In this document: piece after piece, positions 1 to 64,000 of the stretch | Layout of the letters: each line of letters starts with the position of its first letter | Numbering within the stretch: position 1 is the first letter of the stretch | Source: Marsupella aquatica | Lineage: Eukaryota > Plantae > Marchantiophyta | NCBI GenBank assembly: GCA_973895155.1 | Contig: OZ316894.1 | Span: forward strand, 13,370,828-13,434,827 | DNA length: 64,000 nucleotides | Direction of reading: 5' to 3' | Position numbers and translations under genes: made by a program | Notes under the pieces: generated by a model | Told to the model about the DNA's origin: nothing | Databases searched by the model: none | Seen by the model: only the letters and a program-made list of their open reading frames with translations

Positions 1-135
1 AAAAAGAAGGTCAACTCCGCAAATTTCAGATGCTACGCATTCAGATTCCATAGCTAAAGCGTTCTTCATGTGAGTAGATCAGGCACTAGTCTCTTCAAAT
101 TTTCTAACCCGCGTTCAAAGTTGAGACCTTCATAC

Positions 136-809
136 CGACATAAACGAAGTCCTGTAAAAATGGGAACACAAAGATGATTGATGGAAAATCAATCTGAGGA
201 AGAATATGTCACTGTGCTCAGTTGGTGGCCAGACGGAGCCCCCAAAAAACATGTGCCGTATCCTCGAGGCCATAGACAAAGTCGGTGGCCAAAGAAGAGT
301 ATGTTGGTCTAGTCCCAGTCTACTTGCATTAGTCATTTCCCTCAGGAGGACCTTCCTTATGAAAACTCCGAGTAAAACCTGGAAGATAAAGTAGATGCAA
401 AAGAAATCAATTAAACTGGGAGAATAAATCTTGTGTCATGCCATGTAAAACGGATAGGCTCAGTTAACTCGTGCTTCGAGTGCACTCAACCTGAAGCGTC
501 GTGGTATAAAATTTTGAATGAAGTCTGCAAAGGTTACAGGATCCCAATTTCTTGAAGATAATCCCATAGCTATTGCCTTGGACTTTAGACAAAAATCTTT
601 GCTGAAATTCACTGTAGAGGACTCAATTTGGAGGCATCCACTGCAAGTACTTGGAGCCTGAGCCTGAGCTGTTTTGACGAGCTCAGTACGTTCAGTTCCA
701 ATCGACGAGCCACAATTCAAGGTCAAATCTTCTGTGGCTACGTCATCAAATGACTCTGCTTGCTCATTCTGCGTTTGGGCACTAAACTCGCCAGGACATC
801 CCCATTTCC
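136..809 (-). CDS. Two putative exons (809-469, 378-136) of an unidentified gene continuing beyond the left edge
   Basis: Both segments are open frames bounded by tgcag/ttccag acceptors and GT donors and join in phase 0. No recognisable domain. Confidence 0.3.
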
Positions 810-3490
810 CTGCATTGAATCACTCATCTGCAAGACGTAACAATAAGAATTTGTTTTGCCCATCATGACGAACAATGTCAGATGCCGAGAAACGGCAGGA
901 GAATCGCAGCAATAAGCCTATCTTCATACAAACTAGCCTCTCTGAATTTTAATCCAAAGAAATCTGTCGAATCTAAGACTGCCTAAAAACTCCGCATTAC
1001 GCGTCCCGCTGGGCGTTTATATTAAGGTTCAGACGCAGATGGACGGGCCTCGGTCAGACAAGCAGACCTATATGCTTCCAAAACTTCTTTCTCTAGGCTT
1101 CAGTAACGTTTCGATTCCAGTTCACTTGGCTTGCACTCTTTAGCAAAACCATTTTCACAAGCTGATCATTCTGGCAGTTTTTCTAGCGAGGAGGTGCTGC
1201 TATGTCTTGAGCCAGGTCTCCTTTGATAACTCGAAACGATGAGGCCTTCTTTGAGTCAGCCCTTCTTGCAGTAGCAAACGTTGGTTTGCCCACTCCTTGC
1301 AAGGTAACCAGGTAATGACGCTTGCTGAGGAGCCACGTGATCAAGAAAATGTTTAGTCTACCTCAGGAGCAAGCTCCGGCCCAAAAAGGGCTTTAGCAAG
1401 AGTGAGACAGCCAAATGTCAGTCCCATAAGCAAGAGGGAACCCATTCAGGCACGAGGTCAAGATGAGAGCACAACCTAACGGCAATGGCAGAGAATCTAC
1501 CTGAGGCCACTTCACAACGCTCCAGTGTATGCTGAAGAAAGGTAATGAATTTCCAGCACTGACATTTTCCAGCACTGAAATTTCGCAGGAACTTGCCCAG
1601 AACCAGCGCAAGAGTATCAGATACAGTGCTGCCATGCTGTATTGAAACATTTCTGTAACCAGAACTTTTATGGCCTCTCCAAGCTGGAGGATATTGACCA
1701 TTGCTAAGGGGCTCACATTTCGTTCACACTAGGAATTTGAACCGTCTGCCTGGCCTGCAAGATGTGGATTTCGGGGGAGTAGCAAGAGTTCCATTTGTTC
1801 TCAAATATTTCTTTGTAAATTTCAAATAGCTCTAGCCTGGGATAGCGCCGTTTATCTGCGCTCAGTGGAGATCTTTGTCACAACGTACTCTAATCCCAAG
1901 TGTAACTGGTGACACTATCAATGTCTTCCTTACCGAATTTCCTTTTGCCTCTGGAGTCCATAATCCAAGGATTTTGTGGCCGCGAACCTTGAACCCTGAA
2001 CCCAATTTAATTGAAATTTCTTGAAAGATAAATTATGGAACTCAATCCTGCAGTTTAAATTCACGAGCAGAGTGCCAAATTGAAGGTACAGCAAACCATG
2101 TTTTAAATACACCCTAAGTTGCACTAGAACAACTTCTACCTATCCACACATCCCCAAGCAGGCAAGAATGTGCAAAACTTTCATATATTAGTCCTTGCCA
2201 ACATCGAGTCAAGCCCCAAAACATTCGATGTATGCCTATTTCCACCACTACCATCAATGCAATCCGTGTCCTTAGCAGAGTCGAAGCGAAACAGTCAATG
2301 AGGTAGAGTACACAGCTAAGCGCATAGCATGAGTATTATTGGAGGACAGCCCTGGCTGACTTTAAACATGTTCAAATCTAGTCATGTTCATACTAATAAT
2401 GAAGAGCTCAACGGGTCCAGTTGAGCAGAAGCTTACAGCACGGGGACATGTGGGGAGTGACACAGAGGAGGAAGTTGTAGCTTTGTGATGTAAATGGAAA
2501 GGAAAATAAATGAAATTTAGATGTGTGGTGAAACCAAAAAAGGGCCACGGGAGTCGGTGATAGTGTACGGCTGTAGGTCAGAGTGAATAAATCAGAGAAA
2601 ATATATTTGCAATCATTCTGACTGCCAACCCACACCATTGCAAGATCAGAGAAACTGGAATGGCTCTTGCCGATCCTTATCCTTTGACTTGAAGCGTAGA
2701 AAAGCACACCCACAAGAGGTGGGTACCGCATCTACGAGACTAACTAGACAGCAATTCTATGTCTCTACTATCACGAGATGTCAATAACCCGACCAACAGA
2801 TCTCTAATCTATGTTGAACACAACTGCGTCTAAGTTGCAAAATAGGCTTACAGGAAGTAAGTGCTAAGAGGCACTGCTACATTCAGATAACAATGCCTTT
2901 CATCAGAAAGCTATGTAAAAGGAGCATGAAGAATGAATAAAAGTAGGAACGAATAAATATGGGGACCCACTGATGGGGTCATGGGGCCACTGATCAAACA
3001 AACATTTCCCTGAATCAGGAGTACACACTACAGAGGTGGAACCAAAATTTAACAATAACCAGAAATTGAGTCTAATTTCCCGGTCTAGCAACTCTGACCT
3101 ACATGCGACAGAAGCATGCATTGCAGGAGTTTTACCCCTAACATACTTGTCCTTACGAACTCAATTGGGTCGCAGGACCAACACGAATTAATTGAAGGAT
3201 AGAGATTTTCAAGTCTAATGGAACGTCACTTGGGGCAAGAATTCTAAAGTACAGAGCAACAGGTCAGACACAGAAAATTTTCGCAACCAAACCCCCCAAA
3301 ACAGGAGACTCTATCCATACCTCCAATGCTAGTTCCTGGTTTTTTAGCGGGTTTGTTCCCATTTTGGTGATTGCAGGGATCAAGTTGATCTCGCAAGGTA
3401 AGTCTTTCAGTCTTCCAGCAGCTAGGGAGAGAATTGAATGCTTCTCAGAACGACTATGAATGAGTTAATGCGGATTGAGAGAGAACGCAC

Positions 3491-15327
<11,837 letters not shown>

Positions 15328-17908
15328 CGTTTCGCCTTCCTTCAACCTACAGAGATCACACAGGTTAAACCAGAATGTAACCCTGTGATGAAAGTTCACG
15401 AATCACAAACTTTGACGTTACTGTTGCACTTCTCATACATCAGAAACAGTCTTCAGAAAGTGTAACAAAGAGAACCACAAGAAGCGAGGGGATTTGCATG
15501 TGAAAGTCGCTAATGCCCGAAGAGAACAACAGGGAGAACCACACACAGCGTATCGAGCTGACGCCAATTGTGAGTTCATCTAACGAGGCTCATGCCACCT
15601 TGTAGAGACAGTTGCAACATTAAAACATCAGGCATTCCTCGAGAACTCAACATTGTATGCCTAGCTGCAACATCTCGTCCCACTGAAGTGATTGACCATC
15701 AAACATTTATTATCAATGTCGCCTACAAACCTCCCTATACGAATAAAACTAAACGAGAAGATAAACGTCGATTACCTTTGCTCACCAAGCTCGTGGATGC
15801 ACAATAGTCGATGGTAACACAATTCAAAGCGGCCAAGATCAAGCTACACGATTCCCCCGTGAGCTCGCCCTGTCGCATTGTCCTATTTTGCTGGAGGGGC
15901 TCTCGAAGGATGTCCACCGGACAAACTAGGAAAATCGTCCACGCTCGTCACATGTGGAGTTTATCCAAAGGAACTCCGGCCACTGCACAAAAGTCACAAT
16001 TTCGCTCAGCAACTCAAAACAAATCTCAAACATGATATACTCAATCGCAATGGCAACGGAGCACGAGCAAAGCATTGTATTCGCGATCTCCTTATCTCGG
16101 CTTAGCCAGGAATTTTCTACAACCATCCCATAGCCCTTCCGAAGGAGGTCACGATCATGTATCGAGTGGCCCCTAACACAACGGAAGGTTCCTTCCAACA
16201 TTATTGTTGACCAACAGAAGTTTCCTCGCTATGCGTCAAGAAAACGCACGGACCCGAACAACATCGCTACCTTAACATGAGTACAGACAGGGCCACACAG
16301 GACTGTACAATAGGCTGGCTCGCTCTACAAAGAAACTCTTGTATGTCGAACAAGTCAGCATAACATTGAAGATGTAACCAGCTCGGAAAAGAACCTAGAA
16401 CTCGGGAAAAATTCAATACTACAATGTTATCAAAGCTAGATTACCCATGCTCGAGGGAACCACTTCTGTGCTGCACGTCAGGTAGTCAACCGAAGGAAAC
16501 AAAAAGACAGAAATTCTGTAGCAATGCAGCAGATCAAGTATGCGCTCACTATGCAATACAAATAACGAAAAGAACCTGAGAAATGCTAATTCGTGGACGC
16601 AGCGTATGTAGCAATCACAACTACAGTTCAAAAAGCAAATTCTGAATTCTGAAGTAATAGACTAAATTCAACACCACCGTCGTAAATCAAGACAAGCGCC
16701 ACAGCATCTGGATATCCGACTCCGTTTGAGTATCGATGTACCAAAGCTACACCTTACAGCAGCATTTGGTGATGCGAGGCTAGCGCAAGGCAATTCCGCG
16801 TCTGTAATTGCGGAACGGAAAATACAGGAAGGAACAGCACTCAGCTGCTCGAGCCAATTTGCGACCGAAACAACGACGCATTTTTTCTCTGCTACTAACA
16901 GTATAACCAATCAACCCTGTACCTCAGATTAACACTCCACCAACGCTAAAAGCTCCAAGTCACAGTCGAAGTTGGCGAACAGACCAATTTCGTAGAGAAC
17001 TGCTTATACTCAGTACTGAGGACAGGTCCCGGCTCTGAAGAAACATGATAGGTGAAAAGGGGGAAGGGAGTAAGCCAATCCGTTCTGTTCTCGATGACGC
17101 AAACGTGATTCACGATTCCGTCGGATGTTTGACGATCGACACCCAAACTTCTCGCATGCCAACCAATCTTGCTACAGAAGGACCAATCGCCCGATGAAAC
17201 TCGAGCAGTATATTTCAATCTCAGTCACTTAGCCAAGGCAGGAGTTTAGAGCACCACCTACCCAGTAATGATCGTGCCCGAAAGTTTAGTTGATTCCGTA
17301 ACTATCGACCAAAAACCGACAACACCTCAATTCACCAACAATCTCTTCTCTCCAGTTCTGTCCTGTGCACAACAGCGAAGCCCGTGTCCAAAACGAAAAG
17401 CGAAACTTGAGGAGTAACGAGACTCGTTTCCAATCCTTCCTCTGCGCCAATGCTACGGACCACGGAAGAAGGGTGGGCGTCAGAGGTACGAAACAATCCG
17501 AGAAAACATCACCAGAAGTCTACCCTTGCCAACGTCCAAGGGTAGCAAATCGAATAATGTAGTGATAAAAACTCTTTCAAATATCAACCGGGTCCCAAGG
17601 GAAATGAAAATGACCAGGCACACTAAGCGTGCTTGCTGCGTCTGCTGTGATTAGGAAGGTAGTAGTAGCCGACGCGCCCATCCGACTGCCAGGGGGTGAA
17701 AGCAGCATTCCGTAGTTGCAGAGCGTGTGGATGTAAGGAGTAGTGATGACGAGGGGAGGTACAGGGACTTCTGATGGGGTGGGTACGCAGCTAGCCAACC
17801 CGCCAATGGATATAAGCAGAAGAAGTAGATAAGTAAATTGTACCGACTGTGTCTCGGTCGTGCATTGGAGGGAATGCGGGTCCCACACCCCCACTTTTTC
17901 TTCCCGGC

Positions 17909-17956
17909 CACGTGAGGCAACGTCCGCTCGCGTGGCCCTGCCTGCGAATTTCCCGC
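17909..17956. promoter_or_regulatory. Putative phototropin promoter elements: G-box CACGTG (17909-17914) and E2F-like TTTCCCGC (17949-17956)
   Basis: Motif matches in a GC-rich patch upstream of the gene. The start-codon exon has an acceptor at 15347, so the 5' UTR is spliced and the TSS lies further upstream. Short motifs only. Confidence 0.3.
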
Positions 17957-18173
17957 AGCTCACTTGCCAAGAAATTTGACTGCGAAGTGAGAGCAATCGC
18001 GTACAGCAGGGCATCTTCCAGAAACATTGGGAAAACTACGGAGCACATGATCCCTAATTTCAGGTTCCAAACTCCATTGTTGAGTCTGGCCATATTCCTG
18101 TCCTATCCTCTATAGGGGGTCTCAAATATAGGGCCGCGGGTATTTTACTTTAGTGCGCAATAGATTTGGCCGG

Positions 18174-19005
18174 TGTCGTGGCGAAACATTTAGGCTCGGG
18201 AATGGCTTTTATAGAGGCTGATGGGCGAGGCGTCGCTGATCAGTCGCGGGTGTGCTGACTCGGAAAGGCTGCTTGGTTGGTTGGAGATAAGGCTTGATGT
18301 TTGGGTAACTCATCCTTGCCAGGCTTGAAATTTGGGTGAGCCCGGCAGGAAAGTTGGTTTCGGAAGCTATTTAAGGCTTGGGCTGCGGCTCATTGGGGTT
18401 CTGTTCTGTTGGTTCTGTTTTGTTCGGTTCTGTGTTGTTGGATCTGTTTGGCTGTTCAGCTGTCTGTTGGGCTATCTGTTGGTTCGGCTGTGAGTTTGGC
18501 CGATTGATGTTGCTGTTCCGTTGTTCTGTCACTCGTTGCTCGTTGCGAGTGATGGTTCATTGAGGTTGATCGAGGAGGTTTCGAGTCTAAGAGGTGATTC
18601 GGTTCGGTTTCGGTGTGAGCTTTGAGCTTTGAGTCTTGGGCCTTTGAGCGTCGAGTCTCGTTGGTCCAGGCCCGAGTTCCTTGTGAGCTAGATTGCGACT
18701 AGTCGAGTAGCTAGTCAATTTTGGAGTTTTGTGAGCTAAGGAGGAGGGTTTTTCCGTCAGTTTTGAGTAGACAGCCACTCGAGGGGTTGAGCTTGACAAG
18801 TTAGAGGTAGTCGCCCGCCGTAGGGTCAGATACCAGACTCTTGCAAGCAGGCTTACTTGAGGTCACCCATTGTAACCATTGAGAGAAAAGTAAAAATAAA
18901 TAAATGAGTAAGAGTTCGCTCCGAAAAGTGCTTGTCGCCTACCCCAATCGCAGCCAGAAACGCAAAGTTTACCCGAGGAGCCCCTAACTTCTAGTCCTCG
19001 CAACA
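18174..19005 (+). mobile_element. Solo LTR related to the Ty3/gypsy LTR at 45713-46526
   Basis: Termini TGTCGTG...CGCAACA. Colinear with 45713-46526 (e.g. gagtagctagtcaa, taccagactcttgc, cccaatcgcagccagaaacgc, ggagcccctaactt). Flanks CCGG / CTGG form a 4-bp TSD with one C>T change. Confidence 0.9.
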
Positions 19006-20040
19006 CTGGATGCGGGTAAAAAACATGCGGCAGTCCTATTGCTAGCCCGAACAGTCATTCTGCGGGATTGTACCACTTACCAAATATGGACGCTAGTGTC
19101 CCAACGGTCATACCCGACATCGCACTATGGAATGCGCCAAACATCCAACACCAACATCAAGGCCTTGAGCAGCCATCGCTCTTCAGCTGAGAAAAATGCC
19201 ATCACTAGTTACCTCTTCAACTGGGAAAAACTCCATAACTCTTTACCTCTTCAGCTGGTAAAGAGGGCCAAGCGGAGCCATCGGAACTGCCATTGCCATT
19301 GCAATTGCTTCAATTGTCTTGGCCTAGGGAAGCCATTCAGGAAATCAGAGGGCTGTCGTAGGCAACGTGAGCTTCAGGTTGCGCCTCAACTGTATTTCTT
19401 GGTGAGTTCTTGTTGCTCATTATAGTATGGAAAGAAGTCGTATGCCATATTTTGATGTTGGGCACCCTATATGGTTTCCCTGCCAGTTTACTTGGAGAGG
19501 CTCTTTGAGATATTCAGCAAGCCTAGCTTGGATTTTGGTTGTTGTAGAAGCTTCCTCTAGAGTGAACTTAACTTCATTGAGAGATTTTGCATCTTCATTG
19601 CTCAAATTTTGCTTCCTTAGCTCTTCCATGGCTCCAACAAAGCACAACAATGGTGCAAAGCCAAGCATTGACGTGCACTCTACACCAAACCCTCCTCTTG
19701 CCACTATAAAGCAGCCCAAACAAGAACAAGTCACTCTTCCACTGTCTTTGGAGTAGCCAAAAGCGGCAGTGCATTGTCCCACCCGGGCCATACCTGCCAA
19801 GAAGACCACCAGTAAGCGAACCGCAATGAAATAGTAGAGAGAACAGACAAAAGGCTAGGCCAAATATCTAGAGAGACTAAAGGAGGAGAGGAGAGTGCAT
19901 TATATGGCCGACCATCCCAATCACAAAACAATAATGATACTGATTGGGACTCTGATGGTATGATATGTAGACATACAATGATACTTTGCACAATTCTTCA
20001 GTAATTGTGGATTGATTTAATCGAGATGTATGTGGTCAAC

Positions 20041-20100
20041 TACACTACACTACACTACACTACACTACACTACACTACACTACACTACACTACACTACAC
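20041..20100. repeat. (TACAC)12 microsatellite
   Basis: Perfect pentanucleotide run. Confidence 0.98.
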
Positions 20101-21991
20101 CTCAGTTCAGTAGAAGTGGTGCATGAGGCCGGATTTCAAACATTGGTATTGTGATAGTACAGTGTTGCTATTTTGTCAAGGTTGTTTCACAATTTTGTGA
20201 ATCACAGTTGAAATGTGGCAATTTGATTCTCTAAATTGCATTTTTGCGTTTGCCAAACTGTGATAATGGGATCCAGGGACGGTTAATGATATGGTATGTT
20301 CAATCACCGTGAACCAGGATGAGACAAACAATTGGGTGAATTATCACTGAACATCATGCATAACACACCCCTGCCGGTAGTCAAACATCAAAATGTGGAA
20401 ATGCACTACGAGCATTCATTGATTTATTGAAAATTATAATGACTATCATTGTATGGAATGATAATAATAGTACACCTGACAATTTAGACACCAGGAAGGC
20501 ACACCGGAAATAATAGTACAACATGCTTTTGCCTTCCCAACTTGCTCTACCCTGCTGGTAATTACACATGAAAATGTGGATTAATAAAGTGGATTAACAT
20601 TGTAATCAATGAGCACCAACTTTTGGCAATAGCAGCACGAGAATGTGAGTGTAATGGATAACTTGGTGCGCATGATACATGATCGGCGTCCTCTTGGAGA
20701 AATGGCCACGGATGTTTGCCTTGCTATGAGAGAGTATGGGGCATAGCACACTCAATGCTGCTGGCAAAGTTTTCTGTGAGCTGCATGTTGTGAGACTGTA
20801 TTTTATGGGCGCTGTTAATATGCAAGGGATGCCTCATCGATGGCTTTCAGACTCGCCCATTGTATCACTACAATGTTGAGGCCCTGAGGTCCTAGGCAAC
20901 GTGAAGACCTTCCAATAGAGCAAGACCATATTGTCTCCTCTCCTACAAGGTCCTCCGCCTTGCCAAGTTTGTGCCAGGCCGGAGTGTACGCAAGGTGTTG
21001 CAACTCCACCAGCAGAGGTTAGAGTTGCCAAATTATTACGTATTCCTCCATGTTGCTCGGTGAGTGCCAAGATTCCTACTTCCCCTCATGAGAAACTCAT
21101 CCTTCAAGCCAATATGCAAGCGGTGGGACTGGAATTCCTCTTTAACCTACCGTGGGACATAACTACTACATGGATCCCTATTCACGGATTTCATTGCTAG
21201 ATCCCGGCCATGAACTCACCAATATCAGGGCAATGGACAAGTGATGTAATTTCAAAGGCTTATCAGGTAGTGCTGATGGGGCGCCAATGTGTGATGGAAA
21301 TAGTGAGTTCAAACCATTTGTTGAGACCCAATTCACATCAGGTTGGGCCCGACCTCCATGACAGGAAACAGGAAATAGTGATGATCATAACAGGAAAAAT
21401 AGTTGAACAAAACAGGAGACTTGGTACTATCATTCACAAAAAACGGCTTAATTTTGGACCAAACCAAAGAGGTCAAATTCAACATAAACTCAAAAAGATG
21501 GGGAAAATGACAATTATCGGAAGACGCCTTTACTAGCGCTTAGTCCTAACCAAGCGTTTGATACCGTTACAAAATATCATTAACAAAATACCCGCTCACC
21601 ATCTACCGGAATGATCAGAGGATAATGGTTTATAAGGCAAGAAAAGGTCATCCTTGAGAATGCATGCGAAAGAAATCCACACGTTCAGACCTAGAAACTA
21701 CAAACTGCAACCAAGTAAGAAAATGGAGTCTAGCGCCGGGCGCTAACAAAACTGAAGGCCAAGTGACGATTTAATACAAACAAATCTCCGTTACCCGTAC
21801 AATGAAATTTACACATCCGTAAAATTGTAAAAACAAATTAAGTTTTATGTGCAACCCACAAAAGATTGAGCCATGTTGAAAAGAAACCAAATGTTGTTTA
21901 CTAGCGCCGGGCGCTAACCAAAACAAAGTTACCGTTACGAAACGACAAGTCCTACATACCCGTTGAACGTAAACTAGAATACTAAGCCTTA

Positions 21992-24900
21992 CTATAAACC
22001 ATCAGCATTTTGCCTCCCTAGAATATAACGCAGTTCCGCAATGGTAAGAATTGGTTGGCTTGGGAGGATATTGTCCACAAGATCAAGCTTGCAGATAACT
22101 TTGTAAACCCAGTACAAGTGTTTACATGGCATGAAAGGTTTCCCTCGAGAATGTCGACGAAAGAAATCTTCACAAGAGCAACAAGGGAAAATGCAAATTT
22201 GCACCCAGTAAGTATTTGCAGTTCATAAATGTGCATTTGTGCGTATCTGGAATCGATTCCCGTATGAATTTCCCGATGAAACTTCCATAGTTTTGATCAA
22301 AGTCATTGTTTCTTTCGTTGCTGATTCAATCCTTTTATGATATTCCTGAGTGAGATTTGATCTAGAGCTCATCGCACGCCGTTTCTCATTCGAAAACGGA
22401 TGTTAACTTGTGCAAGATCGATCTTTTCAGGAAAAACATCAATGTTGATTCTCAGTTCAAATGGAGAAGGACAACGTGAAACAACACCTCCTCTCGAGAC
22501 TTCAATGCCCTGCTCTTGAAGGAAATTTAACTCCAGACTTGAAAGATGAGTGCCTTTCTATACTGGCAAAAAGTCTGGGCAAGTAGGGAGGCTCACAATA
22601 CCTCGACAAGGGCGGCTCTTCCAGCAATCACGAGTGGGGCAGAACCAGACAAGCTCTGGATGGTGTTCACCTCTGAATAAGTTGTAACCTTTGACGACTA
22701 TTCCGACAACCCCTGCATTTGAAGGATATCCGACCTTCTTAATTTGATTATGACACTCATCTCGATCACAACTTCCAGACAACGTCCCATTACACTGTGG
22801 TCCAGCACCGTGTCTGGAAACTCTCCGCAGATGCCAAGACCCGGGTACAACGTCCACTTCAAAAAGCAAAGTGTCTACAGGAATGAATGGAGTGGTGTTC
22901 GGAGCACTTTTTGGAACTTCGGAAGATTGAGTGACATGATGGGAAACTGGAGAGCCACTTTCAGACAAATCGATAATTGGATTCGAAGGAGGAGTTCTAA
23001 GTGTCGGAATGTGCTCAAACTCGGATGAGTTCAAATTCTCCTCTTGCAACCTCGGGTGTTTGGTGTAGTTATGAGAACTGTGTCATGTCGATGGGAGTCT
23101 TGTGGAGAGACGTTCCCGGTTGCCGGACCTTTTCTTTTCATAGACTTTGTCACAAAATCCCCATTCAACGGAGAATCCCTCTCCAAATTAAATTCTGCTG
23201 CATTTGCGAGTAACATATTAGAGGCTTCTTCGAAGAGTTTCGGGGACCCTGCCTGGTCAGCCGAACGAAAAGTCAATTCAAACACTGTTGGACCAGTACC
23301 CCGATGGAGCCCTTCACGATATGCTATATAGGCTGCTATTTGTGAGATTGCTCTGTTGTGATCGGTCTTACATCCTTCGAACAAACCAACTGTTTTCTTT
23401 CCCTGCCATGCTTTCATGATTCCATGAACAGCTTCAGAACCAGAGCAATTGGGAATCATGAAAAGAGTTTTGTCAAATTCAGTACAATATATCGAATAAA
23501 AAATAAAGCGGAACTTCAAAATGGGCGGACGAAAGGTATGAATGTTTTTCATTATGATTGTGAAGATTGAAGACGCTATCAAGCTATTCGTACGTTAGCG
23601 CCCGGCGCTGGCAAAAAACATGAGTAAAGAGCACAATTAGAAAAGGGAGATTAATACTAGCGCCTGGCGCTAGTATACATTGACTCACCAAACGTATGAA
23701 ATTTCCCCACTGACGCCACCTCACAACCCACCAAGCGATCCATCCTTGCAACATTCTAAGTTTCCCAGGAATACAATTTCCAGATCTCCACCATGAATCA
23801 ATCTCTCGTGAAACCCTGTAGGCTTCCACAAATGAAGCGGCATTGCGCAACTTGTCCCAAAGGATTCGATGTTCAGCACGTTTTTCTTCAAGTACTCCTT
23901 CGATAGAGTGCCGATGCAAAGACTGATAAAAGTGGAATGCATCCGATCGCTCTCTCTCCGGGTTTGGATGGCCGTCAAAGAAGACATTCCTAACCGCTAT
24001 CCATCCTGCCTGAGCATTATCCGCCATGAAACCATGGATTTCCACACCCTTTAAACCGTTCTCCAAAGCGACTTCGATCATCAACCTCCAAGCTTTCTCA
24101 AGCAATGCAGTGTCCTCTGCTTTGAGTTCACAAGTAAATATTGTGCACAAAGCTTGATAGTTATGGTCATACACATGTGCACTAAAAGTACTCCATTCTT
24201 TGGACATCCTTTTCATCACGTCAAAGCTCACCCATGCTCCTTCTAGAGGCCCCCCTTTCTTCATCTGACGCAGTAAATCTACTCCCGATCCATGACCTTT
24301 GATAGTCATTTTGAAAATATGTGCTCTATCACCTTTACAGCCCTGCCCAGGAAGAAGATATCTTTAGAGAAAAGGAAACGTAACATTCTTCTGCATGTGA
24401 ACCAGATATTCCAAATCACCTCGACCAACCTGATCTTTACGAACGCTCTTAAATAACGCAGAAAACTTCTGAGGCCTTGAAACGAGCATAAGTGATTTCC
24501 AGATTTCTGATTCTTCTAGCTTTGAAATGTCATCCACAGACTCACCTATGGCATCCATTAAAGATCCAATGATCTCATTTTTCAAAACGCACGGTGTAGA
24601 AGAAGGATACTTCTCATGCTGTCTCTGTATTTCTTCTATTGCTATTTTCTCAGCACTTCTAGACCAGACCTTCCGACATGGATGGTTGTGCACCCCCATA
24701 TGGATTGCAAGTCGTGACATGTGTTTTGTAGTGTCATTTTCAATCAAAACTTGCGGGTACATATAAAACATTTTTGCTGGACAAGACTCAACACAAAATG
24801 GAACTTGAAGGCAATAGCGACAAACAATTCCTCCAGCATCGATCAACCTCCCAGGACAATGCTGACCAGAGAGCTTGGGGGTCCCATCCCATCCATTACA

Positions 24901-25719
24901 GTTTCTGACTTGAGTCCTGGTGTAAAACTCACATGCTCTATTTCGGCATTCGAGAGAACCACTACAGCTTACTTTCCCAAACTCCCACGTCTTCTTCGGA
25001 ACAACATTAGCAGAAGTAGGAAAGATTCTAGTTCAGAGGTAGCAGTCCTTGGATCGATCCATGTTTCGCAGACGATCCCCTTTCGAGCCAACACCTTGAA
25101 CAAGTGGAAGCTCAAATATGGTATTCCCATTGTACTCTATAGGTAAGCATTCAACCTGTTTGTGAATGAATGCCTCGGACCTAACAAAGCGCGATAACTC
25201 ACTTTGTCCAGTTGACTTCAACAAGGCATCAAGTGCGCTTCTTCTGTACACAACCAGAACAGGACGAGTTAGAGTGTCTCCATCATCAGACCCCTCCGAC
25301 GCAATCAATACGGGGGGTACCTGGGGCGTCAACAAACTGGTACTGCCGCCCTCCTTCTTGACCTCATCGCCCTTTGAGATTGGTGGAGAACCCTCAGAGC
25401 ATTCAGCATCGGACGTAAGGTCAATCACATCGTGAGCCACCTGAGGCCTCTCCACCTTGACCTGAATGATGTCCCTTAGTTGAATGAAAATCAAGTACTC
25501 CACGCCATATTCGAGATTCCAAACAACGTCCTCCGCTTCAGTATCAAAATGAGCGGGCCCATCGTTCAAAGTTCTGACACTCTAAATATGTTTTCTCGTC
25601 ACCCCAAATCTTCCACACAGGTAATTATCACTAACACATTTCCTATTTTCGGAAATTGACACAGGGATCATCACAACGTCACCTGTGTTCGGACACATTA
25701 TTCGAATAATGCGAGACAT
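21992..25719 (-). pseudogene. MULE-like DDE transposase with N-terminal Cys/His region and C-terminal SWIM zinc finger, disrupted
   Basis: Colinear ORF pieces: C..C/HNHP region (VCRYC...HMGVHNHP), putative D1 WVSFDVMKR, D2 FMADNAQA, (C/D)xxH-like SDAFHF, putative E in SGSEAVH, and SWIM CSCEDF...PCKHLYWV. Several in-frame stops and frameshifts. Confidence 0.7.
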
Positions 25720-27112
25720 TCTAACTCCCCAAAGATAACCGACTACATAACATAATGATACATGGTAAAATGAAGCTAGATTGTATGGTTGAGGGTTTCT
25801 TCTTAATCCAAGTCTCAAACGGAAAGAGCCGTCGAGCGGTTATAGGATCTGTTGGGTACGGATTTTCTTACCGTTCAAGAAACGACAAAACCATCAATTT
25901 GGCGGATAGTTATTGTTGAATTAATTGTTTTGAGGTTGTAACCGACGGGGTAATATAGTAGCGCCAGGCGCTAGCGTTTTCCACATCTCAAAGAGCCCAA
26001 AAATAAACAACAAAAGCAAAGATCAACGGCCATTTTGGTTACTGACACAGGTTAACATCCTACGATAGCTACTCATTATGACAACATTTAAGCTGAAATG
26101 TATCGGGTTTCCTTGGAAATAGCGTCTTATTTATGGCAGACGACAATATTACCCTCTTCTAATATTAAAATTGATCCATTTGAGCTCGCGTAGAAGTTAT
26201 CATAATACTAGCGCCAGGCGCTATCATAAAATTGATAAAAATATCAAGATCTAATGGTCATTATTTATTGAAACTCGCAGATTTTGGGTCCAAACATCTA
26301 AGCCATTTTGAAGTGTCTTGTTACTAGCGTCGGGCGCTATTATTGAAATCTACACATTTAAGCCCTATTTGAGACTCAAAGAAAAATAGCGCCTGGCACT
26401 TTCATAAAATTGATAGAAATAAAAGTTGTTTATTACAAAAAAAATCTCGCTTCAGTCCAATCATTCGCATGATTTTTTAGTACAATGTTACTAGCGTCAG
26501 GCGCTATTATTAAAATCCTTCATTTCAAGATATATTTTAGTCTAGCATTATAATAGCGCCAGGCGCTAATATTAGATCGAAGTAGAATATTGACATAAAC
26601 GGTCTTTTTAAACGGTAACTTTGACCGTTTATCGTTACAATTTAGAATGAATTCCTGGATAAATATATTCACGAGTACCTATAAACGAGTTAAAATGTGA
26701 CAAGTGTCAACCTTTAGTAGGTCTGCTTTTGGATGCTCGTGCTTTTCGATGTGTACTTGTCATACATGTCGGTCTGCCACAGGGTATATCAGAGAAGATC
26801 TTTTTGCGATAGTGTCTTCCTTGATCGTTAGAACGACCTCTGCGCCCATTTAGGGTCATCATCAATCATTCAATTCGTCCATATTAGTACAGCACCACAA
26901 GAAACGTTGCATCACGCGAGAAGCACGTTGCAGTGCGGGTTCCCCGTGTGTGTGCATCTTAAACAAACATGGAGAATCATTCTCCTGGCCATTCTGAAAC
27001 ATCCGAGTCCTCATTCTCCGGATCAGTTTATACTCGGAGAGTCACTCGTTCGTCTGCATCAAACTCTTTGTGAAACATTAGTCAGGCGATTCCAAAGTCA
27101 AAACGAGGCATC

Positions 27113-30100
27113 ATGGAGTCTTACGGAGATTTTGCGATGGAGGACGGGGGCGAGGGAGTTCTGTCCATGGATGCTGTGATCAAGAAATATGCAATGTTGT
27201 TTGGAGTTGATTTCAGAGGGGAGAAGAAAGAGCCGCCGCATATCCCTCTTTGTCGGCTTGTTCACATGGAAATCGTTCGGACTCTACAGAAAAATAGTGC
27301 ATCTATCGATAAGCTCAAGGATTTGTTTCGGAGCTTTGGGTACAACTCTTCAATTGGGATGCGGTTTTACGTTCAGCCCACGGATTCAGAAGGAGTCGTT
27401 CAATTCTGCACGCCTGAAATTTGGGAGACCTGGGATGCTGTTTGGGTTGCCCATAATGACTTGTTTGAAGCAAAATGTGCTACTGATCCAGATTTCCACA
27501 TTCTGAAGGATAAGATGTTCTGTGTTCTATGTTCTATGTCTGGGAATCATTGACTCTACTCGTGGACCCAAGTAACAAATGAGAATCCAAACAATATCAA
27601 GTACCATCTACGTGTTCAATGCACTGTTTTTAAGGGAGATCGAGGTTCTCTAGTTGAGCTTGAAGTGGCTATGCACACGGTGAACCAGTAAGTATTCCTC
27701 AAGTTGCATAAACGCTATTGAATTTGGTCGATTGCGCTTGATTTTTGCAAGGTTAGTTAGCGCCAGGCGCTAATATTTGCCATTATATCTTACAGGTTAG
27801 GGCAAGCTGTGGTGGAACCATTGTGGATTCTCGATGCCGATAGAATCAATCGGATTTTAACTCATGACTTGGAGGCCTACAAGCCGATCATCGACCCCGG
27901 CAGCTTCAAGCGATTCCAAACTGTTCGTGCCAAGACAAGAAAGGGGTCTTGGTATACCAAGCAGATGCCATTGGAAGCATTGGTTTACATCTTGTGTGAA
28001 AACAAGATTAAGTCGTATTCACTTCAATTTAAGCTTGACTTGGCTGCTGCAACAAGTGAAGGTCGCCCGTGGTCATCTGAAGAGACTGGTAAGCGGTATG
28101 CTACCATGATGAAGGAGGCAACGAAGGAGTAGAGCACAAAGACATCCAAGATTACCCCCCTTATAAGCCCAGAGTTTGGTGATTTTCTGTCAACTTGTGC
28201 AGAAATGTACATTCTTACGGAGAGGAACAAACGAGAAAAGAAGCCGGACTCTGTAGTTTGTACAATGGACCGCGCGCGTCTGTTCACTACTGTCTCCTAC
28301 TTGGATCCACAACTGCACTGTACTCTTCTTGTCGCTCACTGTACACCCAAGCTCAAAAAACAATTTTACCATCCCCCAAGTGTGAATGATGACCCTATTA
28401 AACAGTGGTGTCATACATGGCACATGTGGAGTTTGGTGGAAGGAATTGCAATTGCAATGTTATAGACATCTCTTTTGCAAGTCCAGTCGATCCTACCTGC
28501 TGATTGTCTAACGCTAGGAGGAGTGGAGACGTTTGAAGCTTTGGTCTTGAACATCACCAATGATTTCAAGACATACGGTGAAACAGTGAAGGCAAAGTTT
28601 TTTAGCACAATTTGGCAGTCCAAGTACGGAGACAAGGAAGACTATACAATTCGCAACCAGAAGCGAGCCAAGAGATATCTGTATCGCTTCTACATGGTGA
28701 TGGAGACCAGTTCTCCAGATTATTTTTGGGCTTACCCTCCTGCATTCCAGAAATGGTCCGTTCTAGAGGGGGATGCTTTTAGCGAAGTTTATTCAATGTA
28801 CCCTGCCAAAGGGGATGTTCCACCACGTGACATTTCATTGTGGGAGATAACCCACTGTCCATGGTATCTTGACACAGATTAGTGGGACACCCCTTTCGAT
28901 GAAGCTGAAAAGGATGCATTTCTGAAATTATCAAAGTCTTTAGTGCCTCAGAAAGTTCTCTCTGAAATGAAACAAGGTTTATCGGAAGATGTAGATGCCT
29001 CGGCAAGCGAGCTGTAGAAACATTGCGAAACAGAAGTTTTGCATGTAGACAGGAGTCAAAAACCCCGGGCGAAAGCAAAAGTAGACACTGGAGTAACCAG
29101 CCCATCAACGAGATCCGGGAAGAAACGTGAGATTCTTCTATTTTCCATTGGCACTATGTATTCTCTCTCCACCAGCTTGATTATGTCAGTGACTTTTGAT
29201 GAGCGCTGCAGATCAAGTTGTCTATTTATCAGTTAGCGCCCGACGCTGGTGTCCCTGATGAACAGACTCCTCCCAACACGGAGAAGATGGTGCGACCAGC
29301 AGATGCCACCAGCACGAAGAAAAAGAAAAAGAAATATTTGGATCATGGATTTTCCTCTCGGGATTCTATCGCTTCTACTGGTGTTCAACGAGATGTTGGA
29401 CAGTTCAAGTCTAAGACTTCTAGGCATGTTTTTGTTGAGTCCAGCGTAATGGACTTCTTTGAGAATGGTGTCAAATGTGGAGAAGTGGGTGAAAGACCTA
29501 GTCTTGCTTGGTCTAAGGGAGAAAGGAGTCATAAGAGGAGGAAAGATAAGATCATTTGGAGTTGATGTTGGATTCATTTACCTCCCAACTGGACTGCGCC
29601 CTTCCCTTTTAGAGAAGAAGTCTCCAAAATAGAATTCCCCAGATCACAAAATTGTTGGTTCATTCTTTCGCGCAATGGATCCCTTTCTAGCAGATGATGG
29701 TATATTGGCCATTTGGCATACCGGCGAGTATGATCAGATCTTGCAGGTCATCACCGCGAGCCAGGAGTTCAAAAGTTTCAGTGTGTGAAAACCCTGAACG
29801 TGGTTATGGGAGTTCCAATGTACATGGCCCGAAGTGATTGTCAGGTAAATTCTCTCACTCTTTGTGTTGTCCTTTGTTAGCGCCGAGCGCTAGCTAAAAA
29901 TGTTTTCATATACCCTTCGGTTAAGGGGATATTCTTTGTTAGCGCCTGGCGCTATCCAAAATTCATTGTTATGCCGCGATTGTAATGATTTTCTGGTTGG
30001 ATTGTCGGCATCTTAACAAAGGATTTTGTTGGGATTTCACAGGTTTTCACATTGAGATTGGATCTGTTCACTCGTGTTTCGTCAAAGGTTAAGGTTCCAA

Positions 30101-30621
30101 AGGACCCCAAGTTTTGACCCCTCTCTACAACTGAAGATCCTTCTATCACTAACCTTATTGGTCTCCCGAGTGTGAGGAAGGATCCAACTCCTTCAGCAGC
30201 GTTTGCTGGCAATGGACGCTTGTCCGTTGGGTTCATGCAATCTGTGTTAGAGTTAATCACTCGGCCAGATGATATTGTCATGGACTGGACTGTGGGTTCG
30301 GGAAGTACATTTGTTGCTGGTGACTATTGTGGTCATTTTATTCTTGGTATAGAAAACCGAAAAGAGTTTGTTGAGATTGCGGAAAAGACATGGATGGAGT
30401 TATTGATTCCAAAAGATGTCAGTTCCTCATCTCCCGCTAAAGATGTGGGAAGAAAACAAAAAGATAAAGTTTGCTCTGTCTTAAATTTTGACTCTGAAGA
30501 TGAAGAGGAGGGAGATGATGTTGGAGATGATGCTTCAAGAGGACAAGGAGAGGAAAATGAAGGAAACGAGAAGGAGAGGCATACGATGGAAGAAACAGAA
30601 GATTCAGATTCTTCTGAGTAA
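27113..30621 (+). pseudogene. Spliced, decayed gene: N-terminal ParB/Srx-like domain plus C-terminal beta-class N6A/N4C DNA methyltransferase-like domain
   Basis: N-terminus: HIPLCRL...IDKLKDLFRSFGY...KMF...SGNH(R>stop)LYSW. Introns at 27688-27795 and 29845-30042. Motif-IV region VDVGFIYLPTG (29561-29593) is followed by FFRAMDPFLADDGILAIW, and motif I/II region GRLSVGFMQSVLELITRPDDIVMDWTVGSGSTFVAG...ILGIE lies at 30214-30354. Motif IV precedes motif I, the beta-class order. Acidic tail follows. Confidence 0.62.
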
Positions 30622-31338
30622 TGCCCGTAAGCTACTTCACTTTACATTATGATTCTGGAACTGTCCCATTTTCATTTTCAATTCTAATGTGGTTCCGTTC
30701 CTCTTCCAGATCGGAGTGGAATCTTCAAGAACGTTTTGATCTTCGGAGGAAATACTCGAAAAAAGTTCTCGTTTCTCCTCAAAAGCCTTTCGTGTTGCCC
30801 TCGTATGCAGAATATGCTACACGCAAAGAAGAACAGAGGAGAACACTTACTTGGGAGAGTAAGGGCTTAAGGTTAAGGAGAGGTTCAGATAGGAAATTCA
30901 TCCATCAGCCTTTACTCAACGATGGACCTAAAGCGAATTTATAGATGATGAAGCTGAGTCTACCGATAGGTCTAGCAGTAGCAAGTCCGAGTCTTCTGAC
31001 TTGGAGTAGGTTGAGTGTGAATTTCTAAGGTTTTCTTTGGAACCTTGTACTAGCGCCCGACGCTATTAAACTGGATGTTTGGATCTGAGCCTTTAAAAGA
31101 GATAGACGCACCCGAAGTCTCTTTCCTGAGTGCATATTTGTGCAGATATCAGAAATGCATGTACTCGTATAGTTGTACGGTGAATAATTATACCTTCTGT
31201 ATGTACGTATTTTTGTTTGTGGTTGATATGATTGTTTGGACTCTCTCAAAGTGTAGTGTTTGTTCAACTTCAGGTTTGTTCAACTTTGTGTTTGTTCAAC
31301 CCCAAACGCATTTCTCCCTTTCATTTATGTGAGGCGCC

Positions 31339-31440
31339 GACTCACCTCTTCCCTTCGTTTCGTTTGTGCATTGCCCAGACTCACCTCATCCCTTTGTTTC
31401 ATTTCTGGTCTGCCCGAACTCACCTCTTCTCTTCTCCTTG
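31339..31440. repeat. Three ~39-bp-spaced copies of actcacctc(a/t)tc.ctt just upstream of an ORF
   Basis: gactcacctcttccctt, gactcacctcatccctt, aactcacctcttctctt. Confidence 0.7.
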
Positions 31441-31470
31441 AGTTTGGCATCCGTTGTTTCCATCGACTCC

Positions 31471-31917
31471 ATGGATAAGGGGAAGCAAATAGTGAAATTG
31501 GAGAGCCGCAATCCGCCAACGGCAATGGTTTGGAGGTCGATTAGAGATCCGGGTTTAGATTTGACTCCGTCTTTTACGCAATGCCCAGAGACGTCGACCG
31601 AGAGGAACAGGTTGTGGCTGGCCCCGGATGAGGGTATTAGCCACAAAACTGGACACCTTCCATCGCGTGATCCTTTGCCTCCACTTCCTTTCTGAGAGAG
31701 GTTCTCTGTTCACGACCCAGATCCTTCCAATGTGTATCGGGTGGAAAGGACAGCTTTTTTCAGAGACATCCAAGCAGACACCGGACGTGTGAGCTTTTCA
31801 GATTCGAACATCCCGAACGACCGGAGTCGGAGTCGCTATCCCGGACCTCTTTTTTTCTGGATCGAGAGGATGGGTTTCGACAGGATGAGGATAGGTCAAA
31901 GCTGGATTGGACGATGA
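31471..31917 (+). pseudogene. Small unknown ORF (MDKGKQIV...) inside the MULE-like element, with one internal TGA
   Basis: ATG at 31471. The frame continues past TGA 31693-31695 into the 31732-31917 ORF. Flanked by palindrome copies at 31051 and 31965. Confidence 0.35.
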
Positions 31918-33560
31918 CTGCATGTCTTCTACGTCCTAGAGAATGTGGATTCCTTCCTCGACACTAGCGCCTGGCGCTAGCTTTCATCTCATCGTTGGAG
32001 TCGTTCATGAGTTTGATTCATGTCATCTTTTTGAACGGGGGCTCCGGTTCGGCCGAGTTAGCTTTATTGCTCCTTCTATTTTATTATTGCATTAGGTTTT
32101 TTGAGTATGTTATTAGGGTTATTTCTTTTTCTCGAAGGTTATGGACTTTTATTACCTTCTGGATATCAATGTAATTTTTTTTTCAAGTAGTGTGTGTCGC
32201 TAGCGCCTGGCGCTACTAATATATGTTCTATTCTCCTCCACAATTATGTAAACCCGCCTCTGTAAAATTGTGTCTTTCAACTCTCTTTTTTCTAGTGTCG
32301 TCCAAATATGCTGCAAATACTATTAGTGGTTATTTTATTGTTGAAATTGGTTGTTTCTTGTTACTGGAATCTGGTTCCTGTCAGTTGGAAACCCTCTGAC
32401 AAAACAATCTTTAAGCTTGATCCGATGGATTTGGTCTTACCGAGCCAGCCAATTTTGAATGTCGGAGAACTCCAGTTCATCATAGGAAGGGAGAATCTGC
32501 ATGGTTTATAGGAATTTGGATCATTCGACGATACATTGAACGGACATTTTGTTAATGTTGTTTTGAACGGCAACAAACTCTTGGTTAGCGCTCGACGCTA
32601 GTAAAACTTGTCTTTCCATAATTGCTGTATAGAACTCTAAACATATTGGAGTTCCTATTGAAATTGGTCTCCTTTTTTGTCCGTAATTATGTCATCTTTT
32701 GTGTATGCTAGTACCAAATCTCCTGTTTTGTTCCTCTCTTTGTCCTGTTATGATTGTTACTATTTTTTGTTTCCTGTCACGGGGAAAAACCTCATCAGGT
32801 TGAAAGAGGAAGAATGGATGGCCAATTGAGCATTGTGAAGATACTAAACATTTGAAGCCCCTTTTGGAGTTCCTTATTCCAAACCTGCTCCACAAAGACC
32901 TACTAGAGTGACACTAGCGCTTGCCACTACCATTATAGTTTCATTGAAATGAAAGAGGAAGATCAATCCCAGAGCTTATAACACATTACCATTACCATTA
33001 CATTACCAATTTGGCAAAGATCCTAGGAGACATAGTTATGACGTTAGTTGAGAGGCTTGTACTAGGGCAAAATCCTATGTACATTGCTCCTTACGTAGCA
33101 CATTTGTATTGGAGTGAGGACTGACTCACTGCCATGAAGCAACAGGCTTTCCGGGGAGCATTTCCTTGGATTGCAATTCATTCTCCCAAGAGGAAAGTTG
33201 GGATTGAGGCCCACCTGACTGAATCACCATCTGCTGCTGAAAAGAGGTATTTGAGTTGTGACCATTCATCAACACACAAAAGGAGTTATCTGTCAATGTT
33301 AACTGTTGAACCTCCTGCAGGGATTTTGGATAATGCGCTCATTGATTGTGTAATGTCCATTTTAACTTTTGAGAGAAATGATATTTTGAGTGAGTTGGAT
33401 TGCTTGAAGTTGTGTTTCAACTTATTATGTGAGTGTGACATACATAACAAAGCATGCATCCCCTACGGCTGGTCAGTTGGCATACAAGGAGGCAAAGGAA
33501 AGTCGGTCAATTCTCAGTCCTATTAATAATTGTAGACCTACCAGTGTGAGCGTCACAGGT

Positions 33561-33909
33561 GTGAATCCTACTGATTTGGGTGAGTTGGAGCCTGTTGTAG
33601 ATGCGGATCCTGTGTCATCCCCACACATTGTGTAGTTGCATGAGCAACAAGGTTCTTTGGAGTTGGACACATGTGTCGAACAGGACACACCTATTGAATT
33701 GGATCTTATGGGACTGTTGTTACGCTTGACCCTATGCTTTGCTATGAATACCACAATTCCATGTAGTTCACCAATTGCCAGTCTCCAAAACTTTATAGTC
33801 CTTGTGGTGTTAGCCATACAAGAGTAGTCATACAAGACGTGAATCCTACTCATTTGGATGAGTTTGAGCCTGTTGTAGATGTAGATATCGTGTTCTCCCC
33901 ACACATTGT
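33561..33909. repeat. Imperfect 71-bp direct repeat (33561-33631, 33839-33909)
   Basis: gtgaatcctact.atttgg.tgagtt.gagcctgttgtagatg...ccccacacattgt. Confidence 0.85.
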
Positions 33910-33924
33910 ATGGCCAAATGAAAA

Positions 33925-34410
33925 AGTTTTTTTTTCAAAATTTTGGTTTTTTTTGTTTTTTTCCCCACTTTTTTTTGGTCCGTACGCCCCATCTCGGCGA
34001 GGCCAGCTGAGATAGGGAAAAAAATTTCAAATTTTTTTTTCGGGAAATTTTTTGGTCTTTTTTTTGTGGATTTTTTTTTGGTCCGTACGCCCATCTCGGC
34101 AAGGTCAGCCGAGATTGAATCAACCTCGGCTGCCCAGCTGAGATGAGCGGAAGTTCGAAGGCCCCATCTCAACTCCTCAGCTGAGATTCTAAAATTTTTG
34201 AGATAACTGATATCAGTTATCAACCACTGATAACTGATGATGTTATGTATCCCATGCAAATTGGATGGCTTGCTGATCTCCCTTAGATTGACCTCCATCC
34301 AATGGCACTGAATCTCCATCGAGGTTGAATTGAGATGTAAATGAGGGGAGGGGGCTCCACAATTATAGTGGGTAATTTTGAGATAGGGAATAGTGTTTAG
34401 GAAAACAGCC
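33925..34410. repeat. TIR/subterminal-like region of a DNA transposon: T-tracts, repeated ggtccgtacgccc(c)atctcggc and cagctgagat, and a 20-bp palindrome
   Basis: Two copies of ttttttggtccgtacgccc(c)atctcggc; perfect palindrome gataactgatatcagttatc at 34202-34221. Confidence 0.5.
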
Positions 34411-35422
34411 GCTGACATTTGTTGAAGGGCACTTTGTTCTAAACCTGTTACAAAGAAAGGTGCAGACTAATTTGTGTACTTTGACCATGATCTGTTGTTG
34501 GCACTATTTTCTGGAGTTACTCATATTGCGATAGCCTGGATCAAACTTCCTCCTTTGTCACAGAACATACCGAGTCCATGAAATGGATGAATCCCCCACA
34601 CCATGATTACAAATAACTTCATTGTACGTCATGGTGCAATTAGCCAAAAATACAAATGACAAACTGTTGACATAATGCTACATACCATGATTACACTAAA
34701 CATCTGACAAACAAAACCAGAATACTGGCACACTTTTCACGGAAGCACACAGGGTTTTGAACTGAATGAATATGGCCTTTTTTGTTTGTTTGATTGATTT
34801 GAAGTACGGAGACGCATTATTAGTATGAATGCGGTTTTTTGTGTTGTATTTCAAAGTACCTGGACATATAAACAATGGTCTTGTAACAATAATGCAATGC
34901 TTTTGGCCTCAAAGTTATCCGGGTCTGGTTTTCATTGCGCTACATAAGAATGAAGATTGAAAACATGAAGATTATTGTAGTACGTATGAATAGGCAAGTT
35001 CACATAGCTCTCAATCCAAATTGAGGGTGTGCTTATGAAGTAGATGGTTAATGTATGGCATTTTTTCACGGTCCTTATGGCATACTTTGTGTCAAACACC
35101 TAGTCCCACTTGTGGCCTTCTTTCATTTCTGGCCAACCAATGCCCCAGTCCGTTTGGTTTTTCCTTGGCAAAGAGAAGCAATATCAATAGCTTGCACTAT
35201 GCTTTTTAGAAAAGCTTCAGCCCTATGCTCCCATTGCATGGAACGGCGGTTCTCGCTAGCACTGACCACAACCTTATCATTTGAGGAATCTTTGGCAGCA
35301 ACTTTGAATGTAGTTGCCTAGGCGCTGGTTTCAATTTTGGGTTGTCCAAAACAAATTTGGTCACTTCTTGCACTTCAGACTCGAGGACACGAGCTGTAAA
35401 ATTATTATCATCATTAGAGAGA

Positions 35423-35681
35423 TGTCACACCATTATGAGTGTTATTAGAGTATATTGTGTCATATGAGTTTATGGTTTTCATATGTGTATCATATAAGCC
35501 AATAGGGTTCAATTTACGTTTGGAGGGATAGTTATCCCTTGTGATGGCTCAAAGGCCTCATCTTTTGATGTTGAGCCTTTGAGCACAAGCTCTGGTGGCT
35601 ATGGTGTGGCCGACTGGTTATGTGTATGGAGGGGAGGTCATCCATCAATTATCAGTCACTAATATCAGTGCCCCCCCCCCC
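35423..35681 (-). mobile_element. Probable 3' LTR (35667-35423) with polypurine tract, from a decayed LTR element
   Basis: On the minus strand a G-run plus CAC (PPT-like) is followed by TGATATT...GGTGTGACA. Short repeats at 35690-36000 may be 3' UTR. Confidence 0.4.
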
Positions 35682-36254
35682 TTTTTGGCAATCTCAGAGA
35701 CCTCTCTAAGATCTCAACATTTGATTATGGTGATCTCAGAGAGACTCTCTAAGATCTTGACATTTGTTTTTGGCAATTGCAACACCCTTTGAGGACTACT
35801 TGGAGAGCTCTCCAAGAACACAATGCACTTCTGGCACAATTTAAGAGAGCCTCTTTGACTTATAGCCCCATTGACAATTGAGCACCTTAGAGACATGGAG
35901 TCACTTTGTTGACCATCTTGGAGAGGCACTCCAAGATATCGAGTCACTTTGCTGACCATCTTGAATAGCCCCTCCAAGTTTTCATTCCATTTTTGAGACC
36001 ATCTCCGAGATACAGGTACCCAAATTTGCATATTCACAAAGAATTACAACACTAAAGACATCACATTGAATTTTCATATATATATATATTACATTGTGTA
36101 CATAACAGCACTTACTTTTACATTGTTAGCTTTTCTAAAGCTAACTCCTATCAGTCACCCCTTTACTCTATTATCTGATATGTGAACAGGTTATAAATAA
36201 CCTTATTTTGCAAATCCTATCTGGCTGCCATCAAAATCTATAAGAGCACCTTGC

Positions 36255-36565
36255 TTATGCGCTCTGCATAGTTAAGGATACCCGACAATTTACCTTATCT
36301 ACTTGTGCTGGAAGGTCTAACACTAAAGTTCTAGGCGAGTCGAATGCTCTTAGTGAGGGCAATCCGCTTTGACCTGCTTCATCTTTGATGTACCTTGCTA
36401 GAGTATACAAGATATATTCATTTTGAGTGGTCCATAATGCTCCAACCTTCTTCTCAAGCGGATCTAGGAACAACAACTCTTTTCCATCATGTAAATGGAC
36501 CACTGCCAACACCCAATGCTCCCTGTTTGCCCGGTGAATAGGGACTGATATCTTCCTTGGAAATG
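36255..36565 (-). pseudogene. Ulp1/C48 SUMO-protease-like fragment (TE-associated), truncated by LINE-A
   Basis: VPIHRANREHWVLAVVHL...FLDPL...PAQVDKVNC gives the H, D, Q, C catalytic pattern. The ORF's first ~15 aa come from the LINE-A 3' UTR/A-tail. Confidence 0.8.
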
Positions 36566-38131
36566 TTTTTTTCAATTTATTTAGATAATGACCACGAAAA
36601 CCCCGTGGCAAGGAAAAGCAGGAAGAATCTCACCACACCAATTCAGCAACCCCCAACCGGGAGGGCAAAGACAACAAGTGGTGAAGGCCCAATAGACCAG
36701 GCTGTCAACCCTATACTCGTGAACCACACATATCACCGAGCGAAAGCATAACTCACTAACTACATGCCCCAATGCTTAGCAGAGTTCTCAGCTAGATGTA
36801 ATCCAGATCTGTCGGCTGTTCAGCCAAACTATTCTTCCCGTATAAGTATCTCCTTCACTTGTAGCAATCTTGTGTGTCGCCTAGTTGGGGGCAAACACAG
36901 TCCCACCGCCAATGCATGGTCAGCCGCTTTTGAGAGAGTAAAACGAAGATCAAATGTCCTACAGCCATTGGACTGAAACATATGCACATTCCTACTCTGC
37001 CATAAGGACCAAATAATCTGATAGAAAATAAATAGCTTGGCAACTATGCTGTGGTCTTTCTTGGCTCAAGTAGCCTATCCGAGTAATCAGTAAAGGTACC
37101 TGAAAACAAGCTGCAACTAGTGACCACTTAACGTCGCTTGGCATGAGCACATTGCACAAAAAGATGGGAAATAGTTTCTACTTCTCCACTACACAGTTTA
37201 CAGTACCCCTTCTCCTTTATCAATGCGTCTGGCTCGCACACCAGTAAAGAGACCTGAAGCCAGTATCCTCCAAATAAACGTCTTAGCATGGGAGGACAGG
37301 TTAGAGTGCCACAATCCACTCCAACCTGCATTCCATTCACCTTTTGTCTCGTGCTATCCCAAGTATGATTCAGGCTTTTGTAGTCTCTAACAGGGGGGCG
37401 AATCAGCATGTACGCCCTCAGATTAGAGATCTTGAATATATTGATAGGATCATGCCTGTCAGCCCATCTCCAACAACGGGGACCAGTGACATAATTCATC
37501 CTGCAACCATCTATTGCACTGACCTTCCTTAAGAACTCCCTCCAACAAGCTTTCTCAAACAAAGTAAAGTCGCAAAGGTGTTCTAGTTGCTCATATAGAT
37601 TGCGCCATTCATTCCGTTTGGTAGACCATAAATCCTGGATGCCTCTAATACCCAGTCGGCCACACAACACAGTAACCACTTCAATTGGTATTGGGCCAAG
37701 ATTGGAAACCGATGAGAGAGCGGAGAGTGTCCATGGTATTCCACCTACCAGGCATCATATCACTGGGTGAAAAGATCAGGTGGGAACAAAGCTGAACCCA
37801 CGCTTTCCATAGTCCTCTAGTATATGCGATTCCATTAAAGGACCGAGGGCTACATAACAACATTTTATCCTGGAAGGAGTACTTATTCATGCGTATCCAC
37901 TTATAATTCATCCAACCCGCTAGTTTCAGATTTTCTGCAAAGAGACATGCCCATTCTGTATCCGGGCAATCCAAAGCCCTAGTGAACCATTTGGATAATA
38001 GAGTGTCGGAGTGGCTGCAAAAATCCTTTAGCCCGAGTCCCCCCTCCAGCCTAGGTCTGGCCATTCTAGCCCATGAAACAAGAGGGATTCTCTTGCCCCC
38101 TTCCGGAGTGTATCCCCACAAAAAGTCCCGG
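36566..38131 (-). mobile_element. LINE-A (L1-type) 3' part: ORF2 C-terminus, zf-RVT, 3' UTR and A-tail
   Basis: RDFLWG..GGKRIPLVSW..RPRLEGGLGLKDF, CKLCSGEVETISHLFVQC and IFYQIIWSLWQSRN to a stop at ~36829; aataaattgaaaaaaa tail. Homologous to 51190-52525. Confidence 0.88.
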
Positions 38132-39724
38132 TGTCGTCGGGGAAAATATTTGACAAATGAAGTGGAGTATGCTGGATCAGGTCGACTTGCTTTAAGTTCA
38201 GCTTGAGATGTATTAGTTATTTGGATGAGTAGTGAAAGAAACAAAACTGAGTTGAAGTTGAAAGGTAGTAAGACAAAAGAGGAATAAAAGAGCTATGGCT
38301 TTTAAAAAGCTTTTTGAGGGGAATTTTCTCCCGTTGACACGTGGTTGAATATGAGACTTTGAAGTTCATAAGGGCCATGAGGATGGAACGGTGATGCCTG
38401 CGATGGAGGTTTGGGTGAAAAGAAGAGAGAAATGGTCAAATGTGGGTGTGTGTCGTGGTGGTTATTGTTAGAAGACTTGGTCGATCTGTCAGGCGATGGG
38501 GGCAAAGTAGGTGGGATACTGAGGTTGGGGAAGGAATTCTGGAGGCGTATCGTGTATAGTTAGAGTGGAAGAAAGAAGGGAGACGACGAGCTTGGGCTGA
38601 GGAGTTATTTTGTTGTTATTATTATGGAGAAGATTGAAGTTTTTGAGTGAAGCGGAAACAATTGGCTGATGAAGGGCAGAAGAGACTGAAAACTTCTGGT
38701 GGCAAATAGAGTTGTTTGCGAGGCAGTTGCGGGAATGAATTTATTGAAGTTCAGGAGAGAAACAGCCAGATGTTTTCTTTTGAGGTGAGAAAAAATTGGA
38801 TCAAAGTCTGATAGAAAATGAGAATGGATCGTGAGAGGAATCGGGAAGTGTAGTGGAGAAGATTGCGTGTTGGAATACGGAGGACGATAGTACTATGAAG
38901 AATTGAAGAGGGTTACAAGAAAAGAGGAAAGGTAAATGAAATAGAGAACAAAAGGCAAAAATGAGGAATGGGAGGCTAAGGAGATCGATAAGGGAATTCT
39001 GAGGAATGCCCAAAAGGAGTTGAGAGCTATTAAAGAATGCTAGGGACGGACTGATGAGCTATCCACTGAATTAACGGAGCTGAATAAGTGTGCTGGCTGT
39101 ACTCGGGTCTGGAGGAGGGAAAGTTAGGATAGATTGATGGTTAAATAGGATGCTAAGTAGATTACTCCTTATTGAGGGAGTGCAACTATCGTGGTAAGAA
39201 GTGAAATCGAATTCAGTGTGGCTCGGAGAAGGAAGAAAATCTGGAACCTATTAGGGTTGGGAACGCAAGGAAAGAAGGGTGAAGAAGGAGGAAGATCCTT
39301 GTTTCCTCGGTAAACTTTACACTGGATTCTTGGTTTCCATAAGGCAAGTAAATTCAGAGTAGCAAGCGCATTAGGAGAAGAACTTGATTACACCCCGGAG
39401 TGTAATTGGTGATTAGAAGAAGCAAACACGACTGTAGCAGAAAAAGATTTCAAGTAAGCAATCGACCTGGGAGGACATCAGATCAGGCTGGTGGTGCAAA
39501 GACAAAGGGATTACTCATACAGGAAGAGAATTGGGTGGAGCAAGGATCGAGAAGGGCGGTGGAAGTGCCCTGGTGAGAGGTGGTGAAGAACGATTGAGCC
39601 TAGGGACTCGCTGACTTATGGAGATTACAAGATATAGTAAGCACATTACCCCTGTGGGTGGAAGGCGATCACAGTGATCGATAGTAGACTTACCAAAAAG
39701 TGTCGCACAAAGGACATACTTAAG

Positions 39725-39841
39725 CCCCATCTCATCCAATCGCCCCAAGGAATCCCCATCTCATCCAATCGCCCCAAGGAATCCCCAGTGCGACATTGGC
39801 GACCATACTGGGGATTCCTTGGGGCGATTGGATGAGATGGG
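39725..39841. repeat. 29-bp tandem duplication plus perfect 35-bp inverted repeat (39755-39789 / 39807-39841) around the Ty3 PBS
   Basis: cccatctcatccaatcgccccaaggaatccccagt, a 17-nt loop, then actggggattccttggggcgattggatgagatggg. Confidence 0.95.
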
Positions 39842-42800
39842 TGACTATGATGAAGTTGATCGGATCTCAAGCATCGTCATGTTGATGATGAGAACCATAA
39901 GGAAGGAAGAGCTTGAGGCGGAAAGGGCGAACAGGGAAGCGAATAGAACTACTCGGTGTCTCCAAGAGGTTCTGAAGGAGAATGGGCAGTTCAATGGGAG
40001 AAATGTGACAAGCTACCTTAAGTCTTACTTGACAAAAGGAGCTGTCTACAAGTTGGACGAAGGGACGGCGGTGAAAGAGTTCATGGTGCTGGTTGAGAAG
40101 GAGTTGAGTTCGACGGTGTGGACCATCGTTGAGTCAGCTAAGGGCTGGGATGACTTCGACCATAAGATGAAAGAGGAGTTCCAAGCAAAGGATGCTGATC
40201 GGGTCACGCAGGCTACCTTCTTGGATTGGGTGAATGATAGGAACAAGAAGCTGAAGGGGCCGCAAGAGCTCCTAAGGGAGTTCAAGAGAAAGGTGTCTCG
40301 GTTATCGAAGCGGGATGTGGGAATCATCAAGTTGCAGCGCTCGACGCTCTTCTTGAGGGCAGCCGATGAGGACCTTCGAGAGGAGCTTGAGAATGCGATG
40401 GAGTTGCTGGAACCTTCGAGAGTTACCTTGTCTAACGACTGGAACCAAATTGAGAAAGCGGTGTCAAAAGTGAGCAATTGACACCGGCGGCAAGAGCTAG
40501 ACAAGGAGGCTACCACTCTCGACCTAAGGCCGCCGGAACTGACATTGAGGAAAGGGAAGCGAGAACCAGCGAAGGATGAGATCAAACCATCGATGGATGA
40601 TCTCGCGGAAATGATGCAGAACTTGAAGATCTTGGTGGCACATGCAGTCGAGAATCCAAAACCAAGGGTTGCGAGTGCTCCCAAGCGGAAGCGAGAGTTG
40701 CAGAGTTGGCCATGCATATGATGCAACAACAAAGAGCATGACAAACGGGAGTTCCTGGACCTAAGGGAAGCTGCGGATAAAGGGCTGATCAAGTTCATTG
40801 GTGAAGTTGGTCAGAAAAAGATATTGTTTGCCGATACTGAGGAGCCGATTCCATTCAACTCCAACAAGGGAGGCATGAAGGCTTTGGCTGAGAAGCGAGC
40901 TGGGAAGCGAGTCAAAGAGGCTTCCTCTTTGCACCTGGAAGCGAATGTTTACAATGTGGAGTTGGATGGCCCCGTGATGGAAACAGACAAGTTTTACAAG
41001 CGCTTGGCGGATCTGGTGCAAGAGAGATCCGGATGGAGTGACCCGGTGCTGATCAATGCGATAACAATTGAGGTTGGGGCTAGTTGGGATGCCTCGGTCA
41101 AGTCAAAAAGGAAGAAAACCGACAAGGATGACACTTCGTCTCAATCAGGGGAACGAGAGAGGTGGGATACTAAGACAAGGAAAGAAGGGTTAGGTTCAAA
41201 GAAGAGGAAATGAGCGAGAAAGAGCCAGAGAAAGGGAAACCGATCAGGAAGGACCCGGGCTGGGTGCTTGGCAGGGATGTTGACCAGGCCATGTACCCGG
41301 AGGTTGTAGCTGAGAAGTTCTGGAGCCAACGGGCTCAAGGGTTTACCAATGCTGAGTTCTTTGGCAGGATGAGGCGGGAGATCCAGGAAGCGATCTTGGA
41401 GAGATCCAAGAGGAAACGGATTTACAAAGAGGGCCCTCACACCTTGATGGGGGAGGCTGGCAAGACGGAAATTGGGAGTTTCTGAACTTACACTGCTGGG
41501 GCATCCATGGGTCCAGGTAGCAAGCTTGCTGGCCCCGAAGAGTCAGACTTGGGGAAACCAAAGAGGGTCAAGTCCCTTGGAGGGGAGCTGATGGACGATG
41601 AGTTCTTTGATGCGGAAGAGGAGCTCATGGACTTGAACGATGAGTTCTTCGATGCGGAAGAGGAGCTCATGGGAACCGGAAGCGAAGCTGAGTCTGTGGC
41701 AAACAGGGACCCGACTGAAGGGAAAGAGCAAGAAGGCATTACCGCACAATCGAGGACCATTCATGTCATGCAATGAAAGGAAACGATTATGCTTACCGAG
41801 ATGGATATTGGGCTTGAGCAAGTCCGGAGAGCGAGTGCCAGTTAGAAGGAATGGAAGGCAAGGTGCGGGCACTCATTGATACTGGCTTGGAGATCAACTT
41901 GATGGATCCAAAGGTGTTTCAAAAGGGGAATTGGCCGGTGGATAATGAGTTGCTTTGGAGTGTGAACTCAGTGAGTTTGATGAAGGACTATCTTTGGGGC
42001 GGATGTCCGAATGTGATGGTGAAGTTCGGGAATGTCAAGCAGGCTTGTAACATTTTTGTTCATGAGCACTTGTCGTTTCCAGTGATACTAGGCATGTCGT
42101 TCATCACTGAATGGAGGATGGAGACGAAGGTTCTGGACGATACTACCTTCATGGTGAAGGTTCGGAGCAAAGATGGGAAAGAGGTGGTTCAATTTCCAGC
42201 TATTTTACTTGGAAACGAGAGGAATAGGAAAGGGTTGAGGACTCAGAGTGCTGACTCTGGTCCAGGTCCGGAAAACAACTTGGCACTTTGCTGAAAAGAG
42301 TGGATCGGTGGAGTGCTTGTTCCTTAGCTCCTTGTGAAGGGGAAAACACGATGGATAATGGAGAGGATGAGCCACTCAAATGTGCGGAGTCTAACTTGGG
42401 AAGGGACAAGCTGGAGAAGGAATTGGAAAGGCAGTACTCGTCTATGGTCGTGCTTGTATACTTGAGTACCAAATACAAGATGGTCGACAAGAAGGTGAGG
42501 CCGGCGGCGATACCTTTGCCGGACGATGCGATGGAGGTTATAGATCGAGCGAGATTGGAACCTAGGCTGAGGCCAACTGATCGGATAGGGCATAAGTTTA
42601 CTCAAGAGAGTTTGGCAAAGCTTAAGATTGGTTCGGATGGGTTACTTACGGAGGTGGAGCAAGTGGCATTTCAAAAGATGATAATGGAGCATGGCAAGGC
42701 ATTCTCGTTTTTGATTGAGGAGATTGGTTGTGCGGATCCGAGATGGTCATCTTTACTGTCCCTCATGTTCCGTGGGATCTGAAACCGATTTCGGTTCCAC

Positions 42801-45638
42801 GGGCTTTGGCTCCGAAGCTTGCGGAACTACTTAAGGAGAAGCTGAGTGCTAGGATTCTCGAGAGGTCTGATGCTCCCTACTCGAACAGATGGTTTACAAT
42901 GAGAAAGAAAAATGGAAGCTTGAGGTTCATTCAGGATATGCAACCTCCGAACAAGGTGACCATCAGGAATGTGGGAGTTGGGCCACTCGTGGATGAGTTT
43001 GCGGAGGAGTTCGCTGGGAGGGCGATCTACTCCATGGGTGATTTGTTTTTGGGTTACAACCAGTTCCAATTGGTGCAAGAGAGCCGAGACATTACGACTA
43101 TAAGGACCCCGTTGGGCCTCTTGAGGATGTGCACTCTTCCTCAAGGGGCGACAAACTCAGTAGCGCACATGCAAAATGCGATGAGTAAAATCTTGGAGCC
43201 GTTCATTCCGGAAAAAGCGAGACCGTTCATTGATGATGTCCCAATAAAGGGGTGCTTGGCTGAAGGGAAGGATGAGACCTTGAGGAGTGATGGGATCCGA
43301 CAGTTTGTGTGGGATCACATTGCTGATGTTAAGGCGGTTCTTGAGAAGCTGATTGATGTGGGAGTTACTCTTTCGGGGGAGAAGTCTGAATTCAGGATGA
43401 AAGAGGTGAAAGTTGTTGGGAAAATGTGCGGGTCTTATGGAAGGAAGTCGAACATGGACAAGGTGAGAGCTATTAGCAAGATGAAGGATTGCAAATCGGT
43501 GCCGGAAGTTTGGAGGTTTCTGGGTGCTTGTGACTTTTACAAGATCTGGATCCCTCACTTCTCGCACCTGGCGGACCCGCTCTATGAGCTGTTCAGGAAA
43601 AAGGTTAAGTGGAGATGGCTACCCGAGCATAGTGAAGCAATGGCTAAGCTTAAGAGCGCTCTCATGAGCCCGCAAGTTCTCCGAGTTGCGGACTATGAGA
43701 GCGGGCAACCACTGATCATGATTGTTGATAGAAGTCCATTTGCAGCTAGGTGGGCTGTTGGGCAAGATGGCGAGAATGGGGAAAGGTATGCGATCAGATT
43801 TGGGGAAAAAAATTTTACGGAAAGGCAAAGGAGATATGCCCAAGTTAAGAGGGAGCTTTGGGGTGCCAAAGTGGCACTCCATCAGGAGAGGAACTATTTG
43901 ATTGGGGCGCCGGTGGTGGTTGAGACTGATTGCCAATCGCTGTTGGGGATGATTGCGAATTGTGACACGCCTGACATAGCGATGCTCAGGTGGATCACTT
44001 TCATTCGGATGTTCAACCCTGAGCTAAGTCACATTGCGGGAAAGGACAATCCGGTTGCCGACATGCTATCAAGGGCGAGATTTGGAAATGAGGTAGCAAC
44101 AAGAGTTGGCAAGGTGACCGGAACCGAAAGTGTTGGAAGTCTAGAGTTCAAGGAAGAACTCTATTTGGGAGAGTTGCTGGATATCGGGCGTTACATTAGC
44201 ACTTTGGAGAAGCAACCAGAGTGGAGTTACCAAGAGTTTGTCAAGATCCGGAAGAGATCTTACAAGTTCCTATTGAGGGAGGGCTACTTGTGGCGAAGGC
44301 ATAAGGACCCAAGTCAGTTGTTGCAGAGGGTTGTGGATACTAAGGATGAGAAAGACCGAATTCTCAAAGAGTGCCATGATGCTGACATGGCTGGGCATTT
44401 GACTTACGAGAGGGTTCGGAAGCTGTACTGGTGGCCAGGTTTATACTTGGCCATCCGAGACTATGTCGAGACTTGCGAGATTTTCCAGTTTTACTCGAGG
44501 ATCCGACATAGGGATGGATTGGTTCCGACTTACCCCGTGGCTCTACACTTTCAATGGGCTGTTGATGTGATGTACATGCCAAGAGAGAGCAATGGGGCGA
44601 GATACTTGGTTTTGGCGAGAGAAGACTTGTCTTCTTATGTGGAAGGGAGAGCGTTGGTTTCAAACACTACTGCTGCGGTTTGCCAATTCATACTTGAGGA
44701 TATCATTGCAAGGCATGGATGCTTTACAAGGATCAGAGCTGATAGGGGGGAGCTCAGCTCCAAGGAAGCGCAAGAGTTTTTCGACCAATACCGCATCAAA
44801 CTGAAGCTGACTTCGAGTTACAATCCGGAAGGCAATGGGAAATCTGAAAGGGGGCATATTCAGATTGTGAGCGCTTTGGCTAAGGCTTGTGATGGGGACT
44901 TGGGCAGGTGGTCGAGTCTCTTTCCACTTGCTTTGTTAGCGGATCGGATGACTTGTAGCTCAGTGACCGGATATGTTCCGGTTGAGCTACTTACTGGGCA
45001 CTTGCCGATGATGCTGCTCGAGGAAGATGTTTGCAGCTGGCGACTGATTGGTTGGAAAGATGAAGTTTTGAGAGAGGAGTACGTTGCTGGCTCAAAGGAT
45101 CGAACACTTCAACTTGTTACCTGCGAAGATTGAGGTGGCTCGGAAGCAATTGAAGATGGCGAGGTTAAGGAACAAGGGCAGGTTCGACAAGACTCATCGG
45201 TTGAGGCCTGTCTTGGTTAAGGAAGGGGATTGGGTTCTGGTTTACGAAAGTAAGTTGGACGAGCAACACTTGAGCCAAAACAAGTTTGCTCGGAGGTGGC
45301 AAGGTCTGTATGTGGTGGTTGCTATTCATGCGAATGCGACCTACACTATTCGGGAGTTGGATGGAATAGTTCACCAAGTACCTTACACAGGGAAAAGGGT
45401 GAAGATCTTCAAGAGGAGGACCGAGAAGGGAATGGACTCAAGTTCTGACTTGAGTGAATTTGAAGACAAGGCACTGGTCCAGGCGCATCCGTTGGACTTG
45501 AGTTTTGAAAGTGGCTTGACGGGGTCTGATTCAGATGAGTTGGACTTCGAGTTTCTGGAAAGTGGAGTGCCTAAGGCCGAGTCTGAAGGCTTTGGGTTGA
45601 GTTTCTTGAGGAGGAAGTGGTCCAGGCGCATGGCTTGA
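39837..45638 (+). pseudogene. Ty3/gypsy gag-pol with stops and frameshifts
   Basis: Gag FNGRNVTSYL; protease ALIDTG; RT LPQGATNSVAH and FIDD; RNase H YAQVKRELWG and ETDC; integrase H..GH..C zinc finger, WAVDVM, RADRGEL and YNPEGNGKSERGH. Confidence 0.92.
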
Positions 45639-45712
45639 GTTCGGACTCAGACTTAAAGGAAATCTGATGGATTGGAGCAGACCGGAGGCTGCTCAGGTTT
45701 ACTGGGGGAGGA

Positions 45713-46526
45713 TGTCGTGCTGAAAGATTTTGGCTCAGGAATGACTTTTATAGGGGATGATGGGCGAGGCCTCCTAGTTGGGTTGCGTGCATGCTGACTC
45801 GGAGGGGCTGCTTGGTTGGATGGATTGAGGTTTGGTGATTGGGTGACTCGTCGTCACCAGGTTTGGTGTTTGGGTGAGTCACCAGGCTTGGAGTTTGGAT
45901 GAGCCTTGCTGATGACAGTTGGTTCAGGTTGGATGGTTGGGTTTCCGATGCTACTTAAGACTTGAGCCTTGGCTCATTGAGGTTGGCGGTTGTCTATTGA
46001 GATCTGTTGAGTTTCGTTCTGTGAGTTCCGCTCCGTTCTGCGGAACTCGACTGTTGTGCGGCGGTTTTGGAGTTCTGGGCGAGTGTTGGATCCAGGTAAG
46101 GAGTTTTTGATCCAGGCGGGGATTTCTCAAGTTTGGAGCCTCGTCGATCCAAGCAGGGATTTCTCAAGTTTGGAGCCTTGTTGGTCCAGGCCCGAGTTTT
46201 GTGAGAGCTGTTTTAGACTAGTGGAGTAGCTAGTCAAGTTTTGGTTTTGTGAGCTAAGGAGGAGAGTTTTTCCGTCAGATTTTTGAGTAGATAGTCACTC
46301 AAGGAGTTCAGCTCGACAAGTTAGAAGTAGCGGCCCACCGTAGGGCCAGCTACCAGACTCTTGCGGGCAAGCTTACTCAAGGGCACCCATTGTAACCTTT
46401 GTGAGAAAAGTAAAAAAATAATAAAGGAGTGAGAGTTCGCTCCAAAAAGTGCTTGTTGCCTGTCCCAATCGCAGCCAGAAACGCGCAGTTTGCCCAAGGA
46501 GCCCCTAACTTTAAGTCCTCGTGACA
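45713..46526 (+). repeat. 3' LTR of the Ty3/gypsy element (814 bp)
   Basis: TGTCGTG...CGTGACA directly after the PPT; homologous to the solo LTR at 18174-19005. Confidence 0.9.
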
Positions 46527-47052
46527 ACGACAGATGCTCGGGATTTGGAATCTCTAAACAGTGCGGGAGGTTCCTAGCCAGGATGCTCGGGCCGCATCCT
46601 GTTCTTGACCTACTTTGATTCATTCTACTGGATGAGGGAGATTTGATGACAAAATACAGAGTTGGTATGGTCTCAAACCTTCTGGAATGGAGAGAGATGG
46701 ATTTACAAGGTGGGACTCTCAGTGTTCGCGAGATAATCGCGAGATGGATGTGCTGGAAGATAGGATGGATGAGCCTACTTTGGAAAAATTTTAGGATGAC
46801 ATTGGTGACCGCTGCGAGCTTGAGCCTAGAAGTACAGGGGACAATTGCTACAAGGGATCGGTCCACAAGGAGGCTGAACTGGTTCAGCGAATGGTTGGCG
46901 CTGCAAAAGAGAAAGAGATTGCTGCTTGTATCCCAATTCTTAGAAGGATCTGAGATCTTTCTATTCAAGAATGGCCCTCAAAGCTGCATACCAAAATTCA
47001 GTGGTCGCTGGAGGAGGCAACAGAGACCGTAACGGAACTTTTCAATTGCACA

Positions 47053-47664
47053 ATGATGTGCTATTTCACAGACAGAGCCCCCATGCTTCCGACCTTCAAA
47101 TTATGGGTGAACAAGACATTTGTGAATGAAATGAATTGGCTGGTTTCCCAAGTTAAATTTGTGGGGAAAAGTTTCTACATGGTCACTTTCAGAGACCCTG
47201 CACATAGAGACTTTGCTTTGGTTGGCGCCCCGTGGTTCCTAGATAGGAAGTTTGTATTCACCTTCCCCTTGGATCCGTCTTTTGACATCAGGAGCAAATC
47301 CTATACAATGTTGCCAGTTTGGATTGAAATTCCTTTTAGAGCCCTAATCTTGGAGCCCTGCCGGAGGAAGCTGGCTGCTTCCTTGGGAGACATACTACAT
47401 TATATCCAGGGTGATGACCTCAGCTCTTACCCACATGATCAAGCTTGTGTGCTTTGGGACACACATAGAGAAGTGCCACAGAGTGTGGAAGTGGAGATTC
47501 AGGATGGTCTGTCAATTTGGCAACCGGTGACATTCAAAAATATCCCATTCCATTGTTTCAAATGCGGTAAAAAGGGGCATTTGGCTCGAGAGTGCAGGGC
47601 AGCAGAAGATTATGAGCCAGTGGGCCCCCTGTATCTACAACGGACAACATCCCCGTTGCTGTGA
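47053..47664 (+). pseudogene. LINE-B ORF1 core (DUF4283-like plus CCHC zinc knuckle)
   Basis: FYMVTF...APWFLD...LPVWIEIP...CFKCGKKGHLAREC. Confidence 0.88.
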
Positions 47665-48622
47665 ATACTGAAGTTCCTCTTGCTGAGGCTGAAACTCCTC
47701 GAGACTTGCCCCCGACTGTTATTCCTACGATGGCTATAACAGTGGCCCCGACAATGATAAATCAGGATGTGCCCCCGCCCATTATTTCTGTTGAGACTGT
47801 CGATGTCGTAAAGGAGGCCCCAATTATTCTACTCCCACTAGGTTACACACTTCCGGCTGTGGAAATAAGGGAACAACCAATACTGTTTGGGTAGGTGACA
47901 GTGGATGAGGTGAACCCACATCTGGTAACACTGACAGAGAATGGGGAACGACGGGGGAAGTGGATCACCCTGGGGAACACACGACATTAGTTCTTTCACT
48001 TCGGGACAAAATCCCTCGGGTCATATAGGATTTGCAAGCAATGGTCCTCCCACTGGTTACTACTACCACGGAGGGGAGCAATGTAATTGTGAATGAAATG
48101 GTGACTAAGGATCCAATTACTATCACAGAAGCAGGTGAACCGGCCCTTACCTTGGAGGATGGTGACAGAGAACCTATCTCGGCTTCTGAACCACCTTCAG
48201 ATATGGAGTTGTCTGAATTTGAGGGGTTTATCGCACGAACGGAACTTACGAGAGAGCGTACCCGGAAGTTGGCGAAAAGATCTCCCCCTGAAGACAAAAA
48301 GAAAGAAAAGGGGAAAAAAGGCAAGGAACCATCGTTCCTTACACTTTGTTTCTGTTGCAAAGGTGCAGGATGCTGAAGGATGGTCTACCCCGGAGAAGAA
48401 ACTGAAAGGTGATCCGTGAAGGAGCTCAGAGGGAGCTACGGCTCTACTGACGGTCAAAACGCAGGCACAAGGGAAATTATCACTGTTAATTAATGAAAAG
48501 AAACTTGTGGATCCAGAGATGAATTGTCCTGGGGCTGACCTGGGCACCCCGCTCTGAGGTGGGGTGCGAATAGGGGCTCCACCTTGAGAGGTAGTGAGTT
48601 GGAGTGGTAAAGTTGACTTCTA

Positions 48623-51600
48623 ATGAAGACTTTACAATATGCTTCATGGAATGTGTGTGGACTTTGCAGCCCTGACCGCAAGAATGTGGTGGTTAAGTGG
48701 GTCTCAACGTTGCGGCCGCCTATTGATTTTTTGGCTTTACAGGAAATAAAAGCTGAGGCTTTTAGGCTTGACATTGCCCTTAAAGCAATTCTTCCATCCT
48801 TTCAATACTTCTATTCGCCTCCGGATGAGGGCAGAGGAGGCACAGCTCTTTTGATTCACCCGTCTTTTGTAGTGCTGGCATCTGGAATTCTTGATAGGGG
48901 TCGGGAAATTTGGACGAAGATACAATCAGAGGAAGGAAACTTTGGACTTATCAGTATCTATGCTCCCAACTCGATTAGTGAACGTGTCTTGCTGTGGAAC
49001 GAACTGCTGCACACATTGCCCCAGGAGAAATGGATAATTGTTGGAGATTTTAATATGATGGAGCAACAGGATGACTCCTCCGGTTCATCTCCCAGAATTA
49101 GGGGTTGGGAACTTGATACTTGGCGATTACTGAAACTACGCTTTGACTTACAGGATGCCAAGGGCATTATGGGACACATCACTGGCTCTAACTTTACATG
49201 GAGAAGGGTCAGAAATGGAAGACTGATACAGTCCCAGCTAGACAAATTCTATCTAAGCGAAAAGGGTCAATGGTTAGAAGAGGTGATAGAGTTGAGGCAC
49301 GATGGTTCATCTGCTCTGTCTGATCACGATCCGATCATCCTCACATTTAGGATAACACCGAGACATTCAATGCCTACCGACGTTTGCAGAGCTACGTACT
49401 TCAAAGCAAACCCAGCTATTCTCAGGAAAAGAGAAAACATTGAAGCTCTCGTAGAAGCATGGGGCGCAAGAGAAGGAGGATCAGTGGACCCTCATCTGAG
49501 ATTTGCAGATGCTATGCAAAGGGTTAGACGGTGCTACATGGAGCTACAATATTCCCCTGTACCTTGGGAAGAAGAGATGCATTGACTAAGGGCTAAACTC
49601 TGTCATTTGAAAATGGCAATTATGGATGAATACACTGAAGATATGATTCTCGACTTTACTAACACTAAACAGGGTGTCAGAGAAATGGAGATGGAAGAAG
49701 CACTCCATCATCGGAGGCTCGCTAGAATAAACTGGCTTGGACAGGGCGATGAACCCTTGAAATTCTTTTTTGCAATGGTAAAAGCAAAATGTGATAGAGA
49801 AAATATGGAATATCTTATAGGGGAGGACGGAGAAGAGATTACGAAAGAGAATCTGGTGATAAAAGAAGTGCAGCGACACTGTGAAAAGCTCTACACTCCA
49901 ATGTTTGCTCCGAATGTGATGCGCAGAGAGATGTTGGAGGCTAGAAGGAAGCTATGTTAGCACACTCACTTTGCTCTTTCCGCTTCTGAGCTTCATAGAC
50001 TAGAGAGGCTTCCTACTATGCAAGAACTGCATGATACACTACTTTCCCTTCCTAGCAACAAGGCCCCTGGGATTGATGGCATCACTGTTGAGGTACTATG
50101 GAGCTGTTGGGACTTCATGAAGGATGGATTCTATGAGATGACATGTGAATTTTGGCGGTCAGGGCACATGGCTTTTGGGATCAAGGATGGAGTAATTCGC
50201 TTTATCCCAAAGAAGACGGATAAAAGAAGACTAGGGGATTGGAGAGGGCTCACGATGCTGACAACCACTTATAAGATCATGGCAAAGCTTCTTGCCTTGA
50301 GGCTGAAGATTCATCTACCAAAAATGATTAGTCCACAGCAAACAGGCTTCATACCCGGAAGGCACATATTAGAAAACATCTCCCTTACCTGGCTTCCTAG
50401 TGACTGGATTAACCTCACACAAACTCCTACTCTATTCCTGCAACTGGATTTCGAAAAAGCATTTGACAGGGTGGACCACTCCTACATCTGGGAAACCATG
50501 AATTTGCTAGGAATAGGATCCCACTTTATCTTTCTAGTTCGATCTCTATTGAGCAATGGATGTTCCAAAGCGCTGGTGAATGGTTTGTGGATAGAAGATA
50601 TCAGGATGAGACGTGGAGTGAGGCAAGGATGCCCCCTCTCTCCTCTGCTATTTGCAATCTCTACTCAACCTTTCATGGATTTCTGTAATGCAGAGATAGC
50701 AGCTGGAAGGCTTAAGGGTCTGAGAATCAATTCATCTCTGACTATCTATTTGCTTCAGATTATTTGCGGATGATTTAGGAATGTTTATTCCTGCCACTGC
50801 TATAGCTTTTGAACAAGCCAAAAATGCTATCCACTGCTACAAATGTGCTACTGGGACCAAATTGAATTTGAAAAAATCAATTATTATCCCCTTTGCTGTG
50901 GATGTGATCCCTGACTGGCTAAGAGACACTGGATGTAGAATCAGCGAAACTGGAGAGATACAAAAATATCTGGGTGCCCCCTTTGGGGTAGAAATTCTAG
51001 AGACACAACTACACAATTTCTGTCTCGATAAAATTAGTGCACGATTGTCATCCTGGTCGTCACAATTTCTATCCTTTACAACAAGGCTGCTGCTGATCAA
51101 ACATGTTTTACAGGCAATTCCTATCTACCATATGATGTTTATTCGATCTTCTCAGGTACTAGCTAAGAAGTTGACAAAACTTAATAGGACTTTCCTATGG
51201 GGAACTCAACCGCAAGGGGGAAGGAGGATCCCTCTGGTGGCGTGGGAGAAGCTGACAAGACCAAAGCTGGAAGGTGGACTTGGACTCAAGGATTTTCGGA
51301 GTCACTCTGACACTCTATTATGCAAATGGTTCACGGGTGCATTAGATGACCCTAGTTCTGAGTGGGCTCAAATGTATGCTGAGAATCTCAGGCTAACCAA
51401 ATGGCGCAACTACAAGACGGTGAGAAGAAGCTTGTACTCCTTGAGTGACAAATTACTATTGAGCACTCCTAGGCACTTTGGGAAACTTGTCTATACAGGG
51501 AAACTATGGAGTGCATGGGAGATGGCGAGAGAACATCTGATCTTCTGCCCAGGCAGGGGAGCGATACCTGGGCATTGGGGCTTCGAAGACTTGGTAGGGA

Positions 51601-52525
51601 GTATGCAGAGGTTCTATGAATTACCTGAAGAATGCCTAATGGGAGCATTAGAGCTTTTGGTAGTTTGGGGATGAGAAAAGTGGAGGATCTGTGGTCTACT
51701 AGGAATCGGGACTGGAAAGACATCTCTGGAAGATTGCATAGGATGAGAGGACTTTCCTCTATTGGCAGATCTGAACTCAATGTATTACTTTATACAGTGT
51801 GTGATATGCTGCTATACTGTGGGGGGCCGGGAATCTGGTGTTGTTGCTTGACTGTGGAAATGGAATGATACTGAGACTGAAATGAGGAGATTTACCACAA
51901 CAAATCTGAGGATGTATGAGATGCTATGACCTAAAGGCTCTGATTGGGAAGGCTAAATCGTATATGGAATGTGACACTGAATGAGCAGGAATGGAGCTCA
52001 GTCTGGAAGGGGTTGTGGTCTTCGAACCTCTCTACGCGAGCTAAGATCTTCATATGGCAAATTATTGCTCAGGGGCTTTTTTCTGGTGTTTGGGCCCTAC
52101 GGATCGGGAAATCAAATGGATGCTGCACAATGTGCACCTCTAGGATAGAAACCTTACCACATTTATTTTGCCACTGTAAGCATGCTATCAATGTCTGGAC
52201 TGAGATGAAGAGATGGATGAGAGGAGAGCTTATCGGAAGCTTTACAAGCATTGTTGAACTGCTGTGCTCCATTCAGAGACGCTCACCTCTTCTATCACTG
52301 TGGGCCTTCATAATTTATCAGGTTTTGTGGCACTTGTGGAATGCTAGGAATGTACAAGTGTTCGAATTAACACCTTGCCGCTCTTTTGATCCGATGCAAA
52401 TCATTTCTGAATGCATGGATCACATCATGGCGTTGTCGGTGGGAGCTACCTCCCTCTCTTGTAAGAAACAGGAACGGCTAAATATAGCTTTGAAGCTCCT
52501 AGAAACAGAACGCAGGGCACTTTAA
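48623..52525 (+). pseudogene. LINE-B ORF2 (AP endonuclease, reverse transcriptase, zf-RVT), disrupted
   Basis: SWNV.GL, LQE, IYAP, GDFN, SDHDPI; KAPGIDG, LDFEKAFDRV, GVRQGCPLSP, LFADD (frameshift near 50750), KYLG; CTMC...HLFCHC, LWNARN. Confidence 0.93.
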
Positions 52526-54432
52526 GGGCACAAGTAAGAAGAATAGTGACTGTCAGAAGCTGAAATGGACCTGTGGACTAGACAGTGCTTTGCTGAGAAG
52601 TTCTTGGATCCTGAGAAAACCTTTGGGGTCACTCCCCTGCATGAGTATGTAGTAGACATTTAGGTGAACTTTAGGTGGTGAGCTTTTCATCTGCTTAAAT
52701 AGGCCCTTGACTGGTCCACTCTGTTTTTCTTTCCCTTTGAGGATCTCTTTTGCCTGTGGGCCTGCTGATTCCCTCTCCGTGGGGTTCAAGCAGAATAAAT
52801 GAAAATTAAATTTAAAAAAGAAAATAAAAATGCTAGGGACGATGGAGGAGATAAAAGGATTCTGACACAGAATTGCGATTTTTTGGATAGTAGTCTAATT
52901 CAAGGAAGACTTGGGGATTTTTTTTTGGCTGATCAAGAATTGAATTGGAATGCGCTGCTGTTCATATGGTGAAAAGGAGGATCTAAGGGAAGAAACTGAT
53001 GCGCAACTAAAGAAAGATGATGAAAGAGTTTGAGAACTTAAGAGTAAAAGGCGATGAAGCTTGATGTTTCTTTTGGTTGAGAAGAGACTACAATGGTACT
53101 CAATTCCGAAATAGGCTACAATGCCCTGTGTGGAAGGAGAAACAAAGATTGATTTTAAAGAGAGTGCAATAGAAAAGATCTAATGCTACGAGGCGAAAAG
53201 GGGTCATGAGGTAATGAGAAGAAAATTAAGTGGAGAGCTCGGGTTTTTGCGAGTGGAAGCGAGTATATCATTTTCATTGAATTAATGTAAAAATGGTTGA
53301 TGTTGCAGATGTGGAGTATGGTGAGGAGGGTTAAGATGAGTTTGAAAGATACACTCCTTGACATCATGCAAGTTGAACGTATTGCTGAAGAACTATGAGA
53401 AGAGAAGAAAAGGCCAAAAAAAAACTGCTCTTAGCAGAGTCAAAAGCAGAGAGACTAAATTTGAATTGAATCAAGAAGAACAACTGTAACCCGGAAAAAC
53501 AATTCTAGGGTCAAAGCTCTTGTAGTATATCTTTGAAGTTGGGATGAACTTAAGTTCTAGAGGAATCAGGAAAGCATTCAGAGAAAAACTGAAAACAGGC
53601 TGACAGTGGCGATTCTGAAAAATTGTGGTGAACCCTGGAAGGAATGTTTTAACAGCCAAGATGCAAAGCGGAACGCTGGAAAACTGTGTAGCAGACTGAA
53701 CATGAAGGACAGAGTTAGAAAAACACGAGTAATTCCATGTGGGAATTTTGAAAGAATGTGTTTTTACTTATTTTTCTTGGACCAAGAGGAGGGAAAACCA
53801 TTTCATGAAGTTAATTAGGAGATTCCAGTTAGAAGTATGGATTACTTAGACCACTTTTGATTTAATGTTTTGGAGCTCTAGTAAGATAGATGAAGTTAAA
53901 AAATTGATTTCTTTTGATGACTAGAACCCGGTGATTGGGTCAATTTTTAAGTTAGGAACTGTTTGCTGCCATGGGATTTGAAGATTCTGGTCGTAGATTC
54001 TTCTTGTTGTGGGATTGGAAAATTGAGAAGAAGGAAAAAGGAGGGCCAAAAGAAGAAGCTCGGGAAGTGGAAAAGAAAAATGAAGACAAGAGGGAAACAA
54101 GATGACGAATGAAGCTTTGTAGCGAGTGTCAAGGCATGACTATCGACGACTGACCTGATGACCTGAAGTGGGTTTAGCATGGAAAACAATTAAGAAGTTT
54201 GGATTACTTTTAGTCGTGGAAATAATGAGTTGTAGATGAGTGAAAAAGATGTATGAGTAAAATTTATGAATGCATTGAGTTGTGAATGAATGATAGTGAT
54301 GATTCAATGTTTTTGATAAGAATGGATTAGTGTAATTTGACTTTGAAAATGAGAACTAAAAAGAATTAAATGGAGCTTAAATAACTTATAAAACTAAGAT
54401 AAAAAGGGTCAAGTCCCTAAAAACATAGAAAG

Positions 54433-57400
54433 TGTTGTAACTCATACCTGAGTTAAGTCTACCTTTGGGATAACTACCTATGTAACTACCCTAACTACTT
54501 AGGCTGTAGCCACATGTACATATTCTACCAGGAATACAGATGGAACAACTCTTTGTCTCATTTCTCCCACAACACGTTATCAGCGCTTTGTCTCACCAGC
54601 GGAGCAGAGAGAAGAGAACAGGCTATGGCGATTAAAATCTGAAAACGCTCGGGAAGAGAAGAAGAAGAGAGATCGAACAAGAGAGCACTTTTTAGAAAAT
54701 CAGACATAGAAATTCATAAGGCATTCGAGAGGAATCGACAAGGACAGCAAGAACAGAAACGCAAATCGATATCATCACACAAGAGGACCGATCCTGAGAA
54801 GCAGCATTCCCCTCCAGGGTGAAAAGGATAAGAAGAGCAAGACGACAACAATAGAGAGAAGACGATCAAAAAGTAGAAAGAAGAATTCGATTAGGACATC
54901 GCGACCTCATAGGGACAGGCCTCGCTCGATAGCCAATGATAGTCGCACGGGATGCAGCTATCTTGGAGCAAAATTTGGCTATCACGGAGAGAATAGCTGC
55001 ATATGAGGAGAGAGACGCTGCTCTTCTGCTACGTGACGTAGCTTACGCTGATCGAGATTCCGCCATGGAGGAACGCGATGCTGCTGTTACAACTCTTGAT
55101 ATTTCAGCGAACAACACCCTTGTCGAAAAGAGGCCATTGGTGAAAGATTCAAAGCTCTTCCATACGCTGAGTATGAAAAAGAATTGTACTATTGTAGGAG
55201 TTTTTCATCAGGCTCCCTTGCCTTCCACACGGTACAGTGCTGTTGTTCAAGAGCAAAGTGACCTTGGCAAGATCGGCAATGCCAAAAGAGTCAGTTTGTG
55301 GGTTTCCTAGGAAGAGGAAGCTAATAGTGAAATCTACGCTCGATCGCACAGTGCATTCGAAAAGATCATGTCGTTCTCCCCAGGAGCATCGTTTGGAGCT
55401 TGGAGATAGCGACGAGGCCGATTACCTGAAGGGCCCAAACGATGATGTTCACGTTGATAATGTGCGATACCCCATTCCCCACTGCTCCTGTATAGGTGTG
55501 AGACAGCAGTGTTACAGATGGGGTAACGGGGGCTGGCAATTCTTGTGTTGCACTACTATGATCTCCATGAACTTTTTGGAACAACTCGGCTCCGAAGGGA
55601 TAAATGTAAATTATCCTGTCGATTTGAAGGAGCACTGGGCAAAGCATGGAACTAACCGTTACGTTACAATTCGATAACAAGATGAAGCATGCTCCGTCAT
55701 TCAAGATCGACGACATGTAGGGAAGTTTCCGTCAATCATATTTGTGAAGCTCTCTTGACAGGCGCAAAATGTTTTGGTTTCGGGGGCCAAGTGAGGCACA
55801 CTGGGCGTTTGCCAAGATGATACGTGGTTATACTGACGCGTCTGCACGAGTTCCACATTTGAAGTATATAATACTGTTGTATTTTGTAAGTTCATGGAGA
55901 TCTGCGTTTTGGAACGAGTCATCAGACCTCCTATTTCCAGTCCGTGAAGGCGACCTCATACGGAAGATTGATTCATAAGGAACACCCATACGCCTAATTC
56001 CCAATTGAAAAGATAAGAAGAGAGAAGATGCTACAGAAATCGAACGCAGATCGTGAGCAGGGCAGGCAGCATCGCGAACATATAAAGACAGTCCATGATC
56101 GAACGCGAAGGGAGAAACTGAAAACTTCGAAGGAAAGAATGCGAGACAGAGGAGAAACAATAAGCACCGAAGGCAAGGAGGATAAATCCAAGAACATTGA
56201 AGGAAGCACAAACCCAAAAAACCAAAGAGAGAATGTGAGGAACGCCAGGAGAGAGAAGGACGTCCAGTGCAGACGGAGATCGTGGTACAAGCTAAAGACG
56301 AGACGCTGGGCAAAGGAGGCAAACAAAGAGAAGCCATCAAACCAAAGGAAAGTCCTCCACCTTTTCTTCTAAGAAGACCATTTTACACTAAGTAATGGAG
56401 AACTAAAGAACAAAGAGACTTTCTCTTCAAAAGGAAAGAAAAACCAAACAACAAAGCATGAAGTAAGGACATAAAGAAAGAAGCTAAACTACAGAACCTA
56501 CATGGCGACAAATGATGATTACTTCCACCAATTAATTTCATAAATTCAAGGGGAGATATTTTTCCCAGGGGTGCCTACTACACATAAAATCCCTGTGCCT
56601 ACTGCACATGGAAGCAAATGGGTGCCTATTGCACACCCAGCCAGAAAGGAAAAATATTTGACAAATTGAGGGGGAGACCTCAAGCAAGACTTGCCTCCCA
56701 GAAATTTAACCCATGGGATGTGCCTACTGCACAAGTGCTTTTCACAACAATCAATATTTAAAAAATAAAAATGGAACTACATTCCATGAGTTAGAAGCAT
56801 ATGGCCAAATTATGAAAAATGCATTAAATCACCAATATTGGATGACATGTCATGATGACTAAAATTGGAAATATCAAAGACCCCACATCATATCATAATA
56901 AGGTATCATATGATCATATGAAGTATGGTATCACATTACAAGGTACTATCAAGTGAGGTATGACTTGGTAAGGCACCATGACAGATGGTACGCTATACCT
57001 TGATAGGAAATCCCTATGACATATGAGACCTAGGATTGGACACTCCAAACGATTCCAAGGCCAATGGATTTCAATCAACCATATCATCTTCATTATGAGC
57101 TAATACCTTGTTTTTTTTTCTTTGCATGTCATCTATGACCATTCAGGAATCTTCATTACCTGATCAGGAAGAGACGCAAGACACACAACACAATCAACTT
57201 TGCTAACACCAACCAAGGAGGATCTTCAACATGCCTATAGTGTTGACAAACACCTTAAGAGACTTTGTAGAAATTACACATACACTATATGCTTAAACCC
57301 AATTATGTTACACCCATGGGGATGGTAATACTCTTTCCTCCCACAAAGAAAGTAGGGGAGGTTTTAATGAGATTACATCCCCCACTTACACTTTACCATG

Positions 57401-57721
57401 CAACATGAATTATAAGACATCTATTAGGAGAAGCTTTACATTCATTTATAGTAGACTTGAGATGGCTACACCATTTATAAAATAGGCTAGACATAAACAA
57501 AACCTATTGTATACCACTGAGTATGCCCACAGTAGACTCTTGATTGTAACATTTAAACCCCAATGTTACAAAGGGGGAGTGTTGTAACTCATACCTGAGT
57601 TAAGTCTACCTTTGGGATAACTACCTATGTAACTACCCTAACTACTTAGGCTGTAGCCACATGTACATATTCTACCAGGAATACAGATGGAACAACTCTT
57701 TGTCTCATTTCTCCCACAACA
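54433..57721 (+). mobile_element. Young non-autonomous Copia-type (Bianca-like PBS) LTR element carrying a BPC gene copy
   Basis: Identical 142-bp LTRs at 54433-54574 and 57580-57721 (TGTTG...CAACA); 5-bp TSD GAAAG; PBS-like CGTTATCAGC directly after the 5' LTR; PPT AAAGGGGGAG at 57570-57579. No intact gag/pol. Confidence 0.92.
54936..55677 (+). pseudogene. BPC: BBR/BPC GAGA-binding transcription factor copy, frameshifted and internally deleted
   Basis: Alanine-zipper repeat RDAAILEQNLAITERIAAYEERDAALLLRDVAYADRDSAMEERDAA and C-terminal PIPHCSCIGVRQQCYRWGNGGWQFLCCTTMISM...PVDLKEHWAKHGTNRYVTIR*. The two halves lie in different frames, and the YPLP...RKMS segment of the domain is missing. Confidence 0.9.
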
Positions 57722-57761
57722 GAAAGTTTAATTTCACACCGCTTTAAATTGGTCCCTGACA

Positions 57762-58224
57762 CCGGCAGAGCGCTATCATTTTCTTGGCTAATCTCTCAAA
57801 CGCTCTTAGAAACATGGAGTGATAAATAGGGATAGCCTATAAAATGTGCCTAACCAGAAGTGTCCGTCCTGAAAAGGACAACAGTTTATTTGGCCAAGAG
57901 GATAAGCGCATGTCAATTTTACCTTGAACAAATTTGTGCAATTGAATGCATCTTCAAGTCCACCCCCAAGGGGGCACCCAGATACTTTTGTAACTCTCCT
58001 TTGTGGCTAATCACACAACCTATATTTGACAGCCATCTCAGTATAGTATTCATTTCCAGTGGGATAACAATGGATTTTCGCACGTTGAGTCTTGCTCTAG
58101 TTGCTGTTTCATAGCAATGCAATACAATTGTGGCCATTTCAAAGCTCCTTAGTGTGGCAGGGATAAACATTCCCATGTCATCCGCAAATAGCCTATAACA
58201 AATTGTTAGCTCATCCAAGATTTT
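57762..58224 (-). mobile_element. LINE-A upstream part (RT region)
   Basis: RLFADDMGMFIPAT...LQKYLGAP...LSFSGRTLL...IPIYHSMF...ALCR; continues into 38131 after the insertion is removed. Confidence 0.88.
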
Positions 58225-58674
58225 TGTGGTGCGTTTCCCAACACCTCTAACCCCAAGAACCATCTGCAACCGGCTAAAAACCACTACTTATGGCCGGCTT
58301 TTGGTGTTTGGTTTGGCTGCTATCCGACTTGAAAACGCGGTCTAATCTTCAATCCACACTTTGCTGGACCGATTCTTTCACTGGGCTTGTGAATTGTGTG
58401 TAGCTAAGACGCCTAATTCCTCATTTGACTTGGTCGAGTATGTTTGTATTCTGCCCCCGGAATGTACCTCTACGGCTTAATCTCTTAAGCCGGCTGAAGG
58501 TTTTTCTCAGACCGACTCAAATCACACTTTAACCAACAAAACACTCTCAATCCTCACTTTTCTCTCAGAGTTTGGTTTGGCAGTCTCCAATCAAGATAAT
58601 GTGATCATATTAGCTTCACAGTATCACTCTATCTAACTCAAATCGATCGAGCAACAAGTATCACAACACACAAC
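58225..58674. mobile_element. Probable LTR fragment truncating LINE-A, itself interrupted by a CACTA element
   Basis: LINE homology stops abruptly at a TGTGGTGCG terminus; non-coding LTR-like composition. Confidence 0.4.
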
Positions 58675-59757
58675 CACTAGTAGAAAACAATGTATTTTAT
58701 GACCAAAACAATGACTATTAATCAGGTCTTTTTAACAAAACAATGACGCAATTGTTCTCGTCTTTCCAGACACGTCACAACGGACATTTTGGTCACGGTC
58801 CTTTTGGACAAATGACGCTAAAAACATGTGGTCATTTCATACTATCCTAAATGACCGTTTTTATGATATGGTCATAAATGTTGAACGGTCCAAAATGACG
58901 ACACAAATCACCATCGACGGTCAATTGCCGTTGACCGTCGATGGTCCCCGTACCCAATCACACAACGACACGTGGCAATAAAAAAACTAATAACATTGGT
59001 CATTTTGGACAGTCCAAAATGACGTACATTATATAACAAATCAAATAGTGACACGTGGTTCAAAGAGGATTCACCATTTGGCAATATATTTGGGTCATTT
59101 TGGACGTGTCCAAAATGACTACAGTATAAACAAGTCATATTGAGACACGTGGTTCAATTGGGAGAAGACACGTAAAGATACACATTAGTCATTAATGACA
59201 TGTCTTGAATGACATAAAGTGAGTCATAGTGGACTTGTTTATAATGACCATGAGAAAGGTCATTGTATATGTCATTCTTTGAATCATTTAGTCTATGTCT
59301 TTAATGACCAGAGTTGAGTCATATTGGTCACAAAGATAGTTGTGAATAATGACCATTACATCAGTCATTCTAGCTAGTCATTTAGTCATTCAAGCCAATC
59401 ATTCAGACGAAGTATTCAATGATTTGGAGAAATTCAAATTTAAGTGATCATGATAGATAAAACTTGATGTCAATCAAAAATCATATATTACAAAGCCATT
59501 CAATAGAGTTGCTAAATGAAAACTTAAAGAAACATTCGATATATATCACAAATCCAATTGATATTCATACAAGATACCTTCATAAGTCTCACGGTAAATA
59601 TTGAACTCAATGCAAATTTATGAAACAAAATTACATTGACATCAATAATATTAGATTGTCAATTGTTACAACCTGACATACCAATCACTCTGCATGTTTA
59701 TAGAAAAACAGAGTTGTCATTCTATCATGTCTATTGTTTCTTGATAGAGTGCTATTT

Positions 59758-62600
59758 CTATTGCTTCTTAAGCAATCTAGAGTTCCATAGGGCATTCATC
59801 CCTTTCACATCAGATAATTTAGACTGGTTCTCCCCTGAATTGGCAAATGGCAATGCCACATCTACAAACACTTCAATCACACGCACTCGCAAGAAAGGGC
59901 TTTCAAAATCTGCACAATGAAACTTATCTTCTCCTGGCAGCCCTGTCACCTCACCTTCTGCCACTATCATGGAATTGTCCACAACGCTCTTCATCTTCAC
60001 CAAATCTCCTCTTGCAAACTGTGAACAACACATTTTGTTAAAAATGCAATAAACAGAAATTGAAAGATAGAAGAACACTCAAATCAAACACACATTTACC
60101 TTTGCAACGGGGTTAGGAGACTGCATTGGTTTCTTCTGTGCAGGTGATGCATTTGCTGAGGATCCTTTCTTCCTTTTCTTCTTTCCCTTTCTAGTTGATG
60201 GAGTGTCATCCTGTTCACTTGGAATGGGAGTTTCTTTTGGCAACTCAGATGATTCTGGGGTTACATCTGGTGTCAACTGAGTCGACTTATCCTCTGGCAA
60301 CTGAAAGACATCTGAAATGGCTTCTTTGGGCAACTTAGATGGCAAAAGGTTCACTTCCAATTCAGTTTGCTTTAGAGTACTGTTAGCTGTGTCAGTTGGT
60401 CTTCCCTGTGACACAGGAGGCTCCCCTAAAGATGCTGTCATAAAACACACACAAAAGAAATGCATAAACAAACATGTATACACCAGCAACATATAATCAC
60501 ACTAAAAACATGCAAGAACATTATAAACATGCAATGACATATACACATCACAATAATTACATTGAATGGACAGTGTATACATGATAGAGAATTTTACCTT
60601 CATTATCGCCTGAAAAAGTAAGAGATCGCTTTCTACTACCTTGTTTGGTAGTTGTAGTCAACTTACTGTGACTAGGCACAACTGTTGGAACTTGTGCATT
60701 ACTGGGGTGATGTGCCATCCACGTAGTCATCATGTTTGTCAACTCCCTCACAGTGCCTTTCAACTCAGCGACATCCAATTTCACAGCCCCAATGGCAGTG
60801 ATCTCTTCTTTTGAATGTGGGGTCTGTAAATGAACCACAAACCAACACAACAGTCTCACTGTCAAACTTACAAACGACACAACACTGGCTCTGTCAAATG
60901 GAGAATGATGTACAAATCAAATTGGTATGACAATACTCACAGCTGATCCATGTCTGTTTCCTTGCCCCAGTAAGCTAGCACTTTTACCCTCCCCACTTGC
61001 CAATGATGGGCTCACCTTTGCTCCCACAAAACTACCAGTCTGACCTTCTGCACTTGCCAATGATGGGCTCATTGTCACCTTTGGCAATGAACCCTGACTA
61101 CCATGGTTTTCTTTCAGGTCAGATATACCTGGGCTTGATCCTCTCTTCTGCTTCTGTTCAAACACACAATGAATGAGAAATCACAGAGTTTGTTTTCATC
61201 AAGATTCACAAACAAGACAGAATTGATAGTGAAAATGATAGACAATTTACCATTCTCTTTGCTGCTGCAGCATGCCCTCCCCTTCCAAAGTGAGAGGTAT
61301 CTTGCACTCGTGCTCTTTTATCAGTCATCTGTTTACTCAAAGATATCAATGCTGGACTGGTAAAATGAGATACCAAAGCTGCCCATTTCTTTGGATCAAC
61401 ACCAGATGGCCCAAGTTTGGTTGGATCCTCATTGCAAACTTTCTTCCAATAAACATGCATTTTATGGCGCTCTCTCTTCAATATGCCACGACAATGACTC
61501 TGGAATTTGGTGTTAATAAATTCCCCACCCACATACTCCCACTCAGCTGCCATGTTATTCCACACTGTGGTTGTATGAACTTGTGGATGATCAGTCCATT
61601 TTGGCTTTGATACATCAAAGACTCTGAGTACGTTGCCACAAAGTTCCTCCAGCCAGTATTGTTTGTTGCCATCAGAATCATCAATATCATTGTCATAAAT
61701 CTGCATTTCATAGACAATGTCAGATCATAACTCTGGAATTTATGCAGAGTCCAGGTTTTATACACACAACAACAGAGAGGATCAGATTTGTCTAAATCTA
61801 CAAACAAGTACAATACTCACTTTAATGTGTTTGGGCACCTCTCCGCAATCCCTTCGTTGTTTGGCAGTATTATCAAACTGCTTCTTAGCATGCCTTCGTT
61901 CCCTGCGCATCTCAGAGGCCCCTCCTGCAATGCACACACATGCATTCAATCAAAAAATATGTACATGATTGAAAAGTTGAGCAAATGTACTTGCATATGC
62001 AACACGAGCAGATTGTGTATTACCTGAAGATCCTCTGGAATGTAGTACATCAGATTGACCTGATCTGCCTTCAGATGCTGATGGAACCACTAAACAAACA
62101 CACAACACCAAAGCACTTCAATTAATTTCATTTCCAAGTAGAATATCAACTTCCAAACACACCTGAAAAGTAGAACAGTACAATCCACTCACTTTCATAT
62201 AAGAGTCCAGTGTCTGGGTCTTTCCAACATCTCACTAGCCCACCTCCACCAGGCCCAGTCTTCTTAGGACCACAATTTTGTTTCTGTACCTACATCATGG
62301 ACAACGTAAGCATATCAACATATAATTTGAAAAAGGGACAAGGATCCCTTCCTATTAGGATGATGAAGTTCAAGCATTACCTGTTGTGCACTCTCTGGTT
62401 CTGACCCTCCAATGTCAGAATCCTCAGTGTCATACTCAGAAGGAGAACCATAGCCATCATCACCAAACTCTGCCATGTTCACCTTGGTAACTTCTGATAG
62501 TCTAGAGCTCCTCCTCTTTGGCAATGTTTCAGTTGAAGTACCTTTCACCAAAGCAGGCTTTCCTCTCTCTCGTTGTACATGTGTGGTTGGGCCTCTAAGG
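59758..62600 (-). CDS. CACTA second (TnpA-like) gene, multi-exon
   Basis: GPSGVDPKKWAALVSHFTSP...SKQMTDKRARV...HFGRGG (Ptta/En/Spm-like) and VKMKS...VAEGEV...FHCAD...RVRVIEV..DVALPF...LW (Tnp1-like); splice sites visible. Confidence 0.7.
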
Positions 62601-63023
62601 AACAAAGCAATCATCAACATACACCAATGCAGATCAAACATACATGCAAAATGAATCTACAACACCATAACACTAGTACTTATGTACAGGATCCATACTA
62701 GTATGAGACCAATCTGGAATATGAAAACAGAACATGAACCTGACAACTCCATCTACTGAATCAAATTTGCAATAGACATATCAACACACACATCAGCTTG
62801 CAGTCTGGCCCCAGTCCTAGATCACGCATAATTCTGACATTATGCTCTATGTTCCGATTTCGGGCCTCCTCATAAGGATTCACAGAATGTGACAACCCTT
62901 GCAATCTTCCTTTCACAGGCTGCATTCACCAACTGCACAAATGGATAAACCATTAGTCTGATTTCATAAATAGTCCATACATGTAGTCCATCTATGGACT
63001 TCACACACCTAGCTAAAACCTAT

Positions 63024-63888
63024 TCACTGCTTAGGCCTGCCCTTTCTTGCAGATCCCTCTGCATCTCTGCCTCGTTTGGGACCAGTACTTGGTCCTGGAT
63101 TTTCTCTGGACCTACAGGCCTTAGCCAATTCGATGTGTAATTTGACATTGTTTTCCATTGTAGCATGGAAATCAACGTCTGTGTAATCACCTAACACCCT
63201 TGTGGACCTGGATTCTTTGTGGAGGATTGTTCTCCATGCTATCCCCTTCTCATTGGGGTGGAAGAAAACCTGCTCCACTTGCTTTGGGAAAACGTAATCC
63301 ATTTTCTTGGACACACCCAGTTCTCTATGGAAATTCACCTGCCAAAGACCAGACTTGGTATACCTCATACTGGCAGAGGATTTAGGAGTCCATGATGGAT
63401 CTGCCCATTTCCCTTTGAAAAGAATCACCTCTTTCCTCAAGCTGCCATAATTCAGTACCAAGATATCTGTCAAGGCCCCTACATACTGTACAGATTCTTC
63501 TATGGTTGCACCAGACCTGTCCACTCGCTTCTCAGTGAATGTAGAAGCCATCCCAGAATCAAAAGTGCTGAAAGCACCAGAATCACAATCACTCAAACAC
63601 CCCAAGGATGGAATAGTCCTCCAATGGTGCCCATAGGCTCTACATGCCCTATACAGTCGTGCCTTCAAACTAGGTGGTGTGGAGTATGCAGATAGTAATG
63701 ACCGCTCAGACTCTTTCTCAAAATTATGGGTATTGACTAATGTTTGAAACCATTCCCTGAAAGGTGGCAATTCTTGGCAGTCTACGGGAAATTCCACTGG
63801 TTTTCTTCGATTGGCAGGCTTCCTCATCCACTCCTTCCGGAAATCCACTCTTCGTTTGGTAACAGTCTCATTGGTAGCATCATATATC
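63024..63888 (-). CDS. CACTA transposase C-terminal exon (DUF4216-like)
   Basis: YRACRAYGHHWRT, TFDSGMA, YVGALTDILVLNYG, VILFKGKW, YVFPKQVEQVFF, WRTIL; acceptor at 63889-63890. Confidence 0.85.
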
Positions 63889-64000
63889 CTGCATGGCAAC
63901 AACAACACTGAAGACATTAGTGCACGATCCACCATGAATATACAAACACAATGGGGAAACATAATTATGATCCATATGCCTAAGGATAGGAGAGTTTCTA

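Follow-up and report, generated by a model that had tools for sequence, protein, structure and literature searches.

The window examined here, a stretch of 64,000 nucleotides from the liverwort Marsupella aquatica, raises the question of how a plant transposon might recognise its own DNA, and of which of its proteins would do so. It contains a single Mutator-like insertion, a decayed two-gene element at 21346-32792, in which a transposase gene and an accessory gene lie head-to-head, as had been claimed, and in which one short palindrome recurs many times. The features are as follows.

21336..21345, no strand: left copy of the target-site duplication, CATCAGGTTG, 10 bp, though it could also be read as 9 bp
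21346..21616, + strand: left terminal inverted repeat, with a decayed palindrome at about 21534
21731..32600, no strand: span of the 18 palindromes TAGCGYCNGRCGCTA (motif scan, <=2 mismatches), starting at 21731, 21902, 23596, 23658, 25959, 26209, 26325, 26387, 26492, 26554, 27758, 29234, 29878, 29940, 31051, 31965, 32201 and 32586
21992..25719, - strand: decayed Mutator-like transposase gene, motifs read by eye
25720..26968, no strand: intergenic region common to both head-to-head genes, with six palindromes (25959, 26209, 26325, 26387, 26492, 26554)
26969..27687, + strand: accessory gene exon 1; the Arg codon of the ParB motif is TGA in this copy, and there is a 3-residue insertion
About 27137-27691, + strand: predicted ParB/Srx-fold domain, IPLCRL...GNH[R]L
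27688..27795, + strand: intron 1, 108 bp, GT..AG, palindrome at 27758
27796..29126, + strand: exon 2, helical middle region, four in-frame TAG stops
29237..29844, + strand: exon 3, with a predicted start; N-terminal half of the methyltransferase fold, frameshifted here
About 29573-29596, + strand: degenerate motif IV, FIYLPTGL, within exon 3
29845..30042, + strand: intron 3, GT..AG, palindromes at 29878 and 29940, 62 bp apart
30043..30618, + strand: exon 4, encoding the half of the methyltransferase fold that binds SAM (DWTVGSGST...GIE), then an acidic tail
32519..32792, - strand: right terminal inverted repeat, containing the palindrome at 32586
32793..32802, no strand: right target-site duplication CATCAGGTTG, 10 bp, identical to the left

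Both genes are enclosed by the same terminal inverted repeats (TIRs), about 260 bp long and identical at 198 of 256 positions (77%), the initial 10 bases of the left one differing from the right end, and by the target-site duplication. The locus is thus one element, as claimed, and for this copy two unrelated insertions side by side are rejected as an explanation. The span first given, 21280..32930, did hold a real element, but its boundaries are corrected by the duplication and the TIRs, and single-copy contigs end at the 21346 and 32792 borders; the element is repeated in the genome as a family of copies. Mutator-like elements have long TIRs, often of hundreds of bases (PMC6446971), as here, and the 10-bp duplication lies within the 8-11 bp by which they are recognised. 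In-frame stops and frameshifts agree with the view that this copy is decayed.

The accessory gene is spliced, as predicted, with the two GT..AG introns listed above, and a fifth exon reaching about 31010 is possible. All named members of its family are Riccia sorocarpa gene models, among which P0083 (1207 aa) has both ParB-like and methyltransferase parts and is collinear with the window at 27140-29128 and 30040-30441. The homologue search gave 77 matches, of which three were judged spurious and removed, namely two ankyrin proteins and a repetitive nematode protein; alignments then took in 67 and 56 proteins. A first search for longer proteins with the C-terminal exon as query found nothing; pattern scans, which are insensitive, found no relative in viral and prokaryotic genome contigs or, with the window's own peptides, in metagenomes; and the Pfam plant-transposon families matched neither the accessory protein nor its relatives. 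An ESM Atlas search on exon 1 led to TRAPP clusters at low recognition and was discarded as noise.

The palindrome (15 bp, 7-1-7) occurs within 21280-32930 in 18 copies at <=2 mismatches, 17 at <=1 and 13 exact, and at <=2 mismatches there is none in the remaining 52 kb of the window; against the 18 copies found, 30 Markov shuffles gave a mean of 0.03 and a maximum of 1. Matches with 3 mismatches, two of them outside this interval and others at 32188 and 32915, are no more than chance would give and were dropped. In an unbiased count of gapped palindromes AGCG-N5-CGCT ranks first with 17 occurrences, the best unrelated word having 5. Two copies lie 3' of the transposase stop and two within the transposase intron, six in the shared intergenic region, one in intron 1 and two in intron 3 of the accessory gene, one (29234) across the predicted acceptor of intron 2, three in the 3' region at the right and one in the right TIR, and none of the 18 is wholly exonic, though exons make up 58% of the element. 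The original prediction of about 18-20 copies confined to the element, mostly in introns, the promoter and the ends, was accurate within this window. The six spacings shorter than 120 bp all deviate by no more than 1 bp from multiples of 10.5, and three pairs share a 62-bp spacing with spacers unrelated in sequence. As a gauge of selection on the sites, variants that break the consensus are found at 0 of 60 site positions and at 37 of 346 outside, counts that are confounded by motif-seeded contigs and are also low in the 10-bp flanks (3 of 80).

A relative of the accessory protein, 45-54% identical to it and encoded on a single contig (L002) without a transposase, is accompanied by a palindrome of its own. 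There, AAGCYYNNRRGCTT occurs 20 times at <=2 mismatches and 14 times at <=1 (0.23 expected) as a 20-bp tandem array, placed in the intron that matches window intron 1 in position and phase and nowhere in exons, and the window's motif has no copy in this contig. That the relative has another palindrome at this intron position fits family-specific pairs of protein and site, and it supports the self-recognition originally proposed. The 600 bp of upstream DNA of L001 hold no repeated palindrome.

The ParB-like domain claimed for the accessory protein is supported as a fold, through structure prediction of relatives, but finds no counterpart in Pfam: ParBc matched neither the window's frames and read-throughs nor 55 relatives, and PDB sequence searches with the N-terminal part gave nothing relevant, no PDB sequence profile finding ParB. 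The fold was judged on predicted structures of the relatives P0004 and P0085, not of the window copy. Taken by itself, this domain of P0004, the nearest relative (about 50% identical), is modelled at pLDDT 94, and when compared with 48,161 chains it reached a Z of at least 2 with 13, of which 12 belong to the ParB/Srx superfamily, the best being KorB (Z 7.4, rmsd 2.8, 95 aligned). Among the Foldseek matches listed to rank 31 all are ParB, Noc, KorB, PadC or Srx, the best at E 0.029, with none at E<=0.001. The models confirm a predicted ParB/Srx fold for the N-terminal domain, a fold that is also found, among the structural matches, in proteins without parS binding (Srx, SerK, SbnI) and in the T-dioxygenase activators, which have no DNA-binding domain (PMC13229309). 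In a long model of a relative, residues 21-392 span nearly all of the ParB/Noc N-terminal and DNA-binding domains, the seven top rows having Z 7.7-8.1 with an rmsd of 5.0-5.4 in six and 11.7 in one. The start of the exon 2 helical region aligns loosely in the relative's model with the DNA-binding domain (rmsd >5 Å, large helical insertion), and the match to the ParB helix-turn-helix, absent from an unbiased search with the long model, came only from re-examining Foldseek's own matches.

Residues kept across 56 relatives include R53 (47/54), G73 (47/55), R140 of DGNHR (44/52) and N184 (38/42), that is 85-90%, and by motif position they would correspond to the CTP-binding residues of M. xanthus ParB, R54, G73, R95 and N127 (PMC13229309); the equivalent of the catalytic E93 is N in 51 of 53. 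Like bacterial ParB, Noc and KorB, the protein combines a ParB/Srx fold, a nucleotide-binding motif and a following helical domain, but it differs in having about 10% identity to them, an N-terminal domain enlarged by 55 inserted residues, GNHR instead of GERR and a fusion to a methyltransferase fold, and in belonging to an element without a ParA gene (no ParA-type match among its 15 reading frames). The sites of the bacterial proteins (parS, NBS and OB) are palindromic and similar in length to those of the element.

The preferred reading, to which we give an even chance, is that the ParB-like protein binds the parS-like palindromes and coats its own element. The accessory protein would sit as a ParB-like dimer on the element's 15-bp palindromes, TAGCGCCNGGCGCTA being the putative binding site; the helical stretch that follows the ParB domain may read the palindrome, nucleotide binding may close the protein into a clamp that slides, as bacterial ParB does, and the protein would then spread along the element and help its activity or movement. 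The methyltransferase fold, predicted to be dead, could act as a dimer or DNA-contact module, and the protein would thereby relieve host silencing, in the manner of VANC, or assist in joining the ends. A more ambitious version is that a functioning ParB-parS clamp has been adopted by DNA transposons of eukaryotes, with nucleotide-gated loading at family-specific palindromes, sliding, a structural methyltransferase fold, and protein and palindrome changing together; it is offered tentatively and as a whole is rather doubtful. If true, plant chromatin would have its first ParB-type sliding clamp, and VANC-like self-recognition a second route, unrelated to VANC; plant chromatin could then be targeted by a family-specific module, and transposon self-recognition would extend beyond VANC.

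The main rival binder of the palindromes is the transposase. Read by eye, its N-terminal part is Cys/His-rich, its acidic residues are D (SFD), D (MADN) and E (SEAVH), the last lying after an intron with a donor near 23688, DAFH stands where CxxH is expected, and a SWIM-like CxC..CxH is at the C-terminus. These motifs resemble those of the DDE/SWIM transposase of the original prediction, but the Pfam MULE/SWIM models matched none of the window's reading frames or read-throughs, nor any of the 55 relatives of the accessory protein. The palindromes could serve this protein in end pairing or element activation, with the ParB-like gene doing something else: TIRs are where transposases bind, the right TIR has a palindrome, mirrored in the left TIR by a decayed one, and the AtMu1 transposase alone binds and activates its element (bioRxiv 2026.08.24.746577). 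The AtMu1 transposase, however, peaks at the TIRs according to the same source, whereas 17 of the 18 sites here are internal, and it is the accessory protein whose fold has best-known members that bind such palindromes. The transposase is considered an unlikely, if serious, candidate.

It is improbable that the palindromes work at the RNA level, in splicing or as small hairpins, or that they were left behind by repair or slippage, with no element protein reading them. Five sites are intronic and one crosses the predicted acceptor, and the 20-bp tandem array in L002 could grow by slippage, but six sites separate the start codons of the two genes, an asymmetric variant is found in both orientations, with a C-A mismatch on the transcribed strand at 29234 and 31051, and the flanking sequence is unrelated from site to site, unlike the 15-mer and the recurring 62-bp spacing.

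The second half of the accessory protein matches Pfam N6_N4_Mtase above the Pfam cut-off (E 2.9e-7), and a profile match to CcrM covers both halves in beta order (E 4.6e-4), in an alignment that omits motif IV and leaves its position to inference. The catalytic region precedes the SAM-binding motif I, as in the beta class, and the SAM loop is kept as DFAGGWG in most Riccia rows and DWTVGxGxT in the window lineage, where DWTVGSGST...GIE (motif I and the acidic residue) aligns with DpnA and CcrM. Together with Riccia P0083, this upholds the predicted fusion of a beta-class methyltransferase fold to a ParB-like domain. Histone H2B rows in the profile search, at E about 0.1 and weaker and on a basic linker, were dropped. 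The catalytic motif IV, [DNS]PP[YFW], occurs in 0 of the 24 relatives aligned there (34 rows, 10 being gapped or misaligned): 22 Riccia rows have D[LM][PS][ST][GR], and two Logan rows, like the window, have YLPTGL. The aromatic residue of DPPY/SPPY, which stacks on the target base (PMC10406627), is missing in all 24, and the window lineage lacks even the acidic residue, having Y for the D that Riccia rows keep; since the two Logan proteins are independent, this is not the decay of one copy. The methyltransferase half is probably catalytically dead, judging from these residues, and with motif IV degenerate across the family the predicted 4mC or 6mA self-marking becomes unlikely. Liverwort MpDN4MT1 (bioRxiv 2021.02.12.428880) and rotifer N4CMT (PMC10406627) share the beta-class amino-methyltransferase fold in a eukaryote, but they are host genes with TSPPY and SPPY intact, activity shown and, in the available text, no ParB domain named, and motif IV rules out membership of their type. 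Least probable is a ParB-guided active enzyme writing 4mC or 6mA as a self-tag, an idea also proposed for Ectocarpus (PMC12477816) and in keeping with the two profile matches, the SAM loop and the Riccia D, but opposed by the loss of motif IV in every aligned row, by the Y in three proteins and by the retention of the motif in the active eukaryotic enzymes.

ParB-methyltransferase accessory genes of transposons are already known in print from algae, and the claim of a new system fails: the same gene type and hypothesis have been published for Ectocarpus Sola1-1_Ec32 (PMC12477816), with a related case in Plavaka elements of red algae (bioRxiv 2025.02.11.637652). In the available text of PMC12477816, which cites Iyer et al. 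2011 for green-algal proteins, the Sola1-1_Ec32 accessory protein has about 1100 aa with a ParB-like and an N4C/N6A methyltransferase domain, is transcribed opposite to the transposase and is proposed to bind and modify its own transposon. Compared by description, the likeness lies in both domains in one protein on the strand opposite to the transposase, but the host is a brown alga with a Sola transposase rather than a liverwort with a Mutator-like one, and that text names no palindrome and no catalytic-motif loss, which its supplements may describe. For Plavaka PAG2/PAG3 of Bostrychia and Chondrus, a ParB-like domain occurs with inverted-repeat arrays proposed as targets, ParB being a binder of inverted repeats, and a PF01555 domain is present in the same elements; this kind of accessory gene is also on Chondrus Mutator elements (bioRxiv 2025.02.11.637652). 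In those elements two separate genes carry ParB joined to a 2OG oxygenase and the methylase joined to SET, and the repeats form tandem arrays next to the gene, in contrast to one ParB-methyltransferase protein and single sites dispersed over the element. In the available text, the two algal papers give the proposal without a defined site or a test, although supplements may describe repeats or motif loss; the present family offers a sharp candidate site and a relative whose corresponding intron holds another site, and the prediction of an active ParB half and a dead methylase half would alter the mechanism proposed for the algal proteins.

VANDAL21/VANC21 and VANC6 resemble this system in joining a Mutator-like element, an accessory gene and a short family-specific motif (intronic, intergenic and terminal) that differs between the two (PMC5735166), and such a motif gathered in non-coding DNA is present here. 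Their motifs are 8-9 bp and non-palindromic rather than a 15-bp palindrome, VANC proteins form a separate family, and for them binding and demethylation have been demonstrated in Arabidopsis (PMC5735166). C-to-T loss accounts for 29 of the 40 listed differences in the window copy, 13 at CG, which shows the decay pattern of a methylated element, so that this copy was not protected for good.

The insertion at 21346-32792 is a real and well-defined observation, and it belongs to a class already proposed in print. The original prediction of a new system was not borne out, as an accessory protein with ParB-like and N4C/N6A methyltransferase domains has already been proposed to bind, and to modify, the transposon that carries it in Ectocarpus (Sola1-1_Ec32; PMC12477816), and a related kind, ParB-oxygenase genes accompanied by arrays of inverted repeats, has been described on Plavaka as well as Mutator elements (bioRxiv 2025.02.11.637652). 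ParB-linked adenine methylases from phage loci are reported in algae (Iyer et al., 2016; PMC4738411). Our literature search, run mainly on open-access main texts, returned no report of a land-plant element of this type, of dispersed palindromes of this kind, or of the loss of motif IV. What is added to this class is a Mutator-like host element from a land plant, a sharply defined candidate site that is dispersed over the element and recurs at paired spacings, a second candidate site in a relative, and, within one protein family, a conserved ParB nucleotide motif set against an apparently dead methylase motif.

The 10-mer target duplication CATCAGGTTG is present on either side of 21346-32792, whose ends form inverted repeats of ∼260 bp (198/256 aligned bases identical). 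The two TIRs do not match each other over their outermost 10 bases (21346-21355 vs 32783-32792), and the inverted repeat begins at CC(A/G)TGACAGG. MULEs are defined by long TIRs and a target duplication of 8-11 bp (PMC6446971). In four public runs from two studies, contigs that match the flanks exactly terminate at the element ends, and the summed contig depth across the whole element, including both genes and the spacer, exceeds that of the right-flank bin by a factor of ∼7 to 90. This ratio is not a copy number, and both genes are never spanned by one contig. Read by eye, the gene on the minus strand has the D, D and E residues and a SWIM-like finger, but it matched no model in a Pfam scan; its classification as a predicted divergent Mutator-like transposase thus follows from the ends and the motifs and not from a profile. 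Both genes contain in-frame stops and frameshifts, several of them absent from other copies, and the window copy is therefore dead. Its decay has the pattern expected for a 5mC-silenced element: compared with other copies, it shows C-to-T or G-to-A losses at 29 of the 40 best-supported differences, 13 of these losses at CG (background CG share 17%).

On the plus strand the element carries the following.

26969-30618, plus strand, accessory gene with at least four exons
31471-31940, plus strand, possible small third gene beginning MDKGKQIV, after the accessory gene and before the right TIR

Exon 1 of the accessory gene gave 77 matches among protein representatives, three of them spurious. All true relatives that carry a name are gene models of Riccia sorocarpa, which, together with the phototropin-type gene in the window, makes a liverwort the likely host. 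One of the Riccia models, P0083 (R1sor_027256, 1207 aa), combines N-terminal domain, helical middle and methyltransferase fold in a single chain and is collinear with the window, so that the predicted fusion of a ParB-like domain to a methyltransferase fold is real. With the methyltransferase part as profile query, 29 proteins were recovered, of which 25 are R. sorocarpa models on contigs of eight different lengths, as expected for a dispersed family, its association with a transposase in Riccia being putative. The stretch that follows exon 4, 30619-31010 (plus strand), may hold a fifth exon of the accessory gene, since the apparent stop contains a GT, an AG lies at 30710 and the frame ends FIDDEA...SDLE; the Riccia models terminate in similar words. 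Diverged contig copies extend over the possible third gene, for which a Pfam scan gave no match; upstream of it, at 31319-31434, a 39-bp unit with the core ACTCACCTC is repeated three times in tandem.

The ParB-like assignment of the N-terminal domain stood by predicted structure and failed by sequence profile, as neither Pfam nor PDB sequence profile searches found ParB in it. The isolated domain of P0004, the closest relative of the accessory protein (∼50% identical), is predicted to fold at pLDDT 94, and of 48,161 chains only 13 reach Z 2 against this model, 12 belonging to the ParB/Srx superfamily, with KorB as the top match (Z 7.4, rmsd 2.8, 95 residues). Foldseek likewise ranked this superfamily at the top but without reaching significance, the best E value (0.029) being for 6sdk, a B. 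subtilis-type ParB. In a second-look search, residues 21-392 of the model of a 906-residue relative align loosely to the nearly complete N-terminal and DNA-binding domains of ParB/Noc (Z 7.7-8.1, rmsd mostly 5.0-5.4), a long alignment absent from the unbiased structure search. Residues R53, G73, the R of DGNHR and N184 are conserved in 85-90% of aligned relatives and map by position onto CTP-binding residues named for M. xanthus ParB (PMC13229309 section 9), and Asn occupies the catalytic Glu position of ParB.

The C-terminal part scores above the Pfam N6_N4_Mtase cut-off (E 2.9e-7), matches DpnA and CcrM in beta order and retains motif I, and so the beta-class methyltransferase of the original prediction holds as a fold, but its catalytic motif IV is degenerate. 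Where the strand pattern places motif IV, 22 of the 34 rows of the alignment read D[LM][PS][ST][GR] and two read YLPTGL as in the window, the other 10 being gapped or misaligned; [DNS]PP[YFW] occurs in none of the 24 rows aligned there. CcrM and N4CMT use the D/S and P of this motif to contact the amino group to be modified, and their Tyr stacks against the target base (PMC10406627). MpDN4MT1, unlike the accessory family, carries TSPPY (bioRxiv 2021.02.12.428880). We regard this domain as most probably a pseudo-enzyme, the case being clearest for the lineage of the window.

The palindrome TAGCGYCNGRCGCTA is present in 18 copies in the element at ≤2 mismatches (0.03 expected) and was not found at that threshold anywhere else in the window. 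No copy is wholly exonic, though exons make up 58% of the element; one straddles the inferred acceptor of accessory-gene intron 2, and one lies in the right TIR, the left TIR holding a decayed counterpart. The spacings below 120 bp (n = 6; 62, 116, 62, 105, 62, 62) are all whole helical turns to within 1 bp; a duplicated spacer (28/47 identical) is common to two of the 62-bp pairs, so that three independent 62-bp pairs are left. Part of the palindrome cluster between the genes arose via duplication, 26159-26588 containing an 85-bp unit in three degenerate copies at spacings of 178 and 167. Fixed CpGs within the palindromes are intact in 35 of 36 cases, which is no proof of protection because decayed sites are harder to find. 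Consensus-breaking variants among copies affect 0/60 positions in four canonical sites vs 37/346 outside, yet the flanks also have only 3/80.

We give roughly even chances to the leading reading, a mechanism in which the accessory protein would bind the palindromes via its ParB-like helical region, be gated by nucleotide and coat the element, the dead methyltransferase fold serving as a structural part and the outcome being relief of silencing or help in transposition. The main rival, binding of the palindromes by the transposase, is distinctly less probable; it would account for the palindrome inside the TIR, and the AtMu1 transposase activates its own element, but the peaks of that transposase lie at the TIRs (bioRxiv 2026.08.24.746577, section 7). 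An RNA-level or neutral origin of the palindromes is improbable. Active 4mC/6mA self-marking by the accessory protein, as originally envisaged, has the retained fold and motif I on its side and the degenerate motif IV against it, and is about equally improbable.

For the accessory protein as binder, a relative offers a comparison. A metagenome contig scan yielded two loci from 128 pattern matches. One of these loci, L002, codes for a relative that is 45-54% identical and whose intron 1 sits at the matching position. This intron contains 20 copies of AAGCYYNNRRGCTT with a 20-bp period (L002:335-1152), a word not found in the L002 exons, and the TAGCGYCNGRCGCTA-type motif is nowhere in L002. The two words have an outer AGC...GCT in common, and the putative recognition helix, located by eye, reads STKTSKI in the window vs KVDAGKL in L002. 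This may be the same pattern as that of VANC proteins and their own motifs (PMC5735166), on the thin evidence of a single locus without a transposase. AAGCTC/GAGCTT-rich repeats (L002 420-540) precede the AAGCYYNNRRGCTT array. The other locus, L001, which has little non-coding DNA, showed no repeated palindrome.

The surroundings of the element in the window comprise the following.

3805-15402, minus strand, PAS and kinase exons of a phototropin-like host gene, 5′ part ∼6 kb from the element
20039-20100, (ACTAC)n microsatellite
37128-38292, minus strand, fragment of a copy related to the non-LTR retrotransposon at 46954-52525
39678-45638, plus strand, Gypsy-type LTR retrotransposon (RT, RNase H, integrase)
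46954-52525, plus strand, non-LTR retrotransposon (endonuclease, RT)
55198-55677, plus strand, frame with a GAGA-binding (BBR/BPC-like) domain (Pfam E 7.7e-34)

We infer the phototropin name of the first of these. Short repeats with CAGCTGAGAT/CTCTTCAGCTG words at 33920-34200 and 19179-19262 are probably a separate repeat family, and those to the right of the element (33920-34200) are accompanied by T-runs and high contig depth.

Follow-up and report, generated by a model that had tools for sequence, protein, structure and literature searches.

In the Arabidopsis element VANDAL21, the protein VANC21 binds to the termini, the intergenic region and the introns (PMC5735166). In the Ectocarpus element Sola1-1_Ec32, the strand opposite the transposase carries a gene for a 1104-aa ParB-like/N4-N6-methyltransferase, which has been proposed to bind the element that encodes it and to modify it (PMC12477816). 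In the red-algal Plavaka elements, PAG2 combines an N6-MTase with SET and PAG3 combines ParB with a 2OG oxygenase, and inverted-repeat arrays flank the ParB-domain genes; homologs were also reported in Chondrus Mutator elements (bioRxiv 2025.02.11.637652). Going by the available parts of these reports, algal transposons are already known to carry accessory genes of the ParB-methyltransferase kind and, close to such genes, arrays of inverted repeats; what is new here is that the variant is from a land plant and comes with a defined candidate site. Neither the element nor its palindrome was described from liverworts in the literature searched by title and start of abstract, and the chapter by Iyer 2011, cited in PMC12477816, and the Plavaka repeat sequences may bear on novelty.

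The stretch analyzed (the window, 64 kb of Marsupella aquatica DNA) contains a decayed copy of a Mutator-type DNA transposon of 11,447 bp (21346..32792), delimited by its target-site duplication, inverted ends and read depth. The duplication, CATCAGGTTG, is identical at both sides (21336..21345 and 32793..32802), and its 10 bp fall within the 8–11 bp range of MULEs (PMC6446971), with which the element also shares long terminal inverted repeats. These are imperfect (21346..21616, forward strand; 32519..32792, reverse strand), about 270 bp in length, with 74% identity over 269 columns or, in a second alignment, 198 identical columns out of 286, and their terminal 10 bp are mismatched. Contigs of the single-copy flanks end at 21373 and resume at 32763/32764, the read depth inside the transposon was far above that of most flank bins in all four runs, and the transposon is a member of a multi-copy family. 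It carries two divergent genes, for a transposase and an accessory protein, as well as a third broken ORF (31471..31980, forward strand) that was assigned to no family and is covered by divergent contigs.

A 15-base palindrome with arms TAGCG-N5-CGCTA occurs in the window 18 times at up to two mismatches, versus a mean of 0.03 in shuffled sequences, with none of 100 shuffles reaching 18; this bears out the ten perfect and eight near-perfect copies (five with one mismatch, three with two) that the original prediction placed between 21731 and 32600. The supposedly free centre base is indeed any of the four letters (A5, T5, G4, C4), but it has only two states, since A equals T and G equals C by orientation in a palindrome; the A/T state could have arisen from G/C by deamination. 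Mismatches were, as anticipated, mostly C>T or G>A (8 of 11).

Changes were not distributed evenly along the palindrome: AGCG in the arms changed at 1 of 144 bases versus 7 of 72 for the inner CC (p = 0.002), and the arm adenine was unchanged in all 36 half-sites. The flanks are also biased: of the 36 half-sites, 35 have a purine at −2 and 34 have A/T at −4. The conserved part is, then, the arms TAGCG-N5-CGCTA plus AT-rich flanks and not the CCNGG core, and the idea that CCNGG is a methyltransferase target is weakened because it is disrupted in 6 of the 18 spacers, whereas both arms are intact in 15 of the 18 palindromes. The claim that CpGs are retained within the palindrome did not find statistical support, since 1 of 72 fixed CpG cytosines changed, compared with CGA codons at 1 of 14 (p = 0.30) or 2 of 15 (p = 0.08), and the palindromes compared had been selected for few mismatches. 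For the outer C of CCGG, 6 of 16 possible changes were seen versus the 1 of 72 for the fixed CpG, although these changes were not counted as independent events because one spacer variant recurs three times; no depletion of CCG was found elsewhere in the transposon. Coding sequences around the intact palindromes do contain stops, as had been noted, but their decay is mild (8 stops in 1381 codons, with 13 CGA and 35 TGG codons intact). Among the 40 variants listed out of 2101, 29 were of C>T type (13 CG, 6 CHG, 10 CHH), too few to give a rate.

All 18 palindromes lie within the transposon bounded by the target-site duplication, and there were no copies with up to two mismatches in the 52.5 kb outside it. 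The original prediction makes no reference to this confinement to a single transposon that has a ParB-like/methyltransferase-fold gene of its own. On the inferred exon model, 16 of the 18 are wholly non-coding, in agreement with the placement originally proposed, and coding DNA is avoided (p = 2e-5); they occupy the termini, the intergenic region and the introns. Two perfect palindromes are left subterminal (21731 and 21902; 21731..21916), and one doublet (23596/23658; 23596..23672) is in an inferred transposase intron with its donor at 23688. Six more (25959, 26209, 26325, 26387, 26492, 26554; 25959..26568) form a cluster between the two divergent genes. Within the accessory gene there is one perfect palindrome in intron 1 (27758..27772; intron 27688–27795) and a doublet in intron 3 (29878/29940; 29878..29954; intron 29845–30042), so that every copy that had been called intronic does fall within an inferred intron. 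A further palindrome is 3′ of this gene (31051..31065), and two others are right subterminal and terminal (32201 and 32586; 32201..32600). The two exceptions to a non-coding location are a two-mismatch palindrome at the predicted edge of accessory intron 2 and exon 3 (29234..29248), which touches the exon, and that at 31965, in the read-through frame at the end of the third ORF. Decayed look-alikes are found at 21534, which has four mismatches and stands in register with 32586 across the inverted repeats, and at 32915 (three mismatches), outside the transposon. The uneven conservation, the constrained flanks and the avoidance of coding DNA support the dimer-type protein site originally suggested, and we treat the palindromes as candidate sites.

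Palindromes are separated by 62 bp four times, a recurrence found in none of 20,000 random placements (p = 0.0017 for three times). Two of the four doublets, both in the intergenic cluster, arose from one local duplication (28 of 47 spacer positions identical), and the spacers within the recurring spacing are dissimilar. Joints in other contigs of the family imply spacings of 51 and 66 bp, and the nine gaps shorter than 300 bp, taken together, show weak helical phasing (R about 0.55 at 10.4 bp); the 62-bp repeat is the one spacing signal that stands. The doublet pattern had no matches in viral contigs.

We propose that the palindromes are binding sites for the element's own accessory protein, predicted to be a ParB-like/methyltransferase-fold fusion, which would occupy them as a dimer and protect the element against silencing by the host, a reading that we hold to be evenly poised between right and wrong. 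The half-sites, roughly a helical turn from each other, would serve dimer binding and the doublets spaced by 62 bp would serve paired-dimer binding; the protein would load at the palindromes and then spread along the transposon, with an anti-silencing outcome like that of VANDAL/VANC. Such a protein would help the transposon to recognise and protect its own copies.

The binder might instead be the transposase or its splice product, acting in end recognition and self-activation as do the AtMu1 transposase or CACTA TnpA, which we regard as rather unlikely. The Mutator/IS256-like DDE transposase pseudogene (22500..25719, reverse strand, limits of the C-terminal exon approximate) has 7 homologs at 44–67% identity, with motifs DVM, DN and D-x-x-H in 6 of the 7 and two conserved Asp; a Foldseek search gave weak top matches to ISCth4 and Hermes (E about 0.01), and the Pfam MULE domain was not matched. 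Its conserved Cys/His residues suggest a zinc-binding DNA-binding domain, which we take to be GCM/WRKY-like and which would suit this alternative. One pair of sites (21534/32586) occupies corresponding positions in the inverted ends, as expected of transposase sites and against the accessory protein, and three further sites are less than 600 bp from an end; besides, the AtMu1 transposase alone binds its cognate termini and activates copies, although, in the available part of that report, its binding peaks at the termini (bioRxiv 2026.08.24.746577). Here, by contrast, 14 of the 18 palindromes are more than 600 bp and 13 more than 1.7 kb from an end, and decay has gone furthest in the left terminal copy, with four mismatches. 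We infer that the accessory protein, rather than the transposase, would be the binder.

The accessory gene is on the forward strand. Its exon 1 (27113..27687), delimited by alignment to relatives, is broken by a stop and encodes a putative ParB-like N-domain with motifs xGNHR and AMHxxN; exon 2 (27796..29126) encodes a helical middle domain that matches no known family; exons 3–4 (29237..30617), frameshifted, encode a beta-class amino-methyltransferase fold; and a possible last exon, also frameshifted, was inferred at 30710..31009. The position of intron 1 is common to a relative, L001. Exon 2 is 47% identical to relative P0001, which itself has 108 relatives, and all nine relatives looked up that bear a name are from liverworts. 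The N-domain is predicted to be ParB-like from motif and language-model evidence. The GxxR P-motif, a ParB/Srx hallmark (PMC12704722), appears as DGNHR in 12 of 14 relatives spanning this domain, its Arg codon being a stop in the window copy, and the Atlas neighbours of the domain include a ParB_N cluster (0.92, rank 27 of 30) with PF02195 in 32% of its members. A Pfam scan of the accessory protein did not recover a ParB domain, PF01555 being its sole match; PHROGs yielded one weak match to the N-domain (E 0.34) and none in a second search; hhalign against a narrow set of phage ParB-N scored 12.7 versus a shuffled mean of 12.3, with the global mode also at control level; a fold search with the low-confidence N-domain/accessory model gave no match; and tblastn with the N-domain relative P0059 found none in phages. 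For the middle domain, no helix-turn-helix was identified, the best Atlas neighbour was only at 0.82, and the model of relative P0121 was confident, yet without a fold match. No ParA gene was seen in the transposon.

A more elaborate proposal, which we consider doubtful, is a liverwort Mutator parS/ParB system, in which an NTP-gated ParB-type clamp would load at family-specific palindromes and spread along the element, a rewired methyltransferase fold would block or overwrite host cytosine methylation, and palindrome and protein would co-evolve between families. The N-domain might also occur in DUF3723 which, if true, would give a function to this unexplained gene of fungal Starship cargo. A point in favour of the main proposal, with the accessory protein as binder, comes from the distant relative L001, in which the TAGCG-N5-CGCTA palindrome was absent and the shared intron contained 11 copies of a palindrome of another kind, AAGCCYNNRGGCTT, with 0.04 expected for this pattern, which was derived from L001 itself. 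Motif turnover between families would be represented by one locus, at which no transposase gene was seen and whose array could be an unrelated minisatellite.

It is improbable, in our view, that the palindromes have no function for the element and instead represent vestiges of minute insertions flanked by TA, a micro-repeat copied in place or host-factor sites. The arrangement WTRY-TA-[11 bp]-TA-RYAW may resemble an insertion that duplicated TA at a palindromic target, local duplication accounts for some of the intergenic cluster, and the three occurrences of one spacer variant suggest copying. Nevertheless, an 11-bp mobile unit is, to our knowledge, implausible, and the lack of copies with two or fewer mismatches in the 52.5 kb outside the transposon, the avoidance of coding DNA, the arm-specific conservation and the recurring spacing over dissimilar spacers argue against this explanation.

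Returning to the accessory protein as binder, its methyltransferase module matched PF01555 (E 3e-7) and DpnA (E 1e-5), as well as CcrM and MboIIA, with an hhalign E of 6e-5, and has a permuted order and a retained SAM-binding motif. Its catalytic motif, positioned by alignment and resemblance, reads YLPT in the window copy; of the eight aligned relatives, six have D[LM]P[TS], one HLPS and one SVGT, and none conforms to the [DNSH]PP[YFW] of beta-class amino-methyltransferases. Because it is without the aromatic catalytic residue, the module is probably DNA- or SAM-binding rather than a standard N4C/N6A writer. That it is instead an active atypical enzyme, writing an N4C or N6A self mark at or next to the palindrome (on CCNGG, as first envisaged, or the adenine of TAGCG), is the least probable alternative: the fold and SAM-binding motif, the constraint implied by D[LM]P[TS] in 6 of 8 relatives and the invariant arm adenine would favour it, but CCNGG is broken in 6 of 18 spacers, [DSN]PP[YFW] was found in none of the relatives P0009–P0122 (most of them fragments), and, in the available parts of the reports, this motif defines the amino-methyltransferase clade (PMC4738411) and changing SPPY to APPA abolished the activity of rotifer N4CMT (PMC8885841).

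Like the phage ParB-N6_N4-methyltransferase fusions and bacterial ParB/parS (PMC12704722; L003), the element shows a GxxR-type motif, the domain pair and a palindromic candidate site; in contrast to them, its protein has an additional large domain of helices, its N-domain contains an insert and its catalytic motif is non-canonical, the gene is spliced and eukaryotic, no ParA was seen, and the profile similarity of the N-domain is not significant. Marchantia MpDN4MT1 and rotifer N4CMT are likewise bacterial-type beta-class amino-methyltransferases in eukaryotes, one of them a liverwort, but they are host genes with SPPY and shown activity, whereas the module here is carried by a transposon and has D[LM]P[TS]. 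As far as the available parts of the respective reports describe them, Sola1-1_Ec32 also encodes a ParB-like plus amino-methyltransferase protein of about 1100 aa on the strand opposite the transposase, although it belongs to the Sola superfamily, is from a brown alga and has a 4-bp target-site duplication, the likeness being one of domain description; and Plavaka elements also have a ParB-domain accessory gene adjoining inverted-repeat arrays, but there ParB and methylase belong to different genes, where SET and an oxygenase are their partners, instead of being fused, and the repeats adjoin PAG3 instead of scattered across the entire element. VANDAL/VANC, to the same extent, is likewise Mutator-type with an accessory gene and a short family-specific motif in intronic, intergenic and terminal non-coding DNA, a distribution that we also found here, and a related element has a different motif in a tandem array; however, the VANC motifs in the available part of that report, YAGTATTAY and AGTTGTMC, are no such spaced palindrome (PMC5735166), and the liverwort protein has prokaryote-type domains. 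The element supplies an exact candidate site with its conservation profile, near full-length liverwort relatives of the protein and another family whose palindrome differs, so that a single binding assay together with a swap of specificities could test the hypothesis. Should it hold, the system would represent an independent solution to the problem solved by VANC, made of bacterial parts.

The palindrome (arms TAGCG-N5-CGCTA, core CCNGG) matched the window 18 times with up to two mismatches, against 0.03 matches expected, and all these matches were confined to 21731–32600; ten were perfect, in agreement with the ten perfect and eight near-perfect copies of the original prediction. The TAGCG-N5-CGCTA arrangement occurred 15 times in the window, where the same arms separated by any other number of bases between 0 and 11 gave no match. 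Conservation is stronger in the arms than in the spacer, with AGCG changed at 1 of 144 positions and the inner CC at 7 of 72 (p = 0.002), and the flanks contribute W-T-R-Y on either side. Mismatches were, as predicted, mostly C>T or G>A (8/11). The centre base was indeed variable (A5, T5, G4, C4), although it is free only between two states, A/T or G/C, because the site is palindromic. Conversely, the proposed retention of CpG against decayed neighbouring codons was not demonstrated (motif-versus-codon comparison, p = 0.08–0.30), the frames holding just 8 stops in 1381 codons, and the CCNGG core, put forward as a possible methyltransferase target, is disrupted in six of the 18 copies.

Inverted ends of ca. 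270 bp (74% identity) delimit the site-bearing region, and an exact 10-bp duplication lies on both sides of 21346–32792; with these features, Mutator-type is the best call for the element (PMC6446971, excerpt). Contigs from four public runs of two studies showed no differences from the flanks as far as 21373 and again from 32763 onwards, whereas inside the element depth was far greater, with many divergent variants, indicating that the family is multi-copy and diverged and this element one of its copies. Divergent family contigs also cover a broken third ORF (31471–31980, plus strand), for which a Pfam search gave no match. The left gene, a minus-strand frame for a probable transposase, had seven homologs (44–67% identity), and two aspartates plus a D-x-x-H motif are conserved in the six that span them; the top matches of its low-confidence model were the ISCth4 and Hermes transposases, both non-significant. 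The first ca. 85 residues of the homolog P0002 (counterpart of 25586–25719, minus strand) model as a ubiquitin-like fold, and comparison of this model with DWNN (VIA Z 7.6, rmsd 3.2, 78 aligned) fell within the range of common matches. That the palindromes are sites for this transposase (cf. bioRxiv 2026.08.24.746577, excerpt) is the main rival to their being sites for the accessory protein encoded by the right gene, and a rather unlikely one.

Six of the sites lie between the divergent genes, and others at the element termini and, as predicted and under an inferred exon model, in introns of both genes. By this model, which accounts for 61% of the element, sixteen of the 18 are wholly non-coding (p = 2e-5). 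A 62-bp gap between sites, about six helical turns, was seen four times; two of these doublets come from one shared duplication, and the remaining spacers are dissimilar. Spacing is not fixed, since other family contigs imply, by arithmetic, 51 and 66 bp. As a cis-element of a transposon the palindrome is real and non-random, and it is improbable that its copies are non-functional repeats.

The right gene has a single close homolog, P0001, with 108 relatives among representatives; the ten looked up included eight from Riccia sorocarpa and one from Calypogeia fissa, names that make a liverwort the likely host. The relative P0119 is full-length (1207 aa) and aligns with window exons 1–2 and 4. 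The C-terminal portion has the fold of beta-class amino-methyltransferases (PF01555, E 3e-7; DpnA, E 1e-5), but its catalytic position, D[LM]P[TS] in six of eight relatives (two of the six 95% identical) and YLPT in the window copy, departs from the canonical [DNSH]PP[YFW] (PMC4738411, excerpt), and that the protein is an active, atypical methyltransferase writer is likewise improbable. DGNHR is present in the N-domain of 12 of 14 relatives. For this domain (P0119 residues 150–345, relative of window 27113–27687) the nearest clusters in the Atlas, a language-model comparison, were fungal ones bearing DUF3723 and unnamed cnidarian ones (0.96), with a ParB_N cluster at 0.92; Pfam, profile-profile and fold tests gave no confirmation of a ParB identity, so we infer the label. 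DUF3723 is conserved as cargo of Starships, and its function is unknown (PMC9156397, excerpt); the nearness of these clusters suggests that a ParB-like domain is common to mobile-element cargo.

The single metagenome locus found with a relative of the accessory gene (L001) shares the position of intron 1 and the DGNHR exon. The window palindrome was absent from it; instead, it holds 11 copies of AAGCCYNNRGGCTT with a period of roughly 20 bp, a sequence matched twice in the window, at chance level. This one case hints at family-specific site turnover, although the array may be an unrelated minisatellite.

Elsewhere, a look-alike with three mismatches (32915–32929) lies just beyond the right TSD, beside a repeat (32935–33609) of high depth in three of four runs, and another high-depth repeat (33919–34452) carries its own nested palindromes (ATCTCGGC...GCCGAGAT and GATAACTGATATCAGTTATC). 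The window is plant DNA, as shown by a host gene whose exons encode PAS/LOV and protein-kinase domains (3800–15400, minus strand), which we take to be phototropin-like, and by LTR and LINE reverse transcriptases and a GAGA-binding gene. In order, the features outside this gene and the element include an Ulp1-like fragment (36255–36629), an LTR retroelement pol (39678–45638), with perfect inverted repeats of 33–35 bp at 39726–39841 within its gag-like ORF, a LINE-like RT (46954–52525) and a GAGA-binding-family gene (54933–55677). The ORF at 61206–61724, without match in a Pfam search, resembles an En/Spm transposase piece.

Our reading of the palindromes as candidate sites for the accessory protein, to which we give about an even chance, rests on four precedents, here as excerpted from their sources. 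In VANDAL21, a short motif that VANC21 binds is found in introns, between genes and at the termini, and related families have different motifs, arranged in tandem arrays (PMC5735166); in a Sola element of Ectocarpus, a gene for a 1104-aa ParB-like/methyltransferase protein lies opposite the transposase (PMC12477816); in red-algal Plavaka elements a ParB-domain gene is adjoined by inverted-repeat arrays (bioRxiv 2025.02.11.637652); and phages frequently fuse ParB folds with N6_N4 methyltransferases (PMC12704722). Systems of this kind have been proposed before in algae; the papers listed by our literature searches included no Mutator counterpart from a land plant that combines a defined site, a non-canonical catalytic motif and hinted-at turnover of sites. 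Unlike the accessory protein, both MpDN4MT1 (bioRxiv 2021.02.12.428880, excerpt) and N4CMT (PMC8885841, excerpt) have SPPY.

Follow-up and report, generated by a model that had tools for sequence, protein, structure and literature searches.

Within 64,000 nucleotides of the genome of the liverwort Marsupella aquatica (contig OZ316894.1; hereafter the window, i.e., the whole stretch analysed) there is a series of short peptide segments, at 29410-30390, that resemble the motifs of beta-class N6A/N4C methyltransferases (MTases), with the tetrapeptide YLPT where such enzymes would have the catalytic DPPY of motif IV. The question raised by this locus is whether YLPT marks a divergent active enzyme, a domain that lost its catalytic residues long ago or the recent decay of an ordinary enzyme in a dead gene copy, and what a protein of this kind might do for the genetic element that encodes it. 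To our knowledge, there are few known cases in which eukaryotes use amino-methyltransferases of bacterial origin. The sequence comparisons described here show that the feature is real and suggest that it most likely represents an anciently disarmed MTase domain in the accessory gene of a transposon.

The element and its accessory gene

The domain lies within a predicted gene of an 11,447-bp DNA transposon, the features of which are collected in Table 1. Each copy of the 10-bp direct repeat that brackets the element is placed exactly 10 nt beyond the inverted homology, symmetrically at both sides, and in a control for the target duplication a shared 10-mer occurred between random 40x40 zones in 2 of 2000 trials. 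The target-site duplications of Mutator-like elements (MULEs) measure 9-11 bp, a range that includes the duplication seen here. The terminal inverted homology extends over ~265 bp at 73%, with outermost 10 nt that are unlike one another; part of it is paralogous coding sequence, and a description of the ends as plain terminal inverted repeats was dropped on that account. A broken gene on the minus strand, which is divergently oriented to the plus-strand accessory gene, exhibits a D..D..[C/D]xxH..E pattern that we take, by eye, to be that of a putative Mutator (MULE DDE) transposase, and the Mutator-like label of the whole element is likewise a tentative one, given by its anatomy and motifs. 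This gene gave no notable match in Pfam, NCBIfam, PHROG or PDB, and a third, ORF-like region gave no Pfam match; the paralogous 3' segments of the transposase side and of the third gene have palindromes on their flanks. The element family is multi-copy, with contigs from four public runs that represent two coded organisms and two studies. Its surroundings in the window are intron-containing land-plant DNA with a PAS and kinase gene (~3.8-15.4 kb) and LTR and LINE retroelements.

The accessory gene is predicted to consist of four exons (~1,030 codons) on the plus strand, of which exon 2 (48% to P0001) has many relatives in the protein search. The copy in the window is a pseudogene, with seven internal stops and two frameshifts (~29463 and ~29768). 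All five peptides quoted in the first-pass annotation were found, in the order given there, and they lie in alternating frames because of the two frameshifts and a 198-nt GT..AG intron-like gap. Among the rows listed, other genomic copies have 29 extra nt at ~29463, encode Trp at 29630 and have one extra nt at 29768. The related protein P0008 (74% identity) is open over all three of the window's breaks, and its end coincides with the predicted donor site. The open frames of relatives diverge at the exon 3/intron point of the window (29844/29845). In the annotated Riccia proteins P0154, P0155 and P0152 the motif-IV part runs on into sequence colinear with exon 4, and Calypogeia P0144 likewise joins motif IV to motif I, all of these being gene predictions; exon 4 is itself colinear with P0154 from the exon's first residue (28% over 110 aa, E 7e-9). 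From these relationships we infer splicing of exon 3 to exon 4 at the predicted junction 29844/30043.

Table 1. Coordinates of the transposon, its genes and their principal motifs in the window
Feature	Position	Strand	Remarks
DNA transposon, 11,447 bp	21346..32792	.	Inverted ends and 10-bp target duplication; Mutator-like by anatomy
Left target-site duplication copy, 10 bp	21336..21345	+	CATCAGGTTG; longest direct repeat between end zones
Right target-site duplication copy	32793..32802	+	
Left degenerate inverted end	21356..21616	+	73% to 32519-32782; starts 10 nt inside duplication, like right end
Right degenerate inverted end	32519..32782	-	Pairs with 21356-21616 at 73%
Palindrome TAGCGCYNRGCGCTA, 15 bp, many copies	21534..32600	.	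Introns, spacer, ends
Broken transposase-like gene	22558..25581	-	FDVM..ADNAQ..DAFH..SEAVH; Cys/His-rich N-terminus; Mutator-type by eye
Accessory exon 1 (predicted)	27113..27687	+	DGQHR/ParB-Srx-like domain
Family motif DGNHR	27539-27553	+	Exon 1; reads SGNH-stop in this copy
Accessory exon 2 (predicted)	27796..29126	+	Helical region, conserved, no known family; 4 internal stops
Accessory exon 3 (predicted)	29233..29844	+	Lys-rich stretch, HxxVxSS motif, catalytic MTase half; 1 stop, 2 frameshifts
Motif IV, YLPT	29579..29590	+	Aligned with DPPY/DLPY
Phase-0 intron (predicted), 198 nt, GT..AG	29845..30042	+	Contains two palindromes
Accessory exon 4 (predicted)	30043..30621	+	SAM-binding half, acidic tail; 1 internal stop
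Motif I, DWTVGSGST	30283-30309	+	Exon 4
Motif II, ILGIE	30340-30354	+	Exon 4
Third broken ORF-like region, no family	31470..32510	+	3' segment paralogous to 21941-22102 (-)

Identity of the methyltransferase-like domain

The SAM-binding half of the domain matches the Pfam family N6_N4_Mtase (PF01555) at 32.4 bits (cut-off 26.7), and a piecewise scan recovered the same family at 31.1 bits in the one piece of 13 that matched. Its best sequence matches in the PDB are all MTases, i.e., DpnA (E 1.2e-5), CcrM and MboIIA; the last exon matches 283 phage records, and six of the seven PHROG families that it matches at E<0.005 are named methyltransferase. For the motif-IV half, the window sequence alone did not rise above shuffles when compared to a profile built from 93 beta-MTase domains of phages (55/150 and 113/150 shuffles were equal or higher). 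When the two catalytic columns were masked, a post hoc block test selected GVDVGFIYLPTG and AMDPFLADDGILAIW, and 1 of 300 shuffles scored as high; the two segments are exactly those that had been quoted from the letters of the window. The profile of the family aligns with the phage beta-MTases at 97% hhalign probability, in a stretch of 194 columns that spans motifs IV to II, and none of 60 column shuffles equalled its motif-IV half alone, whether the four rows with Asp were included or left out, although the "non-Riccia" set in this test contained one Riccia fragment without motif IV (P0152). It is from the block test and the profile match that YLPT can be placed in the DPPY/DLPY column, as the first-pass annotation had proposed, and its assignment of the peptides to the beta-class N6/N4 MTases, with their motif order, is borne out by the PF01555 score and the collinear match. 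The segment HVFVESSVMDFF, which had been counted as part of the same template, is conserved across the family but falls outside the local match to beta-MTases, on its upstream side, and its membership in the template is unsupported. On these comparisons, 29410-30390 is the C-terminal beta-class MTase-like domain of the predicted accessory gene.

The domain shares the order of motifs (IV before I) and the 194-column collinearity with the phage DLPY/DxxMGSGST beta-MTases, DpnA, CcrM and M.MboIIA, and the DLPT of Riccia and the DWTVGSGST of the window resemble the DLPY and DFTMGSGST of phage types. It differs from these enzymes in lacking the aromatic residue of motif IV (all 16 family rows) and the Asp (the window's clade), and in its introns and long N-terminal fusion. 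The motif that precedes motif I is also different, in that the HPTQKP type is absent and is replaced by GNGRLS in the window and by GGRRKC in Riccia; motif I itself varies from DWTVGSGST (window) to DWSVGEGSS (P0144) and DFAGGWGAT (Riccia). Structure prediction for a 107-aa single-sequence fragment of the MTase domain reached a pLDDT of 43.6, too low for a fold to be read from it.

Other searches were less informative. A word-index protein search gave one match for the accessory middle region and none for the motif-IV exon, for which the later phmmer matches reveal the limited sensitivity of that search. There was no match in a metagenome scan with the motif-I exon or in a viral scan with query A1, and PDB profile searches with queries A3, A5 and A6 gave nothing relevant. 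Two genome-contig loci that were matched lie in unrelated genes, and ESM Atlas leads to TRAPP and penicillin amidase were below the level of recognition and were rejected.

Motif IV across the family

A phmmer search of 1.84 billion representative proteins yielded 226 matches at E<=0.001, and the family rows were drawn from the best 150 of these 226; canonical DPPY members may occur among the remainder. The alignment of homologues by which the first-pass annotation had hoped to recover a consensus comprises 16 rows, the window and 15 relatives (near-duplicate cluster members excluded), and gives the pattern x-L/M-P-x among the matches listed. In the same rows position 1 is occupied by Y (7), D (4), A (2), S (1), C (1) or F (1), position 3 is P in 16/16, and position 4 is T (11), N (2), L (1), C (1) or S (1) and never aromatic; the canonical form, (D/S/N)-(P/L)-P-(Y/F/W), is found neither in YLPT nor in any of the 16. 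The four Asp rows among the matches listed are all from Riccia sorocarpa (DLPT, DLPT, DMPT and DMPS), and the other 12 include two from Calypogeia fissa. In an exon tree the 12 Asp-less rows occupy one long branch apart from the Riccia D rows, with support of 85/90 on an unstarred branch of a tree whose bootstrap had not settled; a "1 change, 100/100" value for the D group was set aside, having been obtained by comparison with phage rows only. Internal paths within the Asp-less clade amount to ~2 substitutions per site, over which L-P-x-G, P-x-W-N and L-x-D-x-G are conserved around motif IV.

An old and conserved pseudoenzyme is the most likely reading because, relative to 93 phage control domains with D in 88 and S in one at position 1 and Y in 91 at position 4, the Asp has been lost in 12 of the 16 rows and the aromatic residue in all of them. 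The freedom of position 1 to be Y, A, S, C or F implies, moreover, that there is no catalytic constraint at this site. The Asp of CcrM hydrogen-bonds the target amine (PMC10406627), and the change of SPPY to APPA abolishes the activity of the bdelloid enzyme N4CMT (PMC8885841). We therefore consider it probable, with the alignments as the basis, that the MTase domain is a pseudoenzyme. What speaks against this is that a recognisable SAM-binding half, above the Pfam cut-off, would be seen in an active enzyme too. Of the two alternatives that had been raised at the outset, a dead module is favoured for the window's clade, and a divergent active enzyme remains mainly for the Riccia D-clade.

YLPT had also been described as one G>T change away from an ancestral DLPT. 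DLPT does occur, in Riccia sorocarpa KAL3677308.1 and KAL3683583.1, but it is itself without an aromatic fourth residue, and the ancestor is thus real, yet old and non-canonical. As damage to this particular copy the change does not hold, since YLPT is common to other copies in public runs and to relatives at 35-76% identity. Contigs that match the window without a difference at 29577-29630 had depths of 146 (X1) and 68.5 (X4), and the most divergent contigs 16-23, depth being distinct from copy number; the comparison lists differences only from ~30 nt inside the ends of each piece, and variants at 29579 are not directly listed.

Amino-MTase domains, active and inactive, are known from other eukaryotic settings. 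Motif IV is reported to be TSPPY in Marchantia DN4MT1 (10.1101/2021.02.12.428880) and SPPY in N4CMT (PMC8885841); both are beta-class domains of bacterial origin in eukaryotes, as here, but by their descriptions they are active host enzymes, whereas the present domain is transposon cargo without the motif. Inactive amino-MTase domains are described for DIRS1 retrotransposons and METTL14 (PMC4738411). These resemble the present case in being conserved domains with substituted catalytic residues, carried by a mobile element in the case of DIRS1, and differ from it in MTase group (PCIF1-like, MT-A70) and class of element.

Possible roles of the accessory protein

The N-terminal part of the protein offers one clue to its role. 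Of 27 aligned N-terminal rows among the matches listed, 22 have DGNHR. The DGQHR model TIGR03187 is matched by four of 27 members, below cut-off (best E 0.001), and the N-terminal profile matches eight DGQHR proteins at E 5e-4 (30% hhalign probability; 0/40 shuffles as high); against 32 canonical ParB domains it was not above shuffles (5/40 as high). Motifs like DGQHR have been tied to the ParB/Srx fold in an earlier study (PMC4619093), and with moderate confidence we regard the exon 1 domain as ParB/Srx-like, putatively of the DGQHR/DndB branch. A second structure prediction, for the N-terminal fragment, had a pLDDT of 42.2, and Foldseek with this low-confidence model returned no match at E<=0.001. 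The whole architecture, i.e., DGNHR domain, helical middle, low-complexity linker and MTase domain, is displayed by P0154 (KAL3677308.1, 1,207 aa); the fusion is seen in full-length Riccia proteins, and the Riccia and Calypogeia relatives are known as predicted proteins alone.

A second clue is the palindrome TAGCGCYNRGCGCTA, which occurs in the element in 11 exact copies, 16 with up to one mismatch and 19 with up to two. A single copy with up to two mismatches lies 123 nt beyond the element (32915) and there are none elsewhere in the 64 kb, and no copy arose in 30 Markov simulations. The copies are confined to non-coding parts, one of them being placed where an intron meets an exon. In the relative L001, which shares the first intron and has 57% aa identity in exon 1, there is no copy of TAGCGCYNRGCGCTA; that intron contains instead 17 copies (<=2 mismatches) of AAGCCYnnRGGCTT, 11 of them with <=1 mismatch as compared to 0.05 expected, spaced by ~20 bp, and it was from L001 that this pattern had been taken. 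Its array might be a tandem insert of unrelated origin, and the co-variation of protein and palindrome is that of two elements.

The targets of VANC proteins, from the VANDAL elements of Arabidopsis, are family-specific short motifs in non-coding regions (PMC5735166). Here too, a Mutator-like element has an accessory protein and an element-specific non-coding motif that differs between related elements (two elements in our case). The VANC motifs are described as non-palindromic and same-oriented, in contrast to the palindromes seen here, the sections available mention no MTase fold, and binding has been shown for VANC and is inferred in the present case (PMC5735166). The closest precedent that we know of is the pair of accessory genes PAG2 (PF01555 plus SET) and PAG3 (ParB-like plus 2OG oxygenase, next to inverted-repeat arrays) of red-algal Plavaka/Mutator elements (10.1101/2025.02.11.637652). 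In the red-algal elements each domain has a gene of its own, with a SET or a 2OG-oxygenase partner, whereas here, in land plants (the named relatives are liverworts), a single protein combines a DGNHR domain with an MTase fold whose motif IV is disarmed; PAG2 was compared by its description. In the literature searched, a scope without Repbase and most subscription papers, land-plant transposons that encode a protein with fused DGNHR and MTase domains are not described.

In what we regard as the simplest history, a bacterial or phage DLPY-type beta-MTase would have entered a Mutator-like transposon lineage, where the aromatic residue was presumably lost first (DLPY to DLPT) and the Asp afterwards, once and long ago, in the window's clade. 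The MTase fold may have been retained as a dimerisation or a DNA- or SAM-binding module, in a protein that would use its DGNHR domain as a switch that binds nucleotides, would recognise the palindrome specific to its family and would act like VANC or the proposed PAG3 in anti-silencing or end-pairing; silencing would then be countered or transposition assisted. The best explanation, in which our confidence is evenly balanced, combines pseudoenzyme status of the MTase-like domain with non-catalytic binding of the palindromes by the intact protein, which would help to keep the element active. Binding of the palindrome by the intact protein, as a claim in its own right and by analogy with the systems above, is a plausible but tentative suggestion.

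It is somewhat unlikely, though worth weighing, that the transposase or the third gene binds the palindromes and that the MTase-fold pseudoenzyme serves as a scaffold, a SAM sensor or a decoy for host chromatin factors. The data on motif-IV loss fit this arrangement equally, the accessory protein revealed no DNA-binding domain that could be recognised, and the paralogous 3' segments of the other two genes are flanked by palindromes. Binding of element-specific motifs by transposases and by TnpA is known from plants (10.64898/2026.08.24.746577). The L001 array, however, sits within the accessory gene's own intron, and ParB-family proteins bind inverted repeats, PAG3 adjoining such arrays (10.1101/2025.02.11.637652).

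The domain might also be a divergent active amino-MTase with a non-canonical motif IV, writing 4mC or 6mA on the element (e.g., at the CG or an A of the palindrome) or modifying RNA. RsmH-type N4C RNA methyltransferases function without PPY. Motifs I and II are retained in the variants listed above, as is the Asp in the Riccia proteins, and a 4mC enzyme of bacterial derivation exists in liverworts (10.1101/2021.02.12.428880). We nevertheless find activity quite improbable, given the variable position 1 in 12 rows and the uniformly non-aromatic position 4 among the matches listed, the replacement of HPTQKP, and the loss of N4CMT activity when both residues are removed (PMC8885841). Recent decay of an ordinary DPPY/DLPY enzyme would suit the stops and frameshifts of this copy and its private differences, which are mostly of the C>T/G>A type (15 of the 21 listed are non-synonymous, a count from listed rows in which records are mixed), but is very improbable in view of YLPx in six other proteins down to 35% identity, the match of other genomic copies to the window across the motif and the lack of a position-4 aromatic in any relative listed.

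To return to the pseudoenzyme reading, the family appears as a graded series from phage DLPY through Riccia DLPT to YLPT, ALPT and CLPN. An intact full-length member, KAL3677308.1, is available for expression and a candidate DNA target is defined, so that the role of transposon-borne MTase domains, whether to write, to read or to scaffold, becomes testable in plants. We know of own-transposon protection for VANC-type proteins only. A more far-reaching idea, which we consider unlikely, is that liverwort Mutator-like transposons have built their own sequence-specific anti-silencing system from prokaryotic parts, a DGNHR/ParB-Srx nucleotide switch fused to a repurposed MTase fold that reads the family's palindrome, in which Riccia DLPT proteins would still write a non-canonical 4mC/6mA mark and YLPT proteins would be pure readers; if true, VANC-like self-protection would have arisen in land plants a second time, independently, and the family would form a natural series from writer to reader. 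More generally, PF01555 matches in liverwort proteomes are not necessarily 4mC enzymes, and some of them carry the automatic name "trimethylguanosine synthase".

Ends and spacer of the transposon

The 3' segments on the side of the transposase-like gene and of the third, ORF-like region of the putative Mutator-like element are paralogous, so that the inverted ends of the element are in part duplicated gene ends. The spacer between its divergent genes, with its palindrome-centred repeats, is likely to be a bidirectional control region. In L001, a relative with a homologous accessory gene, the palindrome arrayed in intron 1 differs from that of the window.

Naming of the Riccia proteins

Three Riccia sorocarpa proteins related to the accessory protein (P0152, P0154 and P0155) carry the automatic UniRef name "Trimethylguanosine synthase", which looks wrong, because Pfam yields nothing beyond a weak match to N6_N4_Mtase.

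Surroundings of the element

The host gene is presumably phototropin-like, the Ulp1-type protease fragment is probably cargo of a different transposon, and the perfect repeats may be short LTRs or assembly features.

Features of the window and of L001
Feature	Position	Strand	Remarks
Host gene	3800-15400	-	PAS and protein-kinase exons (Pfam matches)
Tandem duplication	5816-6113		149 nt, perfect
Paralogous coding stretch	21941-22102 / 32401-32562	- / +	transposase-side / third-gene 3' segments; 50% aa identity over 54
Spacer repeats	26159-26588		three to five, ~60-170 nt, each centred on a palindrome
Single palindrome copy	32915-32929		2 mismatches; outside element, 123 nt beyond right target duplication
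Ulp1-type protease (Peptidase_C48) fragment	36255-36629	-	score slightly under cut-off; outside element
Additional LINE pieces	37128-38292	-	
Gypsy-type LTR retroelement	39678-45638	+	broken; RT, RNase H, integrase
LINE	46954-52525	+	broken; 3' of Gypsy-type retroelement
Direct repeat	54431-54574, 57578-57721		144 nt, perfect; copies 3.1 kb apart
Palindrome array	L001 551-990		period about 20 bp; intron 1

Follow-up and report, generated by a model that had tools for sequence, protein, structure and literature searches.

The interval 54433-57721 of the window (the whole 64,000-nucleotide stretch of Marsupella aquatica DNA analysed here) is a 3,289-bp non-autonomous LTR retrotransposon, which confirms the original observation. 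The reading we regard as probable is that this element, likely a Bianca-type copia, carries a broken piece of BPCV, and that the piece, likely copied ~3-7 times, is a passenger without function. Capture of genes by LTR elements of plants is well documented and the architecture here is ordinary; the interest of the element lies in its donor, a sex-chromosome gametolog.

Structure and affinities of the element

The features of the element and its immediate surroundings are given below, with the basis of each in parentheses.

54428-54432, plus strand: left target-site duplication, GAAAG (related uninterrupted sites in contigs)
54433-54574, plus strand: 5' LTR, 142 bp, TG...CA (comparison of the LTR pair)
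54575-54584, plus strand: primer-binding site, complement of the 5' half of tRNA-Ile(AAU) (10-nt match in this copy)
54585-54935, plus strand: leader, purine- and GAGA-rich, modular among family members (loose ends at 54621, 54639, 54787 and 54794)
54936-55310, plus strand: first frame of the cargo, a 124-aa ORF with alanine zipper and linker (Pfam GAGA_bind, E 2e-6)
55284-55287, plus strand: A-run holding the +1 frameshift (the intact relative in run X10 has one base less, at 55287)
55285-55677, plus strand: second frame of the cargo, with basic patch, linker and BPC domain, stop at 55675-55677 (frame 55198-55677, GAGA_bind E 8e-34)
55560-55574, plus strand: deletion junction (perfect 15-nt inverted match to 55888-55902)
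55678-55757, plus strand: 80 nt after the stop, from the donor 3' UTR or part of the backbone (join in sister forms at 55758)
55758-57569, plus strand: backbone, non-coding, no gag/pol match (present in more family members than the cargo)
57570-57579, plus strand: polypurine tract (read from the sequence)
57580-57721, plus strand: 3' LTR, identical to the 5' LTR (comparison of the LTR pair)
57722-57726, plus strand: right target-site duplication, GAAAG (comparison of flanks)
57762-58209, minus strand: decayed LINE reverse-transcriptase fragment adjoining the insertion (tblastx to the LINE at 50741-51188)

Paired TG...CA LTRs, a target-site duplication within the 4-6-bp range, a primer-binding site and a polypurine tract are all present, as in LTR retrotransposons generally. 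The identical LTRs and perfect target-site duplication of the preliminary description were borne out (142/142 bp between the LTRs; GAAAG on both sides), and the chance of a matching 5-mer at both element ends is ~0.001. Related empty target sites were found in contigs that join 54403-54426 to 57721-57724. These come from three (X1, X3 and X4) of four runs, X1-X4, which cover organisms A and B in two studies, hold 0.44-0.48 of the sampled words and possibly include the window's own source; runs X5-X9 (shares 0.05-0.06) were left out. No retroelement Pfam domain was found in any of the six frames of 55678-57579, read through stops, and the backbone gave a single weak zf-C5HC2 match below the cut-off; the same scan recovered reverse transcriptase, RNase H and integrase from a gypsy-type element elsewhere in the window. 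With no gag/pol match in 55678-57579, the element is therefore non-autonomous. Three candidate cis signals were noted: a perfect 10-bp hairpin directly before the polypurine tract (57544-57571), a 16-nt palindrome in the backbone (56906-56921) and four copies of a ~14-nt motif, also in the backbone (56572-56735).

The primer complement ends at nucleotide 41 of tRNA-Ile (the tRNA-Ile sequences compared being from viral contigs and not the host's) and places a C opposite anticodon position 34, which would correspond to pairing with inosine. The match is 10 nt in this copy and 15 nt in a sister form (a loose end at 54584 in X1). Among the 36 viral-collection loci that match the primer motif, three are tRNA-Ile(AAT), with the motif lying over the anticodon, and 33 are without a tRNA. 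Edited half-tRNA-Ile priming together with a 5-bp target-site duplication are given as Bianca traits (PMC6317226), the priming mode being reported there for 92% of 260 Bianca elements. Both traits are found here, and on this sequence evidence the element likely belongs to the Bianca group of Ty1/copia, a lineage defined by RT/RH/INT phylogeny. It departs from the Bianca elements described in that source, whose range is 4,170-8,556 bp: it is shorter, has no polyprotein and matches the primer over only 10 nt. A search of JGI metagenomes with the LTR-end/PBS pattern gave 0 matches and thus no sister element, a literature text search with the PBS motif returned only unrelated papers, and the 64-kb window contains no tRNA genes.

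Resemblances to other gene-carrying elements are evident. Maize Bs1 and other plant LTR elements likewise hold host coding fragments (PMC3726574, PMC13317346), and the published counts of genes captured by LTR elements are 672 in rice and 1,343 in sorghum, many of them pseudogenized (PMC3726574). Bs1 differs in being described as an expressed chimeric gene from several donors (PMC13317346), whereas the element here has one donor, a sex-chromosome gametolog, whose captured piece is decaying. Gene-carrying TRIMs, as characterized in PMC4717578, share short LTRs, a 5-bp target-site duplication, lack of retrotransposon proteins, an exon-only cargo and copying after capture; their limit, however, is 1,500 bp (gene-carrying examples 1,172-1,449 bp), and membership was rejected on size (3,289 bp against <1,500 bp).

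The leader had been described as GA-rich. This holds for GAGA tetramers, of which 54575-54935 (66% purine) contains 11, but not for long GA repeats: neither a (GA)4 run nor an RGARAGRRA motif was found in that interval. Mononucleotide shuffles give an expectation of 3.6 (p=0.002) and dinucleotide shuffles one of 11.2. Only 2/177 window tiles reach 11 GAGA, and a stretch outside the leader (55990-56350) is as rich, with 13. GAGA is reported to be a sufficient BPC site in vitro (PMC6477699). The leader contains one 5-codon upstream ORF at 54625.

Identity and condition of the cargo

Homology of the cargo to BPC proteins begins exactly at the ATG at 54936, at an internal methionine corresponding to residue 17 of P0002, and the cargo reaches the natural stop at 55677. 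Best named matches are proteins of Calypogeia fissa, Marchantia ('MpBPC2') and Riccia. The nearest intact protein, P0002 (288 aa), is 83% identical to the cargo over 245 columns, and is itself 73% identical to MpBPC2 and 50% to MpBPCU; BPCV was formerly named BPC2 (PMC8699743). The phylogeny proposed in the preliminary description was built from rows hand-chosen from 191 proteins. In the 28-row tree the cargo falls into a clade with MpBPC2, two Riccia proteins and leafy-liverwort proteins (support 100/99), with MpBPCU separate; within this BPCV clade it adjoins P0002 and the Calypogeia proteins. The grouping recurs at 100/100 in a 16-row tree, and an AU test rejects a BPCU origin, that is, a grouping of cargo with BPCU (p=0.000143). 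On this placement the cargo is of the BPCV lineage (MpVg00350, formerly BPC2, in Marchantia), and not the sex determinant. Judged by the cargo only, the host would likely be a leafy liverwort. The implied link to the sex determinant BPCU was thus not upheld: in Marchantia both gametologs are reported as needed for sex-organ induction, with feminizing activity only in BPCU (PMC8699743). The BPCU/BPCV pair is said there to mark the oldest stratum of liverwort sex chromosomes, V-linkage of BPCV being reported for Marchantia and Blasia; in Riccia BPCU is reported lost and BPCV kept in both sexes (PMC11923412).

A search with the BPCV alignment returned 78 loci, none near the cargo over its full length (best full-length identity 47%), and the best 40 blastn matches listed all lie within the BPC coding part (54947-55689). 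Calypogeia fissa (P0001, P0101, P0006 and P0105) has three BPCV-clade copies, whose records differ in length, and one BPCU; two of the BPCV-clade copies are on long branches and one is fused to an unrelated N-terminal part. Since these copies cluster together (99/98) and not with the cargo, BPCV has duplicated independently there. Two pieces are present in run X10 (organism C) over 55160-55661, one of BPCV type and intact, the other short, C-terminal and of BPCU type; a monoicous species, or a sample of mixed sex, would be expected to show both.

Compared with intact BPCV, the cargo is without the first 16 residues, frameshifted, short of part of the BPC domain and present in multiple copies in a transposon. 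The frameshift claimed initially is real: it is a +1 shift in the A-run 55284-55287, and the intact relative in X10, which has neither frameshift nor deletion, differs from the cargo at 70 positions in 409 nt (83% identity). The reported loss from the DNA-binding domain also stands, but its size was underestimated: 25 aa (75 nt) and not ~20 aa are missing after 55569, including the central RxxGRKMS motif, described as invariant (PMC6477699). Taking a continuous frame and an intact BPC domain (cysteines, RxxGRKMS, WAR/KHGTN) as the mark of a functional BBR/BPC transcription factor, the cargo is not one, with its frame shifted and RxxGRKMS lost. A search for a solved BPC structure found no match.

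The junction of the deletion bears a perfect 15-nt inverted copy of 55888-55902 (10/300 shuffles reach 15 nt anywhere in the interior), and sister forms repeat, near 55900, the 11-mer that directly follows the junction. Together these suggest a templated deletion inside the element. A piece from X10 spans 55677-55827 at 97% identity, and could be a related element or mixed material. Loss of parental introns had been put forward as a check. The captured stretch, however, likely lies within one exon: in moss genomic loci ~900 nt suffice to encode residues 8-288, and the alignment of the X10 piece has a single 1-nt gap over 409 nt. Because the donor stretch appears to be single-exon, the comparison is likely uninformative.

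Copies, timing and the probable route of capture

The preliminary description held that capture predates this insertion and that the cargo is being propagated. Depth supports this. In X1-X4, cargo contigs stand at 2.9-7.1 times the depth of flank contigs (which show 0 differences to the window), an indication that the cargo has been copied ~3-7 times; the figure is an estimate, since depth of contigs does not give the number of copies. Depth over the backbone and LTRs exceeds that over the cargo, with ~6-34 times flank depth for the backbone beyond 55758. The frameshift is crossed by cargo contigs with 0 gaps in three runs (X1, X3 and X4), and the deletion is bridged in two (X1 and X4): as both lesions are common to multi-depth contigs, capture preceded spread. 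The same order follows from divergence. Cargo contigs differ from the window by 0.75-1.2%, against a drift since capture of ~4-6%, estimated from changes at invariant residues and measured against BPCV of relatives and not the host's own; on these figures the spread followed capture and both lesions. In each of X1, X3 and X4 a single depth value extends across 55218-55311, with no frameshift-free form among the contigs listed.

The insertion had also been called recent. It is young, the LTRs differing at 0/142 positions, but a very recent date is not demonstrable from this number: the 95% upper bound allows up to 2.1% LTR divergence, and the right junction occurs in all four runs (with 29-30 LTR letters on one side, below the 31-letter bridge rule). 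At 55049 a cargo contig in X1, X3 and X4 runs into unrelated sequence at the identical point (95 to 255 letters shown): this is a copy truncated or interrupted within the zipper. Bin depths in X1 imply that one more contig (depth ~14.5) covers 55621-55661, the same interval as the BPCU-like piece of X10. The X1 pattern would fit a BPCU-bearing plant without BPCV; contigs show presence and not absence, and 14 loose ends fall outside those listed, so it is not counted as evidence.

The following sequence of events would account for the element. Most of the BPCV coding exon would have entered an ancestral element in sense orientation, probably when reverse transcriptase switched template to a co-packaged BPCV mRNA – a capture route set out in review (PMC13317346) – with a DNA-level event as the alternative. 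The sense orientation, lack of poly-A and one apparent exon of the cargo all fit such a switch. Capture may have taken place in male reproductive organs, where it could be heritable; Marchantia BPCV is reported to be expressed mainly there. The cargo would then have drifted by ~4-6% without selection, gaining the frameshift and the deletion, the latter apparently templated from the element's own downstream sequence. Finally, the damaged form would have been copied in trans, presumably by an autonomous relative primed by half tRNA-Ile, leaving copies ~1% apart, one of which would have landed here in old repeat DNA.

A passenger without function as protein may still act as RNA, and neutral protein decay says nothing on an effect at that level. 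It is conceivable, although we think it unlikely, that the cargo copies are silenced and that their 24-nt siRNAs also hit the host BPCV, dampening or methylating it. With several copies of the cargo, diverged by only ~4-6% from the inferred donor, many exact 21-24-mers should remain, and in maize the donor genes of TE-captured fragments are reported to have more siRNAs mapped and more methylation (10.1101/777037). The same source, however, has important syntenic donors keeping their expression, and BPCU is probably too divergent to be an siRNA target, with 64-66% protein identity even over the zipper. Slightly more doubtful is a wider version, in which BPCV has been lifted off the V chromosome and its broken copies scattered to places inherited by both sexes, with small RNAs or a zipper peptide modulating BPC control of reproductive induction. 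Were this true, female (BPCU-bearing) plants would carry V-derived BPC sequence, and the element would exemplify a route by which transposons carry genes away from a sex chromosome that ranks among the oldest known, with regulatory consequences.

That the cargo is instead a secondary insertion, with a BPCV fragment (processed or DNA-borne) entering an element already in place and not acquired during reverse transcription, appears improbable. The preliminary description had named cargo-free copies and a poly-A of the cargo's own as its signs. The first was found: in sister forms that lack the upstream part the sequence joins at 55758, and depth is greater over the backbone and LTRs than over the cargo, so cargo-free relatives exist; LINEs, moreover, are abundant in the window. 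The second was not, there being no A-run >4 between 55678 and 56010, and the cargo lies in sense. Whatever the entry route, lesions shared at multi-copy depth mean later spread inside the element.

The cargo illustrates how a retroelement can multiply the sequence of a gametolog. TE-borne copies could be mistaken for BPCV itself when plants are sexed by PCR, k-mers or capture, and when monoicy is inferred. Within the largely open-access full-text literature and the liverwort papers covered, no earlier report of TE-borne BPCV was found.

Decay of the zipper frame and neighbouring sequence

Between cargo and P0002, changes number 21/125 in the conserved domains and 20/120 in the linker (p=1.0), against 7/125 and 23/120 between the intact proteins P0001 and P0002 (p=0.0015), where they are concentrated in the linker. 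Invariant residues are altered at 6/37 sites in the zipper and 7/55 in the DNA-binding domain of the cargo (p=0.76), while each of seven intact orthologues, left out in turn, alters 0-3. Decay is thus uniform, the zipper keeping pace with the dead domain, and shows no sign that a dominant-negative peptide has been selected for. Selection on the zipper was accordingly rejected, a dimerization domain under selection being what a dominant-negative microprotein would display. The zipper does keep 7/7 heptad alanines (p ~0.35), and the first ORF has stayed open for 116 homologous codons (p 0.4-0.6): both are compatible with drift and also with some use.

Interference by the zipper-only ORF had been suggested, and is not supported by these data. 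It would have the 124-aa ORF translated from the element and trapping host BPCU/BPCV in non-binding dimers, which we consider very improbable. The alanine zipper is reported to mediate dimers of Arabidopsis BPC4/BPC6, and C-terminally truncated BPC6 to self-associate (PMC3037368); because the zipper is needed for these dimers interference is conceivable, and the heptad alanines are kept and an ATG opens the ORF, but nothing here points to selection for it. Apart from decay at the rate of the dead domain, the zipper has lost charged residues (E4A, R12Q) where salt bridges are predicted to matter, and truncated BPC6 with full-length BPC6 is described as giving no significant reporter signal in yeast two-hybrid, the figure legend stating fusion dependence (PMC3037368). 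The ORF also stops before the basic RKRK patch, is preceded by one to three upstream ATGs (depending on start site), and has no close zipper-only relative among 466 candidates, with three weak matches.

Several further features were noted in the window. A nearly whole but broken LINE (ORF1-like, endonuclease and reverse transcriptase) occupies 46954-52522, with related fragments near 37969-38128 and at 57762-58209. The decayed gypsy-type element lies at 39678-46521 (reverse transcriptase, RNase H and integrase at 42719-45130); a copy of 45713-46521, 78-85% identical and possibly an LTR, occurs at 18174-19000. Long, apparently transposon-derived ORFs are found at 22561-25581 (minus strand), 27074-28879 (plus), and 36258-36629 and 61209-63998 (minus). 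Among these, 23587-24363 has no Pfam match, 36258-36629 is weakly similar to Ulp1 protease and 63027-63998 to DUF4216. Gene pieces on the minus strand at ~3808-15402 (PAS/LOV start at 14443-15402, kinase piece at 3808-4290) are, judging by domain order, presumably phototropin-like. Inside this PAS/LOV-kinase region, at 5816-6114, is a perfect tandem duplication of 149 bp: either a recent duplication or an assembly slip.
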